From a virus, in IMG/VR virus record IMGVR_UViG_3300045988_129965, positions 1 to 46,435 of that record: DNA of 46,435 nucleotides. One strand, 5' to 3'. A model generated the notes under the pieces. The model saw only the letters and a list, made by a program, of their open reading frames with translations, did no database searches and was not told where the DNA came from. Positions 1 to 46,435 of the stretch are shown here, piece after piece; position 1 is the first letter of the stretch; each line of letters starts with the position of its first letter. The position numbers and the translations under genes are program-made.

Positions 1-55
1 GCCTGGATTCAACGTGAAACTTGCGCAGAGAGCACCGGACGAAAGCGGCATCGAA
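1..55. repeat. 55-bp terminal overlap, identical to 46381..46435 (circular closure of the contig)
   Basis: Direct base-by-base comparison of the first and last 55 nt gives an exact match, and an ORF reads through the junction. Confidence 0.95.
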
Positions 56-184
56 CTTACATTGATCGGAATGCTCAAAAACACATTGCAGGCAAGCGTA
101 GTCGCTGATGACGGTATTGCCCGCGCGAAGGAGTATTTTCAGATCCATTTCTGCCCCATGTGCGGAAGAAAGGTCGGGCTATGA
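2..184 (+). CDS. 3' part of a junction-spanning small Zn-ribbon protein (about 75 aa; starts at ATG 46337)
   Basis: The frame from ATG 46337 continues across the overlap to TGA 182-184. It carries CPYC...CPMC cysteine pairs. Confidence 0.6.
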   Translation, partial: PGFNVKLAQRAPDESGIELTLIGMLKNTLQASVVADDGIARAKEYFQIHFCPMCGRKVGL

Positions 185-503
185 ATCAGTGGAACATGGC
201 TATACGCCTGATGAACTGCTTCCCCGGTAGCTTCATCAACCATAATGGAGAATTCATTGCGCACTTGAAGTCCAATACCTATTTATCTGATCTGCTATGC
301 CGACGGCGATGTGGACGAGTACGACACGCCGCGGGAGCTGAAGGCAGCGGTAAATCTCGCCCGAATGCGAGGCCGCCGCCGGGCTGTGCGTCGCCTGCGG
401 CAAGGAGCCCGCGCGTGAGGGCCGCCGGATGTGCGAGAAGTGCGCCGCCGTTTACAACGCCAAGGCGCGGGCGCGCAGCCATAGAGAGGGGGCGCCCGAA
501 TGA
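181..503 (+). pseudogene. Small early gene with a C-terminal CxxC..CxxC ribbon, apparently split over three successive reading frames
   Basis: ATG 181 overlaps the upstream stop (ATGA). Protein-like sequence runs in frame 1 (181 to about 300), frame 2 (269-418) and frame 3 (354-503). The frame-3 stop overlaps the next ATG (ATGA at 500-503). Confidence 0.4.
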
Positions 504-739
504 TCGGCTTTCTGCTGGGTATGCTCGCCTCCGCGGGGCTGTGCCTGTGCTGGATCGGCCTGTGCGAGCGGGCAAACCGCCGCGCCGTGAAGCGCGTGCT
601 GGACCGCGATGAGGAGATTGTATCCGGCAGCGCCACCGTGGTGTGGAACCGCCGCACCGAGGAGTGGGGCTGGATTGACAACGACGACCGGCCGCTGATG
701 TGGGGCCGGGCAGAGGAGGATGACGATGAAAACGCCTGA
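500..739 (+). CDS. Small membrane protein with an N-terminal TM helix and an acidic C-terminus
   Basis: 79-aa ORF with the hydrophobic N-terminus MIGFLLGMLASAGLCLCWIGL. Its start is coupled to the upstream stop. Confidence 0.6.
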   Translation: MIGFLLGMLASAGLCLCWIGLCERANRRAVKRVLDRDEEIVSGSATVVWNRRTEEWGWIDNDDRPLMWGRAEEDDDENA

Positions 740-1307
740 GGAGATCAAGAGAGCACTGCACCAATGCGCTATCAAGTTCTGCGACCTATGCCCGTACTCC
801 GGCCGGCCGTGCGACGATAAAAACAACGACGCACTGGCCTACATCGAGCAGCTTGAGGCCGGGCTTGACGGGAAGCCCAAGGCCGCCGCGCCGAAAATGT
901 TCTTTGACAGCCTGGATGAGATGGCGGCAGTGCAGAAGGAATGGCAGCGCCGCCTGGGCCTGTCCGACTGGTGGATCGCCAGCACGATCTGCGGCCGGGA
1001 GGACATGGAGCTGCAGGACGTCGCGGGCGAGAGCGAGGTGCAGTGGGCCAATAAGTGCGGCACGATCAGCCTGCTGCGCCGGGAGGATATGCCGGACGAT
1101 CTGCTGGTCAAGGAGCCGCAGGAGCTGACGCTGATCCATGAGCTGCTGCACTTTAAGTTTTTCACCTGCGACGCGGACAGCCGCGAGGGCGCCTACTACG
1201 AGACCATGCAGCACCAGCTGCTTGAGGAGATCGCCAAGGCGCTGTACATGGCCAAGTACGGCCTGTCCTGGGATTGGTTCATCCCGGAGGAGGCGCAGCA
1301 TGACTAA
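726..1307 (+). CDS. Hypothetical protein with a Cys-motif N-domain and an HExxH (SprT/metalloprotease-like) motif
   Basis: GGAGG lies 6 nt upstream of ATG 726. The protein contains the LIHELLH motif, and its N-terminus KTPEEIK..C..CPY is paralogous to the ORF at 2314. Confidence 0.6.
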   Translation: MKTPEEIKRALHQCAIKFCDLCPYSGRPCDDKNNDALAYIEQLEAGLDGKPKAAAPKMFFDSLDEMAAVQKEWQRRLGLSDWWIASTICGREDMELQDVAGESEVQWANKCGTISLLRREDMPDDLLVKEPQELTLIHELLHFKFFTCDADSREGAYYETMQHQLLEEIAKALYMAKYGLSWDWFIPEEAQHD

Positions 1308-1485
1308 AGGAAAATCCACCGCCCGCCTGGGCTGGATGCGCCTGCGCACGCTGGGCCTGTACAATCGCTCCTGGCGGAAAAACAAGTGCGCCCTGTGCGA
1401 TAACCTGGTGGACCGCAAAAGCCTGCTCTGCCCCGCCTGCAAGGCCGATCTGCGGGGCGCTGAGGGCGTCAATGTGAGAGCTTAA
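1300..1485 (+). CDS. Small Zn-ribbon protein (61 aa)
   Basis: ATG 1300 overlaps the upstream gene end and follows a GGAGGAGG RBS. The protein carries CALC...CPAC. Confidence 0.55.
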   Translation: MTKGKSTARLGWMRLRTLGLYNRSWRKNKCALCDNLVDRKSLLCPACKADLRGAEGVNVRA

Positions 1486-1497
1486 GGAGGTGCGAGC

Positions 1498-1752
1498 GTG
1501 GCTGAATATCATGTAGGCTGCGGGGCGTTTGGTATCTACGCCGGAACGCTTAACAAGCATAAAACGATGTGGCAAAACAAATCGGATGTGACCGAGGAGG
1601 CACGGCAGGCCGTCATCCAGTACGAGAAGGATCGGCTGAAAATCAGCAAGCGCGTGCAAGAGACGGTTAAGTACACCTTCAAGAACGGGGACGTGCTAAC
1701 GGTTACGTACAAGCTGAAAAAGGCGAAAATGGACGCTGGACAGGAGGAATGA
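1498..1752 (+). CDS. Hypothetical protein (84 aa)
   Basis: A GTG start follows an AAGGAGG RBS, and the composition is coding-like. Confidence 0.55.
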   Translation: MAEYHVGCGAFGIYAGTLNKHKTMWQNKSDVTEEARQAVIQYEKDRLKISKRVQETVKYTFKNGDVLTVTYKLKKAKMDAGQEE

Positions 1753-1754
1753 CC

Positions 1755-2327
1755 ATGGCACTACTGAGAAAAGGCGATGTCATTAACGCGATCAACGACG
1801 AGGTTTTGACCGTGACGCGCGATAAACCGTGGTCAGCTGCAACCAAGGAACTTACGCGGCTGGCGCTTTACGAATTGAAACAAAACGTAGAGGAGCTGCC
1901 CGAGGTAGCGGAACGCGGCTGGATCAGCGCGGAGGATGAACTGCCGGACGTAGGCGAAAAGGTACTGTGCCCCTATTGCGGAGCGGAACTCAAGCTCGAA
2001 CACTACGATGCCAGCTATGTATTTGGCGCAGCGTTTTACATGTGCCCCGGATGCGGCAGTACAAGCCCGACAGCCGGGACGAATGCGGAGGCCCTCGCCG
2101 CCGCCCGGGCGCGCTACACCCAGCCCGAAAAATGGATTGGGGCTCGGGACAGGCAGCCGGTGGATCAGGAGGAAGTGCTTGTCCTGACGCGGAGCAAAAA
2201 GGGCGTCCGAAATATCGACAAGGGCTACTGGTCAATCGATCACTTTATCCATCGCGGCTGCGCTGAGGTTACCCACTGGATGCCCTTGCCCGAACTGCCG
2301 AAGGAGGCCGACCATGAAAACACCTGA
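1755..2327 (+). CDS. DUF551-like phage protein with an internal Zn ribbon
   Basis: The C-terminal THWMPLPELP motif is typical of DUF551. The protein also has CPYC...CPGC. AGGAGG lies 7 nt upstream of ATG 1755; ATG 1749 is an alternative start. Confidence 0.65.
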   Translation: MALLRKGDVINAINDEVLTVTRDKPWSAATKELTRLALYELKQNVEELPEVAERGWISAEDELPDVGEKVLCPYCGAELKLEHYDASYVFGAAFYMCPGCGSTSPTAGTNAEALAAARARYTQPEKWIGARDRQPVDQEEVLVLTRSKKGVRNIDKGYWSIDHFIHRGCAEVTHWMPLPELPKEADHENT

Positions 2328-2697
2328 TGAGATCAAGGAAGCCCTGAAAATATGTAATGGCAAAGAAGCCTGCGAGGACTGTCCCTACGGGGACGTCAGA
2401 GAGTGCGGGATGGCGTATAGAGCGGATGCGCTGGATTACATTTTGCGGCTCGAAGCCTCGAAACCGCTTGCCTTGACCGTTCGCACGATCCTGCTGGCTT
2501 ATCAAGGCCATGTTACCCTACGCCTGTGGGGCGCCGAGGAGATCACCGGGGAGGCGCATATCCTGCTTGAAAATCTGTCCGAGGAAACGCTGGACGCCAA
2601 GTTCGACGGCATGTGCATCAGGACCGCGCCGATCAGCCGCATTGAGACGCTGTGCCTGTATACCAATAAGGAGGCCGGCCATGATCAGACTGTTTAA
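2314..2697 (+). CDS. Hypothetical protein sharing its N-terminal Cys-motif domain with the 726 ORF
   Basis: AAGGAGG RBS. The N-terminus reads MKTPDEIKEALKICNGKEACEDCPYGD...ALDYILRLEA. Confidence 0.6.
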   Translation: MKTPDEIKEALKICNGKEACEDCPYGDVRECGMAYRADALDYILRLEASKPLALTVRTILLAYQGHVTLRLWGAEEITGEAHILLENLSEETLDAKFDGMCIRTAPISRIETLCLYTNKEAGHDQTV

Positions 2698-2908
2698 CCG
2701 CTTCAAGCGCCCCTGCGTGGTCCGCAGGCGCGGGAACATCAAAGTGCGCGGCTCCCTGGCCGATCTGCTGGTGATGACCGCCGCCTGCCTGATGACGATG
2801 GAAAAACGCGGCGTCAACGTGCAGGCCGTCAAGGCCGCCCTGGCCGGGCTGGACATGCCCCCGGAGTACTACGTCGCCAAGGCGGCGGAGGAGGCGAGGC
2901 GCCCGTGA
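2681..2908 (+). CDS. Hypothetical protein (75 aa)
   Basis: ATG 2681 follows AAGGAGG and is in frame with the track ORF 2510..2908. Confidence 0.5.
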   Translation: MIRLFNRFKRPCVVRRRGNIKVRGSLADLLVMTAACLMTMEKRGVNVQAVKAALAGLDMPPEYYVAKAAEEARRP

Positions 2909-3063
2909 TCGAGGGCATCATCTGCGGCGCGGTCGCGGGCTTCTGCCTGGGCTGGCTGCTTGGGCGGACAGGCCGCAGACAACGTATTGAAAACAACGCG
3001 CGCGGCTTCTGGGTGTGGTACGCCCGGGAGCCGCACTCCCCCGAGGAGGTGAAACCTAAATGA
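2905..3063 (+). CDS. Small membrane protein (52 aa)
   Basis: The GTG start overlaps the upstream stop (GTGA) and the stop overlaps the next ATG (ATGA). There is a hydrophobic segment IICGAVAGFCLGWLL. Confidence 0.4.
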   Translation: MIEGIICGAVAGFCLGWLLGRTGRRQRIENNARGFWVWYAREPHSPEEVKPK

Positions 3064-3485
3064 GAGCCAACGAATATCTGGGCCAGCTTGGGCGCATGGA
3101 CGCCAAGATCAATAACCTGCTGCAGGAGAAGCAGCGTCTGCTGGAAGTGGCCACGCGCCTGACGCCGAGCCTGACCGGTATGCCCCACGCGCCCGGCGTG
3201 TCCGACCGTGTGGGCAGCGCGGCCGTCAAGCTGGCGGCGGCCGATGAGGAGATCGACCGTACGATCGACCGCCTGATCGACACGCGCGCCGAGGTGGTAA
3301 AGCTGCTGGAGAAGCTGCCCACCGACGAGTACAACGTGCTGCACCAGTACTACGTGCAGGGTCGCACGGTGGAAACGATCGCCGCGGGATGGTTGCCTCA
3401 GGAGCGCACGGAGCGCCAGGTTTTTCGCATCAAGGCCCGCGCGATGCGCCATGTACAGGCCATTTTAGACGCCCGCGAGGCCTGA
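3060..3485 (+). CDS. Sigma-70 region-4-like late transcription regulator (ArpU/RinA/DUF1492-like)
   Basis: 141 aa. It is the last gene before the late promoter and terminase genes. The C-terminal segment VLHQYYVQGRTVETIA...RIKARAM resembles a sigma region 4 HTH. Confidence 0.6.
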   Translation: MRANEYLGQLGRMDAKINNLLQEKQRLLEVATRLTPSLTGMPHAPGVSDRVGSAAVKLAAADEEIDRTIDRLIDTRAEVVKLLEKLPTDEYNVLHQYYVQGRTVETIAAGWLPQERTERQVFRIKARAMRHVQAILDAREA

Positions 3486-3780
3486 TTCTGTAGTAGTTTG
3501 TAGATTTTGTAGTCATTTTGTAGTCAAAAAAACCCTTGATTTTCAAGGGTTTTTCCCGTTTGACTACAAAATCTACAAAAATTTACCTAACTTATTGAAT
3601 AGGGAAAAAGAAAACGCACGAGCGCATGCGCGTACACCCGCGCGAGAGTATATAGGAATTTTTTGTAGATTTTGTAGATTTTGTAGTCAGAATCCGAAAA
3701 CCCCTTGATATTCCTCAGTTTTTTGTGACTACAAAATCGGCGGGGCTTTGTAGTCATTCTGTTACAGGGCTGTAGTCACG
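3486..3780. repeat. Repeat array A: 12 TGTAG/CTACA motifs, 9-bp tandem TGTAGATTT units, and two TTTTGTAGTCA..TGACTACAAAA palindromes
   Basis: TGTAG occurs at 3489, 3499, 3508, 3519, 3664, 3673, 3682, 3749 and 3771. CTACA occurs at 3564, 3573 and 3729. The core 3561-3689 is homologous to 32515-32649. Confidence 0.9.
3526..3554. terminator. Bidirectional rho-independent terminator after the ArpU-like gene
   Basis: A7 run, stem CCCTTG/CAAGGG with a 5-nt loop, then a T5 run. Confidence 0.8.
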
Positions 3781-3840
3781 GGGCGCCTGGCGGCCGAGGA
3801 CGGGAAGGCAGCGAGGCGCTATGGCCGTAGGGCGGCGCGC

Positions 3841-3903
3841 GAAAAAAAATTTTTCAAATGTCAGTCGATGTCATAGAATGTCACCCTGGACCTGTGATAT
3901 AGT
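3841..3903 (+). promoter_or_regulatory. Candidate late promoter: A/T tract, three ATGTCA boxes at 10-bp phasing, extended -10 TGaTATAGT
   Basis: ATGTCA lies at 3858-3863, 3868-3873 and 3878-3883. TG lies at 3895-3896 and TATAGT at 3898-3903. There is no canonical -35. Confidence 0.55.
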
Positions 3904-3930
3904 ATAGGCAGTAAGAAGTGGGTGACAACC

Positions 3931-3976
3931 GCACCCGCTGGAAAGCGCCAGGCCTCAGCAGCCAGGTGCTTTTTTT
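3931..3976 (+). terminator. Leader terminator-like hairpin plus T7 run between the late promoter and the first late gene
   Basis: GCACC..TGG (3931-3941) pairs with CCAGGTGC (3962-3969), followed by seven T at 3970-3976. Confidence 0.45.
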
Positions 3977-3993
3977 ATTGCGAAAGCGAGGTG
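3971..3993 (+). repeat. 23-bp direct repeat copy 1 (TTTTTTATTGCGAAAGCGAGGTG); copy 2 is at 4718..4740
   Basis: 21 of 23 positions are identical to 4718-4740. Both copies follow a hairpin and contain a GAGGTG RBS. Confidence 0.85.
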
Positions 3994-4039
3994 GCAGCTT
4001 TGCCCAGTCAAACTATACCGTGGAGACTGCCTTGAGCTG

Positions 4040-4741
4040 ATGCAGGACCTGGCGCCGGGCTCCGTTGACATGGTGCTCTGCGATCTGCCATACGGCACGA
4101 CGGCATGCAAGTGGGACACGATCATCCCGTTTGAGCCGCTATGGGCGCAGTATCGCCGGGTGGTCAAGGAGAACGGCGCGATTGTGCTGTTTTCGGCCCA
4201 ACCGTTCACCACGGCGCTGATACACAGCAACCTAAAGCAGTACCGCTATAATTGGTACTGGCGCAAAAACAACGCCACGGGCGGGATCTTTTGCAAGTAC
4301 CAGCCCATGCGCTGTATCGAGGATATCTGCGTATTCTACCGCAGGATGCCTACCTATAACCCCCAAGGGCTCACGGCGCTGGAAAGGCCCATCGTGAACA
4401 AGCCTGTGCGCTCCCAGACGACACGGGAGAAGAAAACCCCGTCCGTGCAGCGCTTCACCGGCTACCCCAAGCACCTGCTGGAGTTCCCGGGCGTAAACGT
4501 GAGCAGTCAGAAGCGCGTGCATCCGACCCAGAAGCCGGTTGATCTGCTGGCGTATCTGATAAAGACCTACACCGGCCCCGGCGACGTGGTGCTGGACAAC
4601 TGTATGGGCAGCGGCTCCACGGGCGTGGCCTGTGTGAATACCGGCCGCCGGTTCATCGGCATGGAGATGGACGGCGAATATTTTAACATTGCAAGGCAGC
4701 GTATCGATGACGCTGCCTTTTCTATTGAGAAAGCGAGGTGA
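4040..4741 (+). CDS. DNA methyltransferase (N6-adenine/N4-cytosine, beta class, orphan)
   Basis: Motifs DLPYG (DPPY-like), HPTQKP and NCMGSGSTG. In-frame homology (KLYRGDCLEL) extends upstream of ATG 4040 without a start codon. Confidence 0.9.
   Translation: MQDLAPGSVDMVLCDLPYGTTACKWDTIIPFEPLWAQYRRVVKENGAIVLFSAQPFTTALIHSNLKQYRYNWYWRKNNATGGIFCKYQPMRCIEDICVFYRRMPTYNPQGLTALERPIVNKPVRSQTTREKKTPSVQRFTGYPKHLLEFPGVNVSSQKRVHPTQKPVDLLAYLIKTYTGPGDVVLDNCMGSGSTGVACVNTGRRFIGMEMDGEYFNIARQRIDDAAFSIEKAR
4693..4726 (+). terminator. Hairpin plus U-rich tract inside the 3' end of the methyltransferase gene, just before the terS RBS
   Basis: A 9-bp stem AAGGCAGCG/CGCTGCCTT with a 9-nt loop is followed by TTCTATT. 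Confidence 0.45.
4718..4740 (+). repeat. 23-bp direct repeat copy 2 (TTTTCTATTGAGAAAGCGAGGTG)
   Basis: See copy 1 at 3971..3993. Confidence 0.85.
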
Positions 4742-4749
4742 ACGTTGCT

Positions 4750-5199
4750 ATGAAGCTACTCAATACCCGGCAGGAGGCGTTTTGCATGCACTATGCACGC
4801 AGCGGCAACGCCACCGAAGCCTATAAAGCGGCAGGTTACGCCTGCAAAAACGATGATCTGGCCGGCTCCTCCGCGTCCCGGCTGATGACGCGGCCCGAGA
4901 TCAAGGCCCGCCTGGCCGAGCTGGCCGAGGAGCTGAGAAGCGAGCGCATCGCCAGCGTGCGGGAGGTGCAGGAGCGCCTGACGTCCATCCTTCGCGGCGA
5001 ATTGCGCGAGGAGCAGGTGGTGCTTGAGGGCTGCGGCGAGGGCATGAGCGAGGCCCGCGTGGTCGAGCGCGCCCCGCAGCTGAAGGACGTAACCAAGGCG
5101 GCTGAGCTGCTGGCCAAGATGCAGGGCGGCTTTGACAATACGGCCACGCTCAACGTCGTGGTGCCTGTGTTTGGCGGCGAGGATGAGCTCAGCGATTAA
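4750..5199 (+). CDS. terS: Terminase small subunit (P27 family-like)
   Basis: The N-terminus LNTRQEAFCMHYARSGNATEAYKAAGY is typical of this family, the gene lies just upstream of terL, and a GAGGTG RBS is present. Confidence 0.85.
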   Translation: MKLLNTRQEAFCMHYARSGNATEAYKAAGYACKNDDLAGSSASRLMTRPEIKARLAELAEELRSERIASVREVQERLTSILRGELREEQVVLEGCGEGMSEARVVERAPQLKDVTKAAELLAKMQGGFDNTATLNVVVPVFGGEDELSD

Positions 5200-6499
5200 G
5201 CGCCAGCGCTACCACCTGCCCGATCTTGTGGGCAAGGGGTACGGCACGTTCTGGCGCTTCCGCGGGCGGTACAGGGTGGTCAAGGGCAGCCGCCGCTCCA
5301 AGAAATCCAAGACCGCCGCCCTTTGGTATATCTACAACATGATGGCCATGCCCGGCGCCAACCTGCTGGTGGTGCGCAAGACCTACCGAACCCTCAAGGA
5401 CAGCTGCTACACCGAGCTCAAGTGGGCCATCGGCCGCCTGGGCGTGGAGCGCTGGTGGAGCTGCAAGGAAAGCCCGCTGGAGATGACCTATTTGCCAACG
5501 GGCCAGAAGATCTATTTCCGCGGCCTGGACGATCCCCTCAAGGTGACGTCCATCACCGTGGAAAAGGGCGCCCTGTGCTGGATGTGGGTGGAGGAGGCCT
5601 ATGAGATCACCAGCGAGGAGGACTTTGACACCCTGGCCGAATCGCTGATGGGCGATCTGCCCGAGGGCCTTTTCCGCCAGATCACGCTGACCTTTAACCC
5701 CTGGAACGAGCGGACCTGGATTCGCCACCGTTTTTTCTGCGATGTGGCGGGCAAGGACAGCGAGGGCCGCCCGATCTATAAGGAGCGCGAGGCCCCGATC
5801 AGCGCGGACGGCGAAATTCTGGCGATCACGACCACCTATAAGTGCAACGAGTGGCTTTCCCCCGCTGATATCCAAGAGTTTGAGCGGATGCGGGAGCGCA
5901 ACCCGCGGCGCTACCAGGTGGCGGGCCTGGGGCTTTGGGGCGTAACCGAAGGCCTGGTATACGAAAACTGGCACGAGGCGGCCTTTGAGCTGAGCCAGGT
6001 GCGGCACTGCAAGACGGTTGCTGGGCTGGACTTTGGCTATACCAACGACCCCAGCGCCTTTTTCATCGGCTTCCTGGACGCTGCGGCCAAGCGGCTGTAT
6101 GTATGGGACGAGCTGTACGAGAAGGGCCTGAGCAATCGCCGCATCTATGAGCGGATCGTCTCCATGGGCTACGGCAAGGAACGCATCACCGGCGACAGCG
6201 CCGAGCCCAAGAGCATTGACGAGCTGCGCAGCATGGGGCTGCGTATCACCGGCGCCAAGAAGGGCCGGGACAGCGTGGCCAACGGCATCCAGTGGATTCA
6301 GGACCTGGAGATCATCGTGCACCCGCGCTGTGTGAATTTTTTGACCGAAATCGGCTGCTACGCCTGGGCCACGGACCGCTTTGGCAAGCGGCTGAACGAG
6401 CCCGCCGATGATTTTAACCATCTGATGGACGCCATGCGTTACGCCCTGGAGGAGCAGATCACGGGCGGCGGCAGCATCCGGGCGGTAAGGAGGATATAA
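5183..6499 (+). CDS. terL: Terminase large subunit (PBSX-type)
   Basis: 438 aa with the Walker-A-like segment VKGSRRSKKSKT and nuclease-half motifs. ATG 5183 overlaps the terS end. Confidence 0.9.
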   Translation: MSSAIKRQRYHLPDLVGKGYGTFWRFRGRYRVVKGSRRSKKSKTAALWYIYNMMAMPGANLLVVRKTYRTLKDSCYTELKWAIGRLGVERWWSCKESPLEMTYLPTGQKIYFRGLDDPLKVTSITVEKGALCWMWVEEAYEITSEEDFDTLAESLMGDLPEGLFRQITLTFNPWNERTWIRHRFFCDVAGKDSEGRPIYKEREAPISADGEILAITTTYKCNEWLSPADIQEFERMRERNPRRYQVAGLGLWGVTEGLVYENWHEAAFELSQVRHCKTVAGLDFGYTNDPSAFFIGFLDAAAKRLYVWDELYEKGLSNRRIYERIVSMGYGKERITGDSAEPKSIDELRSMGLRITGAKKGRDSVANGIQWIQDLEIIVHPRCVNFLTEIGCYAWATDRFGKRLNEPADDFNHLMDAMRYALEEQITGGGSIRAVRRI

Positions 6500-6503
6500 G
6501 ACA

Positions 6504-6641
6504 ATGTGCAGGCATACATGGAAAACCATTAACGACGTGCGCGTCTGCCAGCGCTGCGGCATGACCGTGCGGCTGCTGGACGGCAAGGTGATGTTTGATC
6601 GCAGGCTGCCCGGCGCCCTGCAGAAGGGTGGCCGCAAATGA
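6504..6641 (+). CDS. Small Cys-containing protein (45 aa)
   Basis: ATG follows AAGGAGG, the stop overlaps the portal ATG (ATGA), and a CQRC motif is present. Confidence 0.4.
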   Translation: MCRHTWKTINDVRVCQRCGMTVRLLDGKVMFDRRLPGALQKGGRK

Positions 6642-8110
6642 GAAGCCGAGCGCAGAAGTACCCCGACTATACGGCGGAGATCGAGGTCCTGGCCGCCACC
6701 GGCATCACCGATCAGCTGCTTAACCGCATCATCAACAAGCATATGCAAAACGCGGCCTGCAATAAGGAGCTGATCGACCGGTATGAGGCCCTGGCGGACG
6801 GCGTGCCGATCTTCCACCGGCAGCCGCGCTTTGAAAGCGATCAGGAAGCCGGGAACGAGATCATCAATCACCGCATCAATAACGACTTTTTCTCCGAGAT
6901 CGTGGACTTTAAGACCGGCTACTTTGCCGGCAACCCGATCTCCTATTCCTACAGCGACACCCGCGAGGCCCTGGAGGACACCGGTGACACCGGGGACAAC
7001 GCCCAGGAGCGCGAGGCCGCCCGAGACGCGGCCAGCAAGGCCATCACGGACTTTGTGACCCGCTCCAATATGTTCGACGTGGATATGGAATGCACCAAAT
7101 ACGCCAGCATCTGCGGATACTGCGGCCGGCTATTCTATATCGACCCGGACGGCAACGAGCGCGTGATGGTGGTACCACCTAACGAGTGCATCATCCTGTC
7201 CAAGACCAAGGATATCACGCACCCGGCCTATGGCGTGCGCTACTACGCGGTGACGGATATCAACGACCGGGAGATCGTCCGGGCCGAGTTCTACGACGAC
7301 GAGGGCATTTACTTCGCCGAGGGCAGCCTGGGCGCCCTGCACATCACGGAAATGCGGCCCAACCTGTTCGGCTGCTGCCCACTGCAGGGTATCCCCAACA
7401 ACCGCGAGATGCTGGGCGACGCCGAGAAGGTGCTGGCGCTGATTGACGCCTACGACCGCGCGATCAGCGACGCCAACAACGAGGTGGACTCCTTCGCCAA
7501 CGCCTACATGGTGTATGAGAACGTGGATATCGACGAAAAGGAGATGCACAAGGCCCAGGCCAGCGGCGCGATCCAATTCTACACGAACGGCGCCAATGGC
7601 GGCAAGGTGTACTTCCTGACCAAGGATATCAACGACGGCTTCATTGAGCACCATCTGGACCGGCTGCAGGAGAACATCTACCGCTTTTCCAAGACGCCGG
7701 ACATGACCGACGAGGTTTTCGGCACGGCCAGCGGCATCAGCCTTAAATTCAAGCTGACAGGCCTGGAAACCAAGTGCGGCATGTTCGAGGCCAAGGTGCT
7801 CAGCGCCGGGGCATATATGTTTGAGCTGCTGGCCAAGGTATGGGAGAAAAAGCGCCTGAAAATCGACCCGCTGCAGTGCGTGATGAGCTTCAAGCGCAAC
7901 TTCCCGCTGGACCTGCTCAGCGAGGCGCAGGCCACGCAGCAGCTGATCGCCGCGGGCCTTCCCAAGCGTGTGGCGTATGAGATCGCGCTGTCCTGCGTGG
8001 ACGACGTGGAGTATGTCATGCAGCAGATCGAGGCCGAGAAGGACGGCATCCCCGATCTTACCGAGGACCTGCCAGGCGATAACGACGCTCCGGACGACAC
8101 GGACGAATAA
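6638..8110 (+). CDS. Portal protein (SPP1 gp6-like)
   Basis: 490 aa, positioned after terL, with an acidic C-terminal tail. Confidence 0.88.
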   Translation: MRSRAQKYPDYTAEIEVLAATGITDQLLNRIINKHMQNAACNKELIDRYEALADGVPIFHRQPRFESDQEAGNEIINHRINNDFFSEIVDFKTGYFAGNPISYSYSDTREALEDTGDTGDNAQEREAARDAASKAITDFVTRSNMFDVDMECTKYASICGYCGRLFYIDPDGNERVMVVPPNECIILSKTKDITHPAYGVRYYAVTDINDREIVRAEFYDDEGIYFAEGSLGALHITEMRPNLFGCCPLQGIPNNREMLGDAEKVLALIDAYDRAISDANNEVDSFANAYMVYENVDIDEKEMHKAQASGAIQFYTNGANGGKVYFLTKDINDGFIEHHLDRLQENIYRFSKTPDMTDEVFGTASGISLKFKLTGLETKCGMFEAKVLSAGAYMFELLAKVWEKKRLKIDPLQCVMSFKRNFPLDLLSEAQATQQLIAAGLPKRVAYEIALSCVDDVEYVMQQIEAEKDGIPDLTEDLPGDNDAPDDTDE

Positions 8111-8237
8111 ACAATGCGGCCATCCCCTGAAAGAGTGGGAGCGCGTGTATAACGAAAGCGGTGCGTTTGCGCAGATGCACCGGGCAGGGCTGGTCAGGCC
8201 TCACCTGCCATCTATTACGTTTAGGAGGTGATGCAGC

Positions 8238-10076
8238 GTGGCCAAGGATCTTGAATACTACCTCGCCCAAGCCCGCCGCATCGCCGAGCACCGGGAAGCA
8301 GGGGCCGAGCGGGAAATCCGCAAGCTGTACCAGGCCATGCTCAAGGATCTGCAGCAGTTTGTCAGCGACGTATATGTGCGGTACGCCCAAAACGACCGGC
8401 TGACCTTCGCCGAGCTGCAGGCGGCCGGGTATGACGCCCGATTCCTGGAGGAGATCGAGCAGCGGCTCAACATCGCCACGCCCAGGGCGGCCCGCGAGCT
8501 GCGGACGCTGGTGGAACAGACCTATTCGGCGGCCTGGGCCGGCATGATCGAGGGCGTGGCAAACTCCTCCGGCGACCTGGGCGCGGCCTTTGCGGATAGC
8601 GTGGCCATTACCCCTGAGCAGATCAAACGGGCCGTAGAAAACCCCGTGTACGGCCTTACGCTCAAGGATACGCTGGAGAAGCATCGCAAGGACATCATCT
8701 ACAGCATCAAGCAGACCGTCGGCATCGGGCTAATGAACGGCGACCGCTACACCACCATGGCGCGGCGCATTGCCAAGCAGGTGGACGGCGACTACAAAAA
8801 GGCGATCCGCATCGCCCGCACCGAGGCCCACCGCACCCGCGAGGGCGGCAACCGCGACGCGGCCGTCGCCGTAGACACGGAGCTGCGGCACGGCACCACG
8901 GGCCTGCGCATGGTCAAGACCTGGCGCACCATGAAGGACGAGCGCGTGCGCCCTCAACGCCGCAGGAAGGGCAAAAAGGGCTGGTCTACCCGCATGGGAA
9001 GCGGCCCCAACCACATGGTGCTGGACGGCCAGACCGTGCTTGCGGATCAGCCCTTTGACCTGGGCGGCGGCGTAACGGCAGACGCCCCTGGTTCGAGCGG
9101 CGTGGCCGGGCATGACATCAACTGCCGCTGCTACGTCTCCTATGAGATGATGACCGACGCGGAGTACTACGCCAAGACGGGAAAACATTTTCCTGGCTGG
9201 AAGGGAAAAGCCGATCCCGCGCCGAAATACGCCAAGGACCACAGCTGCGAGCTTGCGGCGGGCTTTGGCACTGATCACTATGACAACATGCACGACATGC
9301 TGGTCAACTGCCAGGAGCCGAACGTGGCCGACGTCTGGAAGAAGTACGAAAGCCAGATAGGCGTGGGCGATGCGCATCACAGCGGTGGCGCCTTCGCGCG
9401 AGACAGCCGGGTGTATCTGAACATTGACAACGTAGCCAAGGGCAATACCTATGAAAAGGCCTATCAGACGGCCTTCCATGAGTGCGGTCACGCGATCGAC
9501 AGCCTGGCCCGCAGCGCGGTGACCGGCAATGCGTCCTGGGGCGCGAGGCACTATTCATCCGCGTATAAGGGCGGCCTGTTCCCGCAGACTATCAAGGATG
9601 AGGTAAAAGCGCTTGTAAACGCGAAGGACAAGGAGCTAAAGGCCCTGTTTAAGTCACATGCAGCGACAGGCGATGCCAAGTGGTTCTTTGACAACGGCTT
9701 CATCGACCGGTGGTATTATCATATGTACGAAAGCGGTTCGTACACAGCAGAGCGCATCATTCCGAAGTACGCGAAGAGCTACGCCTATTCCGCTGTGCAA
9801 AGAGAGGTAACGAGCTCCGGCAATAAATACGCCTACGGGGACCTGTCCGACATGCTGGAGGGCGCAACGGGGGCAAAAATTCAATGCGGTATCGGTCATG
9901 GCGCGACCTACTGGAAAGCCCGCACATACGACGGCGTGGCCGACGGTCTGGCGACTGAGGCGTTTGCCGAGATGATCGATTCCGCGGTATCCAATCCTGA
10001 GAGCCTGGACATGATTAAGAAGTACCTGCCAAACTCGTATAAGGTATTTCTTGAGATGCTTGAAGATCTGCTATAA
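8238..10076 (+). CDS. Head morphogenesis protein (MuF/SPP1 gp7-like) fused to an HExxH C-terminal domain of about 280 aa
   Basis: The MuF core ends near GHDINCRCYVSYE. The C-terminal part contains FHECGHAID and a downstream EAFAEM. The start is GTG after GGAGG. Confidence 0.8.
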   Translation: MAKDLEYYLAQARRIAEHREAGAEREIRKLYQAMLKDLQQFVSDVYVRYAQNDRLTFAELQAAGYDARFLEEIEQRLNIATPRAARELRTLVEQTYSAAWAGMIEGVANSSGDLGAAFADSVAITPEQIKRAVENPVYGLTLKDTLEKHRKDIIYSIKQTVGIGLMNGDRYTTMARRIAKQVDGDYKKAIRIARTEAHRTREGGNRDAAVAVDTELRHGTTGLRMVKTWRTMKDERVRPQRRRKGKKGWSTRMGSGPNHMVLDGQTVLADQPFDLGGGVTADAPGSSGVAGHDINCRCYVSYEMMTDAEYYAKTGKHFPGWKGKADPAPKYAKDHSCELAAGFGTDHYDNMHDMLVNCQEPNVADVWKKYESQIGVGDAHHSGGAFARDSRVYLNIDNVAKGNTYEKAYQTAFHECGHAIDSLARSAVTGNASWGARHYSSAYKGGLFPQTIKDEVKALVNAKDKELKALFKSHAATGDAKWFFDNGFIDRWYYHMYESGSYTAERIIPKYAKSYAYSAVQREVTSSGNKYAYGDLSDMLEGATGAKIQCGIGHGATYWKARTYDGVADGLATEAFAEMIDSAVSNPESLDMIKKYLPNSYKVFLEMLEDLL

Positions 10077-10099
10077 TGAAGGTGAAGGAGTGAGCGAAA

Positions 10100-10273
10100 A
10101 TGGCGACTAAAATCGATGTACTGCTTCGCAAGTACGAGGAACAATTCCGCGAGGGTTTTCCGCTGATGCTCTGCCGGGGCATGGACGACGAGGAGATCTG
10201 CGCGACGGTGCAGACCTGTCTCGATGAAAACAAGCCCTACGCTCCTGCGCTGAGCCCCATGGCGGACTATTAA
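10100..10273 (+). CDS. Small acidic protein (57 aa) directly downstream of the MuF fusion
   Basis: GAAGGAG RBS and an ATG start. A strong terminator follows. Confidence 0.5.
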   Translation: MATKIDVLLRKYEEQFREGFPLMLCRGMDDEEICATVQTCLDENKPYAPALSPMADY

Positions 10274-10297
10274 GCCCCAAGGAAAAGCTGATCAAAG

Positions 10298-10327
10298 GCA
10301 CCCTGCAATGCTGCAAGGTGCTTTTTT
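10298..10327 (+). terminator. Rho-independent terminator
   Basis: GCACC-c-TGCA/TGCA-a-GGTGC stem followed by T6. Confidence 0.75.
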
Positions 10328-10358
10328 CGTGCCTCGACGTAAAGGGAGGGATGCTGCG

Positions 10359-10514
10359 ATGCTTGACGTGATCGTAAAGTTGTTCCGTGATGGCGTGATG
10401 GTACGCAGGACCGGGCGCAGCCGGAGCGCGAAAAGCGGCACGGCGGTGCTTGGCTTCTGCGTGCTGGGAGAGATGGTACTCGGCAATGCTCAGGGAGGGG
10501 GTGGTACGGGATGA
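10359..10514 (+). CDS. Small hypothetical protein (51 aa)
   Basis: AGGGAGGG lies 8 nt upstream of ATG 10359, and the stop overlaps the next ATG. Confidence 0.4.
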   Translation: MLDVIVKLFRDGVMVRRTGRSRSAKSGTAVLGFCVLGEMVLGNAQGGGGTG

Positions 10515-10957
10515 GCTACAGCCTCCAGGGCTTTGAGGACGGCCAGATACTGACCGCCGAAAAGCTGGTACAGATGGAAAACGGGATTATAGATGCATAC
10601 GCGGGCATCAAGTACGTGGAAAGCCACATCAACGGCAATCCGATGGTGAATTTTCGCGATCTTCCCACCGGAATCTACCGCATTGTGGGCTATTTCAGCC
10701 CGTATGCAAACTCTAACATTTCCATGGGATGCGATGGTCTGATTCATGTGGAGCGTAAGACGGCGGGCACGCACATCATATGCCTCGGCGCGCTGAATGC
10801 AAAGATCGTATTCATCGAAATCCTCGTGGATGACACCAACCCGAAGGGCTTCACCTACACAAAGACCAGTTTCAGCCTGTTTGAGCTGCAGGGGCTGATC
10901 TCCCGCGTGGAAGCGCTGGAGGCAGCGATCGGTGCAACGGAAACAGCAGCAGAATGA
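10511..10957 (+). CDS. Hypothetical protein with a fibre-like N-terminal motif (ILTAEKLVQMENGI)
   Basis: 148-aa ORF bounded by terminators. The N-terminal motif recalls Firmicute phage fibre and minor structural proteins. Confidence 0.55.
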   Translation: MSYSLQGFEDGQILTAEKLVQMENGIIDAYAGIKYVESHINGNPMVNFRDLPTGIYRIVGYFSPYANSNISMGCDGLIHVERKTAGTHIICLGALNAKIVFIEILVDDTNPKGFTYTKTSFSLFELQGLISRVEALEAAIGATETAAE

Positions 10958-10963
10958 ACAATG

Positions 10964-11002
10964 GGCATCAATTTCGTGGCATCACGAAAAAGATGCCTTT
11001 TT
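10964..11002 (+). terminator. Long hairpin terminator
   Basis: GGCATC-aa-TTTCGTG [gcat] CACGAAA-aa-GATGCC followed by T5. Confidence 0.8.
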
Positions 11003-11006
11003 CTAT

Positions 11007-11082
11007 GCCGTCGTAGCTCAAGAGGCAGAGCGGTGCATCTGTAATGCATGCGTTGCGGGTTCGATTCCTGCCGACGGCTCCA
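11007..11082 (+). tRNA. tRNA with encoded CCA; formal anticodon UGU (Thr), with a non-canonical C at position 33
   Basis: Manual cloverleaf: 7-bp acceptor GCCGTCG/CGACGGC, D arm GCTC/GAGC with loop AAGAGGCA, anticodon stem GTGCA/TGCAT, loop TCTGTAA, T arm GCGGG-TTCGATT-CCTGC. Confidence 0.75.
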
Positions 11083-11109
11083 CCACGGGCTGGGAACCCG
11101 TGGCTTTTT
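11083..11109 (+). terminator. Rho-independent terminator immediately after the tRNA
   Basis: CCACGGG/CCCGTGG stem followed by CTTTTT. Confidence 0.75.
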
Positions 11110-11221
11110 CATGCACCTCCTTCATATAAGCCGCCGCCCGTAAAAGCGGCTCCGGCCACAGTTTACGCCGGCCCCGGTGCGATTCCGGTTGGGCCCTTAA
11201 ATCAGGTGGACGCAGAAGAAC

Positions 11222-11265
11222 GTACTCAGATATGTGGGCGCTCTGCTGTGTACTCATATATGTGG
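11222..11265 (+). repeat. 16-bp direct repeat GTACTCA(G/T)ATATGTGG x2, with 28-bp start-to-start spacing, upstream of the scaffold gene
   Basis: Copies at 11222-11237 and 11250-11265 differ at one position. Confidence 0.8.
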
Positions 11266-11305
11266 ACCTGTCCAAGCACAGGGACTCAGAAAGGATTGTG
11301 AAACC

Positions 11306-11977
11306 ATGAGCATTGACGAACTGAAAGCCCTGCTTGAAGCAGGCAAGATCACCAAGGAGCAGTTTATGGCGATGGCCAAGGTCGTTGACCCTGCCTACCA
11401 GGAGGAAGAACCCGCCCCCGAGCCGGACAAGGACCCGGAGCCTGCCCCCGAGCCCGACATTGAGAAGCAGATCCAGCGCGCCGTTGATCGCGCGACCAAC
11501 AAGCTGGGCAACGAAAACAAGAAGCTCCGGCAGCAGCTGGAAGCCCTGAAAAAGGCCAAGCTGACCGAGGACGAGGCCGCGGATCTGGACCGCCAGGAGC
11601 GGGAGGAAGCCCTCGCGGAGCGCGAGCGCGCCCTGCAGGAGAAGGAAAACCGCCTGTACGCCATCAAGGCCATCAAGGCTGCGGGCCTGGACGACGGCAG
11701 CGACATGGCACTGGAGCTGGTTGACTTTGTGCTGGGCAGCAGCGAGGAGGACATCCAGGCCAAGATCAAGGCTTTCGGCGGGCTGGTCAAAAGGTTTGTC
11801 AAGGCCGAGGTGGACAAGACCTTCAAGGCGAACGGCCGCAACCCCGAGCAGGGCGCGGGCGGCAGCGAGAAAAACCCCTGGGCGAAGGACACCTGGAACG
11901 TAACCCAGCAGATGCAGCTCGAACTCACCAACCCGGAGCTGGCCAAGCAGCTTAGGGCCGCTGCGGGTGTGAAGTAA
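11306..11977 (+). CDS. Capsid scaffolding protein
   Basis: Coiled-coil, charged and Pro/Glu-rich sequence, located immediately upstream of the major capsid gene. Confidence 0.7.
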   Translation: MSIDELKALLEAGKITKEQFMAMAKVVDPAYQEEEPAPEPDKDPEPAPEPDIEKQIQRAVDRATNKLGNENKKLRQQLEALKKAKLTEDEAADLDRQEREEALAERERALQEKENRLYAIKAIKAAGLDDGSDMALELVDFVLGSSEEDIQAKIKAFGGLVKRFVKAEVDKTFKANGRNPEQGAGGSEKNPWAKDTWNVTQQMQLELTNPELAKQLRAAAGVK

Positions 11978-11997
11978 AACAGAAAGGATTGAAACAA

Positions 11998-13158
11998 ATG
12001 GCTCTTAACGCTATCACCACCATTGCGGACATGCAGATTGTCCCCGAGAAGTTTTCGACCTATGTGACCGAGAAAACCACCGAAAAGAGCGCGATGGTCA
12101 ATGCCGGCATTGCTACCGGCGACGCCGTCGTGGCGCAGCTCATCAACGGCACGCCTGCCGGCGGCCGCTTTATCACCATTCCCGCCTGGCAGCCGCTTGA
12201 CGCTTCCACCGAGGAGGACGTGTTCGGCGAGGATGAGGTATCCGTCAGCGGCATTACGACCTCCGACAGCCGCGCTACCCTGCTGATGCGTCAGAAGGCG
12301 TGGGGCGACACGGACCTGGCCAAGGTGCTGGGCGGCGCGGACCCCATGGGCGCGATCATCAACCAGATGGCCGACTGGCGCAACCAGCGCGAGCAGAGGA
12401 TCTACCTTGCGATTCTGAAGGCGATTCTGGACAAGTCTGCCGGCGCGCTGAAGGACCACGTCAACGACATTTCCGCGGGCTCCGGCACGGCTGCCTACAT
12501 CTCCGACGGCGCCACGCTGGACACCAAGCAGGCGCTGGGCGACGCCTACAGCTCCCTGGGCATGGTGTTCATGCATTCCGCCGTGTACACCTACCTGCAG
12601 AAGCAGGGCCTGATCACGCGCAACCCGATCTTTGACCCCTCTCAGTCTCAGATTGAGATGGAGCGCTACCTGGGCTATCGCATCACCGTGGACGATGGCA
12701 TGCCCGTGACCAAGTACGCCGCCAGCACGTCTGGTACCTCCGGCGCCCTTAAGGTCGTTGCGAGCGGTGCCTCCACCGGCGAAGTCAACCTGGCGGACGT
12801 TGTCAAGTTTGGCCTGCCCAACGCGAAGGCGGACGACTATGTGACCCTGCTGGAAGCTCCGATCTACGACACCTATCTGCTGGGCGCGAACGTCTTTATT
12901 CGCCAGGATGGTACGCCCGCCGGCTTTGTCGGCACCGAGACCGACCGCGACAAGTTCAGCGCGAAGAACTACCTGATCAACCGCTGGTGCCAGATCATCC
13001 ATCCCCGCGGCTTCGGCTGGGTGCCGGATGAATCCTCTACGCTGCACAGCGCCAAGAAGTACCCGGATAACACCGATCTGGCGAAGGCGGCCAACTGGAA
13101 GCTGACTACGCACCACAAGCACGTGCCCATCGCCTGCCTGCGCCACAAGATCGGCTAA
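11998..13158 (+). CDS. Major capsid protein
   Basis: About 386 aa and follows the scaffold gene. Its RBS context GAAAGGATTGAAAC matches that of the scaffold gene. Confidence 0.75.
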   Translation: MALNAITTIADMQIVPEKFSTYVTEKTTEKSAMVNAGIATGDAVVAQLINGTPAGGRFITIPAWQPLDASTEEDVFGEDEVSVSGITTSDSRATLLMRQKAWGDTDLAKVLGGADPMGAIINQMADWRNQREQRIYLAILKAILDKSAGALKDHVNDISAGSGTAAYISDGATLDTKQALGDAYSSLGMVFMHSAVYTYLQKQGLITRNPIFDPSQSQIEMERYLGYRITVDDGMPVTKYAASTSGTSGALKVVASGASTGEVNLADVVKFGLPNAKADDYVTLLEAPIYDTYLLGANVFIRQDGTPAGFVGTETDRDKFSAKNYLINRWCQIIHPRGFGWVPDESSTLHSAKKYPDNTDLAKAANWKLTTHHKHVPIACLRHKIG

Positions 13159-13193
13159 GGCCAAATACCAGACCAACGGAAAGGAGGGGTTTT

Positions 13194-13361
13194 ATGAGCT
13201 GCCATTTTCATATGCTGCGCAGACGCCGGGCGGCAGAAGCCGCCCAGCGCGCCCGTGAGGCCGCCCAGGCCGCCGAGGAAGCAGCGGCCAAGGAAAAGGT
13301 AAACACGAAGCCCGAAGCCGTCAAAAAGGCCTCCAAGGGCCGCGGAAAGGGTGAGGTCTGA
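13194..13361 (+). CDS. Small basic Ala-rich protein (55 aa)
   Basis: AAGGAGG RBS. The stop overlaps the next ATG (TGATG). Confidence 0.4.
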   Translation: MSCHFHMLRRRRAAEAAQRAREAAQAAEEAAAKEKVNTKPEAVKKASKGRGKGEV

Positions 13362-13678
13362 TGAGCGTTGACACGCAGCAGGAAATCAGAATCAAGGCGG
13401 CCCTGGAGTGGATCAGCGAAAACACCACCATCTCCGTTGATCTGGGTGACCCGGAGGCCTATGCCTCGCTGCCTGCCAGGGCGCAGCTGTTCGTGCAAAA
13501 GTACGCAGAGCTGTTGAAACGCTCGACCGGCCTTGTAAGCCAAAGCATCGAGGGCATGAGCCAGAGCTTCGGCGAAAACAGCGACGTCAGCGCCACCATC
13601 TGGCAGCTGGCGCGGGCGCTGCTCCCCGGCGATCTAAAGTCCCAGGTGCGGGTATTCCCCGCCCGAAGGCGGTGGTAG
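13361..13678 (+). CDS. Head-tail connector (gp6-like) protein
   Basis: 105 aa, with position and sequence style typical of the Phage_connect_1 family. Confidence 0.6.
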   Translation: MSVDTQQEIRIKAALEWISENTTISVDLGDPEAYASLPARAQLFVQKYAELLKRSTGLVSQSIEGMSQSFGENSDVSATIWQLARALLPGDLKSQVRVFPARRRW

Positions 13679-14187
13679 CCGTGGGCTTTAATGTGAAATA
13701 CAAGTCCACCGACGGCTTTCCGGAAATGAAAAAGCGCCTGGAGGAGATCAACGGGCAGAGCGTTGAGGTGGGCGTGCTCAAGGGCAAGGACGCCTGGCTC
13801 GCATCGATTCATGAGTACGGCTGCGACATAGAGGTCACTGACCGAATGCGCGCCTACCTGCGGGGCCAAGGGCTGCACCTGAAAAGCACGACCACCCACA
13901 TCCATATCCCGGAGCGCTCGTTCCTGCGGACCGGCTTTGATAAGAACCGGGACGACGTGGTGGCAAAGGCCCAGAAAATCCTGGCGGACGTGGCCAGCGG
14001 GCGGACAACCGCCCGCGGCTGCCTCCAGGCCGTGGGGCTTGAGCTGTCCAGCAAAATCAAGGACTATGCCCGCGATCTGGACAGCCCTGCGAATCACCCC
14101 TTCACGGTTGATCAAAAGGGCAGCAGCAATCCCTTGATGGATACCGGCGACATGATCGGCGGCATCAGCTGGAGGAAGGGCAAATGA
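13672..14187 (+). CDS. Head-tail joining / virion morphogenesis protein
   Basis: 171 aa in the neck module, with the C-terminal motif NPLMDTGDMIGGISW. Confidence 0.5.
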   Translation: MVAVGFNVKYKSTDGFPEMKKRLEEINGQSVEVGVLKGKDAWLASIHEYGCDIEVTDRMRAYLRGQGLHLKSTTTHIHIPERSFLRTGFDKNRDDVVAKAQKILADVASGRTTARGCLQAVGLELSSKIKDYARDLDSPANHPFTVDQKGSSNPLMDTGDMIGGISWRKGK

Positions 14188-14549
14188 GCAGACAATATTT
14201 TGACTTTTCTTCCCTGATCGACGACTATTCCACGGACTTCACGGTGATCACGCACACCGACAGCGGCTATGACGCCGCGGGTGACTGGCAGGAGGGCACG
14301 GAGCAAAAGCTCACGCTCACCGGCGCGATCATCGCCTTTAAGGAAAGCAAGGTGATCCGCTCCGATGGGGCGATCACCTCCAAGGACAAGCGCCTGTTCA
14401 TGCAGCAGGCGCTTCCTGATGCCCTTCTGGGCGCCGTGGTGCTGCATGCCGGGCAAACGTACCGGATTGAATCTGAGCTCGAAAACGCCGAATTTACGGG
14501 CGTATGGAGCTACTTGCTAAGGTGGGTGAGCGCCTTTGATAGCGTATAA
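14184..14549 (+). CDS. Neck/head-closure protein
   Basis: 121 aa; assignment is by gene order only. Confidence 0.4.
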   Translation: MSRQYFDFSSLIDDYSTDFTVITHTDSGYDAAGDWQEGTEQKLTLTGAIIAFKESKVIRSDGAITSKDKRLFMQQALPDALLGAVVLHAGQTYRIESELENAEFTGVWSYLLRWVSAFDSV

Positions 14550-15015
14550 GGATATGCGCCAGGCCGTTGCAACCGGGCTGCGGCAGTACCTGGGTGTCCC
14601 CGTGATCCGAGGCAACCAGACGGCCAAAGCGCCGCCGTACCCGTATGTGGTCTACAACGTGACGACGGTTGCCAGCGAGAACAATGGCACCTATCAGCGG
14701 CACGAGGACGGCGTTGACCGTCTGCTGGTCCGCAGCATCTGGAGCATCAGCGCCCTGTCCGCCGACTGGGACGAAAGCGTCTCGCTGGCGGCCAAGGCGC
14801 GCGAATGGTTTAACCATACCGGCCGTGCCTGGCTCGCCGAAAAAGGCATCACCGTGCAGACCACCACGGAGATCACGAACCGCGACAACGTGCTGACCGT
14901 CGAGTACGAGCGTAAAAACGGCTTTGACGTAGCCTTTTACGTTTACGACACGGCGCAGGGCGACGCGAACGGGTATATCGAGGGGGTAACAATCACCCCC
15001 GAAAGTTTGAATTGA
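14536..15015 (+). CDS. Tail terminator/tail completion protein
   Basis: 159 aa, immediately upstream of the sheath gene, with a TTG start after AAGGTGGG. Confidence 0.45.
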   Translation: MIAYKDMRQAVATGLRQYLGVPVIRGNQTAKAPPYPYVVYNVTTVASENNGTYQRHEDGVDRLLVRSIWSISALSADWDESVSLAAKAREWFNHTGRAWLAEKGITVQTTTEITNRDNVLTVEYERKNGFDVAFYVYDTAQGDANGYIEGVTITPESLN

Positions 15016-15034
15016 CCAAAGGAGGAATAAACAA

Positions 15035-16042
15035 ATGGGTTATGACGTCAAAGTGAAGATCGACCTGGCCAAGCCTATTGGCGCGGTCGGCTTCGGCGTG
15101 CCGCTGATCCTCGTCGAGAACGCGAGCACGGCGATCCCCTACAAAGAGGTATCCAGCGTGGACGAGGCCGTCACCGCGGGCGTATCGGCCAACAGCGACG
15201 CCTACAAGGCCGTGCAGCTGCTGTTTGCGCAGACGCACGCGCCCAAGCGCATTGCGGTCTGCGGCGTTACTACGGACGCCAAGACCGCCCTGGCGGATGC
15301 TACGCTGACCGGCCGCGACTGGCGCCAGCTGATCGTGGTCAACGCCGGCGAAGCCGCCAGCGGCCTGTCCGACCTGATCACCGCCGTGGAGGCCCTGGAC
15401 GGCAAGCTGCTTTTTGCCAGCCTGGACACCGACGACTCCACGTCGATCACCGTCTCCGACGTGCGCCGCACCATCCTGTTCTACTGCGACGCGACCGAGG
15501 GCGTGCCTGTCCCTGCGGCTGCGCTGGTCGGCGAGACCGCCGGCCGTGCTGCGGGCAGCTTCACCTATAAAAACCTGACGCTCACCGGCCTGGCCGCTCA
15601 GCAGCTCACCGCTTCCGAGGTTGACGCGATCCACCGCAAGGGCGGCATCACGTTTGTGGCAAAGGCCGGCGATAACGTAACCAGCGAGGGCAAGGTGGCC
15701 GGCGGCGAGTACATCGATATCATCGACAGCGAGGACTACATCGTCCAGCAGCTGACGTACAAGACGCAGAAGGCCCTGAACAATGCCGCCAAGGTGCCCT
15801 ATGACAATAACGGCATCGCCCTGCTGGAAAGCGTGGCCGTGGACGTACTGCAGAATGCGTACATCAACGGCATGATCGTCACCAATGAGGACGGCACCCC
15901 CGGTTACAGCGTATTCTATGCCCTGCGCGAGGATACCAGCGAGACGGACCGTGCCAACCGCGTCTATCTGGGCGGCAGCTTCAGCTTTAAGCTGTCCGGC
16001 GCGATCCACACGGTCGAAATCACCGGCAGCATCACCGTGTAA
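15035..16042 (+). CDS. Tail sheath protein (short sheath family)
   Basis: 335 aa, followed by tube, chaperone and tape measure genes, with a baseplate J module downstream. Confidence 0.75.
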   Translation: MGYDVKVKIDLAKPIGAVGFGVPLILVENASTAIPYKEVSSVDEAVTAGVSANSDAYKAVQLLFAQTHAPKRIAVCGVTTDAKTALADATLTGRDWRQLIVVNAGEAASGLSDLITAVEALDGKLLFASLDTDDSTSITVSDVRRTILFYCDATEGVPVPAAALVGETAGRAAGSFTYKNLTLTGLAAQQLTASEVDAIHRKGGITFVAKAGDNVTSEGKVAGGEYIDIIDSEDYIVQQLTYKTQKALNNAAKVPYDNNGIALLESVAVDVLQNAYINGMIVTNEDGTPGYSVFYALREDTSETDRANRVYLGGSFSFKLSGAIHTVEITGSITV

Positions 16043-16056
16043 GGAGGTAAAACGAG

Positions 16057-16455
16057 ATGAATATTGCGACTTATGACGCGAAAGACACTTCTGTCGTCGT
16101 TGACGCGACCTATATCACGGGCCTTGGCGAGGACATGATCTCCGCCGAGAAGGACGAGGACTTTTTCTCGACCTCGGTCGGTGCGCAGGGCGATGTGGTG
16201 AAAAGCCAGATCAATAACTCCCTGGGCACTGTAACGGTCTACGTCCAGCCCACCAGCCCGCAGAAAACGTTCCTGATGGGTCTGGCCAAGCGCACCGAGC
16301 CCTTCCCCCTCTGGGCGATCAATAAGAAGCTCGGCGAACGCGTCGGCGGCACCAAGGCGAACCTGAAAACCTTCCCTGAAATCGCCCGCGGCGCTGAGGC
16401 GGAGGATATGGAGTTCGTGTTCCAGGTGTTCGATCTGACCGTCGAGGCGATCTGA
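16057..16455 (+). CDS. Tail tube protein
   Basis: 132 aa, located between the sheath and chaperone genes. Confidence 0.7.
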   Translation: MNIATYDAKDTSVVVDATYITGLGEDMISAEKDEDFFSTSVGAQGDVVKSQINNSLGTVTVYVQPTSPQKTFLMGLAKRTEPFPLWAINKKLGERVGGTKANLKTFPEIARGAEAEDMEFVFQVFDLTVEAI

Positions 16456-16526
16456 CACCCCGCGGCCGGGGGCTTCACCGCCTCCGGCCGCCATCTTAAT
16501 ACATAAAAATTTAGGAGGACAAAATC

Positions 16527-16841
16527 ATGGCAGCTAACAAATTCTATACGGTCAAAAAGACGATCGGCGGCAAGGAATACGTCGCTCAGTTCAGCGGTAT
16601 CTCTGCTGCGCTCCGCGCTGTCGATGCCAGCTACATCGAGGGCACGAACAACACCAGCATGGAAAAGCTGGCGGAGTATCTGTTCGACAACATCATCGTG
16701 GAGCCCAAGGGCCTGACTGTCGATGATTTTGAAAGCATGGACGAGTTCAACGAAGTGATCAAGTTTGCGAACGCGGTCATGAAGGGCGACTTTCGAGAAA
16801 AGGCTGACAAAGCGGCAGCTGAAAGAACGGGCAAGAAGTAA
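16527..16841 (+). CDS. Tail assembly chaperone (G-like)
   Basis: 104 aa, directly upstream of the tape measure gene. Confidence 0.75.
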   Translation: MAANKFYTVKKTIGGKEYVAQFSGISAALRAVDASYIEGTNNTSMEKLAEYLFDNIIVEPKGLTVDDFESMDEFNEVIKFANAVMKGDFREKADKAAAERTGKK

Positions 16842-16998
16842 CTGGGCCCTGTGGCGGCTTGTCTTGTCCGAGCGCGGCTTCGACTATCAGACGGTTTTCG
16901 GAAAGCCCTGTATGACGCCTCAGGATGTGAAGGAGGCAAACATTGCGCTCGATATGCAGCTTGAGGCGGAAAAACGTGCAGCGAAAAAGAAACGATAG
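16527..16998 (+). CDS. Tail assembly chaperone frameshift product (G-T-like; the extension is in the +1/-2 frame)
   Basis: The overlapping frame is open from 16783 to 16998 and encodes NWALWRLVLSERGFDYQTVFG..., with no start codon of its own. Confidence 0.6.
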
Positions 16999-17027
16999 GG
17001 GATCTTTCCCCTGTCGTTTTCTTTTTT
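16993..17027 (+). terminator. Strong hairpin plus T-rich tract between the chaperone and tape measure genes
   Basis: A 10-bp stem CGATAGGGGA/TCCCCTGTCG (one G-U pair) is followed by TTTTCTTTTTT. Confidence 0.5.
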
Positions 17028-17031
17028 GCAG

Positions 17032-20000
17032 ATGGGGGTGAATAATTTGGCGGTAGTACGTCAGGACGTCGTACAAATGGGGTTCGACGTCGATATGGCC
17101 GAGCTGGATAAGCTGCGGAGCTCGCTGGACGAAATCAAGGAAACCCTCACCGGGGGCCTGGGCAATGACACCTTTGATGACGTGATCAAGGACAGCAAAA
17201 AGGCCAGTGAGGGCATTGACGATATAAAAGAAAGCATTGACGATATCAAGCCGGACGGCATAGAGGATACCGTCAAGGGCCTGAAAAACACGGATACCAA
17301 GGCCGAGGATGCGCATGGGGCGCTTAAAAAGGTCGCGCAGACCAGCTTTGATAAAACTGTTTCAGGCCTTAAGAAAATGGCCGGGGCGCTGGGCACGGTG
17401 GCCAAGAAGGCCGCAAAGCTGGTGGCCAAGGGGCTGGTGGCCGGCGCCGCCGGCGTGGGCGCCCTGACCGCCATGGCCGTGAAAAACTACGCGGACTATG
17501 AGCAGCTGGTCGGCGGCGTCGAGACGCTTTTCAAGGACAGCGCCGGCACGGTGCAGCTTTATGCGGATAATGCGTACAAGTCCGCGGGCCTGTCGGCGAA
17601 CGACTACATGGAAACGGTCACGTCGTTCTCCGCAAGCCTGATCCAGTCCCTGGGCGGCAACACCGGGGCGGCGGCGGAGTACGCCAACATGGCCATCATT
17701 GATATGGCGGACAACGCCAACAAGATGGGCACCGACATGTCCAGCATCCAGGATGCGTATCAGGGCTTTGCCAAGCAAAACTATACGATGCTGGACAACC
17801 TCAAGCTCGGCTATGGCGGCACCAAGACCGAGATGGAGCGCCTGCTCAAGGACGCCACCGCGCTGTCCGGCGTCAAGTACGATATCAGCTCCTACGCGGA
17901 TATCGTGGCGGCCATCCATGTGATCCAGACCGAGCTGGGCGTCACGGGCACGACCAGCAAAGAGGCCAGCGAGACGATCAGCGGCTCCTTTAACGCGCTG
18001 AAATCCGCGTGGAGCAACACGATGACCAGCCTGATCCTGGGCGGCGACGACTTCGACCGCTGCGTCGATAACCTGATCGACTCGGCGAAAACCTTCGGCA
18101 AGAACGTCATGCCCGCGATCATCAAGGGCCTGAACGGCATGGGCGCGCTGATCACGGAGCTTGCGCCCATCGTTGAGCGCGAGCTGCCCGGCATCATCGA
18201 CACCCTGCTGCCTCCGCTGCTCAAGGCGGCGACCTCGCTGCTCAAGGGCATCATCAAGGCGCTGCCGAGCATCATCAGCACGCTGATCGACGAGCTGCCT
18301 ACCATCCTCAAGCAGGTCTGGTCCGCATTCAGTGACGCCTTCGGCGAGATTCCCGGCATGGCCAAGGCCGAGGCGTTTTTCAACAACCTGATCGGGTTTA
18401 TCCAGCGCAATGCTGACACCATCAAAAAGCTCGTTCCGGCCCTGCTTGGCCTGATCGTAGCGTTTAAGATGATCAAGAAAGTACAGGGCATCGCCGGTCT
18501 TTTCGGCGGTAAGGGTGGCAGCGGAGGCGGCATCTTCTCCTCCCTGACCAATCTCCAGCCCACGCAAGCGCTCAAGGGCATGGCCAACCTGGCCATCATT
18601 CTGGGCGGCCTGGCCGCGCTGGCCGCGGTGATCATGTGGGTGGCGCCCTATATGGCGCAGCTGTCCGATATCGGCTCCCTCGCCGAAGTGCTGCTTGCCA
18701 TCACGGCCGTTGGCCTGATCGGCACGGCCATGGCCACCCTGGCGGGCAAGGTGGGCCTTATCCCTGTTGCGACCGTATCCAAGGGCCTGGCCAACATCGC
18801 CATCGTGATGGTGGGCTTTGGCGCCCTGGCGGCGGTGCTCATGTGGCTGGCGCCGTACATCACGCAGCTGTCTGACATAAAAACCACACTTAAGCTGCTG
18901 GTCATAATCGCAGCTGTGGGCCTTGTAGGCTCCGCGCTCGCGGGCCTGGCGGGCCTTGTCGGCGCGATTCCGATCACGGCTGTACTGACGGGCCTGGCTA
19001 ACATTGCGCTGGCCCTGGGCGGCTTTACGGCCATCGTTACGGCCTTTGGCGCGCTGTCCACGATCGACGGCTTCAATGAGTTCCTGACCAAGGGCGGCGA
19101 AACGCTGGCCACGATCTGCGGCATCATCGGCAGGATGGCCGGCAGCATCATCGGCGGCATCGGCGAAGGGATCACCGATTCCCTGCCTGCCATCGGCGAT
19201 AACCTGTCGGCCTTTGCAACGTCGCTGCAGCCCATGTTTACCGTGTTCAGCGGCGTGGACACCGACTCGCTGTCCAGCTTTGCCACCTCGTTCGCGGCCT
19301 TTATCGCCGTGCTCGTGGGTGAAAAGCTCGTCAGCGTGATCACTGGCGGCATCGACTACGAGGGGCTGGGCGTCAAGCTGAGTGCCATGGCCACAGGCCT
19401 GAGCGGCTTTTTCAGCACGGTTATGACCTTCCCCGACGGCGGCTTTGAAAAGGCCACGGCGCTGTTTGACTGCCTGGCCGGTATCAAGGGCATGCCCAAA
19501 GAGGGCGGCGTCGTGGGCTGGTTCGAGGGCGAGGTTGACTACGCCAAGATGGCGACCGGCCTCATGCAGCTGGCCGGCACGACCGGATTCTTTACGGCGG
19601 TACAGGCGATCCCCGATGAAGCCTTTACCAAGGCCTCGGCCCTGTTTGACTGTCTGGCGGGCATTAAGAGCCTGCCGCAGGACGGCGGCGTCGTGGGCTG
19701 GTTTACGGGCGAGGTTGATTTTGCAAAGATCGCCTCGGGCGTCCAGACGCTTGCAAGCGAGGGCATGATCGCGGCGCTTACGGCCATTACAGCCATTCCC
19801 GCTGCGTCCTACGCCAGCCTGACCGCGCTGTTTGACGCCCTGGCCGGCGTGAAGCAGATGCCCAAGGAAGGCGGCATTACCGGCTGGTTCTCCGGCGATA
19901 ACTCGACGGGTCTTAGCAACGTATCCAGCCAGCTGCCGGGCGTGGCGACGAACATCGCATCCTTCTTCACCAACCTGGGCGGCCGGACGGACTTTTCGCC

Positions 20001-20838
20001 CATCAAGACGCTGTTTGACACGCTCAGCAGCATCAAGATCGACTCGGACGCGGCCGACAAGGGCTTCCTGGGGCTCGGTTCCAGTGAGCTGGAAAAGATG
20101 GGCACAGGACTGTCCAATTTCGCCACAAACGCCAAGACCTTCCTGGACGAGGTCAACAACCTGAACGTCGATAACCTGAAAACCTTCTTTGACAACCTGG
20201 GCAAGGCGGGCGAACTGCCGGACAAGCTGTCGGGCCTCAACGGCACGGTGGGCACGGAGCTGAGCAACCTCGTCACCACGGCCACGACCAAGATGGAGGA
20301 AATCAAAACCGCCATCAGCACGGGCATTGACTCGATCGTCGCCGTGTTCACGGACAGCGCCAGCGCCTTCCAGACGGCGGGCAGCGCCATGATGGTCGGC
20401 GTGCAGATCGGCATGGGCAGCAAACTCCCGCTGCTCATCCAGACCGCGCAGTTCATGGCTGAGGCCATCCAGAACGCCTTTGACGTTGAGCTCAAAATCA
20501 ACTCCCCCTCCAAGACCATGACGGAGAGCGGCGAGTTTGTCGGCCTGGGCGGCGTGATCGGCTTGCGCAACATGATTCCCAAGGCGGAAAGCGCGGCGCA
20601 GGACTTTGCCATCGCGTCCACACCGTTTAACGACTATACGCCCGAGGGCAGCGCGGAAACCGTCTATAACAGCCGGTCCGGCGACGTGACCAGCGTGGCC
20701 CCTGTGTTCAACCTGTCCATCAGCGGCACCAAGGACGACCGGGCGATGGCGCGCAAGGTAAAGCAGTTTGTGGCCGAAGCGATCCAGGAAACCTTCGAGA
20801 GCCTGGAGCGCAAGAGCACCGTGCTGCGGGAGGTGTAA
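17032..20838 (+). CDS. Tail tape measure protein
   Basis: About 1270 aa with multiple hydrophobic segments and internal repeats. The alternative start TTG 17047 has a GGGGGTG RBS. Confidence 0.9.
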   Translation: MGVNNLAVVRQDVVQMGFDVDMAELDKLRSSLDEIKETLTGGLGNDTFDDVIKDSKKASEGIDDIKESIDDIKPDGIEDTVKGLKNTDTKAEDAHGALKKVAQTSFDKTVSGLKKMAGALGTVAKKAAKLVAKGLVAGAAGVGALTAMAVKNYADYEQLVGGVETLFKDSAGTVQLYADNAYKSAGLSANDYMETVTSFSASLIQSLGGNTGAAAEYANMAIIDMADNANKMGTDMSSIQDAYQGFAKQNYTMLDNLKLGYGGTKTEMERLLKDATALSGVKYDISSYADIVAAIHVIQTELGVTGTTSKEASETISGSFNALKSAWSNTMTSLILGGDDFDRCVDNLIDSAKTFGKNVMPAIIKGLNGMGALITELAPIVERELPGIIDTLLPPLLKAATSLLKGIIKALPSIISTLIDELPTILKQVWSAFSDAFGEIPGMAKAEAFFNNLIGFIQRNADTIKKLVPALLGLIVAFKMIKKVQGIAGLFGGKGGSGGGIFSSLTNLQPTQALKGMANLAIILGGLAALAAVIMWVAPYMAQLSDIGSLAEVLLAITAVGLIGTAMATLAGKVGLIPVATVSKGLANIAIVMVGFGALAAVLMWLAPYITQLSDIKTTLKLLVIIAAVGLVGSALAGLAGLVGAIPITAVLTGLANIALALGGFTAIVTAFGALSTIDGFNEFLTKGGETLATICGIIGRMAGSIIGGIGEGITDSLPAIGDNLSAFATSLQPMFTVFSGVDTDSLSSFATSFAAFIAVLVGEKLVSVITGGIDYEGLGVKLSAMATGLSGFFSTVMTFPDGGFEKATALFDCLAGIKGMPKEGGVVGWFEGEVDYAKMATGLMQLAGTTGFFTAVQAIPDEAFTKASALFDCLAGIKSLPQDGGVVGWFTGEVDFAKIASGVQTLASEGMIAALTAITAIPAASYASLTALFDALAGVKQMPKEGGITGWFSGDNSTGLSNVSSQLPGVATNIASFFTNLGGRTDFSPIKTLFDTLSSIKIDSDAADKGFLGLGSSELEKMGTGLSNFATNAKTFLDEVNNLNVDNLKTFFDNLGKAGELPDKLSGLNGTVGTELSNLVTTATTKMEEIKTAISTGIDSIVAVFTDSASAFQTAGSAMMVGVQIGMGSKLPLLIQTAQFMAEAIQNAFDVELKINSPSKTMTESGEFVGLGGVIGLRNMIPKAESAAQDFAIASTPFNDYTPEGSAETVYNSRSGDVTSVAPVFNLSISGTKDDRAMARKVKQFVAEAIQETFESLERKSTVLREV

Positions 20839-20841
20839 CAC

Positions 20842-21765
20842 ATGGCGATTCTGAACGGACTATACATTCACGTAACCGATGAGAGCATGGAGCGGGAGGT
20901 GCAGGCCACCTCCCACCCCGTGGAGGAGGGCTTGCCCATTACGGACACCGTGAGGGTCAAGTCCCTCTCCATCTCGCTTTCCGGTAAGATCGTTGACTAC
21001 GGTAACAAAAAGGCGGCCGAGGTGCTGTCCACGTTGATCCGGTGGCACGAGGGCGGGACGCTCCTGTCCTATCAGGGGCGCAACGTCGCATCGAATATGC
21101 AGATTCGCGCCTTTGAGTCCTCCCACCCCAACACAAACAGCGGCGGCGCGGACTTTACGATGACGCTGGAGCATGTGCGCATTGCAAAAAGCGCCTACGT
21201 TCCCAAGAAAAGCGGCGACACCGCACGCAATAACACGGCCAAGGCCAACCCGGCCATCTCCGTCGGGGCCACCGTCGTTTTCAAGGGCGGCCCGGTGTAC
21301 GTGTCCTCCGACGCGAAGAAGGCAGCCGCCACGCGCGGCCGCAGCACCTGCAAGTGCACGATCATCAGTACGCAGGCCTGGTCCATCCACCCCTACCATC
21401 TGATATCGTCGGATGGCGGCAAGGTGTACGGCTGGGTGGATAAGGCAAACGTGGAGGCCGTACCGGCCACCAGCACAAGCGGCAAGACCAACGCCGGCAC
21501 GCAGCAGACCAAGAGCTCCAGCTCCAAGACCAACGCCGGCACGCAGCAGACCAAGAGCTCCAGCTCCAAGAGTACGGCGAGCACCGGCAAGGTCTACCCG
21601 GTCTATCACAAGGTCAAAAGCGGCGATACCGTCTACAGCATTGCCAGCAAGTACAAGTATCTGGGCAAAAGCGTCTCCTGGATCATCGACTGCAACTCCA
21701 GCGCGTTTACGGAATCCGGCGCGCTTAAGGTCGGTGCGTACATGATCGTGGGCTACAAGCAATAA
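20842..21765 (+). CDS. XkdP-like tail protein with a C-terminal LysM domain
   Basis: The C-terminal sequence YHKVKSGDTVYSIASKY... is LysM-like, and the gene follows the tape measure gene. Confidence 0.7.
   Translation: MAILNGLYIHVTDESMEREVQATSHPVEEGLPITDTVRVKSLSISLSGKIVDYGNKKAAEVLSTLIRWHEGGTLLSYQGRNVASNMQIRAFESSHPNTNSGGADFTMTLEHVRIAKSAYVPKKSGDTARNNTAKANPAISVGATVVFKGGPVYVSSDAKKAAATRGRSTCKCTIISTQAWSIHPYHLISSDGGKVYGWVDKANVEAVPATSTSGKTNAGTQQTKSSSSKTNAGTQQTKSSSSKSTASTGKVYPVYHKVKSGDTVYSIASKYKYLGKSVSWIIDCNSSAFTESGALKVGAYMIVGYKQ
21484..21570 (+). repeat. Perfect 42-bp tandem duplication (x2 plus 3 nt) in the linker of the LysM tail protein
   Basis: AAGACCAACGCCGGCACGCAGCAGACCAAGAGCTCCAGCTCC is repeated, encoding KTNAGTQQTKSSSS twice. 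Confidence 0.9.
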
Positions 21766-21780
21766 AAAGGGGGCGTTTTC

Positions 21781-22113
21781 ATGGAAGTACTGGAAATCAA
21801 AAAGGACCTGCTGCCCTATGAGTGCGCCATGCAGCTTGCGGGCGAAATGTTCACCCTGCGGTTTGACTATAACGCCATGGCCGAGCTGTTCACCGTGGAT
21901 CTGTACAAGGACGGCGAGCTGCTGTGCGCGGGCGAGCCCATCGTGTACGGCATCCCGCTATGGCAGGACGTATACAGGGCCGATACCTTCCCGGCCGTGA
22001 GCATCGTCCCGATGGACCCCAGCGGGGAATATGACCAGGTCACCTACGACAACCTGAGCAGCACCGTGCTGCTCGTGATCGATAACGGCGGGGAGGCTGA
22101 GACCAATGAGTGA
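21781..22113 (+). CDS. Hypothetical tail-module protein
   Basis: 110 aa; assignment is by gene order only. Confidence 0.45.
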   Translation: MEVLEIKKDLLPYECAMQLAGEMFTLRFDYNAMAELFTVDLYKDGELLCAGEPIVYGIPLWQDVYRADTFPAVSIVPMDPSGEYDQVTYDNLSSTVLLVIDNGGEAETNE

Positions 22114-23011
22114 CGCCTCCAAAGCCGTGATCCAGCAGGGCACATCCAAGGCGGCCTCCGCGCTGGTCAAGGCGTTTGAAACCTGGACGACACCCTACGA
22201 CATTAAGCCCGAGGGCGTGTTTGGCAGCACGGCCACCATCCGCAGCGGCGGCGTCACGCTGACCTCCGCGGCGCTGGACATCGAGTTTACCGTGCCCTTT
22301 GACGACGATATGGAGCCCAACGAGGCCGAGATCACCGTCTATAACCTGTCTGACAACACCATCAAGCAGCTTAAAAAGGGCAACGCCATCTCCATCGAGG
22401 CCGGGTACACAGGCGACACCGGCGTGCTGTTCCAGGGCTATATCACCAAGGTCTCCACCAAGCGCGACGAGGCCGACAAGATCACGATCATCTACGCCAT
22501 GGACGACGTAAAGGACCACAGCATCCAGAGCATCGCCTTTGCGGCCGGCACGACCGCCAGCACGATCCTCAAAACCCTGATCGGCATGACCGGGCTGCCG
22601 CTGGCCGTGTTCAGCCCCCGCCGGGATTATACCTACAAGGATTCGCAGACCGTGGACGGCGACCTGATGGAAAACATCAAAAAGTATGCCGCGGTCTGCG
22701 GCATCTCCGTGTATGTGAGCAAGGGCAAGATCTACGCCCGCTACATCACGGAGGGCGACAACATCAATTTTCACGTGTCCCCGGAAACCGGCATGATCGG
22801 CTCCCCCAGCGCCTATGAGGAGGAAGTCACCGCCGAGGACTTTAAGGACACCGTGAACGGCTACCGGGTGGAAATGACCCTGCAGCACCGCATGTGCGCG
22901 GGCGCCATCGTCGAGCTGGATGGCAAAGACGTGAGCGGCACCTACCGCGTATGCAGCGGCGAGCACCGCTTTTCCATTTACGAGTGCACAACAACTGTAA
23001 AAATGTTCTAA
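22106..23011 (+). CDS. XkdQ / late control D-like baseplate hub protein
   Basis: 301 aa. Its position and sequence style match the PBSX XkdQ-type family. Confidence 0.6.
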   Translation: MSDASKAVIQQGTSKAASALVKAFETWTTPYDIKPEGVFGSTATIRSGGVTLTSAALDIEFTVPFDDDMEPNEAEITVYNLSDNTIKQLKKGNAISIEAGYTGDTGVLFQGYITKVSTKRDEADKITIIYAMDDVKDHSIQSIAFAAGTTASTILKTLIGMTGLPLAVFSPRRDYTYKDSQTVDGDLMENIKKYAAVCGISVYVSKGKIYARYITEGDNINFHVSPETGMIGSPSAYEEEVTAEDFKDTVNGYRVEMTLQHRMCAGAIVELDGKDVSGTYRVCSGEHRFSIYECTTTVKMF

Positions 23012-23024
23012 GGGAGGTGAGGGC

Positions 23025-23435
23025 GTGGGAAATCTGTCCTTTGTCGATAACCTGGTCGAAAAAAAGCTCATGGACCTGCACTGCGGGTACATCGCCCGCG
23101 TGATCCGGACGGACGGCCGCACGGCGACCGTGCAGCCCCTGGGCCTGATGAAAAGCGCCGACAGCGCCTCCGCCCGGTCGCAGGCGGTCGTGGCCGACGT
23201 GCCGGTCGCCTGCCCGTATAAGCTCTCAACAAAAACCATCCGGTACACGGACGCATCGGGCAGCCCGGCCAGCCAGACGGTCGCGGTGCCCACCCCGATC
23301 GCCGCGGGCGATCTGGTGGCCTGCCTGTGCGCGGACCGCGACATCACCGAGGCCCGACGCGGCAACAACGACCTGCCCGTCGTCGGGCGGCACAGCATTT
23401 CCGACAGCATCATCGTCGGCATACTGGAGGGATAA
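23025..23435 (+). CDS. Baseplate spike/plug protein (XkdR / Gp138-N-like)
   Basis: 136 aa with a GTG start after GGGAGGTG. The motif GDLVACLCADRDI is spike-OB-like. Confidence 0.5.
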   Translation: MGNLSFVDNLVEKKLMDLHCGYIARVIRTDGRTATVQPLGLMKSADSASARSQAVVADVPVACPYKLSTKTIRYTDASGSPASQTVAVPTPIAAGDLVACLCADRDITEARRGNNDLPVVGRHSISDSIIVGILEG

Positions 23436-23436
23436 C

Positions 23437-23793
23437 ATGAACGGCTTTGCCATGGACGCCGCCGGCGATGTGCTGATCGAGAACGGCGATATCAGCATCA
23501 TTGCCGGCGACAGTTTACTGCAGCAAAAAATCCAGACGGTCCTGCACACCAACCTCGGGGAATGGTTCTTTGACTGGGATCAGGGCATCGATTTTGACAA
23601 CCTGCTGGGCAAGGGCATCACAGAGGAGCTGGTGCGCCATGAGATCCTGCGCGGCCTCGCCCAGGTGGACAGCACGCTTTCCATCACGGCGTTTACCTTC
23701 GAGGCCGACGAGAGAGATCGCAAGGCCCGCGTGACGTTCAAGGCGCAGACGTCCAGCGGGGATGAAGTAGGAGGCGAAATTACATGGGACTGA
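23437..23793 (+). CDS. Baseplate wedge protein (gpW/gp25-like, XkdS-like)
   Basis: 118 aa, lying before the baseplate J gene. Confidence 0.6.
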   Translation: MNGFAMDAAGDVLIENGDISIIAGDSLLQQKIQTVLHTNLGEWFFDWDQGIDFDNLLGKGITEELVRHEILRGLAQVDSTLSITAFTFEADERDRKARVTFKAQTSSGDEVGGEITWD

Positions 23794-24941
23794 CGGATCA
23801 GGGCTTTGTACGCCTGACCTATGACGACATTCTAAATCTAAAGATCAAGCGCGCGAGGGAGCTGTTTGGCGAGGACATCGACACGAGCGACCAGTCAGTG
23901 CTTGGCAAATTCATCCGCATCTGCGCCTACGATCAGGCCATCGCGGAGGAGGAGATCGAGGCGGTTTATTTTGCGCGCTTTCCGGACACGGCCTCCGGGC
24001 AGAGCCTGGACCGCCTGCTCGTGTTCACGGGCATTACCAGAAACCCGGCGGAGCCTGCGGAATACAGCGTAAAGGCCACGGGCACGGCGGGGCACACCAT
24101 TCCGGCGGGCTTCCTGGTGGGCACCGAATCGGGCATTACCTACTACACCGTCCAGGAGGCCACCATCGGCGAAGGGGGCACCTGTACGCTTAAAGTCAGC
24201 TGTACGCAAAGCGGCTCCCTGGGCAACGTGGTCGCCGGCTCCATTGACCGCGTTGTCAATCCGGACGCCAGCGTCACCTCCGTACAGGGCCTGGAGCGTC
24301 TCTCTGCGGGGCGCGACGTCGAGAGCGACAAAGACCTTCGGGCGCGCCTAAAGGCCGCCATAGCGGGCTCTGGCAGCTGCAATGAGAACGCGCTGCGGGC
24401 GTCGCTCCTGCGCGTCCCGACGGTGCAGTTCGCCGCCGTCGTCACCAACGATACCGACTCGACCGACAGCGACGGGCGCCCGGCGCACAGCTTCGAGTGC
24501 TACGTCCTGGGCGGCAACGACTACAGGCAGGAGATCGGCGAGGCGATCTACGATAAACGCCCGGTAGGCATTCAGACGGTGGGCGAGGAATCCGTCACCG
24601 TCAAGGACGGCAGCGGCAACGACACGACGGTCAAATTTTCGTTTGCACCCAACGTTTCCGTCACCGTAAAGGCCAAAATCAAGACCAGCGCCGCCTATCC
24701 AAGCAACGGCGACGATCTGGTGAGCGAAAACGTGACGGGCTACATCAACGGCCTGGGCATCGGCAATTCGCTGGTGCTGTCCTCCCTGTACGGCCATATC
24801 TACAGCGTGCAGGGCGTGCAGGAGGTTACCTCGCTTCAGCTGTCCACCGACGGCGGCACGTCCTACAGCACCGATAACGTCACCGTTCCGTCCTACGGCG
24901 TTGCCGTGTGCGCGAACGTGATCGTGGAGGTGGAATCGTGA
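23784..24941 (+). CDS. Baseplate J-like protein (XkdT-like)
   Basis: 385 aa in the conserved baseplate J position, with matching sequence style. Confidence 0.75.
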   Translation: MGLTDQGFVRLTYDDILNLKIKRARELFGEDIDTSDQSVLGKFIRICAYDQAIAEEEIEAVYFARFPDTASGQSLDRLLVFTGITRNPAEPAEYSVKATGTAGHTIPAGFLVGTESGITYYTVQEATIGEGGTCTLKVSCTQSGSLGNVVAGSIDRVVNPDASVTSVQGLERLSAGRDVESDKDLRARLKAAIAGSGSCNENALRASLLRVPTVQFAAVVTNDTDSTDSDGRPAHSFECYVLGGNDYRQEIGEAIYDKRPVGIQTVGEESVTVKDGSGNDTTVKFSFAPNVSVTVKAKIKTSAAYPSNGDDLVSENVTGYINGLGIGNSLVLSSLYGHIYSVQGVQEVTSLQLSTDGGTSYSTDNVTVPSYGVAVCANVIVEVES

Positions 24942-25567
24942 TCGCAGCCTTTAACCGCGAAAACCTGGCAAAAAACCTGCCGGACGTCTACCGCAAGGAC
25001 GCAGACTCCAACAATTACAAGCTCCTCGCGGTAGAAAAAAGCGCGATGGACCGCCTGCGCGCCGATCTGCAGGCCATCTTTGACAGCCTGGACCTGGACA
25101 AGGCCACCGGCAGCACGCTCGACCTGTACGGCGGCATGCTGGGGCAGGGCCGTGGCGCCGCCTCGGATGAGCAGTACCGGGTGATGATCAAGGCCAAGAT
25201 CTGCCGCACCCTCGCCAATGGCGACCACCGCAGCATCGTCGCCGCGATCTGCGCGACCTTCGGCTGCGAGCCTGAGACCGTGCAGCTGACCGAGCTTTCG
25301 GAGCCCTGCGTCGTACAGATCACCGGCCTGTCCTTTGAATCGCTCAATGCGCGGAATATCGACCTTACGACCGCGACGCAGATCATCTACCGGCTGCTGC
25401 CCGTTGGCGTGCGGCTGGAAAGCCTGGACTTCTCCGGCACGTTTGAATTTTCGGGCGGCAGCGAGCTGGTCTACGACGCGGACGCGGGCTTCGCGGATGC
25501 CGATCAGACGATCGGCGGGTATCTGGGCTATGCCGCAACCGGCGGTGTATCGAAACTACCTGTATAA
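24938..25567 (+). CDS. Baseplate/tail protein (XkdU / DUF2313-like)
   Basis: The GTG start overlaps the upstream stop (GTGA) after GGAGGTGG. The N-terminus contains NLPDVYRKD. Confidence 0.6.
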   Translation: MIAAFNRENLAKNLPDVYRKDADSNNYKLLAVEKSAMDRLRADLQAIFDSLDLDKATGSTLDLYGGMLGQGRGAASDEQYRVMIKAKICRTLANGDHRSIVAAICATFGCEPETVQLTELSEPCVVQITGLSFESLNARNIDLTTATQIIYRLLPVGVRLESLDFSGTFEFSGGSELVYDADAGFADADQTIGGYLGYAATGGVSKLPV

Positions 25568-25581
25568 GGGAGGAATAAACC

Positions 25582-26727
25582 ATGGATTTTGAAAAGACCG
25601 TCCCGGAATGGAATGCAGAAGGCACCGAGCCGCCCGCATCGCTAAAAACATCCGGTTTTCAGGCCGGATACAAGCCCCCGGCCACGTTTTTCAACTGGTT
25701 CTGGCACGGCGTCAGCGAGTGCCTGAGCGAGATCCGCGCCAAGATAAAGGGCCACGCGGAGAGCACCAACAACCCGCACGGCGTCACGGCCGAGCAGGTG
25801 GGCCTTGGCAACGTCAACAATACCGCGGACTCCGAAAAGCATGTACAATACGCCGGTGAGGCCGGCAGCGCGAGCAAGGTCGGAAACGAGCTTACCATCC
25901 GCTTCAACGGCGGCAGCGTGGAGAGCACAAACAAGTGGACGTTTGACGGCTCCACGTCACGCTCCGTAAACATCACCCCGGCCAACATTGGCGCCGCAAA
26001 GGACGATCTGAGCAACGTTACGGATGCGGCGCTGCTGAGCAAGGCCCAGGCGGCAGGCGTCAGCGTCCCGATCGTCGCGGCCGCCTCTGCGGACGGTGTG
26101 GCCTACACGGCCACGGTGCCGGGCGTGACGGAGCTGTACAACGGCCTGACGTTCATCATCGTGCCGGACAAAGAGAGCACCACCAACGCGATCACGCTCG
26201 ACGTAAACGGCCTGGGCGCCAAGTACGTCCGCATCCCGCTTAGCTTCAACACCGCGGCCATGACCATCCCGGCGGCCAACAACTACTACGCAGCCGGCCG
26301 CCCCGTCATGGTCCAGTACGACGCAAACTATGCGACCAGCGGCGCCTGGAAAACCATCGACAAGCAGCGCACCTCGGCGCAGGATCTGTACGGCAAGGTG
26401 CCCATCGACGGCGTGAACGGCCTGCAGGCTGCGCTGGACGCCAAGGCCACCGTATCCAATTACACCGCCACCCTCCTCTCCACCGGCTGGACGGGCAGCG
26501 CTGCGCCATACTCGCAGGAGGTCACGGTCCCGGGCATTACGGCGGACGATACGCCGCTGGTGGATATCATGCAAACGGGCGCAGAATCTACGGACGAGCC
26601 CATGCGCGAGGCGTGGGGCGTGGTTACGCGCGTTGTGTCAGGCGCGGACAAGATCACAGCGTATGCCAGCGAAAAGCCGGCAGTTGATCTGCCGCTGCAG
26701 ATAAAGGTGGTGAAAAGCAATGGGTGA
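25582..26727 (+). CDS. Tail fibre protein
   Basis: The N-terminus WNAEGTEPPASLKTSGFQAGYKPPATFFNWFWH is a conserved Firmicute prophage fibre motif. Confidence 0.75.
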   Translation: MDFEKTVPEWNAEGTEPPASLKTSGFQAGYKPPATFFNWFWHGVSECLSEIRAKIKGHAESTNNPHGVTAEQVGLGNVNNTADSEKHVQYAGEAGSASKVGNELTIRFNGGSVESTNKWTFDGSTSRSVNITPANIGAAKDDLSNVTDAALLSKAQAAGVSVPIVAAASADGVAYTATVPGVTELYNGLTFIIVPDKESTTNAITLDVNGLGAKYVRIPLSFNTAAMTIPAANNYYAAGRPVMVQYDANYATSGAWKTIDKQRTSAQDLYGKVPIDGVNGLQAALDAKATVSNYTATLLSTGWTGSAAPYSQEVTVPGITADDTPLVDIMQTGAESTDEPMREAWGVVTRVVSGADKITAYASEKPAVDLPLQIKVVKSNG

Positions 26728-27715
26728 GTGCTTGATCGTAAGGCATGGCGGCAAGGCGCGGCTTAAAAGCATCAGCGTAAAAACCCCGCCCACAAAGCTG
26801 GAATATCTGGCCGGGGATACGTTTGACCCGACCGGGCTGGTGCTGTCCGCGCTGATCGGCGGTGTGGAGGTGGATGTAACCACCGGATATATCATTACCC
26901 CCACAACACTTACGGCGGATACTACGGCAGTAACGATTACCTACGCCCTGGACGGCAAGACCGCGACAACGACGCAGGCGGTGACGGTCAAGGCATATGA
27001 TCCTGTGTTTGCCAATAATACTTGGGAAAAAATTATTGAAGCCGCAGCATCCGGCAGGGCCAGCGAGCTGTGGTCGGTTGGCGACACAAAACCCTATACC
27101 ATCGGCGATGAGACATATACCGCGCGGATTATCGGCTTTGATCATGATACGCTGGATGCGACCGACGCAAAGTACGGCGACGCATCCTACAACGGCGGGA
27201 AAAACAAGGCCGCAATCACGCTGGAAACGGTGGAATGCACGTCAACGGCCTATCAAATCCACACCAGCAATAAACCGGCCATCGGCTGGCGGGACTGCGC
27301 CATGCGCAATACGACGCTTCCCGCAATCAAGGCGACAATCCAGAGCGCGATCCAGAACGCCATCCGTACCGTAGTCAAAAAGCGTGCGGAATCCCCAGCC
27401 GCTGACTATGGCAAGTACTATGAGACCCCTGATACGCTTTTCCTCTTGTCGATAATGGAGTACAATCGGGAGAGCAGCGCTTCGCAAGGCTGGAAAGACG
27501 AGGGAACACCATACGCCTATTATGCAGCCGGAAACGTTTTGACAAAAGTCAAGAACGGAACAAGTACAAACACCAATTATTGGACGTCCACGGCTGCACA
27601 TCTGCAATCCAGCAATTATAGGTTTCAGGATGTAAAGACAGATGGCTCAACCGGACTTTTCGAGTATAACTACATGAACCAGCCGGAGAACGTTGCCATC
27701 GCATTTTGCCTTTGA
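26720..27715 (+). CDS. Putative receptor-binding tail protein with an Ig-like (Big) domain
   Basis: The segment SISVKTPPTKLEYLAGDTFDPTGLVL...TAVTITY resembles a bacterial Ig-like domain. The C-terminal domain is distinct and visibly more A/T-rich. Confidence 0.6.
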   Translation: MGECLIVRHGGKARLKSISVKTPPTKLEYLAGDTFDPTGLVLSALIGGVEVDVTTGYIITPTTLTADTTAVTITYALDGKTATTTQAVTVKAYDPVFANNTWEKIIEAAASGRASELWSVGDTKPYTIGDETYTARIIGFDHDTLDATDAKYGDASYNGGKNKAAITLETVECTSTAYQIHTSNKPAIGWRDCAMRNTTLPAIKATIQSAIQNAIRTVVKKRAESPAADYGKYYETPDTLFLLSIMEYNRESSASQGWKDEGTPYAYYAAGNVLTKVKNGTSTNTNYWTSTAAHLQSSNYRFQDVKTDGSTGLFEYNYMNQPENVAIAFCL

Positions 27716-27732
27716 GAAAGGAGCGAGAAACC

Positions 27733-28065
27733 GTGTTTACCATCACCAAATCCGGCGTAGAAATCGCCGTCACCGAGCGGCCTACCTACATCCGTTTGCA
27801 GTCCAACGGCGCGTTTGGCCTGTGCACGCGCGAGCAGGCGCAGGGCATCGCCTGGGAGGGCACGCCGTACCACGTGGAGGGCATGCCCGCCATTGACCGC
27901 GAGGACGTGGAAACCGTGGTCCTTACCGAGATCGACGGCGGCAAGCGCATGACGCAGGCCGAGTACAAAAACAAGCAGCTGACGGCCCAGCTGAAAGCCG
28001 CGGGCGATCAGCTGGAGCTGCTGGAGGGCTGCGTGATCGAAATGGCGCAGACCGTGTATGCGTAA
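27733..28065 (+). CDS. Hypothetical protein (tail-fibre-associated position)
   Basis: GTG start after AAAGGAG; 110 aa. Confidence 0.5.
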   Translation: MFTITKSGVEIAVTERPTYIRLQSNGAFGLCTREQAQGIAWEGTPYHVEGMPAIDREDVETVVLTEIDGGKRMTQAEYKNKQLTAQLKAAGDQLELLEGCVIEMAQTVYA

Positions 28066-28136
28066 CTTGTTTACACGCGCGGCCAACGCGCTTGTAATAA
28101 TTACTTGTGCCATCGTGCACAGAAAGGACGGGATTA

Positions 28137-28312
28137 TGGATATGTTGAAGGTACTGTTTGCCAGCAAGGTGCTGATGGGTCAGATGGAGTTTGACGCCGT
28201 TCCGCGGCTGCTCAAGCCCGGCGTGGCGCAGGAAATCATCGACGCCGGCATGCCCGAGATCGTACCCGTGGAATACGGCGGAACGCTGCCCGCCGATCAG
28301 CCCGCGGAGTAA
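28137..28312 (+). CDS. Small hypothetical protein (58 aa)
   Basis: ATG follows AAAGGA, and a strong terminator follows the gene. Confidence 0.45.
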
Positions 28313-28319
28313 GGCTGCG

Positions 28320-28351
28320 GGGCAGGGACTAAAACGTCCCTGCCCTTTTTT
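28320..28351 (+). terminator. Rho-independent terminator at the end of the tail operon
   Basis: A 10-bp stem GGGCAGGGAC/GTCCCTGCCC followed by T6. Confidence 0.85.
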
Positions 28352-28383
28352 CTTCGTAAATACGGATAAGGGAGACCAACGCT

Positions 28384-28692
28384 ATGACGGTCTATCAATG
28401 GCTTTGCCTGCTGGGCATTCCCGCCCTGCTGGCCGCGTTTATCAAGTACCTGCTTGCACAGATCAAGGGCGTGCGGATGGGCGTGCAGGCGCTGCTCCGC
28501 GCCCAGATGATCAGCGAGTACAACAAATGGTCGGAGCGGGGCTATGCCCCGATCTATGCCCGGCAGAACTTCGAGAACTGCTGGACGCACTATCACGCCC
28601 TGGGCGCCAACGGCGTGATGGACGATATACATCAGAGATTCACGGCGCTGCCTACCGAACCGAAAGGAAAGGAGAATCGCACGCATGATTAA
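28384..28692 (+). CDS. Membrane protein of the lysis cassette (holin-like/accessory)
   Basis: N-terminal TM helix VYQWLCLLGIPALLAAFIKYLL; the gene lies immediately upstream of the holin. Confidence 0.5.
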   Translation: MTVYQWLCLLGIPALLAAFIKYLLAQIKGVRMGVQALLRAQMISEYNKWSERGYAPIYARQNFENCWTHYHALGANGVMDDIHQRFTALPTEPKGKENRTHD

Positions 28693-28945
28693 CTGGACTG
28701 TTCGCCTCAAGAACAAGAATTTCTGGCTGGCCCTGATCCCGGCCCTGCTCCTGCTGGTGCAGGTCGTGGCTGAGGTATTCGGCTTCCACCTCGATCTGGG
28801 CGCGCTTGGCGATAAGCTCCTGGCCGTTGTCAACGCGCTTTTCGCGGTGCTGGCGATCCTGGGCATCGTGACCGACCCGACCACGGCGGGCGTGGCCGAC
28901 AGCGCCCAGGCGCTTACCTACACGGAACCCAAGCAGCATGATTAA
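28685..28945 (+). CDS. Holin (phi LC3-type)
   Basis: The sequence MINWTVRLKNKNFWLALIPALLLL...GIVTDPTTAGVADS matches this holin family pattern. Confidence 0.8.
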   Translation: MINWTVRLKNKNFWLALIPALLLLVQVVAEVFGFHLDLGALGDKLLAVVNALFAVLAILGIVTDPTTAGVADSAQALTYTEPKQHD

Positions 28946-28955
28946 TTGATATACG

Positions 28956-28982
28956 AAAAGGGCGGTTTTCCGCCCTTTTTTT
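28956..28982 (+). terminator. Rho-independent terminator between the holin and endolysin genes
   Basis: GGGCGG/CCGCCC stem with a TTTT loop, followed by T7. Confidence 0.8.
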
Positions 28983-29014
28983 ATTACGCAAAAACGCAAC
29001 CGGAGGGATGCTTT

Positions 29015-29755
29015 ATGGCATATGACAAACAAAAAGTGATCAATATCGCCCTGGCGGAGGAGGGCTATCGCGAGAAAAACAGCGCCACCCAGCTGGACGA
29101 CAAGGCCGCCAACGCCGGCTCTAAAAACTATACCAAGTACGCCCGCGATCTGGACGCGCTGGGCTTCTATAACGGTCGCAAGCAGGGCGCGGCCTGGTGC
29201 GATGTGTTCGTGGACTGGTGCTTTGTACAGGCCTACGGCAAGGCCGCGGCCCTGGCCATGACCTTCCAGCCTACCAAGGCGGCCAACAACTGCGGCGCCG
29301 GCTGCCGCTACAGCCGCAACTACTACAAGGCCAAGGGCCAGCTGTTCAACGACCCGCAGCCGGGCGATCAGATTTTCTTCTGGTCCGCGGACCGCAGCCA
29401 GGTGCAGCACACAGGGCTGGTCTACAAGGTAACGGACAGCCGGGTATTTACGATTGAGGGCAACGCCTCCGACGGCGTGCGCAGGAAGGTCTACAGCCGC
29501 GCCTACAGCCGCCTGGCGGGCTTTGGGCGCCCGGCCTATGGAACGGCCCAGCCCGCGCAGCAAACGCCCTCAGCGGCCGCCACGGGCCAGCAATCGCAGT
29601 ATCAGACCTACACGGTCAAGCGCGGCGATTGCCTGTGGAACATTGCCGCCCGATTCCTGGGCAGCGGCGTCCGCTATAAGGAGATCGTGCAGCTCAACGG
29701 CCTCAAATCGTCCCTGATCCGCACCGGGCAGGTGCTCAAGATTCCAAAGCGCTAA
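29015..29755 (+). CDS. Endolysin: CHAP-type amidase/peptidase domain plus a C-terminal LysM
   Basis: The sequence has CHAP-like Cys/His context (AAWCDVFV..., QHTGLV) and the LysM segment YTVKRGDCLWNIAARF. GGAGGG lies 7 nt upstream of ATG 29015. Confidence 0.8.
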   Translation: MAYDKQKVINIALAEEGYREKNSATQLDDKAANAGSKNYTKYARDLDALGFYNGRKQGAAWCDVFVDWCFVQAYGKAAALAMTFQPTKAANNCGAGCRYSRNYYKAKGQLFNDPQPGDQIFFWSADRSQVQHTGLVYKVTDSRVFTIEGNASDGVRRKVYSRAYSRLAGFGRPAYGTAQPAQQTPSAAATGQQSQYQTYTVKRGDCLWNIAARFLGSGVRYKEIVQLNGLKSSLIRTGQVLKIPKR

Positions 29756-29765
29756 GGAGGCAGAA

Positions 29766-30563
29766 ATGAAAGCCATATCCATCAACCTGGGGCCAAGCGT
29801 GCGCGAGATGGAGCTGCTGCCCATCGCGGACACGCACATCGGCGACCGGCGCGCGGACGAGGAGCTGCTGCGCCAGCGCATCCAGTACATCGCCGACACG
29901 CCCAACTGCTACACCATCCTCAACGGCGACCTGCTCAACAACGCCGTGCGGCAGGGCGTATCGGATATCTACGGCGAGCGCCTGTCCCCCATGGAGGCCG
30001 TGGCGCTGACCTGCGAGCTGTTCGGGCCGATCAAGGACCGCATCCTGGCCGTCACGGACGGCAACCACGAGGAGCGCACCTACAAGCAGGACGGCATCCA
30101 GCTGGGGCGCTTTGTGGCCAGCGAGCTGGGCATTGCCGACCGCTACAGCGCCGAGGCCGTGCTGCTGTTCCTGCGCCTGGGCCGGTACGAGCACGGCCGC
30201 AGCACGCGCACCACAGGCAACGAGCCGCGCCCGATCGTCTATACGATCTACGCCACCCACGGCGACGGTGGCGGCCGCAAGGAGGGCGCCAAGGTGATCC
30301 GCCTGGCTGATCTTGCGGCCGTGGTGGACGCGGACATCTACATCCACAGCCACACGCACCTGCCGGTCGTGATGAAGCAGGGCTTCCACCGCGTGGAGAC
30401 GCGCAGCAGCACCGTGACGCGGGTGGAAAAGCTGTTTGTCAATACGGGCGCATACCTGAACTTCGGCGGCTACGCCGAGCGCAAGGGCTACAAGGCGCCG
30501 AGCCTTGCCACGCCGATCATCCGCCTGGGCGGCACGCGCAAAAGCATGGAGGCCAGGCTATAA
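29766..30563 (+). CDS. Calcineurin-like metallophosphoesterase / Ser-Thr phosphatase-like protein
   Basis: Motifs DTHIGD, GDLLNN, GNHE, HGD and SHTH occur in canonical order. Confidence 0.85.
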   Translation: MKAISINLGPSVREMELLPIADTHIGDRRADEELLRQRIQYIADTPNCYTILNGDLLNNAVRQGVSDIYGERLSPMEAVALTCELFGPIKDRILAVTDGNHEERTYKQDGIQLGRFVASELGIADRYSAEAVLLFLRLGRYEHGRSTRTTGNEPRPIVYTIYATHGDGGGRKEGAKVIRLADLAAVVDADIYIHSHTHLPVVMKQGFHRVETRSSTVTRVEKLFVNTGAYLNFGGYAERKGYKAPSLATPIIRLGGTRKSMEARL

Positions 30564-30568
30564 GCAAA

Positions 30569-30595
30569 GCCGGGGAGCAATCCCCGGCCATTTTT
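30569..30595. terminator. Bidirectional terminator between convergent genes
   Basis: GCCGGGGA/TCCCCGGC stem with T-rich flanks on both strands. Confidence 0.75.
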
Positions 30596-30729
30596 CATTT
30601 CCGATTCTTTTTGTACGCCTCCACCCGTTCCCGGTTCCGCTGCTCCATCTGTTTCATCAGCTCCAGCTTCTCCCGGATAGTCAACCGCCTGAGCGGCCGC
30701 TTTTCCTTGTCATTCCTGGGTTTTTTCAT
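30595..30729 (-). CDS. Small basic protein (44 aa) downstream of the integrase
   Basis: GGAGGTG RBS. The product reads MKKPRNDKEKRPLRRLTIREKLELMKQMEQRNRERVEAYKKNRK. Confidence 0.45.
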   Translation of the reverse strand: MKKPRNDKEKRPLRRLTIREKLELMKQMEQRNRERVEAYKKNRK

Positions 30730-30757
30730 TGCTTCACACCTCCATAATAATGTGTAT

Positions 30758-30793
30758 ATCATGGGTGTGCGGATGAGCTAACACACCCTTCAT
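30758..30793. other. Imperfect inverted repeat next to the int 3' end; candidate attP core or int terminator
   Basis: ATCATGGGTGTG, 12 nt, then CACACCCTTCAT; 10 of 12 positions are symmetric. Confidence 0.25.
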
Positions 30794-30814
30794 GTGCATG
30801 TGCGGCGTAAGGGA

Positions 30815-32362
30815 TCACAACCGCAGCTGCACACTGATATTATAAGAGTTTTCGCCTTTCTTCCAGCCCTTGATGGACTTGTCAACCGGCGGGCTGCCCT
30901 TGAATACGATCTTATCGACAACTGCCCGCAGAAGGCGGTTTTTTTCTTGTGGGGAGGCATCCGGCTCTTTGAGCTTGGCGATGGCAGCCTCCAGGCTGGC
31001 GACGCGCTCGGCGTAGTCTACACCCCGCGGCATGGCCGCCCGGGTGTCATGGAGCTGCTTCTGGCAGGCCTCCATCTTCTCACGCAGCTGGGCATTCCGG
31101 CGGTCGAAAAGCTCCTGCGTATAGCGGCCGGTCTCCAGCAGCTCGTACTGCTTGTCCTCCTGCTGGTGATAATCCGCCAGCTGCTTTTCCAGCTTGGCCA
31201 GCAAGCGCTGCTGGATCTTCGCCGCGTCCCCGTCGCCGTTTTTCACCTTCAGGCGCAGGGCGGGCAGCTCCACGCTTTCCAGCGCATGGATGATGGTCTG
31301 GTTCAGCTCGCTGTACTTGACGGACTTATAGCACCGGCGGGCCTCCCGTGTGGCGCGGCACTCGTAGCGGTCCTCCGCGTGCTTGTACGGGTGAATGATC
31401 ATCGCCCGACCGCAGCCGCCGCAGACCAGCATACCGCTGTACGGATTCTTGAGGTCGTAGGTATGCTTGACGCGCGGGTTACGCGCCACAAGCGCCTGCG
31501 CCTTGTTCCAGGTCTCCATATCGATGATGGCCGGGTGTCGGCCCTCGGCCAGGATCACGTCCTCCGGCTCCTGGGTGATGCGCTTGGTGATCACCTCGCC
31601 GTTGTCCAGCATGGGCACGGATTTGACCTTATTAAAACGCACCTTGCCGATATAGTGCTCGTTGCGCACGATGTGGCGGATGGTGTCCTTTTTCCAGCGC
31701 TCGGCACGCGGCGGCTTGATGTTCATGTCGTTCAGCCGCTCGGCGATGGCAAAGGGCGTCAGCTGCTCGCGGGTGTACAGGTCAAAGATCATGCGCACCA
31801 CGTCCGCGTCGTCCTCCACGATCTCCAGCGTGTGGTCCTTGCCGATCTTGATCTTGCGATAGCCGAACGGCGCATAGGTGCCATTGTAGCAGCCGCGCTT
31901 GGCCGCGGCGACGCGCCCGCGGAAAAGGATCTCCTTGGTGTACTCCAGGTAGTCCCGGCCGCGCAGCAGCTCGTCCTGAAAGAACTTGCGCTCCATCTTA
32001 TTGGCCAGGTTGTAGGTCATCACCGGCGTGCAGACCTGCGTGTTGGTATAACGGAATGCGTTGATCAGCTGCCCGCAGTCGGCCAGATCGCCACGGGATA
32101 GACGCTGCGGCTCCACCACCAGCACGCCCGTGATCTGCGGGTCCTCGATGCGCGCCAGCACTTTCTTGATCTCGATCCGGTCGTTGATGGACTCGCCGCT
32201 CACGACCTCCCGGTAGATGTTCTCCTCGGGGATCGGGCCGCCCAGCTCGCGGATGGCGTACTCCTGCAGCATGGCCTCATGCTTGGCCAGCACCTCCTCC
32301 ACGGTCGCGTTTGGATCGTCTTGTCTTGATTTACGTTGATACATGATGTGATGTTGTGGCAT
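30815..32362 (-). CDS. int: Large serine recombinase (integrase)
   Basis: 515 aa with the N-terminal catalytic motif YQRKSRQDD, recombinase and zinc-ribbon segments (CGGCG...C), and a coiled-coil C-terminus. Confidence 0.93.
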   Translation of the reverse strand: MPQHHIMYQRKSRQDDPNATVEEVLAKHEAMLQEYAIRELGGPIPEENIYREVVSGESINDRIEIKKVLARIEDPQITGVLVVEPQRLSRGDLADCGQLINAFRYTNTQVCTPVMTYNLANKMERKFFQDELLRGRDYLEYTKEILFRGRVAAAKRGCYNGTYAPFGYRKIKIGKDHTLEIVEDDADVVRMIFDLYTREQLTPFAIAERLNDMNIKPPRAERWKKDTIRHIVRNEHYIGKVRFNKVKSVPMLDNGEVITKRITQEPEDVILAEGRHPAIIDMETWNKAQALVARNPRVKHTYDLKNPYSGMLVCGGCGRAMIIHPYKHAEDRYECRATREARRCYKSVKYSELNQTIIHALESVELPALRLKVKNGDGDAAKIQQRLLAKLEKQLADYHQQEDKQYELLETGRYTQELFDRRNAQLREKMEACQKQLHDTRAAMPRGVDYAERVASLEAAIAKLKEPDASPQEKNRLLRAVVDKIVFKGSPPVDKSIKGWKKGENSYNISVQLRL

Positions 32363-32439
32363 CTCGTTCCCCTTTCCAGGCCCTTCGCGGGGCCTTATTT
32401 ACAGGTTTTTCCTTCTCTGGTAATAACTGGGTAACAAAA

Positions 32440-32700
32440 TCCTGTAGTCAAAATCCCGTTTTGTAGTCAAGTCTGTTAACAGAAAAAGCGAGGAAAATCA
32501 ACGGGTTTTCGGCTTGACTACAAATGACTACAAAAATTCACCTAACTAATTGAATAGAGAAAATTGTACATAGGCGAGCGCGGGAGCGCGTGCGCGTACA
32601 CCCGCGCGAGGCTATATAGGAATTTTCTGTAGATTTTGTAGATTTTGTAACAACCCTTATTTTTCAAGGGTTTTTTTGACTACCGAATGACTACAGAAGG
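32440..32700. repeat. Repeat array B: TGTAG/CTACA motifs, a TTTTGTAGTCA..TGACTACAAA palindrome, and a core homologous to 3561-3689
   Basis: TGTAG occurs at 32443, 32462, 32628 and 32637. CTACA occurs at 32518, 32528 and 32691. The block 32591-32649 matches 3627-3685 at 56 of 59 positions. Confidence 0.9.
32653..32677 (+). terminator. Hairpin plus T7, a sequence relative of the 3526-3554 terminator
   Basis: ACCCTT/AAGGGT stem with a 7-nt loop, followed by T7. Confidence 0.65.
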
Positions 32701-32743
32701 GTATACAGTCCTGTTACGGACTGTTGCACGCGCCTTTTTTTGC

Positions 32744-33373
32744 TCACATACGGCCGATCAAGCCGTCGTTTCCCCGGTTGAACAGGCTGCGCAGCCAGAA
32801 GAACCCGCGCCCCTGGTCCATGGCGTCCCACAGCAGGGCGGCAATAATCAATAGCAGCAGCCCCGCCGTGAGACCGGCCAGGATGTAAATGGCCCGCCGC
32901 TGCAGCTTGTTTTCCTTTTTCAGGTATGCCAGGCTTTCGGCTTCCTCCTCCTTGGCGCGCGCCAGATCCTCGCGGGCGCAGGCGTCGCGGTGGGTTAGCT
33001 CGTTTTGATAATACTCGTTCTCGCCAGTCAGGCGCTCAATGCTTGCCTCCTGGCGCTGGATGATGGCCTGCAGATGCTCGGCCTCATCCGTCGGGGCCTT
33101 TTCGCAGTGCATATCCTGCGGGTGGACGCCCGCCAGGGCAAAGATGATCGGGCGGATCGTGCTGTAGCGGTATTCCGTGTACTGCCCCGGGCCGAAGATG
33201 CGGTCCACCGTGCTCTTTGACATGTTGGTCAGCTCCGCCAGGTCCTGGTTGGACAGGTGCTTTCGACGCTTCATCGCTTTGCACCAGGTCAGCAGCTCCT
33301 CAGGCGTAAAGGCCAGCAGGCGGTTCAGGCAATCCCGGCCCGGATGGTCACAGTCCTTGCACGATACGCACAT
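32744..33373 (-). CDS. Membrane-anchored HTH protein with an N-terminal Cys cluster, coiled coil and C-terminal TM helix
   Basis: GGGGAGGG RBS before ATG 33373. Features: CVSCKDCDHPGRDC, the HTH segment LSNQDLAELTNMSKSTVDRIF, and the TM helix AIYILAGLTAGLLLLIIAALLW. Confidence 0.65.
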   Translation of the reverse strand: MCVSCKDCDHPGRDCLNRLLAFTPEELLTWCKAMKRRKHLSNQDLAELTNMSKSTVDRIFGPGQYTEYRYSTIRPIIFALAGVHPQDMHCEKAPTDEAEHLQAIIQRQEASIERLTGENEYYQNELTHRDACAREDLARAKEEEAESLAYLKKENKLQRRAIYILAGLTAGLLLLIIAALLWDAMDQGRGFFWLRSLFNRGNDGLIGRM

Positions 33374-33505
33374 AACAAAACCCTCCCCATAAAATGTGCT
33401 GAAAACCCTCATAAACGATGCGGGATTTCTAAGCTGTTCATATTTACACCATATTTTACATGTGATAGGCTTTAAGTACCCCGCCCCCCGTGCCAATAAT
33501 TTCCG

Positions 33506-33535
33506 TTGCGATGCAGGATGTTATCTGAATATAAT
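33506..33535 (+). promoter_or_regulatory. Sigma-70-type promoter TTGCGA-18-TATAAT facing the cI 3' end
   Basis: -35 at 33506-33511 and -10 at 33530-33535. It is flanked by the 8-bp inverted repeat TGTTATCT/AGATAACA. Confidence 0.5.
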
Positions 33536-33576
33536 CATTGTTGGTAAGATAACAACGAATTAAAGGAGTACCGCAA

Positions 33577-33690
33577 ATGACCAGGGAAAAATACATTGCC
33601 GAGATCACCCGCCTGATGGAGAAAAGCCATGACGACGTGCTGCTGGATTTTATCCTAAAGCTCCTGCAGGCTGTCTCCTCGATTAGCTGA
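33577..33690 (+). CDS. Small protein (37 aa) convergent with cI and overlapping its 3' end
   Basis: AAAGGAG RBS 7 nt upstream. The product reads MTREKYIAEITRLMEKSHDDVLLDFILKLLQAVSSIS. Confidence 0.45.
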   Translation: MTREKYIAEITRLMEKSHDDVLLDFILKLLQAVSSIS

Positions 33691-34042
33691 TCAGGCTCTC
33701 CAACATATTTTTAACACCAGAAAGCTGCTTGGGCTCCAGGCGGTACAGCAGTTTGACCGCCTCGCAGAATACAGGATCATCCCCCAGGCGGACCACAATT
33801 TCCACCGCGACGGCGTTTTTCTTTTTCAGCTCTTCCTGCTGCCCCCAGCCCATTAGAGTGGCAGGCGTAACATTCAGCGCGTTTGCAAATGCGACGATCT
33901 TTTTCTGCGGCAGATCGCGTGTCCCCTGTTCTATTTTATTAATAGCGGATTTCGTTTTGTATCCGACTTTCAACGCCAATTCTTCCTGCGTCATCCCCGC
34001 CTGTTTGCGTGCTTCGGCGATATTTGCGCCAATATCATTCAC
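33683..34042 (-). CDS. XRE-family cI-like repressor
   Basis: HTH_3 pattern IGANIAEARKQAGMTQEELA. It is divergent from the cro-like gene. The GTG 34042 start has the better RBS spacing; GTG 34051 is the alternative. Confidence 0.85.
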   Translation of the reverse strand: MNDIGANIAEARKQAGMTQEELALKVGYKTKSAINKIEQGTRDLPQKKIVAFANALNVTPATLMGWGQQEELKKKNAVAVEIVVRLGDDPVFCEAVKLLYRLEPKQLSGVKNMLESLIS

Positions 34043-34065
34043 ATGGGTCACCCCCTTTCACAAAG

Positions 34066-34094
34066 ATATTAACATCAAGTAGGCATTTTGTCAA
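34066..34094 (-). promoter_or_regulatory. Leftward promoter for the cI operon (TTGACA-17-TAATAT)
   Basis: On the minus strand, -35 is at 34094..34089 and -10 at 34071..34066. Confidence 0.6.
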
Positions 34095-34121
34095 TTTTTT
34101 TACAGAAAGTGCAAAAATGGG

Positions 34122-34150
34122 TTGACAAAACGGATATCAGGATTTATACT
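34122..34150 (+). promoter_or_regulatory. Rightward early promoter (TTGACA-17-TATACT)
   Basis: -35 at 34122-34127 and -10 at 34145-34150. Confidence 0.7.
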
Positions 34151-34159
34151 CTTATCAGG

Positions 34160-34173
34160 TTGGCAAGTTGCCA
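34160..34173. promoter_or_regulatory. Operator-like palindrome TTGGCAAgTTGCCA just downstream of the early promoter
   Basis: Inverted repeat related to the perfect 19-bp palindrome at 34419-34437. Confidence 0.55.
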
Positions 34174-34209
34174 CCTTCCAAAAGACGGATTTAGGAAGGA
34201 GGTTAGCAT

Positions 34210-34419
34210 ATGACAGACACGGAGAAACTGCGCAAGCGCATCGCGGCATCCGGTCTCAAGCACGCTTTTATAGCAAAATGTATGGGAATCGGCACCGCAG
34301 CGCTCACAAACAAGATCATGAATCGTTCGGATTTCAAATCCCGCGAGATTAACGATCTGTGCGATCTGCTCGGGATCGATGATCTGCAGGAAAAAGACGC
34401 GATTTTTTTTGCTAAATAA
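34210..34419 (+). CDS. Cro-like small HTH regulator
   Basis: 69 aa and the first gene of the rightward operon. It contains the HTH-like segment FIAKCMGIGTAALTNKI and has a GGAAGGAGG RBS. Confidence 0.65.
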   Translation: MTDTEKLRKRIAASGLKHAFIAKCMGIGTAALTNKIMNRSDFKSREINDLCDLLGIDDLQEKDAIFFAK

Positions 34420-34437
34420 GTTGGCAATTTGCCAACT
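34419..34437. promoter_or_regulatory. Perfect 19-bp palindrome AGTTGGCAAtTTGCCAACT between the cro-like and antirepressor genes
   Basis: Exact dyad symmetry. It sits immediately before the antirepressor RBS. Confidence 0.6.
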
Positions 34438-34452
34438 TTAAGGAGGTACCGC

Positions 34453-35157
34453 ATGAACGATCTGAAAGTTTTCGAGAACTCCAGCCTCGGCAGGGTGCGC
34501 GTGGTAGACCGCAACGGCGAACCCTGGTTTGCAGCCTCGGACGTATGCCGCGCGCTCAATCACACGAACACGACGGTGGCCTTGCAGATGCTTGATGCAG
34601 ATGAGGTGGCTAAGCAAAGTTTAGGGCAGGTCTCCTGCAATGGCGTGACGCAGAACCGTGAGATCAACGTCATCAGCGAATCTGGCCTGTACACCCTGAT
34701 CTTCCGCAGCAACCGCCCCGAGGCCAAGGCCTTCAAACGCTGGGTGACGCACGAGGTGCTGCCGGCCATCCGCCGCACGGGGCGCTATGAGGCGCCGGGC
34801 GCGGAGGGCATCACCCCGGCCATGGTGCTGGAGGCGGCGCAGGTGCTGAGCAGCTGTCCCCCGGAGATCCGGTTCTGCGTCCACAAGATGCTCAGCGACG
34901 CGGGCTTCAACCTGGCCCCGCTGGGGCTGAGGGCCCTGCACGTGCCCGGCAAGGACGAGCGCAAGGCCCAGTTCGCCCGCTGGTTCGATCACGAGTGTAT
35001 GCAGCGCTACGCCACCTCGATCGACGCCGCCGAAGCCCTGGGCACGTCGGACGCCAACATCTGCCGCTGGCGCACCGGCCAGAACTTCCCGCAGGCGCGG
35101 CTGCTCAATGTGATCATCAACAACTTTGGACCCATGCCGGAGGTGATGGAGGAATGA
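34453..35157 (+). CDS. BRO-N domain antirepressor-like protein
   Basis: The N-terminus FENSSLGRVRVVDRNGEPWFAASDVCRALN...ESGLYTLIFRSNRPEAKAFKRWVTHEVLPAIR is a BRO-N signature. Confidence 0.8.
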   Translation: MNDLKVFENSSLGRVRVVDRNGEPWFAASDVCRALNHTNTTVALQMLDADEVAKQSLGQVSCNGVTQNREINVISESGLYTLIFRSNRPEAKAFKRWVTHEVLPAIRRTGRYEAPGAEGITPAMVLEAAQVLSSCPPEIRFCVHKMLSDAGFNLAPLGLRALHVPGKDERKAQFARWFDHECMQRYATSIDAAEALGTSDANICRWRTGQNFPQARLLNVIINNFGPMPEVMEE

Positions 35158-35360
35158 AGCGCAAGCAGGATACCTACCAGCTGACTCAGACCATGCAGTA
35201 CGGCAACTGCACCATCGAGATCTATCGCCCGGTGTTTGCCACCGCCGAGGAACGCGCGGCCCGCGAGCGCCAGGTGGCCGAGGAGCTGGGCAACGCCCTG
35301 AGCATGATCTACGCCCGCGAGGCCCGCGAGCGTGCGCAGAAGGCGGTGGCGGTATGCTGA
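35154..35360 (+). CDS. Hypothetical protein (68 aa)
   Basis: ATGA-coupled start. Confidence 0.5.
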   Translation: MKRKQDTYQLTQTMQYGNCTIEIYRPVFATAEERAARERQVAEELGNALSMIYAREARERAQKAVAVC

Positions 35361-35698
35361 AAACCTTCTGCGTATGCGATCGCTGCGGCGCGGTTGCCGC
35401 CCCGATCACCGTCGGCGGCGTGGAGTTCTTCCCTGCCGGCTGGACGGAGGGCAAGCCAAACGGCCTGGACCTGTGCCCCGAGTGTGTCCGCGAGGCGCTC
35501 TGCCCCATGAACCGGATGTACGAGGCCGTGGGCTACACAGCCAGCGGCACCCGCCACGCCTGCACGGCCCGCAGCCTGCGCGCCGCCGTCCAGCGCCTGA
35601 CGGAAACCGGGCGGCTGTATCACTTTAAGCACGTGATGATCAAGCGCCTGCCGATATCCGAGCTGCGGCAGGGCCGCGAGGGGAGGTGGACGCCATGA
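35354..35698 (+). CDS. Hypothetical Cys-motif protein (114 aa)
   Basis: Contains CVCDRCG...CPEC. Confidence 0.5.
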   Translation: MLKTFCVCDRCGAVAAPITVGGVEFFPAGWTEGKPNGLDLCPECVREALCPMNRMYEAVGYTASGTRHACTARSLRAAVQRLTETGRLYHFKHVMIKRLPISELRQGREGRWTP

Positions 35699-35895
35699 TG
35701 TTTACCGACGATCCGGTGGCGGACTTTGAGCGCTACGACGCCCGGCAGGAGCAAATGCTTTCCCGCCGCCCCGTGTGCACCGACTGCGGCGAGCACATCC
35801 AGGCCGAGTACTTCTACCTGATCAACGATGAGCCTATCTGCCCGGTGTGTCTGCGCCGCAACTACCGCAAGGTCACCGAGGACTACACGGAGTAG
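35695..35895 (+). CDS. Small Zn-ribbon protein (66 aa)
   Basis: ATGA-coupled start; contains CTDCG...CPVC. Confidence 0.5.
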   Translation: MMFTDDPVADFERYDARQEQMLSRRPVCTDCGEHIQAEYFYLINDEPICPVCLRRNYRKVTEDYTE

Positions 35896-35907
35896 GAGGT
35901 GAAGGCC

Positions 35908-35988
35908 GTGCATCCCGTGGTACTGATCACCGCAATCCTGTGCCTGACGCTGATCGCCCTGGCGCTGATCGGCAGCAAGAAGAAGTAA
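35908..35988 (+). CDS. Possible 26-aa hydrophobic peptide
   Basis: GTG follows GGAGGTGAAGG. The product reads VHPVVLITAILCLTLIALALIGSKKK. Confidence 0.3.
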   Translation: MHPVVLITAILCLTLIALALIGSKKK

Positions 35989-36015
35989 AACCCAAGAATA
36001 TAGGAGGAAAAGAGC

Positions 36016-36378
36016 ATGGAAATCAAGATTACCGCTGATAGCAAGCTGCTGGAGGCCCTGACCAACCTGGGCGAGGCCCTGCGCGCCGCGCTGGCGGGCG
36101 TCAGCGCCCCTGTGGCCGCGCCCGCGCCCAAGGACGAGCAAACCCCTGCCCCCAAGAAAAAGCCCGCCACAGCGCAGCCTGAGCCCAAAGACACGGCCCC
36201 GCTGATCGACTTTGCGGCCCTGCGCGCCGAGGCGCAGCAGATGGCCATCGTCAAGATTCAGGCGGGCAAGCGCGAGGAGGTCAAGGCGTTGGTTAAGCAG
36301 TGCGGCGGCACCCGCGTGGGCGATATCCCCGAGGACAACCTGACCGCCTTTGTGTTGGGACTGGAGGCGATCCAATGA
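36016..36378 (+). CDS. Hypothetical protein with a Pro/Ala/Lys-rich linker
   Basis: 120 aa with a GGAGGAAAAG RBS. Confidence 0.55.
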   Translation: MEIKITADSKLLEALTNLGEALRAALAGVSAPVAAPAPKDEQTPAPKKKPATAQPEPKDTAPLIDFAALRAEAQQMAIVKIQAGKREEVKALVKQCGGTRVGDIPEDNLTAFVLGLEAIQ

Positions 36379-36548
36379 ACGCCGCGATATCGTTCCTTCT
36401 GATCTTCCTGCCCGGGCTGGCGGTGTACATCGCTTTCCGGGCGCTGCGCCTGACCGGCCGGATCCTGGGGTTCCTGGCGGGCCGCGCGGCGCGGCTGTTG
36501 CAGCACGAGCTTGTGATGCGGCCACAGAGCCGCTACTTTGTGGGGTGA
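36375..36548 (+). CDS. Small membrane protein (57 aa)
   Basis: ATGA-coupled start; hydrophobic N-terminus AISFLLIFLPGLAVYIAF. Confidence 0.45.
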   Translation: MNAAISFLLIFLPGLAVYIAFRALRLTGRILGFLAGRAARLLQHELVMRPQSRYFVG

Positions 36549-36552
36549 GGAT

Positions 36553-37755
36553 ATGGCAAAGCGTAAGATCGACCACCAGAGCCGCAGCCACGCGCTGCTG
36601 AGCGCATCGGGCGCGGAGCTGTGGCTCAACTGCCCCGGCAGCGCCATCGCCGCCGAGCAGTACCCCGATGAGCAGACCGTTTTCACCCAGGAGGGCACCA
36701 TCGCCCACGAGGTGGCGCAGGTGTACGCCGAAAGCCTGCTGTCGCGCGAGGGCTTCCCCGGCCTGGACGCGGGGCTCAAGGAGCTCCGCGCCAAGTGGGG
36801 CGAGGCCATCACCGGCGAAATGCTGGAATGCGCCGAGGGCTACGCCGCCTACATCCAGGAGCACATGACGCCCACCAGCACGGTGCTGCTGGAGCAGCGG
36901 CTGGACTTTTCGCCCTGGGTGCCCGAGGGCTTTGGCACGGGCGACTGCATCATCATCGATGCCGGCCGCCTGACCGTGATCGACTACAAGTATGGCCAGG
37001 GCGTGGCCGTGGAAACGCGGGGCAACCCGCAGATGCGGCTGTACGCCCTGGGCGCCATCAACGACTACGGCTGTGTGTACGACTTTGACGAGGTGGTCAT
37101 GTCCATCTACCAGCCGCGCATCAACAACATCAGCGAATTCGCCGAGCCCGTGGAGGGGCTGCTGCAATGGGCCGAGACCGTGGTGCAGCCCACCGCCGCC
37201 GAGGCGTTCAGCGGCAGCCCGCGCTTTACCCCCGGCCCGCACTGCCGCAAGTTCTGCAAGCATGCCGGCCGTTGCCCGGCGCTGACCCAGTACTGCAGCG
37301 ACTTTGTGGAAACGCACGGCCTGCGGGCCGCCGTCCCCCACCTGATGGACGGCGAGTACCTTGAGATCGTTCAGATGGAGCCGCTGATCCGCATGTGGCT
37401 GGACCGCACGATGCGCACCGCCACGGACCGCATCCTGGCGGGCGACAAGATCGAGGGCCTGAAAGTGGTCGAGGGCCGCAGCCTGCGCAAGTGGAGCGAT
37501 GAGGACAAGGTCGAGAACGTCCTGCTCCACTCCCCGGCCATCGCTGATAACGACGCCGTCTACGAACCTGCGACCCTCAAGACCGTCGCGGCCATGGAAA
37601 AGGCCATCGGCAAGAAAAAGGTGGCCGAGCTCCTGGGCGATCTGATCGTCAAGGCCCCCGGCAAGCCCACGCTGGCCCTGGCCGTCGATAAGCGGCCGGA
37701 TTACAGCCTGGGCGCGGACTTTGAAAACCTGGACGCTGGAGGTGGGCAGCCGTGA
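36553..37755 (+). CDS. PD-(D/E)XK (Cas4/RecB-like) nuclease, DUF2800-like
   Basis: It has the segment GDCIIIDAGRLTVIDYKYG and a C-terminal Cys cluster, CRKFCKHAGRCP, and lies in conserved synteny with the DUF2815-like and polA genes. Confidence 0.7.
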   Translation: MAKRKIDHQSRSHALLSASGAELWLNCPGSAIAAEQYPDEQTVFTQEGTIAHEVAQVYAESLLSREGFPGLDAGLKELRAKWGEAITGEMLECAEGYAAYIQEHMTPTSTVLLEQRLDFSPWVPEGFGTGDCIIIDAGRLTVIDYKYGQGVAVETRGNPQMRLYALGAINDYGCVYDFDEVVMSIYQPRINNISEFAEPVEGLLQWAETVVQPTAAEAFSGSPRFTPGPHCRKFCKHAGRCPALTQYCSDFVETHGLRAAVPHLMDGEYLEIVQMEPLIRMWLDRTMRTATDRILAGDKIEGLKVVEGRSLRKWSDEDKVENVLLHSPAIADNDAVYEPATLKTVAAMEKAIGKKKVAELLGDLIVKAPGKPTLALAVDKRPDYSLGADFENLDAGGGQP

Positions 37756-37952
37756 TGAAGCTCGGCCATGTGACCGTCGTCCTGGTTGGTAAGGAATATG
37801 TGTTCCCGTATGTCGAGGACATGTCCGTTCGCACCGTTTGCAACAATACGCTGCTGCGGCTGGAAATCAGCCCCCGTGGCAGCGAAATGGTCTGTCTGGA
37901 TTTCACCCCGGCGCAGCTGCTGCGCATCGAGACGCGCGAGATCAAAGAATAA
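37755..37952 (+). CDS. Hypothetical protein (65 aa)
   Basis: TGATG-coupled start after GGAGGTGGG. Confidence 0.45.
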   Translation: MKLGHVTVVLVGKEYVFPYVEDMSVRTVCNNTLLRLEISPRGSEMVCLDFTPAQLLRIETREIKE

Positions 37953-37976
37953 CCTACATAGAAGGAGAGCAAAACC

Positions 37977-38528
37977 ATGTCTGAAAAAATCGTATTGAAA
38001 AACGTCCGTCTGAGCTATGAGCACATCTTCCACGCCGATGCGATCGGCGACAGCGAGCCCAAGTATTCGGCCAGCTGGATCATCCCCAAGGAGCACCCGC
38101 AGGTCAAGGCCGTCAAGGAGGCGCTGGTCAAGGCGCTGGATGAGAAATTCCCCGGCAAGCGCAAGCCCGGCGCGCCGTGGCCCAGCAGCTTCCACAGCCC
38201 GCTGGCCGACGGCGACGAAATGGCCGACGAGCATCCTGAGTATGCCGGCTGCTATGTGCTCAAATCCAGCAGCAAAAACCGCCCGCTGGTGATGGGCCGC
38301 CGCAAGGAGCAGCTCACCGAGGAGGACGGCGTGATCTATTCCGGCTGCTACTGCAACGCAAGTCTGGCCGCGGCGGGCTTTGAGTTTGAAAAGCTCAAGA
38401 AGGGCGTGACCGTGTATCTCAACGGCGTGCAGTTTGTCCGCGACGGCGAGCGCCTGGCGGGCTATGACGCCTCGGGCGACTTCGACGAGCTGGACGACGA
38501 GGCGGACGACTATGACGGCCTCATCTGA
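37977..38528 (+). CDS. DUF2815-like ssDNA-binding protein with an acidic tail
   Basis: N-terminus VLKNVRLSYEHIF and C-terminus DELDDEADDYDGLI. Confidence 0.7.
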   Translation: MSEKIVLKNVRLSYEHIFHADAIGDSEPKYSASWIIPKEHPQVKAVKEALVKALDEKFPGKRKPGAPWPSSFHSPLADGDEMADEHPEYAGCYVLKSSSKNRPLVMGRRKEQLTEEDGVIYSGCYCNASLAAAGFEFEKLKKGVTVYLNGVQFVRDGERLAGYDASGDFDELDDEADDYDGLI

Positions 38529-40467
38529 GCACACGCTGTTCGCTGATATCGAAACCTACAGCAGCGCAGATCTGGCCCGCGGCGGTGTGCGCAAGTACAC
38601 CGAGGCCCCGGACTTTGACATCCTGCTCATGTCCTACGCCTGGGATGACGAGCCCGTTCGCGTGTGGGATTTCACCGCGGACGGCCCGCCGCCCTGGCTG
38701 CGCGAGGCGCTGCTGGACGAGACGGTGCTCAAGGTGGCCTGGAACATTTCCTTTGAGCGCACCTGCTTTAACCGCTATTTTGACCTGTACACGCCGCCCG
38801 AGCAGTGGCGTGACGCCATGACCCTGGCCGCGATGAACGGCCTGCCCATGAGCCTGGAGGCGGCGGGCGCCGCCCTCCGGCTCACGGAGCAGAAGCTGGA
38901 CACCGGCAAGGCGCTGATCAATTACTTTTGCAAGCCCTGCCGGCCTACCAAGACAAACGGCGGGCGCACGCGCAACCTGCCCGAGCACGCCCCGGACAAG
39001 TGGCAGCAGTTCATCACCTACTGCGGCCGGGACACCGAGGTGGAGCGCACGATCTACAAGCGCCTGATCCATTTCCCCGTGACCGCCACCGAGCGGCGCG
39101 TGGAATGGGCGGACGCGCGCATCAACGAGCGCGGCGTGATGATCGACCGGCAGCTTGTGGCCTCGGCCATCCGCATGGACGACGCCTTCAAGGCCGAGCA
39201 CATGCAAGAGATGCAAAGGCTTACCGGGCTTGAAAACCCCAACAGCCTGGTGCAGCTCAAGGCCTGGCTGGCCACCCGGGGCCTCACGCCCGAGACGCTT
39301 GACAAAAAGGCCGTGACCGAGCTGCTTGGCACGGCCATTGACCCCACGACCCGGCGCGTGCTGCGGCTTCGCCAGCTGCTTGGCAAGAGCAGCACCGCCA
39401 AGTATACCGCCATGGAGGAGGCCGTTTGCAACGACGGCCGCATCCGAGGCCTGCTGCAGTACTACGGGGCGGGACGCACCGGCCGCTGGGCCGGCCGCCG
39501 CGTGCAGCTGCAAAACCTGGCACAAAACCACCTGGACCAGATCGACCTGGTGCGCGACATTGTCAAGCACGGCGATCTGGAAGGGCTGGAGCTGATATAC
39601 GACAACGTGCCCGATGTGCTCAGCCAGCTCATCCGCACGGCACTAATCGCAAAGGACGGGCACACCTTTCTGGTGGCCGACTATCACGCCATCGAGGCCG
39701 TGTGCATCGCCTATCTGGCGGGCGAGGGCTGGCGGCTGAACGTTTTCGCCGGCGACGGCAAGATCTACGAGGCCTCCTACGCCCAGGCCTTCGGCGTGCC
39801 CAAGGAAAGCGTGAAAAAGGGCACGCCCGAGCGCCAGAAGGGCAAAATCATGGAGCTGGCCCTGGGCTATGGCGGCGGGCCCTCCGCGCTGCTGGCCTTT
39901 GGCGCCGACAAGCTGGGGCTGGAACCCGAGCAGCTGCAGGAGCTGGTGGACAGGTGGCGCGCGGCGTCCCCCAAGATCACCGCCATGTGGCGCGCCTGTG
40001 AAAAGGCCGCCAAGGCCGCCATCCGCTGCCCGGGCAAGGCGTACAGGCTGAAAAACGCCTGCACCTACCTGCGGGATCGGGACGCGCTGCGGCTGATCCT
40101 GCCCAGCGGCCGCCGGCTTTCCTACTGGGGCGCCTGGCTGGACGAGGACAGCGGCAGCATCCGCTTTTTGGGCCAGAACCAGACCACCCGCAAATGGGAG
40201 CGCATGGAGACCTGGGGCGGGCGGTTGGTGGAAAACATCGTGCAGGCCTACGCCCGCGATATCCTGGCCGAGGCCATATTGCGCCTGGAGGCCGCGGGCT
40301 TCCCCGTGGTGTTCTCCGTGCACGACGAGTGCATTGTGGAGGCGCCCGAGGGCACCCGCTGGCAGGATATGGCCGAGATTATGGGCCAGCCCGTATCCTG
40401 GGCGCCGGGGCTGGACAAGTACCTGCACGCAGATGGATACGAGACAATATTTTACAGGAAGGACTGA
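38512..40467 (+). CDS. Family A DNA polymerase with a 3'-5' exonuclease domain
   Basis: Exo I motif FADIETYS, motif B-like KGKIMELALGYGGG, and motif C SVHDE. Confidence 0.92.
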   Translation: MTASSEHTLFADIETYSSADLARGGVRKYTEAPDFDILLMSYAWDDEPVRVWDFTADGPPPWLREALLDETVLKVAWNISFERTCFNRYFDLYTPPEQWRDAMTLAAMNGLPMSLEAAGAALRLTEQKLDTGKALINYFCKPCRPTKTNGGRTRNLPEHAPDKWQQFITYCGRDTEVERTIYKRLIHFPVTATERRVEWADARINERGVMIDRQLVASAIRMDDAFKAEHMQEMQRLTGLENPNSLVQLKAWLATRGLTPETLDKKAVTELLGTAIDPTTRRVLRLRQLLGKSSTAKYTAMEEAVCNDGRIRGLLQYYGAGRTGRWAGRRVQLQNLAQNHLDQIDLVRDIVKHGDLEGLELIYDNVPDVLSQLIRTALIAKDGHTFLVADYHAIEAVCIAYLAGEGWRLNVFAGDGKIYEASYAQAFGVPKESVKKGTPERQKGKIMELALGYGGGPSALLAFGADKLGLEPEQLQELVDRWRAASPKITAMWRACEKAAKAAIRCPGKAYRLKNACTYLRDRDALRLILPSGRRLSYWGAWLDEDSGSIRFLGQNQTTRKWERMETWGGRLVENIVQAYARDILAEAILRLEAAGFPVVFSVHDECIVEAPEGTRWQDMAEIMGQPVSWAPGLDKYLHADGYETIFYRKD

Positions 40468-40474
40468 CGCAGAT

Positions 40475-40651
40475 ATGAAAATCACCCTTGAACTGCCTGA
40501 TAAAACGACTTTACTCGGGCTTTTCCTCAATGTTTCAGACGGCAAACAGAAAATCGTGACAACCAACTGGTTGACGGATGCAAAGGACGGCAAAATCATC
40601 CACTGCGATGAGAACTGCAAAATCGTAGAAACCTTACCAGATTCTAAATAA
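40475..40651 (+). CDS. Small hypothetical protein (58 aa), in a visibly A/T-richer insert
   Basis: ATG start, in frame with the track ORF 40334..40651. Confidence 0.45.
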   Translation: MKITLELPDKTTLLGLFLNVSDGKQKIVTTNWLTDAKDGKIIHCDENCKIVETLPDSK

Positions 40652-40665
40652 AGGACTGATAACAC

Positions 40666-40830
40666 ATGCGACCGATCGACAAAGACGCGATGATCACCCT
40701 GAAAGTGCTCCGCGGCCGCCTGACCGGGCAGCAGTACAGCACGCTGAAAGGGCAAATTTTGTCAGGCGATGCCGACGGCGCCATGAAGGGGCTGCGCAAG
40801 CTGATAAAACGAGAGGGTGATATCAGATGA
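40666..40830 (+). CDS. Small hypothetical protein (54 aa)
   Basis: The stop overlaps the primase ATG (ATGA). Confidence 0.45.
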   Translation: MRPIDKDAMITLKVLRGRLTGQQYSTLKGQILSGDADGAMKGLRKLIKREGDIR

Positions 40831-43208
40831 CCCTGCAATACGACCGGGCGCTCAGGATTGCCCTGGGCACCGGCCGAAAGACCAAGCGCTGGAAAAACCG
40901 CACGATGCAATGGTCTGAGCTCCTGGACCGGCTGGGCCATTTCGTCGTGACCAATGAGACGGTGGCTCAGTACAAGGCCATGAGCCGCGACCGGCAGGCC
41001 GAGATCAAGGACGTGGGCGGCTTTGTGGGCGGCTACTGCAAGGACGGCAGCCGCAAAAACGTGGTCAGCCGATCGGTTTTGTGCCTGGACGCCGACTACG
41101 CGGACGGCGATCTGTGGCCCGACTGGCAGCTGCTCTACGACTGCGCATCGGCCGTTTACTCTACGCACAAGCACACCCCGGAGGCGCCGCGCGTGCGCCT
41201 GGTGGTGCCCCTCGCCCGGGACGTTGACCCCGACGAGTACGCCGCCGTCGCGCGCCGTGTGGCCGCAGACCTGGGCATTGACAAGTTTGACGATACCACC
41301 TACGGCGTGGACCGGCTGATGTACTGGCCAAGCCGCTCGGCTGACGGCGAGCAGGTATTCCGCTATCAGGACGGGGAGTTCCTGGACCCCGACGCGGTGC
41401 TTGCCCGGTACGACGACTGGCACGACATCAGCACCTGGCCGGTGAGCCACCGCGTGGCCGACGTTGTGCGAAAGAGCGCCGCCCGGCAAAAGGACCCGCT
41501 GGAAAAGGGCGGCCTTGTGGGCGCGTTCTGCCGCACCTACGGCATCGAGGAGGCCATTGCCAAGTACCTGCCGGACGTGTACCTGCCCTGCGACGAGCCG
41601 GGCCGCTACACCTATGCGGGCGGCAGCACGGCCGCCGGCGCCGTGGTGTACGAGGATAAATTCATCTACAGCCACCACGCCACGGACCCCGCCAGCGGGC
41701 AGCTGTGCAACGCCTGGGACGCCGTGCGGCTGCACCGGTTCCTGGACCTGGACGAAAACAAGGACCCGGACACCCCGGCCGTAAGGCTCCCAAGCTACCA
41801 GGCCATGGCCGAGCTGGCCATGCAGGATGAAAACGTTCGCACCACGGCCGTCAACGACCGAATGAATGACACGGGCGGCGACTTTGACGTCCTGCCCGAC
41901 GACGACCCGGACGCCTGGAAAAAGGACCTCGATCTCACCCAGGACGGCGGTATCCGGTCGAGCCTGGCCAATATCCGCCTGATCCTGGAGCATGACCCAT
42001 CGCTCAAGGGCTGCCTTGCCTACGACGAGCTGGACATGCTGCCCGCCGTCCGGCGCGATCTGCCCTGGCGCGAGGCGCGCGATCGGCGCGGCCGCACCTG
42101 GCAGAACAGCGACGACGCGAACCTGCGTTTGTATATGGAGCGCGTGTACGGCATTACCGGCAAGGAAAAGATCCTCGACGGCGTGGACACCACGGCCAAC
42201 GCCCACCGCTTTCACCCGATTCGCGAGTACATCCGGGCGGCGGAGTGGGACGGCGCACCCCGCGTGGATACGCTGCTCATCCGTTACCTGGGCGCCGAGG
42301 ACACGGCCTATGTGCGCGCCGTCACCCGCAAGACGCTGGTGGCCGCCGTGGCCCGCGTGTTCCGGCCGGGCATCAAGTTTGACTACATGCTCACCATCCG
42401 CGGCAAACAGGGCATCGGCAAGTCTGCGCTGCTCAGCCGCCTGGCGGGCGAATGGTTCTCGGACAGCTTTTCCACCATGCAGGGCAAGGAGGCCTATGAG
42501 CAGGTGCGCCGCGCCTGGATCATCGAGGTAGGCGAGCTGGCCGGCATGAAAAAGGCCGAGGCCGAGACCATCAAGCTGTTTATCTCCAAGCAGGAGGATC
42601 AATACCGGCCGGCCTATGGCCGCCAGGTGGAGGTTTTCCCGCGGCAGTGCATCTTTATCGGCACGACCAACGAATCCGAGTTTTTACGCGATACCACCGG
42701 CAACCGCCGCTTCTGGGTGGTGGACACCCCGAACAGCGACGGGCGCATCGATTTTCGCCCCGAGCTCACCCAGGACGTCGTGCATCAGATCTGGGCGGAG
42801 GCCTACACCTACTATAAGCAGGGCGAAACGCTGTACCTGTCGGGCGAGCTGGACGCCGAGGCCGCGATCACGCAGGCCGCTCATGCCGAGCACGACGAGC
42901 GCGAGGGCATGGTGCTGGATTATTTGGACCGCAAGCTGCCGGCTGGCTGGGACGGCATGGGGCTGTACGAGCGCCGGGAGTGGCTGGAGTCCGACGCCCG
43001 CGGCACGGTGCCGCGGCGCTATGTGTGCCGGATGGAAATCTGGTGCGAGGTGTTTGGCAATCCGCCGGGCAAGTATTCGACCTTCGAGGGCAAGACGATC
43101 CACGCGATCCTGGAGGCCTGCGGCTGGCATTATCAAAAATACCCGCGCCGGTTCCCCGAGTACGGCGCACAGCGGGCTTATGTAAAGGGAGGGGAAGCAG
43201 ATGCTTGA
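40827..43208 (+). CDS. Primase-polymerase / VirE-type P-loop helicase (replicative primase-helicase)
   Basis: 793 aa with Walker A GKQGIGKS and VirE-like C-terminal half motifs. Confidence 0.85.
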   Translation: MTLQYDRALRIALGTGRKTKRWKNRTMQWSELLDRLGHFVVTNETVAQYKAMSRDRQAEIKDVGGFVGGYCKDGSRKNVVSRSVLCLDADYADGDLWPDWQLLYDCASAVYSTHKHTPEAPRVRLVVPLARDVDPDEYAAVARRVAADLGIDKFDDTTYGVDRLMYWPSRSADGEQVFRYQDGEFLDPDAVLARYDDWHDISTWPVSHRVADVVRKSAARQKDPLEKGGLVGAFCRTYGIEEAIAKYLPDVYLPCDEPGRYTYAGGSTAAGAVVYEDKFIYSHHATDPASGQLCNAWDAVRLHRFLDLDENKDPDTPAVRLPSYQAMAELAMQDENVRTTAVNDRMNDTGGDFDVLPDDDPDAWKKDLDLTQDGGIRSSLANIRLILEHDPSLKGCLAYDELDMLPAVRRDLPWREARDRRGRTWQNSDDANLRLYMERVYGITGKEKILDGVDTTANAHRFHPIREYIRAAEWDGAPRVDTLLIRYLGAEDTAYVRAVTRKTLVAAVARVFRPGIKFDYMLTIRGKQGIGKSALLSRLAGEWFSDSFSTMQGKEAYEQVRRAWIIEVGELAGMKKAEAETIKLFISKQEDQYRPAYGRQVEVFPRQCIFIGTTNESEFLRDTTGNRRFWVVDTPNSDGRIDFRPELTQDVVHQIWAEAYTYYKQGETLYLSGELDAEAAITQAAHAEHDEREGMVLDYLDRKLPAGWDGMGLYERREWLESDARGTVPRRYVCRMEIWCEVFGNPPGKYSTFEGKTIHAILEACGWHYQKYPRRFPEYGAQRAYVKGGEADA

Positions 43209-43593
43209 AAAAGAACTGGAGCGCAAGCTCCGCTACTACGTTGAGACAGGGCTGGGCGGGCGGTGTATGAAATGGGTGAGCCCAGGCAACCGCGGCGTGC
43301 CCGACCGCATCGTGCTGCTGCCCGGCGGCCGTGTGGCCTTCATTGAAATGAAGCGCCCTGGCGGCCGCGTGGACCCGCTGCAGGAGTACTGGCACAAGCA
43401 GCTGCGAAGCCTGGGCTACCCGGTGTATGTGATCTACACGCTGGACGACCTGCTGAGCGTGCTCAGGGCGCTCAAGCACCTGGAGCCCCCTGACGCCCGG
43501 GAGCTTATGCAGGCACGCAAGGCCCTCGATGAGACGACCGCCGAGCTGCGTTATTGGCGAAGCGAATACAACCGGCTGGCCGCGAAGGAGTGA
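43201..43593 (+). CDS. VRR-NUC domain nuclease
   Basis: The segment GVPDRIVLLPGGRVAFIEMKRPGG matches the D..ExK core. Confidence 0.8.
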   Translation: MLEKELERKLRYYVETGLGGRCMKWVSPGNRGVPDRIVLLPGGRVAFIEMKRPGGRVDPLQEYWHKQLRSLGYPVYVIYTLDDLLSVLRALKHLEPPDARELMQARKALDETTAELRYWRSEYNRLAAKE

Positions 43594-43599
43594 CGGCCG

Positions 43600-44961
43600 A
43601 TGCGCTATACCCCGTACCCCTTCCAGCTCAAGGCCATCCAGTGGATTCTGGACCGCCCGGCAGCGGGGCTTTTCCTGGGCATGGGCTGCGGCAAAACCGT
43701 GTGCACGCTGACCGCCATTGACCAGCTGATCTACGACCGCATGGAGGTAAACAAGGTGCTGGTCATCGCGCCCCTGCGGGTGGCGCAGGATACCTGGGCC
43801 AAGGAGGCCACAAAGTGGGATCATCTGCGCCATCTGCGCATCGCGCGCATGACCGGCCCGGCCGACAAACGCCTGGCCGCCCTGACAAACGAGGCCGATG
43901 TGTACGTGATCAACCGCGAAAATGTATGCTGGCTGTGTGAAAATGTCAAGGACTGGCCCTTTGACATGGTGGTGATCGACGAGCTGAGCAGCTTCAAGTC
44001 CGCCCAGGCCAAGCGCTTCAAGGCGCTGCGCAGGCGACTGGGCAGCGTGCGGCGCATCGTCGGCCTGACCGGCACGCCGGCGCCCAACGGTCTGATCGAC
44101 CTGTGGCCACAGATCTACCTATTGGACCGCGGCGCGCGCCTGGGCAAAACGCTGACGGCCTACCGCAGCGCCTACTTTGCCCCCGACCGCATGAACGGCC
44201 CGGTGGTATACAGCTACCGGCTGCTGCCGGGTGCGGAGGACACGATTCACGGCAGGATCGCCGATCTGTGCATGAGCCTGAAAAAGGAGGATTACCTCAG
44301 CCTCCCGGGCCAGATTTACGAGGACGTGGAGCTGACGCCGCCGCCGGCGCTGCTGCGGCAATACCGCAAGTTTGAGCGTGACCACGTGCTGCCCGCCCTG
44401 GACGGCTCGGGCGATATCGTAGCCCTGAACGCCGCGAGCCTGACGGGAAAGCTCCTGCAGTACGCCAACGGCGCGATCTACGATGACGAGCGCGGCGTGC
44501 ATACGGTGCACAACCTGAAGCTCGACGCCCTGGAGGAACTGATCGAGGCGGCGGCCGGCGAGCCCGTGCTGGTATTCTACGCCTTCCGGCACGACCGCGA
44601 CCGCATCAAGGCGCGCATCCCCTGCCGGGAGCTTTCCACCAGCGCCGACATTGACGCCTGGAATAAGAAAGAGATCCCCGTTGCCATCGCCCACCCGGCC
44701 AGCGTCGGCCACGGCCTCAACCTGCAGGAGGGCGGGCACATCATCATCTGGTTTGGCCTGACGTGGAGCCTGGAGCTGTACCAGCAGGCCAATGAGCGGC
44801 TCAACCGCCCCGGCCAGACAAGCGTCTGCCGGATCTATCACCTGATACTCAAGGGCACGCATGACGAGCGCGTGCTGGCGGCCCTCAAGGCCAAGGATAC
44901 CAGCCAGCGCGCCCTGATCGAGGCCCTAAAGCAAAGCATAAAGGAGGACACAGAAAAATGA
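43600..44961 (+). CDS. SNF2-family helicase
   Basis: Walker A-like GMGCGKT, DExx box VIDELSSF, and helicase C-terminal motifs. Confidence 0.88.
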   Translation: MRYTPYPFQLKAIQWILDRPAAGLFLGMGCGKTVCTLTAIDQLIYDRMEVNKVLVIAPLRVAQDTWAKEATKWDHLRHLRIARMTGPADKRLAALTNEADVYVINRENVCWLCENVKDWPFDMVVIDELSSFKSAQAKRFKALRRRLGSVRRIVGLTGTPAPNGLIDLWPQIYLLDRGARLGKTLTAYRSAYFAPDRMNGPVVYSYRLLPGAEDTIHGRIADLCMSLKKEDYLSLPGQIYEDVELTPPPALLRQYRKFERDHVLPALDGSGDIVALNAASLTGKLLQYANGAIYDDERGVHTVHNLKLDALEELIEAAAGEPVLVFYAFRHDRDRIKARIPCRELSTSADIDAWNKKEIPVAIAHPASVGHGLNLQEGGHIIIWFGLTWSLELYQQANERLNRPGQTSVCRIYHLILKGTHDERVLAALKAKDTSQRALIEALKQSIKEDTEK

Positions 44962-45464
44962 GCAAGATCCATGTCACCGAGGAAATGCGCCCCGAAAAGG
45001 ATTGGTTCGGGGAGGCGAAAGGGCAGACGCTTGAAACGCTCCCGGCCTTTATCAACCACATCATGGGCGACTATGAGCATGACTACGGCACGGTCTGCCA
45101 CGCCGTCGCCGCCTGCGCCCTTGCGGCGGCATATGCTGCAAACAACAGTGAAAACGGCGGTATCACGGGATTTCAGGCTTCGTTTGTGATGCGGGATTTT
45201 ATCCGGCAGTGGGAGAAGCCGAATAACAAAACCGCCCTGCGGTTGGTGGATTACGACGATATGCTGTACCCGCAGTACGCCGACAGGTTTGAAAAGACGA
45301 TCCCCCGCAGCATATGGGTTGACCTTCAAAACGAGGCGGTGACAAAGCTCGGCGCTGCGGCTGAACCTGCCGACGGCCACGAGGTCTGCGGCGCGGTCGT
45401 TGAACACTGGAAAAGCATTGCAGACGGGAAAGTGCCCTTCGGCTACACCATAGAGGAGGATTGA
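44958..45464 (+). CDS. Hypothetical protein (168 aa)
   Basis: ATGA-coupled start and coding-like composition. Confidence 0.55.
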   Translation: MSKIHVTEEMRPEKDWFGEAKGQTLETLPAFINHIMGDYEHDYGTVCHAVAACALAAAYAANNSENGGITGFQASFVMRDFIRQWEKPNNKTALRLVDYDDMLYPQYADRFEKTIPRSIWVDLQNEAVTKLGAAAEPADGHEVCGAVVEHWKSIADGKVPFGYTIEED

Positions 45465-45468
45465 CCCC

Positions 45469-45769
45469 ATGCCCACCCTGGAATGGTTTGTGCGCACGCT
45501 CAACGGCTGCATCCGCGAGAAAAAGCCCTTCCTTGCCTACTGGCATATGGACGGCTACTGCGTGCTCTACACCGGCACGGTCACGCGCACAAAGTATGGC
45601 AAGGCGCAAACCTTTATCCGGCTGCGAAACGGCTATGGCCGACTTGTTCGGGGAGTGGGTACCAGACGAGTGGATTGCGGAGGTGTTTAAGGCTTGTGAT
45701 GCTGCACCGTGGCACAGGTATCTGTTTCTGACGAAAAACCCGACGCGGTATTGGGAGGCGAAATTATGA
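45469..45769 (+). pseudogene. Frameshifted, C-terminally truncated remnant of a DUF5131 (Gp37/Gp68)-like gene
   Basis: Frame A encodes ...KAQTFIRLRNG. The +1 frame continues with MADLFGEWVPDEWIAEVFKACDAAPWHRYLFLTKNPTRY, which matches the family core SMSDLF...LTKRP. Confidence 0.5.
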
Positions 45770-46347
45770 TTGACAAATCCTTGCGCATAGCTACGGCAGA
45801 ACGCTTAGGTGATCTTATCGTAGTGCGTATGACGGGCGGCGAGGACTGTCTGTGGTTGAATATGTACCTTGACAAAACGACAGGGCAGATGATATGCGAC
45901 AGCGATATTGGCAGTTATGCCTATCACTGGGGACGGCATACCAGCAAATCCCAAAGCTGGACGGATTTCTGCTGCCAATGGCTGTCCAACAGCGAGTGGC
46001 TACTGCGCAAGTGCTGCGGAGAGCGACACGCGGAAAAGGCTTTTTCCGCAGGCGATAGCGCAGCTGCGCTGCGAGAAATGTACAAAGAGGCGAATGGCGA
46101 AGAATGCGACATGGACGATTTGGACGATGCAATCGACGTTGCTTATGCCTATGACAACGCGCGCAGTTGGTGTGCTGCACTGTGCATAGCGGCAGACGAA
46201 AGAAACGTAGAATTGCCGGAAGAATGGTGGTGCTGTATATGCGAGGACTACACGGCTTGGCAAAAGCGGTTTGCAGAAATCTGCCGAGAGGTGATCGTTC
46301 CGGCGATTCGAGCAATGGAATCCGGGGAGGCGTGCAATGATGGCTGA
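45766..46347 (+). CDS. Hypothetical Cys/Trp-rich protein (193 aa)
   Basis: ATGA-coupled start in a visibly lower-GC segment. Confidence 0.55.
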   Translation: MIDKSLRIATAERLGDLIVVRMTGGEDCLWLNMYLDKTTGQMICDSDIGSYAYHWGRHTSKSQSWTDFCCQWLSNSEWLLRKCCGERHAEKAFSAGDSAAALREMYKEANGEECDMDDLDDAIDVAYAYDNARSWCAALCIAADERNVELPEEWWCCICEDYTAWQKRFAEICREVIVPAIRAMESGEACNDG

Positions 46348-46435
46348 CAATGGTATCGTGTCGAGTTGCCCATATTGCACGCCTGGATTCAACGTGAAAC
46401 TTGCGCAGAGAGCACCGGACGAAAGCGGCATCGAA
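46337..46435 (+). CDS. 5' part of the junction-spanning small Zn-ribbon protein (continues at 56..184)
   Basis: ATGATG start overlapping the upstream gene end. The frame is continuous through the terminal overlap. Confidence 0.6.
   Translation, partial: MMADNGIVSSCPYCTPGFNVKLAQRAPDESGIE
46381..46435. repeat. 55-bp terminal overlap, identical to 1..55
   Basis: Exact match to the window start. Confidence 0.95.

Follow-up and report, generated by a model that had tools for sequence, protein, structure and literature searches.

Two iteron modules as probable SaPI-type origins of replication in the circular genome of a temperate phage

Results

Two copies of a non-coding module

The window, by which we mean the whole stretch of 46,435 nucleotides analysed here, is circular, as its bases 1-55 are repeated at 46381-46435, and it represents the 46,380-bp genome of a temperate phage. 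Two of its non-coding regions, in the following called module A and module B, contain arrays of the word TGTAG(T/A) around a shared core. Since the genome is a circle, they are separated by 28,964 bp along one arc and by 17,416 bp along the other. Both are poorer in GC (38% in A and 41% in B) than the genome (about 60%). The gene context is as it had been described in an initial sequence-only reading, with an ArpU-like regulator gene upstream of A and with B between the serine integrase and the lysogeny genes. The parts of module A are the following:

3486-3780, plus strand: module A, complete and origin-like, flanked by the ArpU-like gene (3060-3485) and the late promoter
3489-3524, plus strand: outer-left iterons, four TGTAG(T/A) words at 3489, 3499, 3508 and 3519
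3528-3554, no strand: left hairpin, AAAAACCCTTGATTTTCAAGGGTTTTT, of a type also present in the modules of relatives
3563-3577, minus strand: inner-left iterons, two TGTAG(T/A) words at 3563 and 3572
3578-3663, no strand: core, AT-rich in its left ~37 bp, followed by a GC-rich hairpin (GCGCG-TACACC-CGCGC) and TATATAGGAATTTT
3664-3687, plus strand: inner-right iterons, three TGTAG(A/T) words at 3664, 3673 and 3682 with a spacing of 9 bp
3697-3723, no strand: hairpin-like element on the right, AAAACCCCTTGATATTCCTCAGTTTTT, located 169 bp downstream of the left hairpin, of which it is a degenerate copy
3728-3776, mixed strands: outer-right iterons at 3728 (minus), 3749 (plus) and 3771 (plus)

The left hairpin looks like a bidirectional terminator that closes the early operon, and the AT-rich left ~37 bp of the core are a candidate unwinding element. 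Module B is built in the same manner:

32440-32700, plus strand: module B, a second complete origin-like module between the start of the serine integrase gene (32362, minus strand) and a lysogeny-side gene (32744-33496, minus strand)
32443-32467, plus strand: outer-left iterons, two words at 32443 and 32462, plus a degenerate CTGTTAACAG at 32473
32483-32509, no strand: left hairpin-like element, degenerate
32517-32532, minus strand: inner-left iterons, two words at 32517 and 32527
32533-32627, no strand: core, homologous to that of A; it has an insertion of 9 bp, TTGTACATA, and its GC-rich hairpin is longer
32628-32651, plus strand: inner-right iterons, two words at 32628 and 32637, and a degenerate third, TGTAAC, at 32646
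32652-32680, plus strand: right hairpin, AACCCTTATTTTTCAAGGGTT, with a T-run after it, resembling a plus-strand terminator
32680-32695, minus strand: outer-right iterons, one word at 32690 (minus) and a degenerate GACTACC at 32680

For the 250-aa open reading frame beside module B, gene callers choose a later start codon, which yields a protein of 209 aa.

That the two regions form a direct repeat was borne out by recomputation: 3627-3685 and 32591-32649, in the right half of the cores, agree at 56 of 59 positions, and 3561-3608 differs from 32515-32563 by a few changes only. The size of roughly 130 bp initially given for the repeat was too small, as about 250-300 bp are duplicated (3486-3780 and 32440-32700). 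The alignment of the two modules extends over ~300 columns with 81% identity, and the parts follow each other in the same order, namely outer words, hairpin, two inverted words, core, two to three direct words, hairpin and outer words. TGTAG or its complement CTACA occurs 12 times in region A (0.64 expected; at most 6 in 5000 composition-matched shuffles) and 7 times in region B (0.56 expected; shuffle maximum 5), where two degenerate copies come in addition. The whole window contains 44 TGTAGW words, a number that none of 100 shuffles reached (14.8 +/- 3.6 expected), and 19 of the 44 lie within the two modules. Within the arrays, the words are spaced by 9, 9, 9, 10, 10 and 11 bp, that is, by about one helical turn. 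The second recurrent motif that had been suggested, CTGTTA(A)CAG, is weak: the only occurrences of CTGTTAC, at 3759 and 32711, are equivalent sites of the two duplicated regions, and the supposed occurrence at 32473 is the position of a degenerate iteron.

Replication genes and a homologue of SaPI Rep

On the same circle, a replication module encodes a large primase-helicase together with proteins of DNA synthesis and processing:

36538-44961, plus strand: replication module, which co-occurs with the origin-like module in all relatives
36538-37755, plus strand: DUF2800 PD-(D/E)XK exonuclease
37977-38528, plus strand: gp2.5-like single-strand binding protein (SSB)
38434-40467, plus strand: family A DNA polymerase
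40827-43208, plus strand: primase-helicase of 793 aa, homologue of SaPI Rep (PF05272, phrog_256, match to 7PDS)
43201-43593, plus strand: VRR-NUC nuclease
43600-44961, plus strand: SNF2 helicase

The primase-helicase carries a VapE-like domain (PF05272, E=1.5e-82; phrog_256), and its residues 1-415 match phrog_9765, annotated as DNA primase. Its residues 364-717 match residues 17-374 of the Rep1 protein of SaPI1 (PDB 7PDS; E=1.7e-77), and a profile of 26 C-terminal domains aligns to residues 300-465 of the 477 residues of Rep1 (E=9.4e-16). Based on these similarities, we propose that the C-terminal domain (about residues 700-793) could read the TGTAG iterons. The proteins scanned included neither a detectable DnaB-type helicase nor a loader. 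Neither copy of the module adjoins the helicase gene: 6,658 bp separate its stop codon from A, and 8,132 bp separate the end of B from its start. The phage also possesses headful-type packaging genes of the SPP1 type (Terminase_2, SPP1_portal), and the genes for a methylase (4040), TerS (4738) and TerL (5132) follow downstream of A. GC skew tracks gene orientation along the genome and is hence uninformative with respect to origins.

Modules in related phages

The primase-helicase has 511 relatives in metagenomes, and about 50 relatives fetched through this protein show the architecture of the modules. Nearly all loci fetched in this way contain one cluster of the same layout with a word specific to the phage (e.g., TGTTCAC, TGTTCC, TGCAAC or GATGCAC; general form TG-N3-CA), and in at least 30 relatives it begins no further than ~70 bp from the stop codon of the helicase gene, which is the arrangement known from SaPIs. 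The cores of the relatives consist of plainly AT-rich, unalignable DNA. Only the six replication proteins are common to all module-bearing loci, and TerS, TerL, the ArpU-like protein, Int and cI are not among them. The presence of the module thus tracks the replication genes and not the terminase, the ArpU-like regulator or the integrase.

Two copies were found only in the window phage and in one relative (L121), while a further relative (L080) has an integrase-side copy. L121 has a helicase that is 91% identical and a cI that is only 42% identical to those of the window phage, and its copies occupy the same two positions. They are 81% alike, whereas positional orthologues between the two phages share 74% and 59%, which suggests that the pair is kept matched. 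Other samples contain 8 contigs in which module A is conserved and 3 further ones in which module B is conserved, with invariant words. Exact-pattern scans of IMG/VR gave 7 matches for one core word, all by chance in unrelated AT-rich or coding DNA without a TGTAG context, and 0 matches for the other. When module A was compared by BLASTN with 50,697 phage records, the only match was one of 25 nt to a terminator hairpin in Aeribacillus phage AP45.

Iteron words and the helicase C-terminus

The comparison of relatives is supportive of a relationship between the word and the C-terminal "wing" of the helicase. The helicases of L091 and L096 are 96-97% identical to that of L093 except for the last ~20 aa, and the word is TGTAAC in the former two and TGTTTCA in L093. 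The near-isogenic pair of L091 and L093 is the cleanest natural experiment available; as tail and module are physically adjacent in it, linkage alone could explain their joint replacement. None of 11 pairs with a helicase identity of at least 85% and a wing identity below 70% shares the word, and where the modules lie more than 1.5 kb from the gene, the word is shared in 5 of 6 pairs with a wing identity of at least 75% vs. 10 of 103 pairs with less than 65%. The mapping of word to wing is many-to-one and partly confounded by linkage and relatedness; the same word occurs with different wings (e.g., L087 compared with L142 and L154). In a coarse comparison of 40-aa sliding-window identities along the helicase, no segment separated same-word from different-word pairs, and only the last ~25 aa are informative for the word.

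Discussion

From our point of view, both modules are probably iteron origins of replication of the SaPI type that are read by the primase-helicase of the phage. The sequence-only reading had concluded that no described element type fits; the published design of SaPI origins does fit, and the phage encodes a homologue of the SaPI helicase. In SaPIs, the ori lies immediately downstream of rep and comprises 6-12 penta- or hexanucleotide iterons, with an AT-rich centre flanked by at least two oppositely oriented iterons on each side; the iterons are read by the C-terminal winged helix of the self-loading Rep helicase, and the specificity for the cognate Rep resides in this C-terminal domain (PMC9371898). 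The window contains a Rep-family helicase (VapE-like, AAA+/SF3-type) that is homologous in both its helicase core and its C-terminal domain, the latter by a profile match to the part of Rep1 with the iteron-reading winged helix, as well as 6-12 iterons of 5-6 nt in an opposed layout with at least two on each flank. As in SaPI5, primase and helicase form one fused protein, and in many relatives the putative origin comes right after the helicase stop codon. Differences exist as well. The element that carries the modules is a 46-kb temperate tailed phage and not a satellite, the core is not uniformly AT-rich but contains a GC-rich hairpin of ~30 bp besides AT-rich DNA, and the outer iteron sets together with the conserved hairpin element stretch the module to ~290 bp. 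Furthermore, the window lacks the adjacency of ori and rep that is a hallmark of SaPIs, since neither of the two copies adjoins the helicase gene. The design is a known one, and it is unusual here only in the presence of two copies and in their distance from the helicase gene.

The primase-helicase is also the most likely binder of the arrays. The earlier suggestion that both modules serve one DNA-binding protein of the phage as a platform thus holds in its general sense, but probably not for the ArpU-like, cI-like, cro-like and membrane-HTH proteins that had been named as candidates. The arrays might also be bound by another protein, small and fast-evolving; the small early open reading frames have no detectable homologues in the relatives.

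As to how the origins would be bound, melted and fired, and what the second copy would do, we infer the following course of events. After infection or induction, the early operon would yield the primase-helicase, the C-terminal winged-helix domain of which would bind the TGTAG(T/A) words, so that two helicase rings could form on the opposed arrays that flank the core. The core would then melt in its AT-rich part and the helicase load itself, whereupon the N-terminal primase domain would prime synthesis and the family A polymerase and the gp2.5-like SSB of the phage would take over. The same protein would bind both copies, and at least one of them would fire as an origin; the second may represent a second origin or an initiator-bound barrier at which forks stall, as proposed for oriR of SPP1. 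Finally, the phage nucleases and an annealing protein could turn theta replication into the concatemer mode needed for headful packaging.

An unlikely variant is that B (or A) is an iteron control locus, which titrates the initiator or is handcuffed with the true origin and thereby modulates replication, or transcription toward int. Such loci are known from the incA iterons of plasmid P1 and the crr region of phage P4. Both copies carry identical words and would therefore compete for the same protein, and the matched pair in L121 could be understood in the same way. However, B is not a mere iteron array but keeps the complete architecture with core and both hairpin elements, while plasmid control loci normally have no unwinding region. 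This idea is in any case a refinement of the origin reading rather than an alternative to it.

We regard it as quite improbable that a transcription regulator, be it the ArpU-like, cI-like, cro-like or membrane-HTH protein, uses the modules as binding platforms to co-regulate the late genes and int. Such a coupling of late transcription to int had been put forward on account of the sequence alone, and it does not agree with the situation in at least 30 relatives, in which the homologous module directly follows the helicase gene in the early operon, far from late promoters and from int. The location of A ahead of the late promoter and of B upstream of int would suit a regulator, but the late promoter has three ATGTCA repeats of its own, and none of 19 integrase-fetched loci inspected carries a module upstream of int, so that the linkage to int is not general. 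Nor does the word go along with the ArpU-like protein, as L079, in which this protein is 46% identical, has TGTAG and L090, with 67% identity, has TGTTCAC. When the ArpU-like protein served as the query, the architecture appeared in just the two closest loci (L008 and L009), and another one (L010) has a different, one-directional TTCCGG array. Homologues of cI, cro and the HTH-membrane protein are absent or weak in module-bearing relatives. What speaks for regulation is the helical-turn phasing of the words, which is typical of activator arrays, and the cI/cro operator region of L147, which bears the same 7-mer as the origin-like module of that phage.

The proposal of a replication or packaging recognition region is supported by the present evidence in its first half only. 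That the modules are pac sites, i.e., small-terminase repeats around a cleavage region as in P1 pac or SPP1 pacL/pacR, is highly improbable, given that relatives with the same architecture, even L079 with its shared TGTAG word, have unrelated TerS and TerL proteins, that the module adjoins the helicase gene and not a terminase gene in most relatives, and that a second pac site 29 kb away would give sub-genomic headfuls. The position of A just upstream of the packaging genes would be in line with such a function, as would the hexamer arrays around a central region, since in P1 pac hexamer arrays likewise flank a central region.

Lastly, we see just as little reason to regard the core as a duplicated structured small RNA, or the modules as a mobile miniature element or as a recombination substrate that splits the genome: single-strand folds of the core are somewhat better than those of shuffles (z = -2.4 for A and -3.1 for B), a plus-strand hairpin and T-run after the B core could end a short transcript, and the module sits at different intergenic sites in different phages, but Rfam 15 gave no hit in the modules at gathering thresholds (permissive filters returned only generic hairpin models far below threshold), the fold is not conserved in L121 (z = +0.3), and the cores of relatives are AT-rich DNA that cannot be aligned. 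Moreover, B did not show a sigma-70-like promoter, the genomes of relatives contain a single copy, always together with this replication module, and many samples yield contigs in the form of single ~46-kb circles with both copies still in place. There is no evidence of recombination between the copies.

Assuming that both modules are origins, the closest precedent for their number is found in the oriL and oriR of SPP1, both of which are bound by gp38 and of which oriR has been proposed, as a model only, to trigger the theta-to-sigma switch (PMC6316719, PMC3485210). In both phages, two similarly organised regions of repeats and an AT-rich unwinding element are present in a genome of ~44-46 kb, at a distance of 12-13 kb in SPP1 vs. 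17.4 kb on the shorter arc here, and one of the copies lies outside the replication module. A single initiator would serve both copies in the window phage, as gp38 does in SPP1, packaging is of the headful type, and genes for an exonuclease, an annealing/SSB protein and a junction nuclease are available that could restart stalled forks. The accessory functions that a theta-to-sigma switch would require are thus encoded by the exonuclease gene at 36538, the annealing SSB gene at 37977 and the VRR-NUC gene at 43201. SPP1 employs gp38 with the loader gp39 and the DnaB-type helicase gp40, in contrast to the single Rep-like primase-helicase found here, which represents an unrelated initiator. As no DnaB-type helicase or loader was detected in the scanned proteins, the resemblance is functional and does not indicate family membership. 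In addition, oriL of SPP1 lies inside gene 38, and SPP1 is virulent whereas the window phage is temperate and has one copy abutting int.

A further comparison can be drawn with the satellite phage P4, the alpha protein of which is a fused primase-helicase with a C-terminal winged-helix origin-binding domain. P4 has the iterons TGTTCACC and needs two separate iteron-bearing cis regions, ori and crr, the latter being a duplicated iteron block without an origin core 4.5 kb from ori. The fused primase-helicase, the short iterons (compare the L090 word) and the two cis regions are shared features, while both copies in the window phage are complete modules, unlike crr. Origins of this kind have also been recognised outside the SaPIs. 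Enterococcus phage Abitsa has a predicted SaPI5-like origin with seven 10-bp repeats around an AT-rich region (PMC13517437), and the SCCmec origin bound by Cch2 has only three 5-nt iterons (PMC7581432). In both cases, the short repeats accompany a Rep-like self-loading helicase, but as a single copy beside the helicase gene and not as two distant ones.

One could speculate that the two copies form a coupled pair, of which one fires while the other, loaded with the Rep-like helicase beside int and the lysogeny genes, acts as a programmed fork barrier or looping partner. Its role might be the theta-to-concatemer switch or a tie between replication and the control of excision and lysogeny, and the pair would be matched by gene conversion. 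A dual-origin logic like that of SPP1 would then have evolved independently in a temperate gut phage, around a self-loading initiator unrelated to that of SPP1, a scenario that we consider possible but clearly tentative.

With the origin reading, a widespread gut phage, for the ArpU-like protein of which the index of the collection lists 35 blocks (23 contigs read), obtains a concrete and testable origin and initiator. The same rule would assign origins across the large phage family that possesses the PolA / Rep-like primase-helicase module, which may help to annotate genomes, to engineer phages and to design origin-titration resistance. The phage-specific words and helicase tails provide raw material on how this winged-helix domain reads DNA. 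Dual, co-evolving origins would, moreover, offer a natural system in which to ask whether the SPP1 model of a second origin as concatemer switch extends to an unrelated initiator.

Two copies of an origin-like module

The non-coding regions A (3486-3780) and B (32440-32700), in both of which gene callers predicted no genes, are two copies of one repeat-filled module, for which we regard a role as Rep-bound, origin-type element as likely on the strength of comparative sequence evidence. The observed basis consists of the architecture, the homology of a candidate initiator and of the domain with which it would read DNA, the occurrence of modules together with its gene, often next to it, in relatives, the co-variation of the initiator's tail with the repeated word, and the maintenance of both copies.

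The sequence-only reading had reported that 3627-3685 and 32591-32649 agree at 56 of 59 positions, and this figure was reproduced, as were its others. Module A contains 12 copies of the motif TGTAG or its complement, compared to 0.64 in composition-matched shuffles (maximum 6 in 5000), and module B contains 7, compared to 0.56, so that its density is well above that of shuffles in both modules. Of TGTAGW, 44 copies are found in the whole window (expected 14.8 +/- 3.6), 19 of them inside the two modules. The duplication is real, but longer than the roughly 130 bp originally described, with about 300 aligned columns at 81% identity and an identical order of parts in the alignment of both regions:

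Outer direct words
Hairpin of the AAACCCTTG...CAAGGGTTT type
Two inverted words
Core of about 85 bp
Direct words again, two or three, one every 9 bp
Another hairpin-like element, 166-169 bp downstream of the first
More outer words

CTGTTA(A)CAG, formerly listed as a second motif, dissolves into homologous positions of the duplication (3759 and 32711) and the position of a degenerate word (32473).

The AAACCCTTG...CAAGGGTTT hairpin type (window 3528-3554, 3697-3723, 32483-32509 and 32649-32675) is also present in the modules of the related loci L079, L081, L083, L090, L092, L093, L106 and others, located between outer and inner word sets even where the phages' words differ. With at most one mismatch, AACCCTTG occurs at 1.06/kb in 54 modules compared to 0.29/kb elsewhere; the hairpin could be a plain terminator or belong to the origin as a conserved part. 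A ACGCGTATATAG-like box lies near the right inner words in the otherwise unalignable cores of L095, L102, L104, L105 and L108, with CGCGCGAGAGTATATAGG (3636-3657) as the window counterpart, and could be a priming site, promoter or melting nucleus. Outside the modules, six CTACA words on one strand only (29308-29608, late-operon coding region) are probably codon-driven.

Genomic surroundings

Since bases 1-55 are identical to 46381-46435, the window represents a circular genome of 46,380 bp. The phage is temperate and has packaging genes of SPP1 type (Terminase_2, SPP1_portal). The placement of A after the ArpU-like gene and of B between the integrase start and the lysogeny genes, as initially described, was borne out:

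3060-3485, ArpU-like regulator (phrog_36), upstream of A
4040, DNA methylase, downstream of A
Downstream of A, small terminase (Terminase_2) and large terminase (Terminase_3)
30815-32362, minus strand, serine integrase, its start adjoining B
33683-34051, cI-like repressor, among the lysogeny genes on the other side of B
Early region, DUF2800 PD-(D/E)XK exonuclease, gp2.5-like SSB, family A polymerase, VRR-NUC nuclease and SNF2 helicase
40827-43208, early region, VapE-like primase-helicase of 793 aa

Beside A, ATGTCA is repeated three times with exact 10-bp phasing (3858, 3868, 3878; block 3851-3895), the third copy overlapping the TAGAAT -10-like hexamer (ending at 3879) of a promoter-like match at 3851-3879. 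Only 7 plus-strand copies exist in the whole window, and the block is conserved in L121, the two-copy relative discussed below, and degenerate in L008 and L009. It is probably an ArpU-like-dependent late promoter, distinct from the TGTAG arrays. The GC-rich stretch between A and this promoter (~3795-3830, corresponding to ~4735-4770 in L109-L116) is a divergent variant of what, in related contigs from other samples, is a tandem repeat of 2-4 copies of the unit TCGAGGGCGG.

Two copies of a 27-nt block, TGC(T/C)TTT(T/C)TATTG(C/A)GAAAGCGAGGTG, 89% identical to each other, lie upstream of genes, one (3967-3993) of that for the methylase and one (4714-4740) of that for the small terminase. In L121 the methylase is located elsewhere and the equivalent block lies directly 5' of TerS, a layout suggesting that the methylase was inserted as a cassette in the window. 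Further features are a tRNA-Thr (anticodon TGT, 11007-11082) within the head-gene region and three tandem repeats of ~180 bp (19396-19898, 72-81% identical) in a 1270-aa ORF (17026-20838), presumably the tape-measure gene.

The module in related phages

A search for the core in related prophages had been suggested, but DNA searches recovered nothing related, and the relatives' cores proved unalignable; it was through loci fetched by protein homology that module-bearing relatives were reached. The two nearest relatives by ArpU-like gene show the same architecture in the same place. The word of L008/L090 is TTTGTTCAC, that of the more distant L009/L079 is TGTAG, and both relatives have AT-rich, internally palindromic cores. 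No such module was found upstream of int in 19 inspected integrase-fetched loci.

In most primase-helicase loci of sufficient length, drawn from three collections, there is one such cluster, alike in layout but built from a word peculiar to the phage (for example TGTTCC, TGCAAC, GATGCAC, TTGTCAC, TGTAAC, TGTTTCA or GGCAAC), most words fitting TG-N3-CA. The cluster starts no more than ~70 bp from the helicase stop codon in at least 30 loci, and 2-8 kb downstream of the gene in the clade nearest to the window. The only window proteins with homologues in all 20 viral loci are six replication proteins, whereas TerS, TerL, the ArpU-like protein, Int and cI are not common to all. As such, the module belongs to the replication system and not to packaging, late transcription or integration.

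Two related loci carry further repeats. In L147 (2820-3010 and 16973-17103), the divergent cI/cro-type promoter region contains GTGGAAC/GTTCCAC palindromes, and this 7-mer is also the word of the phage's origin-like module. The match may be fortuitous, or it may reflect cross-talk of replication with the lysis-lysogeny switch. In L010 (4405-4550), a distant ArpU-like gene (33% identical) is followed by ~12 TTCCGG words plus degenerate copies, all in one direction at 9-13 bp spacing and just before a promoter-like region; this array differs in having neither opposed arrays nor a core.

A putative initiator and its specificity

Residues 364-717 of the primase-helicase match PDB 7PDS (E=1.7e-77), the SaPI1 Rep1-DNA complex (PMC9371898). 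The Reps of SaPIs act both as initiators and as self-loading helicases, and read iterons of five or six nucleotides with a winged helix in the C-terminal domain; six to twelve such iterons are found immediately 3' of rep, with at least two per side in opposite directions around an AT-rich centre (PMC9371898). A and B share all of these architectural features but one, namely the adjacency to the helicase gene. A profile of the C-terminal domain (26 sequences, window and relatives) aligns to Rep1 residues 300-465 of 477 (E=9.4e-16), which indicates that the DNA-reading domain is homologous too.

A coarse sliding-window comparison along the helicase revealed no word-tracking segment. The last ~25 residues, from a conserved Trp to a conserved YGxQR and termed the wing here, do track the word. 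L091/L096 (TGTAAC) and L093 (TGTTTCA) are 96-97% identical in helicase and C-terminal-domain helices but only 55% in the wing; within each of L082/L089, L083/L106 and L087/L098, wing and word are both common, with modules 5-7 kb from the gene. Among 53 loci, none of the 11 pairs with helicase identity of at least 85% and wing identity below 70% has a common word. Where module and gene are over 1.5 kb apart, the word is common to 5 of 6 pairs with wing identity of at least 75% and to 10 of 103 with less than 65%. The mapping is many-to-one overall (identical words occur with different wings), and relatedness and linkage partly confound it. This co-variation is supportive of a specificity set by the tail, although not proof.

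By homology with SaPIs, the primase-helicase would bind the TGTAG words via its C-terminal domain, the opposed arrays would host the assembly of two rings, and the AT-rich part of the core would melt, upon which the helicase could load itself and the primase domain prime for the phage polymerase.

Alternative functions

Among the roles imagined in the sequence-only reading, the replication recognition region is the one favoured by the evidence, and a shared binding platform is apt in a general sense, with the primase-helicase as the most likely protein. For a structured RNA, Rfam gave zero matches, fold scores were modest and not kept in L121, and the relatives' cores cannot be aligned. We also have no evidence for a substrate of genome-splitting recombination or a mobile miniature element, as the module is single-copy in relatives (10-22 kb per locus) and always accompanies the replication module; moreover, many samples yield contigs that form one circle of ~46 kb and keep both copies. 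A platform for a transcription regulator is contradicted on three counts: in relatives the module lies within early operons, its word does not co-vary with the ArpU-like protein, and the late promoter has ATGTCA repeats of its own. Finally, pac sites are contradicted by unrelated terminases among phages with the same architecture and even the same word.

The second copy

In the 10-22 kb recovered for each locus, relatives show one module, and the int-lysogeny regions included in L079, L086 and L087 contain none. Two copies were found in the window phage and in L121, which has the same gene order (helicase 91%, TerS 96%, cI only 42% identical) and modules after the ArpU-like gene and between cI and int. 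L080, with a helicase 74% identical, has a copy on the int side, its contig stopping short of the other position. The window itself corresponds to scaffold_415 of ENA ERZ28575804. In contigs from other samples, A is kept in 8 and B in 3 further ones, with invariant words and fixed A-versus-B differences.

The L121 copies are 81% identical to each other (core 91%), compared to 74% and 59% for the positional orthologues of A and B, respectively, which implies inter-copy exchange or re-duplication since the two phages diverged. By either route, the pair appears to be kept matched.

The best precedent for the second copy is Bacillus phage SPP1, in which gp38 binds both oriL and oriR, two regions of the same organisation separated by 12-13 kb on a circle of 44 kb (PMC6316719, PMC3485210). 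At oriR, gp38 has been proposed to stall the fork and thereby switch theta to concatemer-forming replication, with four proposed partners: exonuclease, annealing protein, SSB and junction resolvase (PMC6316719, PMC3485210). The window phage resembles SPP1 in its packaging genes and has analogous nucleases and an annealing SSB; its modules are 17.4 kb apart (shorter arc). B may be another origin that fires, or a barrier, or a control locus.

Overall, the initial view that no described element type fits has to be revised, since iteron origins with self-loading Rep helicases are known from SaPIs, and dual origins from SPP1. Iteron origins of this kind have also been inferred for phage Abitsa (PMC13517437) and SCCmec (PMC7581432). 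While the kind of element is thus already known, the finding is useful and mechanistically interpretable. What is new is a variant: a SaPI-type origin detached from its own helicase gene and present, in this lineage of temperate gut phages, as two complete copies that co-evolve, one of which adjoins int. A catalogue that pairs words with their helicase tails across the family is new as well.
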